DNA of 44,040 bases from Jimgerdemannia flammicorona. Taxonomy: Eukaryota. Of the stretch, positions 1 to 44,040 are shown piece by piece. Numbering within the stretch: the stretch's first letter is position 1; each line of letters starts with the position of its first letter. A program made the position numbers and the translations under genes. The stretch is from the NCBI GenBank assembly GCA_003990765.1, contig RBNJ01000073.1, forward strand, positions 1 to 44,040. Direction: 5' to 3'. The notes under the pieces are model-generated. The model was given only the letters and a program-made list of their open reading frames with translations. It made no database searches and was not told the DNA's origin.

Positions 1-2524
1 CAAGGACATCCTCGAATTTGTGGAGTATTTTCTTGAGTTCCTCCTTGAGTGGGAATTCATCTCCAATGGTGTAACTGTGCTTGCTCGTGTTTTCCTCCTT
101 TTTATGCTCGAGTTTAGTAATCTTGGTGCTGGCGAATACTCCTCTTCCTGTGGATCCGAATTCTTTCTTTTCTCTTTTTATTTCCTCAAGGTTCTTGACT
201 TGTATGATCCTTGGCTATATGATTGGGAAGATCAACATCTGTGCCAATCGGTCCTTCTTCTTGACTGGGAATGGAATTGTAGGGTTGTGGTTCCTAGCAA
301 TGAGTAGAATTTCTCCAGTATAGTCTGAATCAATGACTCCTCCTTCAATTGTGATTTCACTTCTAGCCAGGCTGCTTCTTGTCTTGAGAATCCCAACGTG
401 ATCCTTTGGGATGGTCATCTCTAGTCCAGTTGCGAGTAGGGTGGTTGTCTGGGGTTCGAGTACAGTTTCTTCTACTGTAGCGATGTCCATTCTGGCTGTG
501 TTTTCTGACTTATATTCTGGCAAGACTGCATCAGGGTGGATCTTTCGAATCTTGACCTTGATTTCTTCTTCATCATTACTGTCCTCCAGGAGGGCTGGTG
601 GTTCATCATCTTCCTCCTTCTCTTCTTCCTTGATCTGTTTTTCGAGAGCTTTCTGGCTTCTTTTCTGGTAGATCTTTCTGATTCTGATGGTACACTGGTA
701 GCAATCGTTGACATGCTCCATACAGTACATCTTGATTCCATGAGGACAGACTCCTTGTGGGGCATAGCCTTCTGCGATCTTCTTGCACCATTCTTCTTCA
801 CTCATCTATCCGACTTTCTTCTTCTTTGGGGTAGTCACCATATAAGCTTCCTCTTGCTCGCTTTCTTCTTCCTCCATATCGGGCAGGACTCCTTTGTTGA
901 CGTTGATGGGAATTCGTATCTTCTGTCCCCAGTAGGTGATTTGCATCTTCTGGGCATTGAGATCGATTACTGCCTTGGCTTTGTGAATTGCCGATGAGGA
1001 TGTCATAGTTGGTGGCATTGGTTACAATTACGTCTACTGGGATTGTTGCTCCTCCGATCTTGGGAACATCTCGGATCTTTCCCAGAGGTGTGGCTCTTGT
1101 GCCATCGGCTGTGACAAATACTAGCTTAGTTGCTTCTTCCACATCCCAACCTAGGCAGTCTGCTGCTTTCTTACTGAGGAGACATCCTCCTGCTCCTGTG
1201 TCAATGATGGCTTCAAAGACTCGATCTTCAATTTGGCATGTTGCATAAGCAGAGGTTTTGCGATTGTCCTCACTTTCTTCTCCTGAGTCCTCTTGAACAT
1301 TATTGGCCTCAGTTATCTTCTATCCTTGTTCCTTGGTTGTTTCGGCAAGTTCAAATCTCATTTGCTGTCTGAATGTTGGGATTTCTGCAAGCTGACCAAA
1401 GGTTGCATTGACCTTTTGTTGACTGAGATCCTTGAAGATATCATACTTGAAGGTCTTGGTCTTGCGAAGCTTCTTTTCTTTTTCTCCTTCACTGGCTGAA
1501 GTGGTTCCTCAGATGATATCTTGAACTGCTTGCTCCAGCTCGATATCCTGGTCTATTTCTTCAGCTTGACTTTCTGTGGCAGTTTCCATCTGCTTTTCCA
1601 CTGAATTCTTCTTGGGTCTTCCTGGCGGTCTCTTATAGGGTTCTTTGCAAACATCCTTCTTGGTGGTCTGAGCAGGATAGGCCTCCCATTCTTCTTCATC
1701 AGAATCTCCAATCTCCTCGAAGGTAATTATATTGGCCTGCTCCTTATTTCGTATGGCATTGTTTGATTGAGCCTTGCACTTGGTTTCGTTCATGCATTCA
1801 TAGGAGTAGTGGCCTTCTTCTCCACAGCTGTAGCAGGTATCTTTCTTCTTGTCTGAGGTGGCGGCAAACTTCTGAACAGGGTGGCGATCTCTTCCTCGGA
1901 TTTTCTTTACCACATCTCCCAGATGGGCAGTCATTTCAGCAAATCTTTTGGCAAGTTCCTCCATAGGGTCGCTGTTCTTTTGCTGCTCTGTAGCTTTTGG
2001 CTGAGGTGTTGGTCTTGTGGATGTCTGGCTATCCAGTATTGCTGAGCATAGATGACCCTTTGTGGCAGATCAAGAATCACTGGTGATGAGCGGATGGCCA
2101 TGGCTATTTCTGGATGGACTCCTTTCATGAAGGTTGCTTCAGCTACTTGATCTTGGGTAGCAGCAGCATAATCTGCAAGGATTATCTGATATCGAATTCT
2201 GGTATAGAATGTGTTTAGATCCTCACTCATTCCTTGGCACATTGTGTTGAGCTGATCCTTCAGGGCTTGCTTGATCTCGTCTATATAATATGTGTTTCAG
2301 AGCCAGGTCTTCTGTGCCATCAGTATAGCATCAGCATCATTTCCTGTATGAGTTGCGGCTGTGAATGCTGCTCTGACAGGGCCTCGTAGGCTGAAGGGCA
2401 TGAGGGCTACTTGCTGTGCTGCTGTCAGAGTCCTTACAGTAGCATACTGCTCGAAATCATCAATGAAGGTGATGATTGATTCATCTGAGGTATATCCATG
2501 GAATACTGGCGGTCTCATATCCAT
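1..2524 (-). pseudogene. Disrupted gag-protease-dUTPase-(pol) polyprotein of element A1
   Basis: ORF fragments 2297-2524, 1931-2242, 1509-1964, 798-1142, 806-1018 and 215-805 join into one polyprotein. The dUTPase domain lies at ~140-560. Confidence 0.88.
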
Positions 2525-2617
2525 CTTGTCTGGGTATTGGGGCTTGGTTTGTATGGTTGTTTGGGTAGTGGCGGTTGTTCATTATTCAGCTTGAAAGTGA
2601 GGGATTCGTCTTGAATC

Positions 2618-2635
2618 ACCAGCCAATGGGCACCA
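2618..2635 (-). promoter_or_regulatory. Primer-binding site of element A1
   Basis: Minus strand reads TGGTGCCCATTGGCTGGT 3 nt inside the LTR end, complementary to a tRNA 3'-CCA end (tRNA not assigned). A decayed equivalent sits at ~17,053-17,070. Confidence 0.7.
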
Positions 2636-2638
2636 AGT

Positions 2639-3114
2639 TGTAATGTAGCGGACGCTTACTCTTGAAAGTACATCAGATTTCTGTATCTTGAAAACTTGAC
2701 TGTTCTGACTCTCACAGAGTCTCTTGAAGTGGCAGGGGAGAGTGGGTGAGTTCGAAGTATATCTGCCCGCAGGCTTACTAGTTCCTTTGCTATCTCTTTG
2801 CTTTGAACTATTTCGATCTGAGGTTTATTCACTCAAAGATACTGGGTTATTTATACAAGTTTGCTAGCTATAAGAGGGTGGCTAAGTAATAAATGAGTCA
2901 TTTGGACTTTGTCGAAACATTTGGATAATGTCTAAATACTATACTAAATTGGGGTATCCGATTTAGATAATGTCTAAAATTTAGACAATGTCTAAGGATT
3001 TAGACAATGTCGAAATCGAGGACTGCTAACTATAATGCTATACTACTTTGGGAATAGGTGTGATCAAGTGTCTATTCCCTATTTCCTTCTTCCGAATCTG
3101 GCTGTACCATCACA
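2639..3114 (-). repeat. 5' LTR of element A1 (~476 bp)
   Basis: TGTAATG...CATCACA imperfect terminal inverted repeats; minus-strand TATAAATA at ~2848; short internal tandem (ga(t/c)aatgtctaa, ~4 copies); homologous to 17,074-17,548. Confidence 0.8.
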
Positions 3115-3269
3115 CTATATATTCAATAAAATTTCTATTAAGAACTAATAAACTTCTATAAATTGAAAAACTGCTTGACTAAGTATATAATATTAAGATA
3201 TTTTTACTTATTAATATTATATCTAGTTATTTCAGATTTATATTAAGGAAGAAGTTATCTCAAAAATAG

Positions 3270-5347
3270 TATAAGAGGGTTACTTATTAGGATAGCTATT
3301 ACATAGTTCTGGAAGGGTTTTCTGGAAGTTCTGAATGTTCTGGAAGACTGTTTTCTTAAGGTCAAGATTATTTTCATATGGAGTACATCCTCTATGCTTA
3401 TTGATTTCAAGATCAGGTTAATGTCTCAACCAAAGTCCTTTTTTGGACTAATTCTGGATGTTCAGAATTTTCCATATTTCAGGAAGTTCAAGAAACTAAG
3501 ATCAGCTTAGTTGAATCAGTATATTACTGCAGATAATACCCAATTAGAAAATTTCATAATAAGGTTAGGAGTAGGATCTAACAGAAAGTGAATTTACTTA
3601 AGAGTAGTTTATGAGTTATTAAATAGGTTTATTTGCTATTTATGATATTACTATACTAAGAGTAGTTGTGAGAAGAGATATTGTGAAGAAGTGCTCAGGA
3701 GTTGTGTTTGGATTATTCAAGTCTGAGATTCTAAGGTCTGGGAGAGGGGGTATTTATACTAGTAATGGGCTATCTGAACTATGCTGAATATAGATATAGC
3801 ACTTAGTACCTTGCTGAGTTGGAATACAGTTATATAGTACAAGTATGATCTGACATATCAAGAGATCATCTGACTGCTGAGTCAGTTCACAGTCATATCA
3901 TATAAGGCTAATCTAACTATACTATGACTACTAAGCTATTTATAGATTTAGACACTATCTGGATAGTCTTCAATGACATCACTATTAATAATCTCATCCC
4001 TAATAAAGTAGTTATCTAGGAAGAGTTGTTCACTGATTAATTCTCCTTGTTCACTAAGGTAATAATATATTGGGACTTTGTCACTATCTCATAGGATAGC
4101 ACCATCTATCTTGTATGCTAGATATAGAGTTGGTGGATGAAGAAGAGGTACATCATCTTCACTTTCATCAGATTTACTATCTGCATACATACCTTCTATA
4201 AGTCATGGCACTATAAGTTGCAGGGTTGTAATATGCTGGTGGTTGTACTTCATATTACTTATACTTAGATAGTAGGGTTGTTGGTTCGATCTTGAGGGTT
4301 GTCTAGAGGTACAGATTGTATTCTCCAGTCTCTACATTATAGTTAAAGTAATTGAGAGTAAATGTAGGCTGGTATTCGTGCCAGTGATCATTATTCCAAT
4401 AGGTCTCATAGGTGGTTATGAACTATTGTAAGTTCATTGATAAGATTGGCAGGGTAATTAGAGTTTGCAGAGATTCTTAGCTCAAGGTCATATCAGTATC
4501 AGAGAGATCATTATCTTCTACTTCATCATCATTAAACTGGATTATATTGTAGACATCCTTCATAGTATATCTGACTTGGGGCATTTGCAGGATGTAGTCA
4601 TCAGGATGCAGGAAAGTTCTGTCTGTAGTTTGAATATACTCAATATACTTGTGGTTGAGTTCTTGTATTATGTTGTTGATTTGGCCATAGGATAGAGTAG
4701 TAACCATTTCGATGGTAGTAACTCAGAGGCAGAGAATAAAGGTGCTGTACTCATAGAAGAGTTCTTGATGTTTGCAGGCAATAAGTTTCTGGTATTGAGA
4801 CATCTGGATAATGTCCATGTCATAGTAGTATTTGACTATGTCTTCTAGGAGATGGCCAATCTGGAAGTAGCTTGAGGTTTGTCCAATTTGGTAGGCCTCA
4901 CTAAGTATATTCAGGGTATTCCATCAGGCTTCTATGAAGTAGAGGAGTGCTAGGTGATGGATATTCATGAGTGGCAGAGGGAGTGTGGCTCAGTTGACAA
5001 TAGTATTCCAAATGTCAGCATAGATATAGTTGTAAATCTCAGTGGTCATATTTGTGTGTATGTTCAGGAGTTGGGGTTGTTTGTTTGGTTTATTGTGGTT
5101 CTCTGTTTCAACACATCTTAGTACTCAGTACATATGAATTTGGTTCTGATTAGTAAGATTCTATTTGTATAAATCTTGTATTCTGTGACTTTGAGTTGAC
5201 TCAGTTTTGTATACTGTGACTTTGGTTTAACTCTGCTTCATGATCTTGGAGGTAATTTCCAGATTTGTTCAGAGGTTGTGTATGATTTCAGTAGCTTGTT
5301 TGAAGAGTGACATGTGAATTCAGTGGCTTGGAGGTTGTTCACTTATA
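3270..5347 (-). repeat. 3' LTR of element B (2,078 bp)
   Basis: Aligns by eye to 11,875-13,223 at both ends; abuts the PPT on one side and the TSD on the other. Confidence 0.88.
3948..5049 (-). pseudogene. Decayed ORF of unknown function (~365 codons) inside the LTR of element B
   Basis: From ATG 5049 (MTTEIYNYIYADIWNTIVN...) the frame runs into ORF 4477-4707 and on to ~4200, interrupted only by TGA/TAA/TAG stops one transition away from CGA/CAA/CAG; one frameshift near 4200. The other LTR keeps CGA at one of these stops (~12,600). Confidence 0.7.
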
Positions 5348-5348
5348 A

Positions 5349-5361
5349 CTCTCCCCTTCTT
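5349..5361 (-). promoter_or_regulatory. Polypurine tract of element B
   Basis: Minus strand AAGAAGGGGAGAG just before the 3' LTR start. Confidence 0.85.
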
Positions 5362-5819
5362 AGCTTTTGATGTCCTCATCAGGACCTTCTAATTTTGGTC
5401 TAGTGTTGTTATACTATTTGGATGGTTAAAAGTCTGGTAAAGTCCATTTTTTTTCAGAAAGTGACATGCTCATAGTACAGTTGCCTAATGTATTGATTTC
5501 ATATATTAAAGAGTCATGTGTTCAATACCATATACCAGAAGTGATTCTGATGTCATTCACTGCTGGAGAATTTTATCTAAGGAATCTTCTTAAATGTCTA
5601 TGCCTTGTTTCCCACCAGTAGTATGGGGAGAATAGGCTGGCTTTCAGTTTTGCTATTTTTCTAAAGAGTTGGTATTTTATCTTGACTTGCTGAGTTCTTG
5701 ATTTTATTCATGATAATTATAATATTCAGGAGAATAATATATAGTATGTACTGATAGGTGCAGGAGTGTTTGGTTTTAGTTATTCAAGGAATCATATTCC
5801 TGAACTAAGTCAGTGGCAT

Positions 5820-8800
5820 TCTGAAGATTGGTCTTGGGTTCCTATGTTGCATCATGGATTGAGTAATCTTTCCATTTGATAAGATACTCAGAGTGGTTCT
5901 TGGGGTCACATTTGTTGAGGATTTGTTCAACTTCATATTCTTCTTGATCATGGATAATGATAGGTACAGGTGGTTTTGCAGTTTGGTTTGGAAATAGCTC
6001 ATTATCATTTTTGTTGTATTGCTTGAGATGTTGGACATTGAAGACTGGGTGAATCTTAATAGTGTCTGGTAGTGCCAATTTGTAGAAAGTAGGAGAGACT
6101 TGTACAATGACTTTGAATGGTTCAATAAATTTGCTGTTCAGCTTTGTAGATAGTCTATACTTAAGGTTATCAACTTGGTATCCTCAGATATCTAGTAGGA
6201 CTTTTTCTCCAATATCAAATGTTTCTTCTTGGCAGTGTTGGTTGACATACTGTAACTGTTGTTCTTGAGCTTGCAATAAATTCTCAATTGTGATCTAGCT
6301 TAGATTGCATATTCAGAGTAGGAATTCTTCAATAGCTTCAACTGTGGAGGATTCATCAGTAGTTCAGATAAGTGTCAGAGAGGTGTTTGGGTTTTGTCCT
6401 ATATTGGTAAAGAATGGGGTCATTCCTAGAGAGACTTGCTTACTATTGTTGTAGGCAAACTCAACTACAGCAAGGTATTCATACCAATCATCTTGTCTGT
6501 AGAAAACATAGTTTCTTAGTATTTATTCCAGAGTTTGGTTCATTCTTTCAGTTTGGCCATTAGTTTCAGAGTGAAAGGCTGTAGATAGTACAAGTTTTGT
6601 TCCATGGTGTACATGGAGGGCTTTTCAAAAATGGCTGGTAAATTTCAGGTCTTGATCACTAATAATTATCTTAGGAAGACCATGATAGTAGAAGATATTG
6701 TCAAATAAGAGTGTAGCTATGTCTGTACTATTGTAGTAGTAGTAGTTGGCACAAAGTGGGCTTGTTTGCTAAGATAGTCTACAAAGACAACAATTGCATC
6801 TTTCTCATTCTTAGTTTGGGGTAGTTGTATAATAAAGTCCATAGAGATTTGTTCTCAATTAGCAGATGGTACTGGGATGGGGTGAAGTAGGCCAGGTTTT
6901 GCTAGTGTTGAGGACTTGTTGCATTGGCAGGCATCATAGGAAGTGATGTAGGTCTTTAGCTGATCTGCCATATAGGGCTAATAGAAGTTTCAGGAAATAA
7001 CTTCATAGTATTTATCAAATCCTAAATGTCTGGCTGTAGGGGCATCATGATATTTAAATAGGATAGTCCTTTGGAGGTCTTGGTTGTTTGAAACATACAA
7101 TCTGTCCTTATAGTAGATAATATTTTCCTTCAGTTGGTATTGATAGTACCAGGTATGTTTGTCAGCATTGTCACTGTTCAGGATTTCTCAGAGTGCTTGA
7201 GCTTCATTATTATCAGCACATGCTGTGATAATTTGTTCTATAATAGAGTTGTTAACAAAGGTGAGAGTTTGGATAACTTCTTTGATTGGTAGTCTTGAGA
7301 TTGCATTGGTAACAATATTTTCCTTGCCAGGCCAATACTGGATTTTATAGTCAAAGTTGGTAAGGACTTTCATCCATCTGGCTTACTTTCAGGAAAGAGT
7401 AGCCTGGGTCTTGATGTTGACTAATAACTTATGGTCAGTCAATATAGTAAAGTGTGCTCTTTCTAGATATATTTGACATTTGATCAGAGTGTCTACAATG
7501 GCTAGTATTTCCATCTTATAGGTTGCATAGTTAATTTCAGTATCATTGAACTTGTGAGAATGATAGGTCACAGGGTATCCTTCTTATATGAGCACTGCTC
7601 CAAGAGCTAGGTCAGAGGCATCAGTAGTGACTTTATATGGTAGAGCAGGATTTGCTGCTTGAAGTACTGGAGTAGTTATCAAGGTATCTTCAGTACTTGA
7701 AAGGCTGTATCTTATTCAGATCTCTAGTTTACAAGATTGTTGAAGTCCTTTTCTTATTTCATGGTCTAGAGCTGTTCTTCTTTCTTACTATACTTGGTCA
7801 TTTGGATAAGAGTGATAGTGATCTTGGCAAAGTTTACAACAAATTATTAGTAATAGTTTGCTAATTCCAGAAATGACTGGAGATCTTTCAGCTTCTTCGG
7901 TCTGGGCCAATCCTTGATTGTGGAGATTTTGCTGAGGTCCACTTTGATTCTATTTGGTATGACAATGTGTCTAAGGAATTGAATTTCTTTCAGAAGAAAC
8001 TCACATTTGCTGAGTTTTGCAAAGAGTTGGTTTTCTTGGAGTTTCAGTAGTACTAGTTTGAGATGTTCAAGATATTCCTCTAGGGTTTTGCTGAAGACTA
8101 GGATGTCATCAATATAGACAACAACAAATTTGTCTAGGTATGGGTACAAGATGGTGTTCATCAGGGTCTGAAAGGTTGCAAGAGCATTAGTTAAGCTAAA
8201 GGGCATAACCAGAAACTTGAAATGTCCATAGCAAGTTTGGAAGGCTGTCTTGTAGATGTCTTCTTCTTTTATAGCAATTTGCCAGTAACTATTTTGCAGA
8301 TCAAAAGAGCTCATGAATTGTGAGTTGGTGAGCTATGGAATATTTCATCAATTCTGGATAGTGGGCAACAGTTCTTGATGGTCTGTTCATTGAGATCATA
8401 GTAATCAATGCACATTTGTAGGTCTTTTCCTTTCTTAACAATAAAGAGGACTGGTATACCATAGGGTGATACATACACTGGGTCTGATGAATCCTTGTTC
8501 TAGGAGTTTGTCAATTTCTTTCTTGAGTACATCAATTTCTCTTGGAGATATGTAGTAGATTGACTTGAAGGCTGGCTTGGCATCTGGGATAGTCTTGATG
8601 ATATGGTTTACTACTTATTTAGGAGGTAGACCTTTCAGGTGTTTCTTTGGGAATATGTCTCAGAATTTCTGAAGTAGGGGTCTAACATGGCTGTCAACTT
8701 TAGAAAAGTCTTCTTTAGAGTTCTCGGGTTCTCCTTTGGATAGGCAGATAGAGATGACAAAGAGAGGGCATTTCTTGACCAATTTCTTGAGCTATAGCTT

Positions 8801-9240
8801 GTTGATATGGATGATCTTTGATCCAGGGTCACTGGAACTGAGTGAGTCCCTTTCACCTTACAGTTTGAAGTTGTGGTGTCCTTTTGTAATAGTTAGGGAA
8901 TGGTTTACCCAATCGATCATGAGGTTTTCTTATTTTAACCATGGGATCCCAAGGATGATTTCATTATCAGGAAGTGGTACAATTTGGAGGATATATATAC
9001 TTGGTAGTCACTAATTTGGAAGGGTAGGTTGCAGACTTCCTTACTAATAACATGTGAGATTTCATCAGCTGTAGCAACTGCTTGAGTTTCTTGTATCAGA
9101 GATGTCAGGACCTTGAGTCTGTTGGCTGTTTCTTCATTGATGAAGTTGCCTGAGACACCACTGTCTATCATAATCTTGACAGGTGATTGGTTGACAAAAG
9201 CTTGATATATAAGTAGTTTGTCTGATCTGATAGTAGTGAT
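5820..9240 (-). pseudogene. pol of element B: protease, reverse transcriptase, RNase H, integrase, chromodomain
   Basis: MIDSGVSGNFI (PR, 9171); MPFSLTNALATFQ and YIDDILV (RT); TTDASDLALGAVL and FTILTDHK (RH); HDAPT..HLG/C..C (IN zinc finger); AFHSETNGQTERMNQ (IN core); EEYEVEQIL...YLIKWKDY (chromodomain). Many premature stops. Confidence 0.93.
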
Positions 9241-9439
9241 TTCAGTTGTAGAAGTTTTTCTTCTATTTGTTCTTCTTTGAGCCAGTTCATTGATACAAGA
9301 GAAGCAATTGTCGATTATTCAGAAAGAGTACATTCCAATGTCATGGGGGCATCAGCTACTGAGTATATATCCATCTTCGATTTTCTTGTAGAATTATTCT
9401 TCTTTATTCATGGTAGGTTGGGCTGGGGCCTTGTTTGAT

Positions 9440-9850
9440 GAGCCAAATCCTTTGGATCCTCAAATAGTAGGTAGTAGTTCAGGGACTTCTTTAACTCTCA
9501 GAACTGATTCGATTTTCTCAAATAGGATCTGAGTAATATAGAAACCAATGGGGATCTTGAAGGGTATCCAACTATGGTTTTGGATGAGGACAATGATTTC
9601 ACCTGTATAATCTTCGTCAATGACTCCTCCTTCTACTGAGAGTCTTTTCAATACTAGACTGCTGTGACAGCATATTCTTCCAATATGTCCTTCAGGGATT
9701 TGAATACTGATTCCTGTGTAGATTTGCTTGACTTCTCAGTTGGAGACTGTAGCTTCTTTGGCTGCATACAGATCATATCCAGGTGCCTTTTAACTTCCTT
9801 TGGTTGGGGCCTTGGCAGTTTATCTTAACTTAACAAAGTCCAGTATTCTG
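9440..9850 (-). pseudogene. dUTPase domain of element B, between gag and protease
   Basis: APGYDLYAA, TGISIQIPEGHIGRI, VEGGVIDEDYTGEI and C-terminal KGFGSS motifs. Confidence 0.88.
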
Positions 9851-9899
9851 GTAGTCAGGTTATTGAGGTGATGCAGAGTAGTAACAGTTGCTCATATAG

Positions 9900-11200
9900 C
9901 TATTTGGGGTTTTTGATTAGGGCAGACACTGGCCATGTATCCTATCTTTTGGTAATAGAAGCATGCTCCACTTCTTTGAAGTTCATTTCTTTCTCCTTCA
10001 GTGAGTTTCTTGAAGATACTTGGCTGAGTGAGTTCATGATTTCAGGATGTTCAAGAGGTGGATGTAGAGGGAGCTTAAGATGCTTCATACTTGGGTTCTT
10101 CTTTCTTGGTCTAAGTCTTTTTCTTGTTATTGAATTATCTTCAAGGCAGAATTGGTCCAGCTGTTAGGATTCACTTGACCATAGTCTTAATTCTTTCCAG
10201 GCACCATTGTTGGTAGTCACAACCAACTGGGTGTCCTTGTTCTTGGATTTTCCTTATAAGCCATTTAGGTAGTACATCAAATAAATGGTCTGCTCTTGTA
10301 CCATTTCATGCTTCATCATTGGCAATATATCTTAAGTCAATAGTGTTCAGAAGTGACTTGAGTTTTGTATAGAAGATTTCGAATTCCTCCTTGCCATATA
10401 CATCAAATTTGAGGTTACAGGGTCCAACTCGAGATTCGGCAATCATGGTTTCACTGCAGTATTGAGCAATCATGAGTTTTTTGAGTCCTGGGGCTATAGG
10501 GTGGGCTCCATATCCTGGGGTATTGTTTGCTGCATTCTGAGCAACTACTGTAGGTCAGATATCCCATGTGAGGGGTTTTTTAGGAAGGGTTTACTACTAT
10601 TCTTTAGTGGGTCCTTAGAAGAATGTAACAACTTGACAGACATAGGCTGTAGTAGTAGCAAAGAGTTGTTCCAGAGTCTGGTCTTGATTGTTTATCAGAA
10701 GGCAGTCAGCAACTCACTCAATGGTCTATTGATTGGCTTCAAAGTTGATATTAACTACACTAATAAAGCTTTGAACTTCTTATGCAGTACCATTGAAGGT
10801 AGGTAGACTCAGATTTTTGGTTGCTCAGGTCTGTTTGGCTAAGGCAGTAATAGTTGCTGCCATTATGGCTATCTGGGCTGTGAGATCTAGAATCTGTTGA
10901 TTTGCTATATTATTTGTTAGAGGTGGTTGGACTACTGGTAGTGGTGTTACTGGTACTACTTGAGGTACTGGTGCAGAGTGTGATGGTGTTCTTTGAGTCT
11001 GTATAAGTTGCTGGAGTAATAGTTGTGGGTCTGGAGTAAGGGCTTGATAGATAGCTGTCTGTTGCTATATAGGTGTGTTCTGTCCTGATAGAGGTACATC
11101 TCCTTTAGTAGTATATTCAGGATTGAATTTACTGAGATACTCCTCCTCCTTTTTGGCTTAGTCCCCATATAGTTGAGTTTGCTCAGTATCAAAGTAGACA
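9900..11200 (-). pseudogene. gag of element B (decayed; 5' limit uncertain, may extend to ~11,790)
   Basis: Decayed CCHC knuckle CFY(C>Y)QKIG(H>Y)MASVC at ~9920-9965; Pro/Thr-rich region upstream; position between 5' LTR and dUTPase. Confidence 0.7.
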
Positions 11201-11874
11201 GAATCAGTTATATATCTGATTTCAGATAGACTCAATTCAAAGTCAAGTTCTGGTTCAGTATTGATTTTGGGGTCAGATAGGGCTACATATAGCTAGGCCT
11301 GCTTCTGGTTTGGAGTCAGGTTGTTGATAAAGAGTTTCTCTTACTTCTTCTTTAAGAATATAGCAGACCTTGCTGTTCTGAAAGTAGTAGTATAATGTGG
11401 TCTTGGTTCTGATACAGTGAAAATCAGTAGAGTTGAGCCACTTGGCTACAGAGACTTGGGCTTTGTGAGGAACTAAGGCTAGAAAGACTGCTGCTGGTTG
11501 TCCTAGATTATTCAGATGTGTGGAGCTGACAAAACTCTTATTGAGAAGAGTGAAGAAGACTTCTATAAGACCCTCTTTATCTTGACTTGCAGGGTGTAGA
11601 GCAAGAAGTTCAGTATATAGGGTTTTGTCTATCTGCTGATTTAATTGGAGTACTTCTTTCTTTAAATGAAGTCTGTCCCACTTGTTGTAGGTATAGAGGT
11701 CAAATTGTCCTTGTATGTCAGGTTCAATTCTCTCTAGATTGTCAGATAGTTTGGGATAAATTCCAGTTCAGAGGTTGGGCTCTATACTAACTTATAGGAA
11801 TTCTCAGAGGGGTTTATAGTAGAGTGAGAAAGCATCTTAAAGCAGAATTGGATTGTAAACTACTGCTACAAAGT

Positions 11875-13223
11875 TGTAAGAGGGTTTCTTATTAGGGTAA
11901 CTGTTATGTAGTTCTGGAAGGGTTTTCTGGAAGTTCTGGATATTCTGGAAGACTATTTTCTTAAGGTCAAGATCAATTTCTTATGGAGTATATCCTCTAT
12001 GCTTATTGATTTCAAGATTGGATTGATGTTTCAACCAAAGTCCTTTTTTGGACTAGTTCTGGATATTCAGGATTTTCCATATTTCAGGAAGTTCAAGAAA
12101 CTAAGACCAGCTTAGTTGAATTGGCATATTGCTGCAGACAATACTCAATTAGGAAATTTCATGATGGGGTTAGGAGTAGGACCTAATGGGGAGCAGATTT
12201 ACTTAAGAGTAGTTTATAGGTTATTAAATAGGTTTATTTGCTATTTATGATATTACTATACTAGGAGTAGTTGTATGAAGGGATATTGTGGAGAAGTGCT
12301 CAGGAGTTGTGTTTGGATTATTCAAGTCTGAGATTCTGAGGTCTGGGAGAGGGAGTATTTATACTAGTGAGGGGCTATCTGGACTATGCCAAATATGGAT
12401 GTAGTACTTAGTACCTTACTTATATCATAGATATCCTTCATAGTATATTTGACTTGGAGCATTTGCAAGATGTGGTCATCAGGGTGTGAGAAGGTTCTGT
12501 CTGTAGTTTGAATATACTTGATGTACTTGTGGTTGAGTTCTTATATCATATCATTGTTTGGCCATAGAACAGAGTAGTAACCATTTTGGTAGTAGTAACT
12601 CGGAGGCAGGGAATAAATGTGCTATACTCATAGAAGAGTTCTCGATGTTTGTAGGAAATGAGTTTCTGGTGTTAAGATATCTGGGTAATGTCCATGTCAT
12701 AGTAGTGTTTGACCATATCTTCTAGGAGGCAGCTGATCTGATAGTAGCTTGAGATTTGTCTGATTTGATGGACCTAACTAAGTATATTCAGAGTATTCTA
12801 TCAGGCTTCTATGAAGTAGAGGGGTACTAAGCTATGGATATTCATGAGGGACAGAGAGGGTATGGCTCAGTTGACAATAGCATTCTAAATATCAGCATGG
12901 ATACAGTTGTAGATTCAGTGGTCATATTTGTGTGTATGTTCAGGAGTTGGGATTATTTGTTTGGTTTGTTATAGTTCTCTGTTTTGATGTATCTTAGTAC
13001 TCAGTATATATGTATTTGGTTCTGATTGATAAGATTCTGTTTGTATAAATCTTGTATTCAATGACTTTGAGTTGACTCAGCTTTATATACTGTGACTTTA
13101 GTTTGACTCAGCTTCATGATCTTGCAGGTGATTTCCTGATTTGTTCAGAGGTCATGTATGATTTCGGTGGCTTGCTTGAAGAGTGACATGTGATTTCAGT
13201 AGCTTGGGGGTTATGTGCTTATA
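11875..13223 (-). repeat. 5' LTR of element B (1,349 bp; lacks ~0.73 kb present in the 3' LTR)
   Basis: Matches 3270-~3812, then jumps at ~12,419 to match ~4540-5347. Confidence 0.88.
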
Positions 13224-13228
13224 AATAG

Positions 13229-13850
13229 CCTTCTAAATAAGATTTAGATATGGTGAGTTCTGTATAATACTCTTTGATCTTATCAATATACTAGCAATCT
13301 TCCAAATACTGATGAATAATACTTTTTAGGATTATATTAGGGTATTTGTTCCAGTATATCTAGATAATATTCTACTCAGAATGCTCATTGATCACTATGT
13401 TGCTAGTATTTTTTCTCCAAAAATAAGGTCTTGATTGTTGCCAGAAGTCTGTATAACTTAAATGTTACTGGAGAAAGATGATTTCTATTAATTCTACTTA
13501 AGCTACCAATAATAACTAAAGACAAAAAGTTAGACTGCCATATCCAAGGCTTAAAAGGGAATACATGAGTTAAGGTTGAGCTAGAAGAGCCACAGACTCT
13601 TAATGAGACTATGAGATTTACTGATAGGTTTGATGTCCATCACCTTTGGCAATCACTTTGAACCAGAATACTGCAAGAAGAACTACTTTAAGAACTATTA
13701 CAAGAACCAACCCAAAGCAGTTGACCCAGTACCAATATATCTAAATACTATAAATAAGAAAAATAACAAGCTTACCTCTGAAGAGAAAGACTTTCTGTAG
13801 AAATCTGAAGCTTATTTCTTCTATCACCAAACAGAACATATTGTAACTGT
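13229..13850 (+). pseudogene. Heavily decayed gag of an older Ty3/Gypsy element C, into which element B inserted
   Basis: Plus strand KLDCHIQGLKGNT*VKVELEEPQTLNETMRFTDRFD, then PVPIYLN (PVPMDLD-like) and KLTSEE...AYFFYHQTEHI (decayed knuckle). 3115-3264 is probably its other side. Confidence 0.65.
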
Positions 13851-13854
13851 AGGC

Positions 13855-16800
13855 TCACAGGGGCATTGTACATTCTGAATGGAATTTGCAAATAGACATA
13901 GATTCTATCTGGGGTGATGAAGGCTGACTTTTCACTTATTGCTTCAGTGAGGCTGATTTGGTAGAATTCTGAGTATAAGTCCAAGATGCTGTAGTACTGT
14001 ACTTCATCTTCCAAAGTTACAAGGATGTCACTGATGAGGGGTAATGGTTGGCAATCTTTCTTGGTAACCAAGTTGAGCATCCTGTAATCAGTGCAGAGTC
14101 TTGGAGTGAATTCTCCTAGCTTGCTTCCTTTTTTCAGGACTAGTACAACTAGTGAAGCCCAGGGGCTGCTGACTTCTTTAATGATACCAGCTTCTTCTAT
14201 CTGCTTGATTTCTTCTCTAAGCTATTTGCTGTAGGCTAGTAGTATTAGTCTTGCTTTTTGATAGATTGGTTCAGTGTCTTCTGTGTCCATGACATGATAG
14301 TAGTATGGGGTCTTTCCTTTGATACTCTTGAAATCTGCGACTAGAACATTCTTGAATTCATAGAGTATCTTCTTGAGTTCCTTCTTGAGTGGAAATTTGT
14401 TTCCAATAGTATAGCTATACTTGTTCATAGTTTCCTCCTTCTTGTGATCTAGTTTGGTAATATTGGTGCTAGTGAATACTTCTCTTTCTGTAGATCTGAA
14501 TCCTTTCTTTCCTCTTTCCATTTCCTTCAACTTCTTGACTTCCATGATCCTTGGTTGAAGAACTGGAAAGATTAACATCTATATTAGTTGGTCCTTCTTC
14601 TTGATTGGAAATAAAATTATAGGATTATGATTCCTAGCAATAAGTAGTATTTCTCTAATATAATCTAAATCAATGACTTCTCTTTCAATTGTGATTTCAC
14701 TCCTAGCTAAGCTGCTTCTTGTTTTGAGGATTCTGACATGGTCCTTTGGAATGGTCATCTCCAGACCAGTTGCAAGTAGGGTAGTTGTCTGGAGCTCCAG
14801 TACAGTTTCTTCTCCTGTGGCAATATCCATTCCAGCTACATTCTCTGACTTATATTCTGGTAGAACTGCATTAGAGTAGATCCTCCAAATCTTGATTGAT
14901 TTCTTCTTCATCATCACTGTCCTTCAGAAGGGCTAGTGGTTCATCATCCTCTTCCTCCTCCTCTTCTCTTTCCTGCTTTTTGAGAGCCTTCTGTCTTCTT
15001 TCCTGGTAGATCTTTCTGATGCCAATGCTACATTGGTAGCAGTCATTGATGTGCTCACTACAGTATATCTTGATTTCTTAGGGGCAGACTCTTTATAGTA
15101 TATATCCTTCTGTGATCTTCCTGTACCAGTCTTCTTCACTGATCTATCTAACTTTCTTCTTCTTTTTCTGAGTAGTTACCATATAGGCTCCTTCATGCTC
15201 ACTTTCTTCTTCCTCTATCTCAGGCAGCACTTCTTTATTAACATTAATAGAAATTCACATCTTCAGGCCTTAGTAGATGATCTGTATCTTCTGGGCATTC
15301 AGATTGATTATTGTCTTGGCTTTATAAAGCCACTGATTGCTGATGAGGATGTTATAGTTGGTGGCATTGGTCATGATCATATCTACTGAGATAGTTGCTC
15401 AAAAAAACTTGAGGGGAATATCTTAGATCTTTTTTAAAAATATGGCCCTTATACTATCTGCTGTGACAAATACCAGCTTAGTTACTTCTTCAACCTCCCA
15501 ACCTAAGCAGTCTGCTGCTTTCTTACTAAGGAGACATTCTCCTGCTCTTATATCAATGATGGCCTTGAAGATTCTATCTTCAATCTGATAGGTTGTATAG
15601 GTAGAGATCTTGCAATTATCTTTGCTCTCTTCTCCTAAGTCTTCTTGAATATTGTTGGCCTTGGTAATCTTTTAATATTGCTCCTTAGTTATCTCAGCAA
15701 GTCTATATCTCATTTGTTGTCTGAAGAATATAGATATTTCTACCAGCTGACCAAAGGTTGTATTGACTTTTTGTTGGCTGAGGTTCTTGAAGATATTATA
15801 TTTGAAGATCTTGGTTTTGTGAAGCTTTTTCTCCTTTTATCCTTCATTGGCTAGAGTGGTTCCTCAAATGATATCTTGGACAGTCTGTTCTAGCTCTATA
15901 TCTTGATCCATTTCTTTACTTTGACTTTCTATAGCAGTCTCTATCTATATTTCTACAGAGTTCTCCTTAGATCTCTCTAGTAGTCTCTTATAGGGTTACT
16001 TGTGGATATCTTTCTTAATAGTCTTGGCAGAGTAGGCCTCCTATTTCTCTTCATCTGATTCTCCAATCTTTTTGAAGGTGATAGTGTTGGCCTGTTCTTT
16101 ATTTCGAGTAGTATTTCTTGGCTGAGCCTTATACTTGGTTCTACTCATATATTTATATAAGTAGTGGTCTTCTTCTCTACAAGTGTAGCAGGTATCTCTC
16201 TTCTTGTCTGAGGTGGTGGCAAATTTCTGAACTGAGTGCCAGTCTCTTCCTTTAATTTCCTTTACTACATCTTCTAGGTAGGTTATCATTTTAGTAAACT
16301 TCTTAGTAAGTTTCTCTATAGGGTCACTATTTCTTTGCTGATCAGTAGCTCTTGGCTGGGGTATATTTCGATTGATTACTGCAGTAGGGATCACACTAAT
16401 TGCCTTGAGTGCTTTGATTCTATCCAGTAACTCTTTTCATTATGTGGTCTTGTGGATATCTGACTATCCAGTATTGCTGAGCATAGGTAATATTTTGTGG
16501 TAGATCCAGAACTATTAGTGATAAGCAGATGGCTAGGGCTATTACTGAGTAGACTTCTCTTATAAAGGTTAACTTAACTACTTGATCTCAGATAGTGTTA
16601 GCATAATCTGCAAGTATTATCTGATATTAGATTCTGATATAGAATGTGTTTGGATTCTTACTCATTCCTTGGCAGATTGTATTGAGTTGATCCTTCAAAG
16701 CTTACTTGATCTCATCTATATAGTAGATGGCTTAAAGCCAGGTCTTCTGTGCTGCTAGCACTATATTGTCATCATTTCTCACATAGATTGTGACTTCAAA

Positions 16801-17548
16801 TACTGCTTTTACTGGTCCTTGGAGACTGAAGGGCTTGAGGGCTACTTGCTGTATTGCTGTCAAGATCCTTATAGCAGTATATTGCTCAAAATCATCAATG
16901 AAGGTAATGATTGATTAATCTGAAGTATATCCATGAAATACTAATGATCTTATATCCATCTTTTCTAGATGTCTTGATTCAATTTGTATGATTGTTCAGG
17001 TGGTAGTGGTTGTTCATTGTTCAGCTTAAAAGTGTGGAATTCATCTTAAATTACCAGCTAATAGGTACCAAGTTGTAATATAGCAGACATATAATTATGT
17101 AAGTATATTGGATTTCTGTATCTTGAAAACTTGATCTTCTTTAACTCTGTAGAGTCCTCAGAATACAGGAGTGGGTGAGTTCAAAGTGTATCTACCTACA
17201 AGCTTACTAGTTTCTTTGCTTTCTCTTTGCTTTGAACTATTTCAATATGAGGTTTATTCACTCTAGATACTGGGGTATTTATATAAGTTTGCTAGCTATA
17301 AGATGGCTAAGTTATGACTATATTTTCTGTAAGTTATTTTCTATAAGTATAGATTCTCTATATCTGTGAAATCTTTACAATCATAAAGATTCTATATCTG
17401 TAGTATTTCTATGTTTGTAAAGTTTCTATATTTGTGAAAATATGACTACTATTTGTAAGACTATACTCTATTTGTGAATCAAATTCAGGTACTATGATCA
17501 AATATCTATTCTTCTGATTCATGTTACTAATTCAGATCAATCATCATA
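13855..17548 (-). mobile_element. Ty3/Gypsy family A, copy 2 (5' LTR, gag, PR, dUTPase, truncated RT), more mutated than copy 1
   Basis: Colinear with 1-3114 from ~14,345 onward; RT motifs SPWASLVVLV, PRLCTDYRMLN, LDLYSEFYQI, PFRMYNAP, then truncation at ~13,855; LTR at 17,074-17,548. Confidence 0.92.
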
Positions 17549-19480
17549 ATTCATATATATTACTTAGTATCTAGTATCTGGCTCTAGACAATAGTAGTCT
17601 CAAGAAACTCAGACCCTACTATATTAGACTATTTTAGATTCTAAAAAAGTATTGATTTATTATATATAAGTTAGTTTTCTTGATAACATTTTAAAAAATT
17701 CACTTAGTATTCCATATATCTCAGCTTTAACTATAAATTCAAAATATTTTTAATAGAAGAATTATACTATCTTTATATATATCTAATTATCATTAATTAA
17801 GAACTAGAATTAAAGTTAACTACTTTTTAAATTATAAAAATTAATAATTTAGATAAGTTATCAAACTTATCTACTACTATCTTATAAAATAAAAAGGCTA
17901 TTTCCAATATGATACTATCTAGAAAAAAGAAAATAATCTCTTACTAAATAAAGAAGAGATATTAACTTAATATATATATATATACTATATACATAATAGA
18001 AATTCTAATAAAATTTCTAAAGAATAGTTATACTTTTAACAGGATAGATATAAGTATTCTTTTGAATATTATATATAATTTATCTATAATATAAATAACT
18101 ACTAATAATATTAAGAACAAATCATAATTAAAATTACTATAGTTATTTTTATAACTATTAAATATGTATTAATAGACTTCTACTAAACTATTATATATAT
18201 CAATATAGATATTTAATAGTTTAGAATCTAAAGAATCTAATATCTTTAAGCCTTTTACTATTAGTAAGAGTTGAAGAAATAATATAAGATAGAATAAATT
18301 ATCTATCAATAAACTACTCTCAGTAAGACCAAATAGCTATTCTGTCTTTTATTAATAACTATATTTATATTATTATATAGAGACTATATGTTCTCTTTTA
18401 TATCTAAATACAAGTTCTTAATTAACTTCAAGAAGTATTCTCTAAAAATATCACTAACTTAACTATAAATATTAGAGCAATAATATTTTTTAAGTTAACT
18501 AATATATAGTACTTCAGTTTAATAAGTATCTTAAGTTTAGTATAGATTTAAATAAATAAATTTGAATAAAAAAAATAAAGATATAATAGTTTATTAAAGA
18601 GTAATAAATTATTGAAAATTTTAATCTAATAGTTATATATCTTATATAGTATAATTATATATAGATATATTCAGTATACCATATTTAGCCATAGTTATAT
18701 AATCTGTATAAATACTCTCTATATTAAGTATATTATAACCTTAGCTCTACTTTTCTCAAAAATGAAGAAGTATTCTTATTAAGAATTCTTAAATCTAACT
18801 TGTTTATAATTCTGAGTCTAATTAACTTAGAATTAACTATCTAATAATAAGACTCTAAAAGTAAACTGTATAAGTTTAGTAATATAATTAGACTCAGTAC
18901 TTCCTCATAAGAACTTAAAACTTAGAGCTATATAATAATCTATAATAGATTATCTGCAATATATTAATTCAATCAATATTTTTTTTTTAAAAAAAAAAAA
19001 TTAATTATATAGATATATATTATATCCATATCTATTATTTTACAATATATAAAAATTCAATCTTTTAAATTTACTTTATAAATAATAATAAAAATATATA
19101 AATTATTTTTCATTTTTAATAGATTGTGTTATATTTATAATAAAAAAGATATATTTATTAATAAATCACTTAGTTATATTTTTGTTTTAAGATTAATATA
19201 CATATATAAATATTATATATATTCTATAGTTTTCTGAATCTCAGTAACTCAATATTTTCTTATTTCAAAAAACAATACTAATCAATCTGGTCTCTATAAT
19301 AAAAATAAATATACATATAATACTATTAGGTCTAATAAATATATTTAAAGGTATTTGCTTACTTTCATTTCTCTTTTTTTTAATTATTATAGTATTAAAT
19401 ACTAATATATCATGGAGAAAAATAGTATACAATTATGAAACAATATGAAAAATGTTAACTTACTCAAATGAAATTGTAAC
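17549..19480. other. Extremely AT/TpA-rich decayed repeat-derived DNA
   Basis: No ORFs of 60 aa or more, essentially no CpG, abundant TA/TAG/CTA; abrupt switch to CpG-containing DNA at ~19,500. Confidence 0.6.
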
Positions 19481-19688
19481 TCCAAAAAATTCAAGTGACA
19501 CAGCCACAAGATTAGATTCGCCTACACCAGAGTTGTCGAATCTGCGCTGCCCTGATATTCGTCATAAACCAGTATAACGAAAAACAAAGCTTCATCAGCC
19601 AAGCAACACAACACGAACACGGACTTTTTTACTCCCTCGGCAAACTGTCAACTCTTCAATGCATTGCCACAAACATTCCCTCGTCAGC

Positions 19689-19726
<38 letters not shown>

Positions 19727-22700
19727 ACAAACCCCCAAGACAGCGCTGTGTCAACTACGACATGAACAGGAATTTGGTGGCAGGCAAAAACCCCCTGTTT
19801 GATATGTCGAGGCTTGGGGAAAGATTGCTCCTATATCCTTTCCAACATCAAGGGAACTTTGCAACCGCCATTGGCAACCGAAGACAGCACCGCGAAAAAG
19901 GTAAAAGCGATTCTATTCCCAAGATATGTCTAATTATCCCTTGTACGTTGTTCTCAGTATAATAGTTGTCTCTAAAACTGTGTAGCTTGAAGAAAAACTT
20001 ACCTCTAACTCCCAACCCCCTTTGTTTTATTTTTGCTAGAAATGATAACGTACAAGTCAGCGACTAGTTATACAGATAGCGAAATGCGGCTAGACACTGT
20101 ACCAATGGGCTGAGTTGGCCAAAATATCGAGGTAGTTATAAAGACGCAAAAAAGGGGCATTTTTGCAAACGGGACCCGTGGCGCGTGTAAAGGACAATGG
20201 ATAATCCATGTCACCTACAGCTATGCAATAAACATAAATAGGCAAGAGTCGCTATGAGGTTTTACATCATGCTGGTAACCGATGTAATGGAGATGGCTGC
20301 AAATGTTGGGCTACTCTTCGACGGGGCGGTATGTTGTTTTATTGCTGCTAGGAGGTACCGCGTTTTGGCGCTGCAGAATCATACAGTGTTCCATCCTCGA
20401 CCAATTATACTGACATCCACACTGTCTTCCAACTTTCGCCGTCTATTGCCTAAATGCTAATATCCAGCTGCCCATCACTACTCGGCGTGAAAGAGGCCGT
20501 CACATCTTATTGTTTTTTGGCCCCGAATAAAAACGATTGGGTTCTGTTTCGGCGTAATTCTTAAAATTCTTGGTCTACAAAATGTCATTCCAGCGATCGC
20601 CGGTCGTCAAATGCACGTAAGAAGCGGCTCAAAGGGGTGCGATGAAATATGTTGGGATTTGCAACTCGTTATGGCTTATGTACGTCATCAGTCTACGTCA
20701 TCAGTAATCGCACTGCAATATCAATAAAGTGCCGCTCTCTGTAAAGAACCACCTAATCACGACAGGTTATGAGCCCACCTACAAAAGGCTACGAGCACCG
20801 CCTACAAAATAAGACTCCGCGCATTTCCTCCATTCCAGCCAAACAAAAAAAAAAAAAAAAAAAAAAAAATGCAGCCAACCCGTACCACTGTTTCGACAGC
20901 CTGAATTCCTTGAAGCCAATTTTCGACAATTTTGAGTCGGTCTATTCGAACCAAGTGCCATACATACGTCACATTTATAATCCGGCCACGCGTTCTTGAA
21001 ACTTCCGTCGAATCGAATGGGATCGATTAGTTCGGAGTCTGCTAGCCACACTAGCATCGAAATCAACACTCTAATAAACTTGAACTAGTTATCGAACGTA
21101 ATTCGCCGCGACTCCTTTATTGCTTATCCTTTATTGCTTATAAGGTATCGCCCCATATAGATTACAATAAAAAATAACAATGAAAGGAGAGTCGAAACCC
21201 ATGTGACAATATTCCTGTTCAGTCTACATACACATATTGGCTCCGATCCTCCCGCCCTAGTAACAGTAACCATCCTAATAAAGATCTCAGCCGTGACGCC
21301 CTGCCCCTCTTCCCTCCCCGCCTCCCTTCACCTCACTCCTCTTTTTCTAGCAGCATGGCCATGCCCTACGTTTCATTCCTATCCCGTGACCACTAACTCT
21401 TACCTTCCCGGGCACCCGCTCTTGTTCTTGAAAACGTCTCCATCCTTGAGCGGTGTTTGTGGTGATAGTGAGGTAGGTGTTACGATAGTGATTAGCGACA
21501 GCGGCGGGTCTATTCTCGTCGTGCTGTTGGACTCGGGGCCGTTCGCTACCCCCCTCCCAACCCCACACAATTACCGACCTACACCCTGCTCACTTCCTCC
21601 TACCTCTCTCCACCACGCATGTCCCGCCTGGTCACCTCACCCGCGTGCGTCGAGCCAACAGAGGCGTAAAGCATCCAATTCTTCATGAGGACGTCGTTCA
21701 TAAGCAACGGACAGGATGTACCACTGACGCTGGACGAAGTAAGTTTGGATTGTCGGACTGGCCATGGCTCCGGCGGATGGCGGCGTTGTTCGAGATGGCA
21801 ATTTGTCGACGGTCAACGGTTCTGGGAGAGGGTTGTATTTGGAGAGGTGTGCTCAATCTCCTAAAATCACAAGAGATGCGCGCTCGGCCCCATCCACCTT
21901 TAACTGCTCTCTTCATTTTTCTTCGCCTCTGTCCCTCCCCTCATGTTTCCTCCAAAATAGACACCTACCTACCAATCACTTGCGATCACAACAATATTCT
22001 CCTTCGCATCTGGCTTAAAATCTGGGCAAGCGTAAAGTTGAGTGGAAGCCTGCCAGGGTAACAAACGTGGTTATATGAGAAAAAAAAGGATTGAATAGTT
22101 CAGAGTTTAGGAATTTCGAGTCGAAAACGATGCGCATATCGTTCTTTCCTCCCGCGATCTCCGCCAAAATAAAGGAAACGCATACCTCTGCATCTCTGCT
22201 CCTGTGGGAGTCAAGGCTCCTATGGGGGTCAAGGCTCATCGCGTCCATATTTTCAACAACATAGATCGCAGACCGATTGCATATTGCATCTCCAAAGCCG
22301 AAGAACTAAAGAGGTTCAGAACAGTATACGAGTTCTGTTATTAGTTTTCATCGGGCATGTGTGGGATAAATAGAGAAATAGATGCAAGGACAATTCGTAC
22401 GTGCTTGGTCGGAATGTGGTGGGATTCGTCAGAGTGACGTGTCTTTCGTTTGTTGAGTGGCACGGCACGTTAGGTTGACGCGTCGAATTTAAGGTTGTAT
22501 GGAACGGTGGCGCGAGGCCCTGACAAAAGAAGGTTCACGAACTACGCAAGCTGTGCGAAGCCCTTACGTGGATTACAGCATTGTTAACTAAGGGATGTTT
22601 CATAGGATAACAAAGGCTTATCGGGCTAAAACGGGTGAATTGGTGAATCGACATGAACGCGTAGTCCGTTCGACGAGTTCATTTTCTGGCCTTTTTTTCA

Positions 22701-23197
22701 GACAACCAACATGGGCTCCTAATGGGTCAACCTGGGGTATGACTGACCCGATCCGTCTTTCACAGATTAGGTTAGAGGGTCAACCCAAACCGTAAACCGC
22801 CAAACCTGGAGGTGAGTGCTCTTTCTGGCCGTTAAACACGTTTGAAGAACGTGGGAAGTCTGTGACGGTGCTACATACTAGAGCGTGATCGACCCGGACG
22901 ACCTGGGTTATACCGGTTCAGTAGCATTGTGTGAGATTGGAAAGATGACCTCTCCAAGTGATGGCTAACTGGTCGAGTGGCATTCAACTTGCACGGAAGG
23001 ATGCCAACTACGGCGACTTTGAGACATTGTCTTTTTCAACAATGCGAGGGTAAGGGACCTGTTAATAATGGGACCTAGCCATTTTTTATCTTGTATTTTT
23101 CCCGGGTTAACAAAGAATGTGTAAAAATGTTCTTTTTATTATTATCTTTATTTATTAATTCTATGTTTATGCCGCTCCCCTGCTACAAACTCAAGAA

Positions 23198-23201
<4 letters not shown>

Positions 23202-23244
<43 letters not shown>
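23202..23244. repeat. Poly(A) homopolymer (similar tracts at ~19,694-19,723 and ~20,845-20,869)
   Basis: Directly visible. Confidence 0.9.
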
Positions 23245-23247
<3 letters not shown>

Positions 23248-24005
23248 AATTTCGCTAGAAAATTCTTATGCCTACATACTTCAAACGAAAACCCCTGAGT
23301 GTCCCATTCACTATCGACGATGAAGCGGAACCAAAGCAAGAGACACCAGAGGCAATACATCACCCAGGATCACCCTCGCGTCTACTTTCAAACCTACCAA
23401 AGAACCGAAAATTACATAAAGGCATAAATCATATTGACCCCTATAATTTTCCGTGAAAGAATCACGTTATAATTAAAGGGGCTTGGCTGTCTACACTCCA
23501 CCGAGCTTTGGACCCCCAACGGTCTTGACATTCTGCCTATATATTTTTTTTGTCCTTGCCCTTCCTACGGCCCCGTAACAGAAATATCCCTCCTCCAGCC
23601 CTCCAGGCTCGCCCTCCCAACCTCCCGAAGCCACAACAACGACATTACAAAGAATACTTAATTCGAGTTACTGGGAATATTTGACGAAAGTCGATTCTAG
23701 TTATAACCCTACGAGTAATTCTTTTAACCGTTCCATGCGAAGAAGGCGGCTACTTTCACAGCAGTTTGGCGGACGGCGGGGGTAGCTGACTAAGTGGCTG
23801 AATGGGGCGAAGGGGTGCTGGTTTTGAGTACTCAATAGAATAGCGGACCCAGCAGCGAAAAATTGTTTGTAGAAGGAAACTTATTCAAGTCACTGTGGCT
23901 TGCGTGTCTGACCGGTTCGACCCGAAAAGGACTGACCCGGCGAGTCAATTATGCAACGGCGAATGTTTGTCAAACTGGAGAACACCCCAACATTCACTCA
24001 GAAAA

Positions 24006-27000
24006 ATGCTAATATCCTTGTCAAAGGATCCCCCCAATAGAAACCGCAAAGATAGCAGAGTCCGTGTCAAGGTTTCTGCTGATTACCTGGCTGAGCTCGT
24101 TGAAAGCCATTCCTTCAGCTTTCGGGAAATCCAAGAGGGTCGATTTATCGCCGACGATGTCTTCAATGTAAAACCCAACTCTGCAGATCTCAGAAAATAC
24201 GGCAAAAGGTTGTTCTGGGCCCTCTTTTCGAATAAAGAGACCAGCGCGGCCTGGCGTCTGCTGAAGGTTATATTATCATCTCAATCAAAGGGTCGGATCC
24301 TTCTCGAACTCAACGGCAACCATGACCTCGAAGTCATCCCCTGGGAGTATGCATGGGGCAACAATGCATATCTGACCAGCCAATGCATATTCGTACGCCT
24401 GCAAAATCCGCAGGGGCGTCAGCCATCGAGGCGTCAGCCGCAGGACCTTCAGCCATCGAGACTTCAGGAACTTCCGCTGCGCATCGTCGCCGTCGTACCG
24501 GACCCCCTCATCCCGGCGGGCGATCCTAACGCGAAGCAATTTCCAGATCTACATCTGAGTGATCAGTTTCAAAGATTATGTGATGCGTATAAGAAGAGTA
24601 ATCGACAGATATTACTGGAGCGTGTGTTCCCGCCGACCGTCGAACAAATGTACGAGTTGCTAAGGGGCAAGCGTGACAAGGCTACGGTGCTTCATTTCAT
24701 GGGACACTGTGGCTCGCAGAATGGTGGTGCGAGGGCACTCATCTTTGAAGATCAAGATGCAGGCAGTCTCGACTTTGCTGACGCGCTACGCTTCGACAAA
24801 TCCATGAATCTGAGGCTGGTGTTCCTCTCTGCCTGTAATACTCGCCAAGTCGCCCAAGACTTGGTCAAAAACGGCATTCCATACACCATCGGTTCACACT
24901 GCCCTCTGCCGGATGACCTCGCCCGCAAATTCGAATACAAATTCTACCAGTTGCTGGTCAGTGGCTACACAGTCGAAAAGGCGATGTTGGAAGCGCGCGC
25001 CTCAATGAAAGACCCAAAAGACATCCGGCAACGTAACTACTTCCCGGGTGCCATGGTGCTCTACTCGTCCACGTTTCGGGAAGAGGATGGTGCATTCAAG
25101 TGCGGGGAGGGCAGGCCCACGATCGAAACCCACATGCCCCCCAACAACCTCGAAGTGCTCCCATTCACGCGAATTTTTTGCGGACGCAAGGAGAACCTTA
25201 TCGAGATAACTCGCACTTTGAGGCGTATGGTGGAGAGAGGAACAGAGACCCGTCCCATGTACACCATTGAGGGCATCGCTGGTCAGGGCAAGACGGCGTT
25301 GGCTGAAATGGCTGTCCGGCGGACAGCGCATCTTTTCCCCGGTGGGATATTTGCTTGGCGTTTCGATCCTTCTCGCAAGGTATCGATCATCAAATATCTT
25401 CGGCGTCTGGGAAAGGTTTTATTTCAGGAAGATTTCGGCAACAACTTTTACAAGTTGGAACAGTCTGTCATCAAGAAATTCTTGAGCCATCAGCCGTGTT
25501 TGTTGATCCTCGATCAAGCTGATGTCTTGAAGCGCGCGCAAGATAAAGGAGATGTGGGAGCCGCACATTTGATAAAGTGGCTTCTGAAAATTATGTCGAT
25601 ACGCGGGATTGTAGTTAAATATTTTGCAACATCACAACAACCTCTCAATTGGACAACGGAGGAGAATCCTATGGTTCTCAACGGTTTAACAGATTTGGAT
25701 ATTGGTAGCGGCGTCGAGTTGTTCATTCGAAATCTTGATGCTCAAGTAAGGAAGAGGATGGAGAAAGAGGACAATACCAAGCAGTTGCTGCACGATCTCG
25801 TCAGGTTCGTAGACGGACATCCACTGTGTTTGGAATCCCTTGGCCATGCCGTCGGCTTATCACAACATAGCAATGCATCACTTGAGGAACTCGTTCATGA
25901 CCATTTCGATAAAATGCTAGTGAAGGGCTCACATGGAAGTAGAAACCTCAAAACTCGTTTCCAACCAACCATCGACGCGCTTCCAACACGGCAGCGCCTG
26001 CTACTCTATATGTGTTCTCTCTTCACCGGACCAATAACAGAAGGAGTGCTCGCGTTCTTACATTATTTTGTCAAATACACTTCGTCGTCGGAAGGGGTTG
26101 ATTATAGTAATGAGAACCTGCAACAATTATGTGATAGCCAGTTATTGTGGAAAAGAGAAGTGGAATACAAGATTCATGTCGCTCTTAAGGAAGGTGTGAG
26201 ACAGTGTAATTCTGTGATGAAACTGCAACTATGTATGCCGATACTCGGCGAATATGGTGACACGTTTGTAATTGGCATTGCCAAAGCATCTAAGCATGGT
26301 GAGTAATGCAAATGAAATGTGAATATTTGAATCTATTTCGTTCACGATTTCAACTATCTTTTAATTTTCACAACAGGAATTTCTATGGTGCGCGAATGGC
26401 AACTCCGAAGTATCCAAGAACACGCCCACAGTGAAGTGAAGCACAAGACTTATGGCGTACAATATTATGACATTGTCGACATTCCTGGTGCCAGCAGCCA
26501 CAAAATAATAAGGGACGGCGTGGAGCAGCAATTGTTATTTGGTGGATTGGTAGTGTTCAGACGTACAGCATCCGAAAATCTTCAAGTTAGTTTTCCTAGG
26601 TTCTGCATGGAGAACATCATACCGATTGTGACAGAAACGAAATCGCCGTTCATTCTGTGTTTGCATCATGCCGACACGGAGCCCGGCAAACGACCTACCA
26701 CAAATGCCGCAAGGAATATAGTTCTGATGAAGAAAACCATGGAGATTTTGCAATCTGCTCTGGAGATGACGCACTTTATAATTATGACGGAACCTCCTCT
26801 GGGTGAGTTGTAGTCTCTTCCATTCGTGAGCAACAATTGTGAGAAACAATTCAGATTCAAAATAACATCGTCGAACTACTTTTTTGAATGCACGAACTGA
26901 TAGACATTATCCGCGGAAAAGGATGTTTGCCAAGTGAGCGGAAATTTTGGTATAGTAATGTGAAAAGGATGAACTAATAGAAAGCGCTCGCTGACAAAGA

Positions 27001-30000
27001 TGCTTCCCATTCATCAAACCAAAGGCGTCAGTGAGAGCCAACCGCCAATGGAGGTAGATTTTGGCAACGTCCACACATGTGGAAATTTTGTTGGACGTCA
27101 GCAAGAACTCCAGAAATTGGAAGAACTACTGAGTGACAAAGAAATTCGCTATATCACCATTCGCGGTTTTGGCGGGATGGGCAAAACGGCATTGGCAATT
27201 CACGCAGTCAAAAACTTCAAAGCTGGCAGAGTTCTGGTGATATCCCTCGTTGGAAACCCAAGTTCAGATGCAGTAATCTCAACAATCGCCGGACTTCTCA
27301 ACATCGACATCGAAACGTCTCGAAATCCAGGGCTTCGACAAAATTTAGTCACGGCTAAGTTATCTAGTGGAGGGAAAATGCTATTTTATCTTGACCATAT
27401 GGATGATGTCAAGCATGCAACTAAACACGAAGACCCAGCGACGAAAGAGGATGCAATAGCTTTGATGAGGTTTTTCCACCATATACCGAGCAACATTAAG
27501 GTTCTTGCAACATCAAGAATCGCGCTTGGTTGGCCCAATGAAAAGGCTATCGAGTTGGAAGGTTTAGCGCCAGATGATGGCATACAAGTCTTTCGACAAT
27601 GGGCTCCCGAACGTTTGGATGACATCGACAATGAGCATGCAAAGAAAATTAGTCATCTTGCAGGCGGTCATCCATTATCTATTCGTCTTCTCGGACGTGC
27701 CTTCAACAAGGACAAAGAGTCTGTCGATCAATTCATCAAGAACTTTCGCAAAAGGCTACAGAATGCAAAAGATACTCTTGAGGAACGTCACAATTCGCTC
27801 AAGACCTGCATCCAATCTAGCTTTGATTACCTAGATGAAAATCTAAAAATGTTGCTTGACCAGTTAAGACTATTTGAGGTTGCATTCTCGGCGACGCTAG
27901 TGCAGAAGGTTTTGGATCGTAGCACTGCATCGTCATTGGCATCGTCTGCAGCGAGCAATTTGCATACACTTTGGCAACAGAGCTGGCTGAACGAACTCAA
28001 GTATGATTCAAGGTTCGGTGACTGGCGTCCCAGGTTTATGGAGAAAGATACAACGTTTTACACCCTACACCCTCAATTGCGCGAGTTCCTCAATCACCAG
28101 TCTAGCCATGCCGAACATTCCGTTACTGACATGTGGTATGATTCGGAGATACAGTTCTATACTGCCTTATGTTACGGCGTTGGTTGCGGCGTTGCAAATG
28201 ATCTAGTGAAACAGATTGAGTGGTGCACTAAAGCTGCGACGAATGGACATTTAGAGGCGCAGCTAACCGTTGCTGCTTGTTACGAGGAAGGAGGAGGAGG
28301 CGTAGACGTAGATAAGAAGGCGGCGTTTGAATGGTACTTGAAAGCTGCAGAAGCTGGCGACAAAGGAGCACAAGAAAAGGTTGCAAATTGTTATTTAATG
28401 GGAAATGGTGTCGAGAATAGCATCGAACAATGTCATCATTGGCACAAACTTTACGAGGAAAACAAGAACGATTCACTGTCGATCAAGTTTGATCTTTCTC
28501 TTCCGCTGTTACATCGCGCAGCTGAAGGTGGTCATGTGGCATTGATCAGATCATTGCTCAATCAACCCAACGCCAACGTCGAATTGAAGGACAGGCATGG
28601 TCGGACCCCACTGCACCTAGCTGTCGAGAAAGGTCACATCGACGTGTTCAAGCTACTCGTGTTGGAATTCAATGCAAACCCCAATGCAGAGGACAAGAAA
28701 GGTAACACGCTAGTGCACCGTGCCGCAGAAAACGGACATGTCGAATTCATAGTCATACTCATGGACGCGTTTGGGGCGGACGCTAACGCCAAGAACATCG
28801 ACGGATGGACGCCGTTGCACCTGGCTGCGAAGGGAGGGTACGTCGAAGTCGTGAGGTTGCTGGTGACCGAGTTCGAGGCGTTTGTCAAAGTTAGCAACAA
28901 CGAGAGATTTATACCGATCCGTTATGCCGCGGTTAATGGGCACGTCGAGGTCGTGAAATTGCTTCTAGTCGAGTTTCAAATGCTAGATTTCGGAGGTATG
29001 CCAGAATTATGTGAAGCATTGTATGAAGGCCATGGAGTCAAGCCCACGATCTGCTGTGCGTGTTTGCTCACCCACCTTCTATTCATGTTTAGGGTACCGC
29101 ATAGGCAACGATGGGGCACGTGCCATAGCCGAGTCTCTGAAGCAGAACTTGACCTTGGCCACGCTGAATCTCGGAAGTATGTCAGAACTGTGTGAAGCAT
29201 TGTGCAGTCGCACGACGAAATCAAGCTCACGATCTGTGCGTGTTTGTTCAATCCCTTGTTCATGTTCAGGGAACAGCATCGGCCACGAGGGGGCACGTGC
29301 ATTAGCTAAGTCAATGAAGCACAACGCGACCTTGACCACGCTGAATCTTGAAAGTATATCGGAAATGTTTGAAGCATTGTGTGCAACCGCGCGATGGTTT
29401 CAAGCTCACGATCTGTGTGCGTTCGCTCATTTATCCTCCTTTCATGTTCAGTGAATGGCATCGGCGACGAGGGGGCACGAGCCATAGCCGAGTCTCTGAC
29501 GCAGAACACCACCTTGACCATGCTGAATCTCGGAGGTATGTCGGAACTATGTGAAGCATTGTGTGCGGCAGCGCGATGGAATCGAGCCCACGATCTGGGC
29601 GTTTCCGCTCATCCCCTGTTCATCTTAAAGGGAATTACGTTGGCCACGAAGGGGCCCGTGCACTAGCTGAGTCTCTGAAGCAGAACGCGACCTTGACCGG
29701 GCTAAATCTCGGAGGTATGTCGGACCCTGGTGAAGCATTGTGTGCAGCAGGTCGATGGAATGAAACTTACGATCTGTGCGTGTTCGCTCATTCATCCCCT
29801 GTTCATGTTTAGTGAATAGCATTGGTGACATGGGGGCACGCGCCCTAGCCGAGTCTCTGGAGCGTAACGCGACTTTGACCACGCTGAATCTCGGAGGTAT
29901 GTCGGAACTGTGTGAAGCATTGTTTGCAGCTGCGCGATGGAATGAAGCTCACGCTCTATGAGGATTCGCTCATCGATCCCCTGTTCATGTTCAGTGAACA

Positions 30001-32579
30001 GCATCTGCGACGAGGGGGCACGAGCCCTAGCTGAGTCTCTGAAACAGAACACGACCTTGATCACGATAAGTCTCCGAGGTACGTAGGAAATGCGTGAAGA
30101 ATTGTGTGCAACTGCTAAATGGAATCAAGTTCATGGCCTAAGCGTGTTCACCCATCTATCCCCTGTTCATGTTCAGACAACAGGATCGGCCAAGAGGGGG
30201 CACGCGCCCTAGGGGAGTCTCTGAAGCAGAACACAACTTTGTCTACGCTGAATCTCGAATGTATGTCGGAACTGTGTGAAGCATTGTTTGAAGATGTGCG
30301 ACGAAATCAAGCTCGGTTCTGAGGGTGTTTGTTGATCCCATTTTCAGGGAATTGCATCGGCCACGAGGGGGGACGCGCTCTTGCCGATCCTCTGAAACAG
30401 AATACGAGCTTGACCACGCTGAATCTCGAAAGTATGTCGACACTATGTGAAGCATTGTATGCAGCTGCGCGACGGCTTCAAACTCATGATCTGTGCGTGT
30501 TCGCCCATTTATCCTCTGTTCATGTTCAGGGAACGGCATCGGTCACGAGGAGGCACGCGCCCTAGCCACGTCTCTGAAGCAGAACACAACCTTGATCACG
30601 CTGAATCTCGAAAGTAATTCGGAACCGTTTGAAGCTTTGTATGCAGCTGCGCAATGGTTTAAAGTTCACATTCTGTGCGTAATCGTCCATTTTGTACAGT
30701 GAACAGCATCGGCGACGAGGGGGCACGTGCCCTAGCCGAATCTCTGAAGCAGAACACGACTTTGGCTACGCTGAATCTCAAATGTATGTTGACGCATTGT
30801 GTGCAGCTGCTTGCTACAATCGAGCTCACGATCTGTGCGTGTTCGCTCATCCATCTCATATTCATGTTCAGTTAACAGCATCGGCGACGAGGCGGCACGC
30901 GCACTAGCTGAGTCTCTGAAGCTGAACGCAACCTTGTCTATGCTGAATCTCGAATGTATGTCGGAACTGTCTAAAGCATTATATGTAGCTGTGCGATGGA
31001 AACGAACTCAGGATATGTGTGTATTTCCTCATCCATTCCCTGTCCTTGTTCAGGGAACAACATCGGCCACGAGGGGGCACGCGCCCTAGCAGAGTCTCTG
31101 AAGCAGAACACGACCCTGACCACGCTGAATCTCTACAGTATGTCCGAACTGTGTGAAGCCTTTTACGCAGTTGTGCGATCGTTTCAAGCTCACTATCTGT
31201 GCGTGTTCGCTCATTTATTCCCTGTCCTTGTTTAGGGAACAGCATCTGTCACCAAGGGGCACACGCCCTAGCCGAGTCTCTGAAGCAGAACACGATCTTG
31301 ACCATGCTGAATCTGGAAAGTATGTCGGCACCATTTAAAGAATTGTGTGCAGCTGCGCGATGATTTCAAGCTCACTTTCTGAGGGTGTTCGCTCATATTT
31401 ATCCTGTTCATGCTCAGGGAACAGCATCGGCCACGAGGGGGCACGCGCCCTAGCCGAGGCTCTGAAGCAGAACACGACCTTGACCATGCTGAATCTCCAA
31501 AGTATGTCGGGACTGTTTGAAGCATTGTGTGCAGTTACCCGATGGTTTGATATGTGGGTGTTCGCTCATTTATCCCATCTTCATGTTCAGTGAACAACAT
31601 CGGCGACGTGGGGGCAAGCGCCCTAGCTGAGTCTCTGAAGCATAACATAACTTTGTCTATGCTGAATCTCGAATGTATGTCAGGACTGTGTAAAACATTG
31701 TTTGCAGCTGCGCGATGGAATCCAACTCAGGATCTGTGCGTGTTTTCTCATCTATCCCCTGTTCATTTTCAGGGAACAGCATCGGCCACAAGGGGGCACG
31801 CGCCCTAGCCGAGTCTCTGAAGCAGAACAAAACCTTATCTATGCTGAATCTCGAATGTATGTCGGAACTGTGTCAAGCATTGTTCGCAGCTGCGCAATAG
31901 AATCAAGCTCAAATCTGTACATATGGTTCACCCATCACCTGTTCATGTTCAGGGAACAGCATCGGCCACGAGGGGGCACGCGCCCTGGCCGAGTCTCTGG
32001 AGCAGAACATGGCCTTGACCACGCTGAATCTCTACAGTATGTCGAATCTGTATAAGCATTTTGTGCAGCTGCGCGATGGTTTCAAGCTCGTGAACTGTTT
32101 GTGTTCTTCATTTATCCCCTGTTCATCTTCAGAGAACGGGATCGGCGACGATGGGGCACGTGCCCTTGCCATGTCTCTGAATCAGAACAGGACCTTGACC
32201 ACGCTGAATCTCGAAAGTATGTCGGAACTGCTTGAAGGATTGTGTGCAGCTATGCGGTGTTTTCGAGCTCGCGATCTGTGCTTGTTCGTTCATTTACCCC
32301 TCCTCATGTTCAGTGAACAGCATCGACGACAGGGGAGCATTCGCCCTAGCCGAGTCTCTGAAGAAAAACACGACTTTGGCTACGCTGAAACTCAAATGTA
32401 TTTCGGAACTATGTGACGCATTGTGGCAACTACTCGATAGAACCTAGCTCACGATCTGTGCATATTCGCTCATCAATCTCTATTCATATTAAGGTAACAT
32501 CTTCGGCGACGAAGGGGCACGCGCCCTAGCCAAGTCTTTGAAGCATAACACGACCTTGACGCTATATTATATGATGTAA
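24006..32579 (+). CDS. Multi-exon NLR-like protein (~2,130 aa): CHAT protease, NB-ARC/STAND, spacer, NB-ARC/STAND, Sel1 x3, ankyrin x5, LRR x20
   Basis: Exons join in one frame through phase-1 GT-AG introns: 24,006(or acceptor at 24,027)-26,298; 26,377-26,802; 26,904-26,933 (mini-exon, less certain); 27,025-28,995; then LRR exons starting at 29,093, 29,270, 29,452, 29,631, 29,813, 29,995, 30,177, 30,348, 30,530, 30,700, 30,872, 31,054, 31,236, 31,418, 31,591, 31,773, 31,953, 32,133, 32,314 (84 nt each) and 32,494-32,579 (TAA). True start uncertain; upstream exons possible near 23,268 and 23,582. Confidence 0.85.
24200..25070 (+). other. CHAT (caspase/separase-like, clan CD) protease domain
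   Basis: LEVIPWEY, VLHFMGHC (His at 24,705-24,707), LIFED, LVFLSACNT (Cys at 24,834-24,836), FEYKFYQLLVSGYTVEKAMLEAR. Confidence 0.88.
25170..26200 (+). other. First NB-ARC-like STAND NTPase domain
   Basis: FCGRKE; Walker A GIAGQGKTALA; Walker B LLILDQAD; FATSQ; GHPLCL (GxP); YKIHVALKE (MHD-like). Confidence 0.85.
27085..28095 (+). other. Second NB-ARC-like STAND NTPase domain
   Basis: FVGRQQEL; Walker A GFGGMGKTALA; Walker B LFYLDHMD; VLATSR; LEGLAPDDG; GGHPLSIRLLG; YTLHPQLREF. Confidence 0.9.
28140..28460 (+). other. Three Sel1-like repeats
   Basis: AQLTVAACYEEGGGGVDVDKKAAFEWYLKAAEAGD plus two flanking similar units. Confidence 0.85.
28500..28979 (+). other. Five ankyrin repeats
   Basis: GRTPLHLAVEKGHIDVFKLL, GWTPLHLAAKGGYVEVVRLL and similar units. 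Confidence 0.92.
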
Positions 32580-32690
32580 ACGACGATGGTATGGTATATC
32601 AGACAGTGTGAAAAATTTTGTGGAGCTGCGCGATAGTATTGGGCTGACGATCTGTGCGTGTTCGCCCATCATCCATTCATTTTCAGATGG
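28996..32690 (+). repeat. Tandem array of ~180-bp intron+exon units, each encoding one 28-aa RI/NLRC3-type LRR
   Basis: Unit = GTATGTCGGAACTGTGTGAAGCATTG...GTTCGCTCAT...TTCATGTTCAG intron (~87-98 nt) plus an 84-nt exon xNSIGHEGARALAESLKQNTTLTTLNLx; 20 exons and 21 intron copies. Confidence 0.95.
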
Positions 32691-33328
32691 TAACAGCAGC
32701 TGCACTACATAATCGGGAGATTTATTCTTATGTAATCTTGCTTCTATAGCTCTGTGTGTTTCAACAGTGATTCAATTTTGACTCTGCTAGAATTGTTTTG
32801 AGGTTTCAATAAGAGAGAATTGTGGCCATATTCAAGTTCACTTAGGATTACATATTGGGAGAGAATAGCAATCTGATAGCCAAGAGTTAATCATTATTGG
32901 TATTCTTCAGAAATATCAACTTTCAATGCTATAAACAGTACTCACTATTGGATGTTTGTAGCAAATTTGAAAAGTCAGATAGGTAGTAAAATGTTTGATA
33001 AATTGATGCTTAATGAAAAACTGATCAAATGAATGATATATTTGAAGATGGGACAAGCATAATAACCAGCCAAATTTGAGGCATTTTTTTAAAAAAAATC
33101 CCAGGATTTTGGGCTTGAGAGCTTCACATGCCAAATGCACCGGCATAAAATTTTGAGAATACCGGGTTGTGTGAGAGAGGTATGCAAAAACAAAGTGGTA
33201 GCAATGCCAGCTCCTGCGGCGCGACCAAACGGCCGTAATCTCGCGGTGTCCTGCTAGCACCACCATCCCCTGCCCAGCTTCGTGCAAGCTCGTGGGCGCC
33301 CTTTCCGCGCCGCAACCCGGGTGTTTCC

Positions 33329-33999
33329 AACGCCAAGAAAACTGATGGATGGACACCGCTTCACGCAGCTGCGAAAAACGGCCACGTCGAGTTTGTGAAA
33401 TTGCTCATTGCCGACTCTAAGGAGGACACCGACCTCAAGACCGACATATTATGGACGTGGCTGCGCAGAACGGGCACATCGATATTGTGAGGTTGCTCTT
33501 GGCCGACTCCAAGGCCAACGCCAAGGACAAGGACGGATGGACGGCGCTTCGCTGGGCAACGACCGAGGGGCACGTCGGAATTGCGAAAATGCTCTTAGCC
33601 GACACCAAGTGGGACGCCAACGCCAAGACGAAGGACAGAAGGGCGCCGCTTCACCTCGCTGCGCAGAACGGGCACGTCGATATTGTGCGGTTGCTCTTGG
33701 CAGACACCAATGCGGTTGCCAACGCCAAAACCAACGAAGGGCAGAAACCGTTGCAGCTGACAATTGAACGGCCGATCCACTCCGGAATTCGATGCGGTGG
33801 ATGTAAGCTGTACCCAATCACTGGAGAACGATATAAGTGCACGACCTGTGAAGACTATGATTTTTGCAGTTCATGCTCTATCAAGGAAACTGGTATTCAT
33901 AATAACCATGAGTTTTGCCTTTTTGAATTGACTAAGGCCACTGTGGAGGCTTTGGAAGATTTACAGATGGTGAAATCGCTTTATCTATTTGAGTTGTGA
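33329..33999 (+). pseudogene. Ankyrin repeats plus ZZ-type zinc finger; 5'-truncated, frameshifted fragment (a 182-aa ORF remains from 33,451)
   Basis: NAKKTDGWTPLHAAAKNGHVEFVKLL starts mid-repeat at 33,329; frameshift at ~33,445; three more ANK repeats; then HSGIRCGGC..PITGERYKCTTCEDYDFCSSC...HNNHEF. Confidence 0.75.
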
Positions 34000-34899
34000 G
34001 ACTGCCTGGTTTGGTTTGATGATTACCCTTTAGCTTGTGAAGGGGCTGAAAGGGGGTTTCTATTGTAAGTTTGGGTGTTGCATGGAGGTGAGAGAATTAG
34101 GAAGAGAGGCAAAGGTGCCTGACAATGCCAGTAACATTCAATGGATGGGTGTGGTAATATCATTACCACTCTCTTGCTGTATTATTTCCTTTGCTCAGAT
34201 GAACATACAATATATATAATATTGGAGAAAAATAAATTTACGAAATAACAATAATGGAAATGTGAAAACGAACCCAGACAACGAAAAACTATATGGTAAC
34301 GTTCATCAATTGACCTTGGCCAAGGCCACTTTGAATCGCAAACGGAGCACCATGCCAGCGACGCAACTCATATCCAGCAAGTTCCATCAGAGTTCGATTT
34401 AGATTTCTGTATTCTGCTTGAAAACGGCATCGATTTAAGCTCCGATTTGCCCTTCAATTTTCCTTCTGAAGCGCCTCTTGACACACACTTCGACTTCAAC
34501 AATTATTAATACTTGAATTTCTAAGGAATCTCCGCGGTTTCCATATGTCGTGCACAGCAGCTCGTGCGCAGCAAGATTTCGTTCCTCGTTGCAATGGGAG
34601 CGGACGACGATCAAAGTAAGGCAAAAATGCGCTAGATAAAGGGCATATCCCAACTTTTGCACTCCGTTGCGTCTCAAATTTTGCATCCACGCCTTGGCGA
34701 CCTATAATTTTATCCATGTTAGACTAATTGCACGTTCTTGTTCTCATCCAGTGCCACCTGCAACCCCACGACCCGTCCGCCAAACTCAGGCCGTTTTGCA
34801 GGCTTCCGCAAATCGTGCCATTAATATCCCAATTTCTTATGTTTTCCAAACCCATCTACTAGGCCTGGATACCGAGCTTGGTGCCCTGTTCACCCTAAG

Positions 34900-35276
34900 T
34901 CCTAAGAATCGCCATGAGCCGTGTAATATCCTCGTCATGGACGTCCGCGAGCCCCAGCTCGTCCTGCAACATCGCCATGTTTATGTTTAGCTCGACGATC
35001 TCCGCGTCACGCGCCTTGAAAACAAATTCAACATCGGCGAGCGATCGCGCCAGTTGGCGTTCTCGCTACTCCAGCATGACCTCTTCACTCGTTAAAAATC
35101 GTACTGTGCCGTCCTCAGCTTGAGCTTCAGAATGTCCGCCGAGACTCTGCCTCCTCCCGAGCCATGCTCGCCAAGTGCTGTTCTTCGGCCTGCCCCCGCC
35201 GCTGCCTGTCGTAATTAAACTCGGCCACGAGCAATTTCACGACGGACCGTTATGCGCATTGGTGTCCATCCACTGG
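34900..35276 (-). pseudogene. Gene relic: broken ankyrin repeat followed by a coiled-coil-like frame
   Basis: Minus strand SGWTPMR..NG..VVKLLVAEF (35,217-35,276, with small deletions), then EEVMLE*RERQLARSLADVEFVFKARDAEIVELNINMAMLQDEL. Confidence 0.4.
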
Positions 35277-35359
35277 ATTTCATATAGTTATGAGCGTAGT
35301 TCAAACTTCAGTAAAGTGGCCGAAGCCGCTTAGCTCGCGGAACGTTCATGCGCACTCCT

Positions 35360-38300
35360 TTAGCTTAGTTCTGTTTCAATCGCATTCCTGCGGTCCTGCG
35401 GTTTAGTTCCTGCGTTTTCTGCCGTTTTAGTTCCAGCATTTCTGCAGTTTTAGTTCCTGCATTCCTGCGTTTCAATCGTTCCCTGCAATCCAGCTTAGTT
35501 TAGCTCGGACTCAGTTAATGTACACCAGTCTCAGCATGCATTGCAGTTCATTGTCATTTTCTTTACCATCCATTCTTGTCGTTTTCCTTGCTGTCCTTTC
35601 TAGCACATAGTCATTCGATATTTAGCAATTAGTCAATAGTAATTGTTTGTTAGTAATTTCGTATCTTCAAGTTTGCATACACATATATACCAATACACAT
35701 TATGCCACCTCTCTGTCAGTTGCAAGGTCTACTATTGTCAGCCCCCACTCCAGCCCCCGCTCCAGCCCCTGCTTTCAGTCCACCTCAAGGGCATCTTCCA
35801 ATCTCTATCTTGTCTAGTTTCTGTGCATTACATAAGGAACAGTTAATTACTCTGTATTGCAACTATAAGATACCAATAGATGACAACAAAGCCAATTTGG
35901 TTATGTATCTCAATATGTATTGTTCAGCTCCAGAACTCATATCTCAGGCAGAACAGTCAGCTGATGATGACCTTATAGAATGCTTTCTTTCTGTCCTTGC
36001 TATATGTCTCACAGGAGCCCCTTCCTTGCTATCACACATTTTGGCAGACCCCAGTATAGTGATCACATCAGTAGTATGTATCAAGCACAAACTGGTCAAT
36101 AGTATTATTGAGCAGTTTGTCACATCCAGTTCTATCTCAATTACCTGCTTTTCTCCCATTGCTCTCTGGGTTTCCACCTATCTCTGCTTTACTCTAGTTT
36201 TACACAGACCTCTACTTTACTTCTATTACTTACTGATTTTGTATCAATCTCACATTATATACTAAATAGTGAGTTCTCTTCTATTGTTTCTGATGCTATA
36301 CTATAATATATTTGTATACCACCCAATTTACTTATTTCTCTAGATATTAGTAAATATCAGATTTTAGCTAAGTGGATAGAAAATGTCTCTATCTCATATT
36401 TATATTGCAAAAAATCAGATACTTATCTGCTAGATAATGATCTTTAATTTATTGCTATAGCTAGTAACTATTTTTAACATCTGTAGTACTCTACTATTAT
36501 TAAGTATCATCTGGTCTACTATTCATACTTCATATGCTCCTTAACTTCTCATTTATATATACATACTATCTTTATTATAAAGATAATTAATAATCAGTAT
36601 AATTGAGCAATACTATAGTACTTCAACTATTAGGTTTATATACAAAGGCATTCATTTCAGACGTCAACATCAGTATAGTGCATTACTATTATAGATCAAC
36701 CATTATCTATACTACTAGTATATCAATCTGTTTATCATACTAATCTTTCTAGACTATAGGTAGTTTGAGATCTACAACTTGTAACTTTCTGTATTTTATA
36801 TATTTTATAGAAGTATATAGCTATATCCTGCACTTAAACAGTACTCCACCATCTGTCATTCTCAATAAAGCCAGAGGATTCCCTTTTATCCAACAGTGCT
36901 ACTAGTATAGTTTATCAAAACTATAATAGTATTAGCTGTTACAGTGATTGCAGTTAGATACATATTTGCATATTCTGTTATAGTCTCTACTCTGATATAT
37001 TATGAACTACTTCATATAGCTAATCTTACAATACTACATTTATCTACTCACCTATTGATATATATTATATAATTTTAATAAGTAGTAATGTACTCTTAGA
37101 GAGACTTTTGAAGAAGTGGGTGAGCCTGTTGGAGAATGAGAATATAGAGGATCAGAGGGTTCAATATTCTCAGCTAGAGATAGAAGAGCTGTAATACATT
37201 TAGCAGGCTAAGGAGGGTGTGCAAGTATAAAGTATAGTGGTCAGGCTATAGTGGCAGAGCCTAGAGAAAAAGAAAAGACTGATGAGTTTCTGTTGAGACT
37301 TCTATTAATAAGGAGAGTATATCAGCACTGAGATAGTATATTAGATAAGGAGAGTGAGCTGGTGGTGAGAACTTAGAATATTTTGAGACAGCTGAGTAAG
37401 TAGTAGAGATTACTACAGAGTGAAGAAGAGAGAGGTAAAGAGATATAGACTATTGAGTGATACTTGGAAGACTAGTATCCAGACCCAACAAAGAGGCTTA
37501 AAGATATCCTCAATCTCTTTCTCAGCTATCACTCAGATTATTCAACAAATTCTTAGCTCATTTTTGTAGATTTCTGGAGAAAAGTAATAGTAATATATTA
37601 TTAACTCTGAGCTTATTAAAGTATACTAAGCAAGGTAGCACTAATATATATGACTGATAGTATATATGTAGGAAGAGGATTGTAATATAGATATAAGTCT
37701 CTTGGACTCCTATGAGGGTAGAGACAGAGTTAGGAGAAGTGAGAGATCTTAAGAGAGAGTAACAGTATTAGAAAGAATGAGCTTTACTGACAAGGTTCAG
37801 GCAGACAGTATGTCAGTAGAGCTGGATAGTTGACTGCTGACAGAGATAGAGAAGACATCTAGTGAGAGGTCTAGAGAGATGGCCCAGATTGATAGAGATG
37901 ATAGAACTAGTGAAGTAACAGCTAGTAGAGAGGGGGAAACTACTGATAAAAGTATAATTATCACTCTGAAAAAAGATACAGATATAATAACTAATAGAAG
38001 AACTAAGTCAATAGGTGGTACAAGGTTGGGTAATCTGGTAGATAGTGCAACAGACCTGGTAGCAGTACTATGTATTACTTAAGAAATCAGTATTAGAATT
38101 TATAGTCATATTGTACTTCAGGGGTTTGATAGTTATGGTTAAATTAGTTCTAAGGCTACTGGTCCAATAGATGAAAGAGACAGCTTTAGTGAAGTTTCTA
38201 TATAGACTGAAGAGAGTGGAAGTGGGCTTTGAGGAGAAGATATTATAGAATACTTAGAGAAAGACAGATAGAGAGAAGTATTATTTATTAATACTAGTTT

Positions 38301-38400
38301 ATATACTTTTACATATACTGATGATATTTACAGAATAATGTAGTCAGGCTATGCTATCTTATATCAAGTTGTTATAACTTAAATATTTCAATACTCCTAC
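35360..38400 (+). mobile_element. Highly decayed repeat region, left part possibly DIRS/Ngaro-like (boundaries approximate)
   Basis: Short subterminal tandem repeats (ttagttcctgc) at 35,360-35,510; ORF relic from 35,702; decayed Cys/His motif YQNYNSISCYSDCS*IHICIFCYSLY at 36,910-36,990 resembling the C-terminal zinc finger of DIRS-type ORF1; CpG-free. Confidence 0.4.
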
Positions 38401-38843
38401 TCAATTAGATATGTATATATACAGTATATTCTAAAACTGAACCAATGTTTTATTAAATTTTATATTTTATATTATAATATATTATAGTTTTATATTAGAG
38501 ACATTTAAAAATATTAAATTTATTGTTTTTAAATTTTTATTTTATCTTTAAAAAAAAATCTAAAAAAAAAAATAAATTGGTTCAGTTTTGGAACCAAATT
38601 ATTTATAAATATTATTTATTTAATAGATAGACAATAAATTGAGATATACATTATGGTGTTGGATTTGTATCCCTAGTTGCTTCTGGCACAGCTCAATGTA
38701 CCACTTGGTGGAGCATGTGGTATATGACTGAGTGCATTTGTGACAGTTGTGGGTCGATGGTCATAGATCGGTTTGTCTGATTCATACAATAATTGATAGC
38801 GGGAGTTCGATTGTTCATTGGCTCAGGATGTTGATGGCTCAAT

Positions 38844-40043
38844 TGTTTAGTGGAAAAGGGCAGCAAATAACTTGGCGGCGACGGTCTTGATGGTCTTGCT
38901 CTTTAGGCAGTCAATTAAAGCAGTCTGTAGCACAGTAGGTCGGGGAAAACAGAGGTTGATGGCTCGCTCATCCATCTTGGTTAACTTGAAAGGTTCCTGG
39001 CAGTCATTCGGGTCTTTGGCAGCAGTCTTGTATCCTTTGGCTGGGTAACTTGGGTTCCTTGGGTTCTTTAGCTGTGTTGCCGGGGTCTTGAATCTCGAAT
39101 GGCAGTCTCGAATGGTGGCGGTCGGGTAACATTTTCTTTCTTTCTGTAGCAAGAGAAATTCTTTAACTCAAACCTCGAGTGATCCATTGCTCTAGTTATT
39201 TTGTTCTCAGAATTCCGTTCTCTTGGAGGCAGTGTGTTTTCTCTATAAAACTGTCTGACTGAGGCTTTATTCACTCTAAGATATAGGGTTATTTATACAA
39301 ATTTGCTAGCTATGGGGGGGGCTAAGGTATACTATGTTGTGGCAAACTTCGCTATGCTATTGGCTTGCATGATGTGAAGGGCTGACTTGCTGACATAGAC
39401 AGATATGGATATGATGATTGTTGCCAGGAACAGTTGTGCTGGGTAGCAATGCTGGATTCAGACTTGCTGACAAAATGCTGAAAATGGTGGCACTGGATAG
39501 CAATGCTGGATTTGGACTTGCTGACAAAATGCTGAAAATGGTGGTACTGGATAGCAATGCTGGGAATGGTTGTACTGGGTAGCAATGCTGGATTCGGACT
39601 TGCTGACAAAACGCTGAAAACGGTGGCACTGGATAGCAACGCTGGAAACAGTTGTGCTGGGTAGCAATGCTGGATTCGGACTTGCTGACAAAACACTGAA
39701 AATGGTGGCACTGGATAGCAACGCTGGAAATGGTTGTGCTGGGTAGCAATGCTGGATTCGGACTTGCTGACAAAATGCTGAAAACGGTGGCACTGGATAG
39801 CAATGCTGGAAATGGTTGTGCTGGGTAGCAATAGCTGGATTCAGACTTGCTGACAAAATGCTGAAAATGGTGGCACTGGATAGCAATGCTGGAAACAGTT
39901 GTGCTGGGTAGCAATGCTGGATTTGGACTTGCTGACAAAATGCTGAAAACGGTGGCACTGGATAGCAATGCTGGAAATGGTTGTGCTGGGTAGCAATGCT
40001 GGATTCAGACTTGCTGACAAAACGCTGACATGAAGGCTACACA
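38844..40043 (-). repeat. Probable 3' LTR of element D (~1.2 kb)
   Basis: TGTTTAG...CTACACA imperfect terminal inverted repeat; shares the TATA block gggttatttatacaa.tttgctagctat...ggctaag (~39,286-39,326) with the family A LTR (~2844-2885); adjacent PPT is weak. Confidence 0.55.
39425..40030. repeat. 82-bp minisatellite (~7 copies) inside LTR D
   Basis: Unit starts at 39,569, 39,651, 39,733, 39,815, 39,898 and 39,980. Confidence 0.92.
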
Positions 40044-40215
40044 ATTCTCATGGCTGACAGGTGGTATTTCTAGAGGGAATAGTACCCTTCGTCTGTGGTG
40101 GGCAAATCTTGCTGGGTTACGATTTCTTCTTCATCATACCTCTCCTCAAAAGGGGGAAGCGCCGGCCAAGAGGTGAGGGGGTAGAAAAGTGGCCAGTCAT
40201 CTTCAACAATATTCT

Positions 40216-41160
40216 TCAACCCTTGAACAGCTTGAATGCAGACAGAGGACTGGTAGACTCTCTGTTGCTCCTCTTCTTCTTCTGAAGACTCGTCAGTTTC
40301 AGTGTCAGAGGGGGTTTCTTCAGGGGCAGGGTCTTGGAGTTCTTGGGCTTCCTCTTCAAAGACAGGGACCTCTTGGGCTTCCTCTTCAAAGACAGGGACC
40401 TCTTGGGCTTCTTCTTGATTCGGTTCCCAATGATGAGATGTAAATTGTGGCTAGCAGAGTGGTGGGTGGTTGGGGTAGCTCCAATGGGTACTTCTATGGT
40501 AATGGGTGGTCCCTCAAATATCTCCATAAGACTCATTAGGTGACCTTGATGGTTGTCTTGGAGTGGGGTGGTGTAGAAACCTGGCTGAGTAGGTTCGGTT
40601 TGTTGGCTTCCTACAGCGACCCAGTTGCTACCAATAGAGTTGGCTACTTCTGATTCTATCCAGTCTGCATCTTCAGTTGAGAGACAGGCAAGACTGCCGG
40701 CCATTACTCCTTGCAAGTGTGCTATGGCCCAGAAGATGTGGCGGAATATCTGATGAACATGGAGAGCTCTCTTGATCAGCTGGCTGGTGGTTATCAATTC
40801 GGTAATGAGGTCTTCCCGGTTGTCTTCTTGAGTCTCATTGTGAAGGCAGTGTCCGATTTCATAGTCATGCCAGAGGGTCATTCATTTGGTAGTGTCTTTG
40901 AGCTGTTGGGTCATTATATACCAGTAGTTGATGAAGTGTCCAAGGTCCTCGGTGTAGAAGTTCAAGTATTTGGAAATATCTGGGTGCCAGATGGCCTTCT
41001 TGATAGCTTCAAAGATCAGGGTCTTTGGGCCAGGCAAAGGGGTAGAGCAGCAGGAGGTCTGGTTGGATCGGCGAATGGGAGGCATTGTGTGGTAGGTACT
41101 TGGTTCTTTGGTGCCAATCCCTGAGGTGGAGTATGGTTCCTTAAATAACGTGGTTTTCAT
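40216..41160 (-). pseudogene. Extra ORF (~314 codons, one internal TGA) downstream of the integrase in element D; function unknown
   Basis: ORFs 40,882-41,160 and 40,216-40,881 are contiguous and in frame, separated by a single TGA; basic repeated C-terminus KPKRSLSLKR. Confidence 0.6.
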
Positions 41161-42567
41161 TTTGGCTCAGATCATCTTGTCTTCTTTTGGTGAAATCACT
41201 TGATGAATTGGGCTGGTCACCAGTTATCATGCCATAATGTCATCTGATCTTGTGGTTACAGAATACTCTGAATTTGGACAGAGTCGATTGTAGACATCAC
41301 ATCTGCTCTTGCAAAATTAGAGCCGTCCTTGGTGGTGAGGGTTATATAGAGTTGGGTGGTCTTAACTCTAGGGATGAGCGGAATGTTGGTGTATTTGTGA
41401 GGACTGGCCATCCTTGTCTAAGGCGAGGCCTCCCATAGTTGTGGCTGGGGGTTTGAACCCATCGGAAATAGTATTTCTTGTAATCCGAGGCAATTTCTTA
41501 GTAACAATGTCTGTCACATGAATGGGCTTGAGTCTGGTTCCAACGTTGTTAGCTTTCTTGAGTTCCAAGTGAAACGTCCGTCGTATCTCCAACAGAGACG
41601 ACACAGACAGAGTAAACAGGATTGTTCAAATGCATTTTGCTTCTCTTGAGTAGTAGAGTCTTATGCGGTTGCAGTATATCTTGGTCTTGAGTTGATAAGT
41701 GTGGTTCAGGAATACTTGGTGTATGAGATAGGGGCCTTCCCATTTTAGTTCAAGCTTGGCACTCCAATTTCCTTCTATGATGGTATGGTACACTAGAACC
41801 TTTTGTCCAATGAGCAGGGGTTCGAGGTCAGCTTTGCAGTCATAGTACCTCTTTTGTCGTTCTTGTGCCTTGGCAATAAATCCTCGTGCTTGCTGGCATA
41901 TGTCATGTAACCGGGTGATCTCTTCTGTGACTCATTTTGACAGATCTAGCTGGACCGGTTCAGTAGTATCATGTGCTTCTCGGCCATACACCAAATAGAA
42001 GGGGGTCTGTTGGGTAGCGGTTGCCTTAGAGGTACAGATGCTGAACAGAATTGCCAGTAGATAGATATCCCAGTTTAGTTGATCTCTGGTTCTACTGAGA
42101 CCTCGCTTGATGGTCTGGTTCATTCATTCAGTGAGTCCATTTGCCTGTGGGTGGTAGGCTGTTGTTAGTCGTAGCTTAATCTTGAAGTTGCTCGCAAAGG
42201 TCTTCATGGCTTGGTTGACGAATTCACAGCCTTGGTCTGTAATGATTTCCTTGGGCACACCATGGTGGTTGAAAATTTCATCATACAGGATCCCAATAAT
42301 TGTCTGGGCATCGGCAGTCTCAATGGCAAAGGCTTCAGACCATTTTGTCAGGTGGTCTTTGATAGTGAGGATATAGCATCTTCCTCAGCTGGTTACTGGT
42401 AGGGATTCAATAATGTCTATTCCCAGTCTTTGAAAGGCTCCAGCTAGTGCTGCAATCGGTATTAATGGTGCTCTTTTGGTAGGCTTTTGTCGGTATCTTT
42501 GGCAGGTATCACATTGTTGAATGTGCATTGAAATTGGTTTTCTTTGGTCATTAATAATGACAGATAC

Positions 42568-43756
42568 AGGGGGGGCAAGATGGGCAAAACGACACAGGCA
42601 AGATGGGCAAGATGGGCAACATGGGTAACATGGGCAACATGGGCAAGACGGGCAAGACGGGCAAGATGACAAGATGGGCGACATGGGCAAGATGGGCAAA
42701 ACCGGCAAAACGACACAGGCAAGACAGGCAAGACAGGCAAGATGGGCAAGACGGGCAAGATGGGCAAGACGGGCAAGATGGGCAAAATGGGCAAAATGGG
42801 CAAGATGGACAACACGGGCAAGATGGCAAGATGGGTGACATGGGCAAGATGGGCGACATGGGCAAGATGGGCAAAACGGGCAAAACGACATGGGCAAGAC
42901 CGGCAAAACGGGCAAGATGGGCAATACGAGCAAGATGGCAAGACAGGAGACATGGATAAGACAGGCAAAACGGGCAAAACGACAGGGCAAGACTGGCAAA
43001 GTGGGCAAGATGGGCAACATGGGCAAGACAAGATGGGTGACATGGGCAAGACGGGCAAAATGGGCAAAACGACAGGCAAGATGGGCAAGACAGGCAAGAT
43101 GGGTGAGACGGGCAAGACGGGCAAGACGGGCAAGATGGGTAACACGGGCAAGATGGGCAAGACAGGCAAGACGGCAAGACGGGTGACATGGGCAAGATGG
43201 GCAAAACGGGCAAAATGACACGGGCAAGATGGGCAAAACGGGCAAAATGGGCAAGACGGGCAAAATGGGCAAGACGGGCAAAACGGGCAAAACGAGCAAG
43301 ACGGGCATAATGGGCAAGACAGGCATAATGGGCAAAACGGGCAAGATGGGCAACACGGGCAAGATGGCAAGATGGGCAACATGGGTAAGATGGGCAAAAC
43401 GGGCAAAACGACATGGGCAAGACCGGCAAAACAGGCAAGATGGGCAATGTGGGCAAGACAAGATGGGCGACATGGGCAAGACGGGCAAAATGGGCAAAAT
43501 GACAGGCAAGATGGGCAAGACAGGCAAGACAGGTAAGGCGGGTAACACGGGCATGACAGGCAAGATGGGCAAGACGGCAAGTCAGGCGACATGGGCAAGA
43601 TGGGCAAAATGGGCAAAATGACACGGGCAAGACACGGGTAACACGGCAAGACAGGCAAGACGGCAAGACGGGCGACATGGGCAAGACGGGCAAAATGGGA
43701 AAAATGACATGGGCAACCGGGCAACTGGGCAAGACGGGCAAGATGGGCAAGATGGG
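42568..43756. repeat. ~1.2-kb degenerate 9-bp satellite, GGGCAA(G/A)A(T/C), with higher-order structure
   Basis: Directly visible; lies where integrase D is truncated. Confidence 0.95.
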
Positions 43757-44040
43757 GAGGCACTAATAGGGGTAGGCCAGATGCACTAGATGCCAAGTAC
43801 TTGAGATGGTTGGGGCTCACAACCCATACCCACTCTTGGGTGGGGCAGGCTGGGTAGGAGGATCTAGTTACTCGGGCAGTGAGATCACAACTCATATCCT
43901 AAAGGTGCTTAGATTGTTATTGGTTTGGAAATTATAGTGTGAGAGTAGGGTGGGGTGAGATGCAGAATGTGGCTGCTGGTATGGCATGAGGATTTTAGAT
44001 AGTTAATAAATGGGGCTCCGGCCTATAGAGGAAAAAAAAA

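Follow-up and report, generated by a model that had tools for sequence, protein, structure and literature searches.

Ankyrin and LRR Repeats Joined inside an Exon of a Predicted NLR-Like Gene of Jimgerdemannia flammicorona, and a Frameshifted Ankyrin-ZZ Tail behind It

Introduction

How did a fungal NLR-like gene come to carry LRRs behind its ankyrin repeats, and where does the ankyrin-ZZ tail directly behind this gene come from? These questions are raised by a locus on contig RBNJ01000073.1 of Jimgerdemannia flammicorona (assembly GCA_003990765.1), of which positions 1 to 44,040 of the forward strand, called the window below, were analysed. In the main text of Dyrka et al. 2014 (PMC4986451), fungal NLRs are NB-ARC or NACHT proteins with ANK, TPR or WD repeats. 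Domain reshuffling between close paralogues is frequent there (Table 2, N-terminal domains), and no LRR motifs are named in the surveyed fungal NLRs. In the main text of a later survey (PMC12258605), LRR profiles are part of the definition, and fungal NB-ARC-LRR proteins are not reported. In the literature searched, including these two surveys, we found no fungal NLR with LRR or ZZ sensors. A first-pass annotation of the locus had proposed that an LRR array with its own stop was inserted into an ancestor ending in ANK(n)-ZZ, replacing its C-terminus and leaving an orphaned ANK-ZZ tail.

The NLR-Like Receptor Gene

The NB-ARC, Sel1 and ankyrin repeats of the receptor are encoded by one ORF (26973-28995, + strand). 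Using Pfam, we found in it NB-ARC (PF00931, E 3.3e-10, 40.1 bits vs a cut-off of 23.5, residues 43-285), Sel1 (E 2.8e-14) and Ank_2 (E 6.4e-46). The P-loop motif GFGGMGKT is readable in the NB-ARC translation. The fifth ankyrin terminates in ...HVEVVKLLLVEFQ, and the annotated end at VKLLLVEFQ is thus seen in the translation. The parts of the exon are as follows.

26973-28979, + strand: long exon of the NLR-like gene (Pfam, translations, five closest relatives)
about 27099-27827, + strand: NB-ARC within the long exon (Pfam)
about 28254-28361, + strand: best Sel1 repeat (Pfam)
about 28497-28979, + strand: five ankyrin repeats, ending ...VKLLLVEFQ (Pfam, translations)

Two marks of a STAND/NLR-like receptor are present, namely an NB-ARC with a P-loop and C-terminal superstructure-forming repeats, which here comprise Sel1, five ankyrins and 20 LRRs. 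Judged by its sequence, the receptor part (NB-ARC, Sel1, ANK, LRR) is an intact, NLR-like gene. It resembles the fungal NLRs in the main text of PMC4986451 in that its ankyrins come after an NB-ARC ATPase. Unlike them, it adds LRRs of probable ribonuclease-inhibitor type, one repeat per exon, after Sel1 and the ankyrins. The five closest relatives of the receptor exon (P0001-P0005) show 45-50% identity over 93-99% of the query. Upstream of the exon, on the same strand, lies an ORF with CHAT and a P-loop (23844-26306, Pfam), a candidate for the N-terminal effector domain of the receptor.

The Ankyrin-to-LRR Junction

The last nucleotides of the long exon have a different character from the ankyrin sequence before them.

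28980-28995, + strand: 16 nt that close the long exon, a copy of an LRR-exon end; they code for MLDFG, and their final base opens a split codon; the homology to the LRR unit starts here

This segment reads ATGCTAGATTTCGGAG and is followed by GT; LRR exon 3 (29452-29535) ends in ATGCTGAATCTCGGAG, also followed by GT, and 14 of the 16 nt are identical. The GT at 28996, straight after the LRR-like exon end, is a phase-1 donor. Likeness to the 19-unit consensus is absent upstream of approximately 28980 and is clear from there through the entire first intron. The identity of intron 1 to the other 19 introns (mean 73%) is far above chance and close to the array mean of 75%. Both the match of these 16 nt to an LRR-exon 3' end and the position of the junction inside a chimeric exon, as the first-pass annotation had them, were therefore confirmed. 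Since the homology starts 16 nt before the donor, and not at the intron, an intra-exon break in the DNA once grafted the LRR sensor onto the ankyrin array.

An assembled contig fits 28791-28993 exactly and then continues elsewhere, which is at most a hint of splicing. The same applies to other contigs, in which the end of one LRR exon is connected to the start of another through 3-30 foreign letters. These contigs come from run X1 (0.10 of words) at 90% likeness and are mostly short contigs from related genes. A joint 28954->33494, found in two contigs with 20 letters on the shorter side, was rejected as a cross-match of other ankyrin genes.

The LRR Exon Array

Tandem Repeats Finder (TRF) reports a single array at 28996-32560, with a period of 182 and 19.9 copies. 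Its exons and introns are arranged as follows.

28996-32493, + strand: tandem exon-intron array, in which 19 LRR exons of 84 nt, with one repeat each, alternate with 20 introns of 86-98 nt (TRF, exon alignment)
starts of the 84-nt LRR exons, + strand: 29093, 29270, 29452, 29631, 29813, 29995, 30177, 30348, 30530, 30700, 30872, 31054, 31236, 31418, 31591, 31773, 31953, 32133, 32314
32494-32579, + strand: terminal LRR exon, in which LYYMM and TAA at 32577-32579 stand in place of the usual 'LNL' ending (sequence letters, alignment with the unit consensus)
32598-32715, + strand: relic of a further LRR unit, intron-like to approximately 32686 and then resembling the start of an LRR exon (consensus alignment, repeat family D3)

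All 19 exons are open, bounded by AG...GT and in the 182-nt register; each has 28 codons and carries ...TL.TLNL.... The TAA of the terminal exon is the array's own stop, as had been claimed. The array was formerly longer, as the unit relic behind the stop indicates. A twentieth 84-nt candidate (29667-29750) was dropped, being out of register and overlapping exon 4 and its intron.

The repeats are probably of the ribonuclease-inhibitor type, with matches to an RI-like protein (PDB 9y6s, E 7e-10) and to NOD2 (5irl, E 0.003). The best Pfam score for LRR_6, taken on frames read through the introns, is 21.5 bits, under the cut-off of 23.4, and a Pfam scan of one LRR exon peptide gave no match. After the graft, the one-repeat exon cassette could have multiplied in frame. 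Animal NOD/NLRC-type genes reportedly have modular whole-repeat LRR exons with phase-1 introns. The receptor gene is built likewise, a design that allows exons to be gained or lost in frame. It differs from the animal genes in having NB-ARC and not NACHT, exons of 28 residues, and a first LRR strand fused into the ankyrin exon.

Age of the Graft

Read into the intron, the receptor ORF ends in …VEFQMLDFGG|MPEL…. The ankyrin ORFs of P0002 and P0004 end in …KELDLKGLLEMHEFT and …KTELNLKGMLEIS, that is, in 'ELDLKG' or 'ELNLKG' followed by a few intron-like codons and a stop, which is the same type of junction. Among the five closest relatives, these two share the receptor's ORF-end type and the other three differ. 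The tblastn identities of P0002 and P0004 to the receptor exon are 46.5% and 47.9%. Because the same junction type ends their ankyrin ORFs at 47-48% identity, the graft seems to be older than the divergence of P0002 and P0004. Judged at the protein level by the ORF ends of two relatives, the ankyrin-LRR graft seems to be an inherited family trait rather than an event of the present locus. That two distant relatives seem to share the graft point argues for a single origin of the LRR graft. The graft point indicates how the receptor family gained LRRs, through an intra-exon break 16 nt upstream of a splice donor. This gain matters, as the repeat type is one not found among the fungal NLRs surveyed in the main text of PMC4986451.

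Anatomy of the Ankyrin-ZZ Tail

The tail begins approximately 0.74 kb behind the stop of the receptor gene. The sequence between the LRR relic and the end of the tail is divided as follows.

32716-33189, no strand: A+T-rich spacer, GC 0.26-0.40, unlike anything else in the window (composition, self-comparison)
33190-33319, no strand: G+C-rich block, GC about 0.65, immediately before the tail, without ankyrin likeness or codon periodicity (composition, self-comparison; periodicity tested at 33239-33319)
33320-33454, + strand: first frame of the tail, GVS-NAKKTDGWTPLHAAAKNGHVEFVKLLIADSKEDTDLKTD, running into tail repeat 2 (Pfam Ank)
33455-33774, + strand: second frame, completing repeat 2 and continuing through repeats 3 and 4 to a capping half-repeat (alignment A1, repeat spacing, Pfam)
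33775-33999, + strand: ZZ zinc finger CxxC...CxxC...CxxC...HxxH, then about 30 residues and TGA at 33997-33999 (Pfam, HERC2 and p62 ZZ structures)

Ankyrin sequence restarts at 33329 with NAKKTDGWTPLH (E 1e-9 for Pfam Ank), 4349 nt after 28980, in agreement with the annotated distance of about 4.35 kb. Two reading frames, 33329-33454 and 33455-33996, are needed to read the ankyrins and the ZZ. In alignment A1, the shift is caused by a deletion of 10 nt at 33454|33455, which removed the 'TPLH' codons of repeat 2. The start-to-start spacing of the repeats is 92 nt at the deletion, 96 nt from the second to the third repeat and 102 nt from the third to the fourth. The annotated frameshift is therefore real, and it is the only damage found, with no stop codon in either frame segment. 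The GC3 of the ankyrin part is 0.79, vs 0.34 in the A+T-rich spacer.

The final domain, also correctly annotated, is a ZZ finger (PF00569, E 2.2e-10, 40.6 bits vs a cut-off of 21.4). It keeps all eight zinc ligands (CGGC, CTTC, CSSC, HNNH) and aligns at full length with the ZZ domains of HERC2 and p62/SQSTM1 (PDB 6ww3, 6ww4, 6miu), with E 6.6e-13 for HERC2 (6ww3) and 1.8e-9. The titles of these three structures pair the ZZ with histone H3, SUMO1 or Arg-Glu peptides. In contrast to HERC2 and p62, the ZZ of the tail is C-terminal behind ankyrins, and the likeness is one of sequence.

Upstream of 33320, there is no ankyrin likeness and no in-frame ATG. The tail thus carries the lesions of a pseudogene fragment, a lost 5' part and a frameshift. 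It shares with unprocessed pseudogene fragments in transposon-rich DNA the 5' truncation, the frameshifting deletion, the lack of a start codon and the flanking transposon relics. It differs from the usual fragments of this kind in being unusually well preserved and in repeat register with the gene ahead.

The tail could, in principle, still be in use, either as a small gene or as an alternative final exon spliced to a phase-1 donor. A frame with ankyrins and the complete ZZ is open from an ATG at 33451 to 33996 (182 residues), the GC3 of its ankyrin part is high, and there is a phase-compatible AG at 33420-33421. However, a third of all AGs would suit any one phase by chance. The first tail repeat falls outside the frame, and repeat 2 has lost its conserved TPLH. 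Among the splice routes into the tail, the AGs at 33276-33277 and 33287-33288 misfit phase 1 for the first frame, and TAA at 33418-33420 blocks the second. We consider continued use very improbable.

Subtype of the Tail Ankyrins and Search for ANK-ZZ Relatives

All four linkers of the tail read L[LI]AD[ST][KN]. The ankyrin linkers of the receptor gene have the form xEF or xAF; in P0001-P0005, the forms xEF, xEL and xKF prevail. None of the 259 proteins compared has at least two linkers of the tail type. In tblastn, the tail ankyrins show 36.9-39.4% identity to those of the receptor gene; they match P0001 with 49.1% over 106 residues and P0189 with 49.0% over 100 residues. By linkers and identity, the tail ankyrins are of a subtype other than that of the receptor gene. 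Their best matches are the STAND/NLR-type proteins P0189, P0001, P0155, P0149, P0153 and P0214.

The first-pass annotation called for relatives with contiguous ANK-ZZ, and none was found in the collections searched. Nor did any relative there connect the two ankyrin blocks, an outcome that the annotation had named as refuting its model. Neither PF00569 nor the ZZ pattern occurs in any of the 110 relatives of the receptor exon. In a search with the tail (query 33631-33996), ankyrin and ZZ patterns occur together in none of the 150 best representatives, below which 44,322 more ranked at E<=0.001. These 150 are ankyrin-rich or multi-ZZ proteins, and the ranking follows repeat number. A Pfam scan of the 21 best for ZZ and the 13 best for ANK among them revealed none with both domains. 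The ZZ and C-terminus (tail-frame residues 100-192) were also compared with 5.8 billion proteins. This gave 17 candidates at lengths of 337-2000 and 3 at lengths of 105-336, none of them significant. The ESM Atlas returned generic ankyrin, MIB-type and MYND clusters and no lead. Two metagenome loci (L001 and L002, from 204 pattern matches) were rejected, being zinc-finger genes with a match of 46-50% in the ZZ only and no ankyrin ORF. The ANK-ZZ negatives are weak because the collections searched, where the best match to the receptor exon has 50% identity, contain no close paralogue from the source genome.

Origin of the Tail

The reading that we prefer, while being evenly divided on whether it is true, is that two distinct things adjoin here: an intact NLR-like gene with an old graft and a recently dead fragment of a different ankyrin-ZZ gene. 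The tail would be the 5'-truncated fragment of another gene, one ending in ankyrins of the other subtype and a ZZ of the HERC2/p62 type. This fragment would have died recently, as the single 10-nt deletion suggests, amid retrotransposon and repeat relics. We infer both the youth of the relic and the separateness of its parent, which itself could have been an NLR-type gene. As a relic, the tail points to an unknown type of gene, with ankyrins ending in a HERC2/p62-like ZZ. Two observations run counter to a separate gene. The tail follows the receptor gene immediately and shares its strand, and no parent or relative of it was found in the collections searched.

The position of the tail has a further side. 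The receptor array halts after LLLVEFQ, and the tail starts with GVSNAK, which is the next position of the repeat (compare LLLADTN-AVANAK within the tail). In their position within the ankyrin repeat, the two breakpoints thus agree to 0-3 codons, and the annotation likewise had the ankyrins resume almost in register. Deleting 28980-33319 would give an open, in-register frame, which we estimate to arise by chance about once in 5 to 10 cases. This would be expected if a block of LRR array, stop and 3' flank (28980-33319) had entered an ankyrin linker of an ancestor that ended in ANK(n)-ZZ, making the tail the displaced C-terminus. The shared strand and order, the intra-exon left break, such as a DNA-level insertion would give, and the resemblance of the tail ankyrins to NLR-type arrays, including the family member P0001 at 49%, all fit with this. 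But the junction is common to two relatives at 47-48% identity, and a tail that old should be unrecognisable, yet it has one lesion. The tail repeats are also of a different subtype, least like the adjoining array, none of the 110 receptor relatives has a ZZ, and the 130-nt G+C-rich block between the A+T-rich spacer and the tail needs a separate explanation. We regard this displacement as unlikely.

Its wider consequence, also improbable, is that the locus keeps both breakpoints of a fungal NLR sensor exchange in which an ANK-ZZ end was cut in repeat register by an LRR array. ANK-ZZ members would then once have been, or still be, in the family, and the tail would have been under selection until recently. 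Were the tail the displaced end, the locus would preserve a sensor swap together with its two breakpoints, which would make it a rare fossil. The cut-off ANK-ZZ ending might then have been a reader of protein N-termini.

Inspection of the breakpoints showed an intra-exon left break and both breaks at the same point of the repeat. No target-site-like or terminal repeats were found around the LRR block or the tail. Of the proposed insertion into an ANK(n)-ZZ ancestor, the graft by an intra-exon break stands. The orphaned ANK-ZZ tail is left unsupported, given the old junction, the one lesion, the other subtype and the failure to find ANK-ZZ relatives in the collections searched.

A recent rearrangement between paralogues, distinct from the original graft, has also to be weighed. 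In a tandem cluster, the tail could be what is left of an adjacent NLR paralogue that ended in ANK-ZZ and lost its front part on the duplication or arrival of the present gene. The STAND/NLR-type proteins among the best ankyrin matches agree with such an origin, and NLR-like ATPases with C-terminal ZZ arrays do exist (Death-NACHT-ZZ(n), P0116 and P0180), so ZZ can serve there. These two proteins differ from the tail in that they lack ankyrins and have a NACHT ATPase and 6-10 copies of ZZ, and they score high in the tail search because of their many ZZ copies and nothing else. However, none of the searches turned up an ANK-ZZ NLR. In addition, no NB-ARC, Sel1 or other NLR relic lies beside the tail, all tblastn hits of 13 queries being confined to 23800-34000. 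Such a paralogue remnant is distinctly unlikely.

Surroundings of the Locus

Pfam gave no match on 26331-26813, 21161-21688 and 35657-36265, and Rfam gave none on 20000-36000. Gypsy relics flank the locus on both sides. One more ankyrin trace lies 1.2 kb past the tail, on the opposite strand.

35207-35290, - strand: one ankyrin repeat in an advanced state of decay (inverted repeats I1, I2 and I7, translation)

This repeat fails to reach E 1e-3 in tblastn, and its linker, VVKLLVAEF, is of the receptor-family kind.

The ankyrin-to-LRR junction and the LRR array

The window carries eukaryotic DNA with short introns. Features of the NLR-like gene and its 3' side are as follows.

26973–28995, +: open reading frame (the receptor exon) with NB-ARC (E 3.3e-10), Sel1 (E 2.8e-14) and five ankyrin repeats, by Pfam
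32494–32579, +: terminal LRR exon, its usual LNL end changed to LYYMM and TAA, read from the sequence letters
33190–33319: G+C-rich block (GC 0.65) of ~130 nt, between an A+T-rich spacer and the ankyrin-ZZ tail

The fifth ankyrin of the receptor exon ends in ...HVEVVKLLLVEFQ. The first-pass annotation placed the junction within a chimeric exon and matched 28980–28995 to an LRR exon 3' end. Both points were borne out. Of these 16 nt, which precede a GT donor, 14 are identical to the closing bases of LRR exon 3. In alignment with the repeat-unit consensus, the likeness is absent before ~28980 and clear from there through the first intron. Mean identity of intron 1 to the other introns of the array is 73% (all-intron mean, 75%). 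Thus, the last codons of the ankyrin exon specify the first LRR strand (MLDFG-G). The LRR graft is the product of a break within an exon, in agreement with the annotation.

Tandem Repeats Finder reported a single array at 28996–32560 (period 182, 19.9 copies). Among the 84-nt exon candidates with AG/GT flanks, 19 of 20 are in register and open; candidate 29667–29750 was dropped because it overlaps exon 4. All introns are phase 1 and 86–98 nt long. Mean likeness within the array is 79% for exons and 75% for introns, without an edge effect. The array does have its own stop, the TAA of the terminal exon, which falls in a 27-nt stretch substituting for the regular exon end. Behind this stop, a further intron-like unit and the beginning of an exon-like one remain (32577–32715, stop included); the array was thus formerly longer and was shortened by a local change. 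The repeats match PDB 9y6s (E 7e-10) and NOD2 5irl (E 0.003) and, by sequence likeness, are of the ribonuclease-inhibitor type; Pfam LRR_6 scored slightly below the cut-off on frames read through introns. To the published description of fungal NOD-like receptors, the gene adds Sel1 and an exon-per-repeat LRR array.

Age of the graft

A search with the receptor exon gave 110 relatives at E ≤ 0.001, of which the top five (database proteins P0001–P0005, from assembled public runs) share 45–50% identity with it over 93–99% of its length. Two of them, P0002 and P0004, terminate like the receptor exon, and the other three end otherwise. Their ORFs end in ...KELDLKG-LLEMHEFT and ...KTELNLKG-MLEIS, and the receptor exon read into its intron gives ...VEFQMLDFGG-MPELCEAL. 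The motif L-D/N-L-x-G immediately behind the last ankyrin helix, with a stop within 5–8 codons, is how an LRR strand with a G|GT donor would look to an ORF caller. Because this type of end is shared at an exon identity of only 47–48%, the graft would be older than the split of the NLR-like gene from P0002/P0004, as judged from protein ORF ends.

The ankyrin-ZZ tail and its origin

The A+T-rich spacer before the tail has a GC of 0.26–0.40. Neither protein likeness nor codon periodicity was found in the G+C-rich block, and Rfam at gathering thresholds gave zero matches in 20000–36000. Ankyrin sequence restarts at GVS-NAKKTDGWTPLH (33320/33329). Four ankyrin repeats, a capping half-repeat, a ZZ finger and ~30 residues follow, up to a stop at 33997–33999. 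The finger is nearest to the ZZ domains of HERC2 (E 6.6e-13) and p62 (E 1.8e-9). As the annotation described, the resumed ankyrin sequence is frameshifted: repeat 2 lacks 10 nt encoding the conserved TPLH, which by alignment shifts the frame at 33454|33455 and gives a repeat spacing of 92 nt vs 102 nt. The tail is otherwise clean, without a stop codon and with a GC3 of 0.79 in the ankyrin part. Upstream of 33320, neither ankyrin likeness nor a start codon was found in any frame. The tail is thus a frameshifted fragment that lacks its 5' part. Its ZZ finger keeps eight of eight zinc ligands. It is very improbable that the tail is still in use.

The annotation explained the tail as the original C-terminus of an ankyrin-ZZ ancestor, displaced by the inserted LRR block. 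In favour of this, the tail lies near the NLR-like gene on the same strand. The gene's array ends in LLLVEFQ and the tail opens with GVSNAK, as LLLADTN is followed by AVANAK within the tail itself. Therefore, both breakpoints fall at the same repeat position within 0–3 codons, in agreement with the claim that ankyrin sequence resumes almost in register, and excision of 28980–33319 would give an open frame. By our estimate, chance would produce such register with an open frame in about one of five to ten tries.

Timing argues against displacement: a piece orphaned before a split at 47–48% identity should be unrecognizable, and the tail carries a single lesion. Subtype argues the same way. All four tail linkers are L[LI]AD[ST][KN], whereas those of the NLR-like gene are xEF or xAF, and those of P0001–P0005 mostly xEF, xEL or xKF. 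At least two tail-type linkers occur in 0 of 259 fetched proteins. The tail ankyrins are 36.9–39.4% identical to those of the neighbouring gene vs 49.1% to P0001 and 49.0% to P0189, another database protein; they look like generic NLR-type ankyrins rather than this gene's array.

Finally, in the collections searched no relative joins the two ankyrin blocks, and the contiguous ANK-ZZ paralogue without LRRs that the annotation proposed to look for was not found. ZZ is listed or pattern-fitting in 0 of the 110 receptor exon relatives, and among the 150 top-scoring representatives found with the tail, not one combines ankyrin and ZZ patterns. A Pfam scan of 34 of these 150 likewise gave no such combination, and word-based searches with the ZZ part in two protein length classes found nothing. 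Two metagenome loci were rejected as tail relatives, being other zinc-finger genes with a match confined to ZZ. These negatives weigh little, since the collections hold no close paralogue from this genome (best match, 50% identity). In the representative library, P0116 and P0180 are Death-NACHT proteins whose C-terminal part consists of 6–10 ZZ fingers, an NLR-like architecture that uses ZZ fingers as the repeat module.

Of the proposed insertion, the within-exon graft thus stands, and the orphaning of the tail is unlikely on timing, linkers and relatives. It is also quite unlikely that the tail is left over from an adjacent NLR paralogue of ANK-ZZ type. We give about an even chance to an old family graft plus a fragment of separate origin: the LRR sensor would have been joined to the ankyrin array by the within-exon break before the P0002/P0004 lineages split off, and the tail would derive from another ANK-ZZ gene, recently dead.

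Surroundings of the gene

23844–26306, +: open reading frame with a CHAT protease domain (E 2.4e-18) and a P-loop ATPase, by domain search
~34830–35100, −: coiled-coil-like open stretch, beside the decayed ankyrin repeat
35207–35290, −: single ankyrin repeat, badly decayed, with the receptor-family linker VVKLLVAEF
39474–40028: 82-nt tandem repeat (6.8 copies, 92% matches), adjoining retrotransposon integrase-like frames
42597–43756: 9-nt microsatellite-like array, GGCAAGATG, ~130 copies, likewise adjoining integrase-like frames
215–16436, −: several decayed Gypsy-type retrotransposon frames, named by reading translations only

The CHAT/P-loop ORF is 44.5% identical to the database protein P0155 over 742 residues. 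P0155 runs on into its own ankyrin array; the ORF ends without repeats, directly before the second ATPase module. This CHAT module could be one whose sensor was lost, or it could rely on the sensor further downstream. A contig of the public run X1 (record 4, 283 nt, 1 mismatch) matches 26376–26574 only and extends by 84 nt that are absent from the DNA upstream of that stretch, a hint of a splice acceptor near 26376 by which the CHAT ORF would be spliced to the middle ORF (26331–26813).

Decayed Gypsy-type frames occupy 0.2–16.4 kb and 40–44 kb. Those of the first block include a gag zinc knuckle, a protease and a reverse transcriptase, along with further stretches that we take to be dUTPase-like.

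Follow-up and report, generated by a model that had tools for sequence, protein, structure and literature searches.

Introns Split the Most Variable Codon in a Tandem Array of Leucine-Rich Repeat Exons

Introduction

All introns of the leucine-rich repeat (LRR) exon array considered here interrupt one and the same codon of the repeat, and the locus raises the question whether the residue specified by that codon is diversified through the joining of exons or whether its variety is simply laid down in the germline. The original prediction for the window, i.e., the whole stretch of 44,040 nucleotides that was analyzed, leaned toward the former: the split codon was held to encode a hypervariable residue on the ligand-binding face, and new exon pairings were thought to create residues found in neither parent, a situation termed junctional diversity.

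Results

Gene Structure and Domain Architecture

TRF reported one 182-bp array with 19.9 copies and 75% matches. A scan for AG followed by 84 nt and GT with an open frame returned 19 exons, and junction codons were derived by script. The features of the gene are as follows:

27000..28995, plus strand: first coding exon as modelled, with NB-ARC, Sel1 and about five ankyrin repeats; ends ...FG + G, donor GTATGC
28996..32560, plus strand: tandem array of 182-bp modules, each one ~98-nt intron plus one 84-nt exon (TRF, self-BLAST)
29093..29176, plus strand: LRR exon 1, starts GG, ends A; junction before it G+GG, Gly
29270..29353, plus strand: LRR exon 2, GG...A; junction A+GG, Arg
29452..29535, plus strand: LRR exon 3, TG...G; junction A+TG, Met
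29631..29714, plus strand: LRR exon 4, GG...G; junction G+GG, Gly
29813..29896, plus strand: LRR exon 5, TG...G; junction G+TG, Val
29995..30078, plus strand: LRR exon 6, TG...G; junction G+TG, Val
30177..30260, plus strand: LRR exon 7, AC...T; junction G+AC, Asp
30348..30431, plus strand: LRR exon 8, GG...A; junction T+GG, Trp
30530..30613, plus strand: LRR exon 9, GG...A; junction A+GG, Arg
30700..30783, plus strand: LRR exon 10, TG...T; junction A+TG, Met
30872..30955, plus strand: LRR exon 11, TT...T; junction T+TT, Phe
31054..31137, plus strand: LRR exon 12, GG...A; junction T+GG, Trp
31236..31319, plus strand: LRR exon 13, GG...A; junction A+GG, Arg
31418..31501, plus strand: LRR exon 14, GG...A; junction A+GG, Arg
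31591..31674, plus strand: LRR exon 15, TG...T; junction A+TG, Met
31773..31856, plus strand: LRR exon 16, GG...T; junction T+GG, Trp
31953..32036, plus strand: LRR exon 17, GG...A; junction T+GG, Trp; if skipped, T+AG = TAG
32133..32216, plus strand: LRR exon 18, the only exon starting AG, ends A; junction A+AG, Lys
32314..32397, plus strand: LRR exon 19, TG...T; junction A+TG, Met
32494..32579, plus strand: terminal exon carrying a truncated 20th repeat and the stop TAA; junction T+GT, Cys
32580..32710, plus strand: degenerate remains of one more intron and the beginning of an exon, 3' of the stop codon (read directly)

The spliced plus-strand model comprises 1225 codons with 0 internal stops and consists of one large exon, 19 internal exons of exactly 84 nt each and the terminal exon. 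All 20 introns are in phase 1 and bordered by GT..AG (donor GTATGT in 15/20, acceptor CAG in 15/20); they measure 86-98 nt, 11 of the 20 deviating from 98 nt, and retention would lead to truncation or frameshift for 18 of them. The first exon was modelled from the first ATG of the ORF 26973.., which presumably is the start codon. According to the model, the array as it stands in the germline forms a complete gene that can be spliced. Beyond its stop codon, the remnant contains intron-like sequence (...CATTTTCAG) and, behind it, what resembles the beginning of an exon, with stops in it.

Pfam searches with the large exon returned NB-ARC (40.0 bits vs. a cut-off of 23.5) together with Sel1 and Ank families. 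NB-ARC occupies residues 43-285 of the exon translation, with a visible GxxGxGKT P-loop, and a C-terminal repeat sensor is present in the form of Sel1, about five ankyrin repeats and, in the spliced model, 20 LRRs. An N-terminal effector or adaptor domain was not found in the ORF, which opens only about 40 residues before NB-ARC. Pfam gave no match for the upstream ORF 26331-26813 or for a two-exon read-through ORF, and in the protein atlas the NB-ARC exon matched only generic ankyrin/TANC clusters at 0.87, under the lead level of 0.9. Two further observations concern the surroundings: a CHAT ORF further upstream has a P-loop region of its own and looks like a separate gene, and a transposon reverse transcriptase has its best named matches among plant and Chara elements (about 50-58% identity), which is uninformative for taxonomic placement.

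Position of the Split Codon and Predicted Fold of the Repeat

The 19 units of 28 residues follow the consensus xNSIGxEGARALAESLKQNTTLTTLNLx, which assigns them to the RI-type (RNI-like, Pfam LRR_6) LRRs. LRR_6 matched 12 of the 19 single units at E<=1 (best 1e-4), and a unit profile searched against the PDB retrieved 13 sequences at E<=0.001, namely chains of an RI-like protein, GALA, NOD2 and DRC5.

With regard to the location of the introns, the original reading of the letters was accurate. The split codon is the x just before N in LxxLxLxxN throughout, all 20 introns lying inside this codon (x8) after its first base. The last base of the exon is A in 9 cases, T in 6 and G in 5, and the exons that follow begin with GG (10), TG (6) or, once each, AC, TT, AG and GT, the very ends and starts that had been listed. 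The 20 junctions encode G,R,M,G,V,V,D,W,R,M,F,W,R,R,M,W,W,K,M,C in this order; the series given earlier (R,M,G...C) coincides exactly with junctions 1->2 to 19->20, and the preceding Gly junction (28995/LRR exon 1) is added here. The variation described for the neighboring positions, G/E/R/K/Y/Q at x7 and S/G/Y/R/C/N after N, is present as well, and skipping of 31953-32036 indeed joins T to AG.

Structural information stems from a relative of the array, P0119, rather than from the array's own spliced protein. The protein search was run with the window's own 171-aa read-through ORF and gave named matches of 43-49% identity; P0119, which has the same 28-residue unit, is 48% identical to this ORF over the best local alignment, with 56% of the query covered. 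In its AlphaFold model (LRR pLDDT 85-90) strand and helix alternate every 28 residues, and a Foldseek search with the model gave NLRP14, NLRP2/3/9, ribonuclease inhibitor complexes and NOD2 as best matches (E 1e-13 to 1e-17). For this relative, the model thus places the LRRs in the horseshoe class of ribonuclease inhibitor and NLRP/NOD2. The predicted strand spans x3-x7, and x8 is the first residue past it, in a loop. Contact of x8 with a ligand is plausible.

Variability of the Split Codon

The junction residue x8 has the highest entropy of the repeat (2.77 bits), followed by x7 (2.11), position 20 (2.08) and the residue after N, i.e., x10 (2.04). Four columns are invariant, and the helix A-R-A-L-A-E-S-L-K-Q-N, rightly described beforehand as nearly constant, shows 0-1.34 bits per position. 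At the nucleotide level, the two exon-flanking bases reach diversities of 0.67 and 0.61 and rank first and third among the 182 columns of the unit; intron columns average 0.252 (maximum 0.62) and third codon positions 0.251.

Nei-Gojobori estimates gave a scaffold dN of 0.099 vs. a dS of 0.353 for all codons (0.362 for the scaffold set), a ratio of about 0.27, and scaffold residues are under purifying selection. For x7, x8 and x10 combined dN amounts to 0.705 and for the junction to 1.01, about three times the neutral level, with an intron pairwise distance of 0.25 and an overall dN/dS of 0.58 for the array; all these pairwise figures count shared ancestry many times over. Trees were used solely for minimum numbers of changes, since the topology of unit trees varies with the flank; built from 19 short units, they are poorly resolved, data sets disagree, and gene conversion would distort them. 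On the trees the junction codon has 6-9 changes at its two sites vs. 4.4 expected from introns (Poisson P=0.28-0.036), and x8 alone changes at a non-significant 1.4-2 times the intron rate. Constraint on the introns themselves is possible and would inflate all such ratios. The last exon base accounts for 2-4 changes and the first for 4-5, compared with 2.2 per intron column, and per codon the junction (8-11) resembles codons 3 (10), 7 (11), 10 (8-11) and 20 (12-14). Taken together, codon positions 1 and 2 of x7, x8 and x10 underwent 22 changes vs. 13.2 expected at the intron rate (P=0.016), which suggests positive selection at these three positions. The claim of hypervariability consequently holds for entropy and pairwise dN, while on the tree the excess of x8 by itself is weak.

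High variability at x7 and x8 is general in related LRR arrays: of 19 related proteins with at least 8 units, 6 have x8 as their most variable position and 15 have it among the top four. The intron need not be its cause.

Contribution of the Two Codon Halves

Each half of the codon is inherited with its own exon, and the halves assort independently: nine distinct residues occur vs. 9.3 expected (20,000 permutations), and the 5' type and the last base of the exon occur together in all six combinations. The exon types are also recognizable elsewhere in the repeat, as exons starting with GG have H at position 6 in nine of ten cases (N in the tenth) and those ending in T have S or A at position 23. 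Much of the junction diversity is an old difference between exon types.

As arithmetic of pairings, "junctional diversity" is correct. Joining exons that are not neighbors allows 190 pairings; in 85 of them the junction residue differs from both parental ones, five, which lead into the exon at 32133, create TAG, and in 34 the outcome (E, N, I, S, L or stop) is one that no adjacent junction shows. Skipping of single exons produces a residue new to both parents in six of 19 cases, one of the six being a stop. The germline array itself bears no mark of recent events of this kind. Self-BLAST yielded 75-77% identity at every unit offset, so that no recent re-pairing has taken place in it; neither recent block duplication nor higher-order periodicity was seen, the best offset (four units, 77.1%) comparing with 75-76% elsewhere. 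BLAST of one module against the whole window gave 22 plus-strand matches, all within 28900-32750, and 0 minus-strand matches.

Joins in the Contigs of Run X1

A total of 1343 contigs of run X1, the kind of which was guessed, were placed on the window; 0.13 of the sampled words were present. Identity was >=99% for 275 contigs, 95-99% for 511 and 90-95% for 557. Twelve of the 80 rows reporting letters between aligned parts were read by hand, and all are intron-less, in-frame joins with SK, KG, SG, WD, FM, SS, DY, YY, DW, RE, RM and QY at x7-x8. Some joins map to non-adjacent exons, e.g., 31137 to 31955. Because 677 of the 1343 contigs fit two places, depth rises to about 31,000 and the sides of the joins measure no more than 20-35 nt, they are best read as paralogues, none being assignable to the array gene; they were taken as paralogue sequences without intron and are no evidence of splicing or exon skipping of the array gene. 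Some loose ends of the contigs resemble intron tails, and bins devoid of contigs carry no weight.

Discussion

Origin of the Variety at x8

The reading that we consider probable is that the array constitutes the sensor end of an intact STAND/NLR-like gene, probably of an early-diverging fungus of the Mucoromycota, that x8 owes its variety to the germline sequence and that the junction effect follows from intron phase. Each 28-residue LRR would have been duplicated on its own symmetric phase 1-1 exon of 84 nt along with its ~98-nt intron, probably by unequal crossover. x8 is predicted to follow directly on the beta-strand and to lie on the rim of the concave face. While the scaffold is under purifying selection, x7, x8 and the residue after N would be free or pushed to vary, such that every repeat would show a ligand a different residue (W, R, M, G, V, ...). 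The variety at x8 would go back to a small set of old exon types, to additional point changes and to the distribution of the halves over different exons, owing to which each past module duplication would have set a new x8. The junction effect is a by-product of intron phase and not a demonstrated generator of diversity.

That the cell itself re-pairs interchangeable phase-1 exons by skipping or alternative pairing, thereby producing isoforms with junction residues absent from the germline order, appears quite unlikely to us. The architecture would permit it, as the 19 internal exons share length, phase 1-1 and near-identical splice sites and any skip therefore stays in frame, and the pairings new to both parents, including those of otherwise absent types, illustrate what could be gained; moreover, human NLRP3 (PMC6642158) and the ROCO genes of brown algae (PMC11378527) are reported to undergo alternative splicing of LRR cassettes, and the X1 contigs do contain non-adjacent joins. 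On the other hand, these joins point to paralogues, the gain from single skips is small and includes a stop, five pairings produce TAG, the halves are no more diverse in combination than chance, and related arrays, the gene structure of which is not established, are equally variable at x8. A broader version, in which a fungal family of NB-ARC-LRR or other LRR genes employs phase-1 cassettes as a repertoire generator for an innate receptor, re-paired by regulated skipping or frequent unequal crossover between the homologous introns so that the contact residue at each junction would be rewritten, we regard as unlikely.

Neutral drift is a more serious contender, possible in our view though doubtful: x7, x8 and x10 would be unconstrained surface sites without any adaptive significance, and x8 would merely sum two old polymorphisms contributed by two exons. 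The modest numbers of changes at the bases flanking the introns, the similarity of the junction to codons 3, 7, 10 and 20, the equal diversity of third positions and introns and the roughly equal distances between units all agree with it. What speaks against drift is the joint excess of the three rim codons over the intron rate, a pairwise dN at these codons of about twice dS and the fact that the same positions head the variability ranking in most related arrays; for LRR exons of brown algae, positive selection has been reported at the corresponding sites of the concave face (PMC3341825). It is very improbable, finally, that the array is a decaying pseudogene remnant and its variation a sign of decay. 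The high overall dN/dS and the decayed unit beyond the stop codon would fit, but the 1225 codons are free of stops, all 19 internal exons are still 84 nt long although 11 of 20 introns have changed length, GT..AG is kept in 20/20 introns and the scaffold ratio is low. We therefore retain germline-encoded variety as the preferred explanation.

As its x8 halves travel with different exons, any module duplication or skip would rewrite a likely contact residue, and the array offers a clean natural setting in which to ask if the phase of an intron has consequences at a contact residue. In practical terms its value is modest. Exon design and junction residue alike have been published before for other lineages.

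Comparison With Known Systems

The LRR class of the array and the horseshoe fold modelled for P0119 are shared with ribonuclease inhibitor (1a4y, 2bex and 1dfj among the Foldseek matches). Key RNase contacts of this protein are located at x5, x7 and x8 of its LxxLxLxxN/C motifs, and two repeats are encoded per 171-bp exon. Unlike the array gene, it has alternating 28- and 29-residue repeats and lacks an NTPase domain.

Fungal NLR-like STAND proteins are described as combining an NB-ARC NOD domain with subsequent repeats, including ankyrin repeats, that are internally similar, form superstructures and contain variable positions (Dyrka et al., 2014, PMC4986451; PMC10197012; PMC12258605). The survey text names WD, ANK, TPR or HEAT repeats and states "no LRR motifs" among 5,616 candidates (PMC4986451), whereas the array gene ends in 20 LRRs. 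If the host is a member of the Mucoromycota, as the named matches suggest, NB-ARC would be joined to a long LRR sensor, a combination unreported among those candidates according to the same text (PMC4986451), and in a fungal host the animal-type layout of one LRR per exon would have arisen or persisted outside animals. In the main texts covered by our literature search, neither NB-ARC-LRR genes nor cassette LRR exons were described for Mucoromycota or Endogonales, and a search on intron phase in LRR exons of NLRs returned mostly reviews.

Brown-algal ROCO/LRR genes contain "type I LRR exons" with one LRR per exon and positive selection at x positions of the concave face (Zambounis et al., 2012, PMC3341825), and combinatorial alternative splicing has been proposed as a source of binding diversity (PMC3341825; Teng et al., 2024, PMC11378527). 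As described there, these exons differ from the array in having 72 bp, phase 2 introns and a border elsewhere in the repeat. Their described hallmark, LRR exons that lie stray or inverted within introns together with visible recombination, is absent in the window (0 minus-strand and 0 outside-array module matches, no recent block duplication).

In Tetrahymena, tandem LRR exons of equal length with a single intron phase throughout have been interpreted as clonal expansion plus exon shuffling, and neighboring exons jointly encode a "junction" amino acid, which makes the translated array an interlocked unit (Xiong et al., 2019, PMC6564038). The junction residue is not singled out there as the most variable position, and the exons described, from ciliates, have 90 bp, phase 2 introns and a different LRR class.

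Another close parallel in design comes from human NOD/NLRC genes, in which one 28-residue RI-type LRR is encoded per strictly frame-preserving exon, with the exon-exon border at a constant place in the strand region of the repeat, an organization that is suggested to be a prerequisite for alternative splicing (Hoss et al., 2019, PMC6642158). The one-LRR-per-exon design is thus already in print for human NOD/NLRC, just as the "junction amino acid" is for Tetrahymena; variability of the split codon is not among the topics discussed in the text of Hoss et al. (PMC6642158). The array likewise has one LRR per frame-preserving exon and the same border in every repeat, a likeness that applies by description and not residue by residue, and the predicted fold of P0119 resembles NLRP, NOD2 and RI. 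It departs from the human genes by NB-ARC instead of NACHT, by the Sel1 and ankyrin repeats in between and by its host, which is probably a fungus, and also by its introns, which are short and, having been duplicated along with the exons, retain about 75% similarity to one another.

Structure of the NB-ARC-LRR gene

The window is eukaryotic DNA, and its LRR array belongs to a plus-strand gene with the following parts:

26973 to 28995 (+): open reading frame of the big exon (ORF and Pfam), first ATG at 27000, GT donor after 28995
28996-32560 (+): tandem array (Tandem Repeats Finder: period 182, 19.9 copies, 75% matches, single array)
32494-32579 (+): terminal exon, a shortened 20th repeat with stop codon

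In the big exon, an NB-ARC domain scores 40.0 bits (cut-off 23.5) and is accompanied by one Sel1 repeat and some five ankyrin repeats. Scanning for open-frame stretches of the form AG + 84 nt + GT recovered 19 LRR exons, each of exactly 84 nt, separated by introns of 86-98 nt, and a decayed extra unit lies downstream of the terminal exon. GTATGT starts 15 of the 20 introns, and CAG likewise ends 15 of 20. All introns are in phase 1: each separates the first base from the other two in the codon for x8, the residue just before Asn in LxxLxLxxN. Splicing by script yielded 1225 codons, and retention of an intron would, as computed on this model, lead to truncation or frameshift in 18 of 20 cases. 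We regard the gene as maintained and reject the notion of a relic, since internal stops are absent and the length of 84 nt is kept in 19/19 internal exons, whereas introns have drifted in length (11/20 are no longer 98 nt).

Among named proteins, the LRR part has its best matches in Mortierella alpina (43-49% identity), with others in Mortierellomycotina and Hyaloraphidium; the Sel1 part matches proteins of Rhizophagus, Diversispora, Linnemannia and Olpidium, and the nearest relatives of the complete big exon share 45-53% identity. If the organism is a fungus, the combination of NB-ARC and LRR is unusual: in the relevant passages of the respective papers, no LRR was found among 5,616 fungal NLR candidates (Dyrka et al., PMC4986451), for fungi, later texts (PMC10197012, PMC12258605) name WD, ANK, TPR and HEAT repeats, and LRR-kinase genes are known in Glomeromycotina and Mortierellaceae (PMC10507103).

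Neighbourhood of the gene

Other features of the window are:

215-16436 (-): broken Ty3/gypsy chromovirus relics in at least two copies, AT-rich (GC 30-39%), with reverse transcriptase, dUTPase ORFs at 215-805 and 14579-14923 (Pfam dUTPase), and an SH3_Tf2-1 plus chromodomain tail at 5842-6183
18001-20000: GC fraction 0.229, the window minimum
23844-26306 (+): 820-codon open frame directly upstream, with a CHAT protease-like domain (67 bits), then a P-loop NTPase region; NB-ARC match under the cut-off (19.7 vs 23.5)
26331-26813 (+): open frame of 160 codons, lying past the CHAT gene and before the NB-ARC exon, with no Pfam match
33421-33999 (+): ORF close downstream of the array, with ankyrin repeats and a ZZ-type zinc finger
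39433-40028: 82-bp tandem repeat (6.8 copies, 92% matches; also period 247) within minus-strand open frames
42597-43756: 9-bp repeat GGCAAGATG, degenerate (70% matches) and present in about 130 copies, with low-complexity open frames on both strands and strong GC skew

The CHAT frame probably represents another STAND-type gene, placed in tandem with the NB-ARC-LRR one; the 160-codon frame may be an exon belonging to one of the two genes, or mean nothing, and the ORF at 33421-33999 is classed as a separate gene or exon.

Diversity and selection at the split codon

The 20 junction codons encode, in order, G, R, M, G, V, V, D, W, R, M, F, W, R, R, M, W, W, K, M and C, the last 19 of which are exactly the residues listed in the original prediction. 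Its account of the exon edges is likewise confirmed: the last base of an exon is A in 9 cases, T in 6 and G in 5, and the next exon starts with GG (10), TG (6) or AC, TT, AG and GT (one each), the neighbouring residues vary (G/E/R/K/Y/Q at x7, directly before x8; S/G/Y/R/C/N at x10, after Asn), and the helix ARALAESLKQN is nearly constant (0-1.34 bits per position).

Position-wise entropy over units 1-19 bore out the proposed hypervariability, with the junction residue ranking highest (2.77 bits, 8 residue types) ahead of x7 (2.11), position 20 (2.08), the residue after Asn (2.04) and position 7 (1.88). Nucleotide diversity of the base before the donor (0.67) and the base after the acceptor (0.61) ranks first and third among the 182 unit columns, compared with means of 0.252 for intron columns (maximum 0.62) and 0.251 for third codon positions. 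Position x8 is thus the most diverse of the repeat.

Nei-Gojobori classes and intron pairwise distance
dS, all codons: 0.353
Intron pairwise distance: 0.25
dN, scaffold: 0.099
dN, x7 + x8 + x10: 0.705
dN, junction codon: 1.01

Because pairwise figures re-count shared ancestry, minimum changes were also counted on trees of the LRR units, which are weak and vary in topology with the flank used. Intron columns required a mean of 2.2 changes, the last exon base 2-4, the first 4-5 and the second 2; the junction codon totals 8-11, comparable to codons 3, 7, 10 and 20. For its two non-synonymous sites, 6-9 events stand against 4.4 expected (P = 0.28-0.036), and pooling codon positions 1 and 2 of x7, x8 and x10, the three rim codons, gives 22 events against 13.2 (P = 0.016). 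On the trees the junction codon alone is thus not significantly above the intron rate, and selection beyond neutrality is suggested, with no more than moderate strength, by x7, x8 and x10 taken together.

Structural position and occurrence among relatives

Pfam LRR_6 was matched by 12 of the 19 single units at E<=1, and the unit profile matched RI-like protein, GALA LRR protein, NOD2 and DRC5/TCTE1 chains. As a stand-in for the spliced protein we used the model of P0119, a relative of 438 residues with the same 28-residue unit (48% identity to the read-through query in the top local alignment, which covers 56% of that query). Its LRR part (pLDDT 85-90) forms a five-residue strand and a helix per 28 residues, and Foldseek retrieved NLRP14, NLRP2/3/9, ribonuclease inhibitor complexes and NOD2 (E 1e-13 to 1e-17). 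On the horseshoe of this 48% identical relative, rather than of the window's own protein, the strand spans x3-x7, and the loop beyond it opens with x8. In ribonuclease inhibitor the main RNase contacts are at x5, x7 and x8. Taken together, loop position in the model and these contacts make exposure of x8 in the window's protein a reasonable proposition.

Of 19 related proteins with at least eight recognisable LRR units, six have their greatest variability at x8 and 15 have x8 among the top four positions, with x7 usually next to it. Contigs of sequencing run X1 that match the array contain joins that lack the intron, stay in frame and carry a wide range of x7-x8 pairs (decoded by hand; many paralogues). 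Sequence variability in both sets indicates that high x7/x8 variability belongs to this LRR class rather than to the window's gene or, demonstrably, to its intron.

Origin of the variety at x8

The halves of the split codon are each inherited with their own exon. GG-start exons carry His at position 6 in 9/10 cases (exon 1 has Asn), all TG-, TT- and AG-start exons carry Asp there, every T-ending exon has Ser or Ala at position 23, and the four G-ending LRR exons are adjacent (exons 3-6). At 29093-32397 the two 5' exon types, GG/His and TG/TT/AG/Asp, follow no regular alternation (position 6 along the 19 exons: N H D H D D Q H H D D H H H D H H D D), unlike ribonuclease inhibitor repeats with their strict A/B alternation. 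Pairing of the halves looks random (9 distinct residues, where 20,000 shuffles average 9.3), and all six combinations of 5' type and last base are present, a sign of either old recombination or recurrent change within exons.

The original prediction went further and proposed that new exon pairings create residues found in neither parent. As arithmetic this is sound: three end bases and six start dinucleotides specify 15 residues and one stop, and 85 of the 190 non-adjacent pairings give a residue unlike either parental junction; 34 of the 190 give a type found at no adjacent junction. TAG arises from five pairings, all into the AG-start exon at 32133, and skipping 31953-32036, the case originally named, is among them. 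Single-exon skips create a new residue in only 6/19 cases, one being the stop. Since the introns are in phase 1, every past module duplication must have made a new junction codon at the DNA level, which is a logical consequence of phase and not evidence of a selected mechanism. Self-comparison gave 75-77% identity at every unit offset and no sign of recent rearrangement, a one-module search of the whole window returned 22 plus-strand hits, all within the array, without inverted or stray copies, and the X1 joins, from a run of unrecorded kind with many paralogues, are not assignable to this gene. The position and the arithmetic of the original interpretation thus stand and its re-pairing mechanism does not; that regulated re-pairing of cassette exons rewrites a contact residue appears distinctly improbable.

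Comparison with known exon-modular LRR genes

Relevant passages of Hoss et al. (2019, PMC6642158) describe RI-type LRRs as strictly exon-modular, with one 28-residue LRR per exon in most NOD and NLRC genes, a border at a constant place in the strand region and the frame always kept; in the authors' view, this modularity is a prerequisite of alternative splicing, and part of a review restates it for NLRP3 (PMC10950545). According to corresponding passages, LRR exons of 90 bp, separated by phase 2 introns, form arrays in Tetrahymena, and adjacent exons jointly encode a "junction" amino acid (Xiong et al., 2019, PMC6564038). In brown-algal ROCO genes each repeat has a single LRR exon of 72 bp, also in phase 2, and sites under positive selection on the concave face, exon shuffling and as many as nine splice variants are reported (PMC3341825, PMC11378527). 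The passages on NOD/NLRC, Tetrahymena and brown-algal LRR exons do not state that the split codon is the most variable residue. With exons of 84 nt and phase 1 introns, the window's gene differs from the Tetrahymena and brown-algal genes and is a new, apparently fungal member of the known exon-modular LRR receptor genes.
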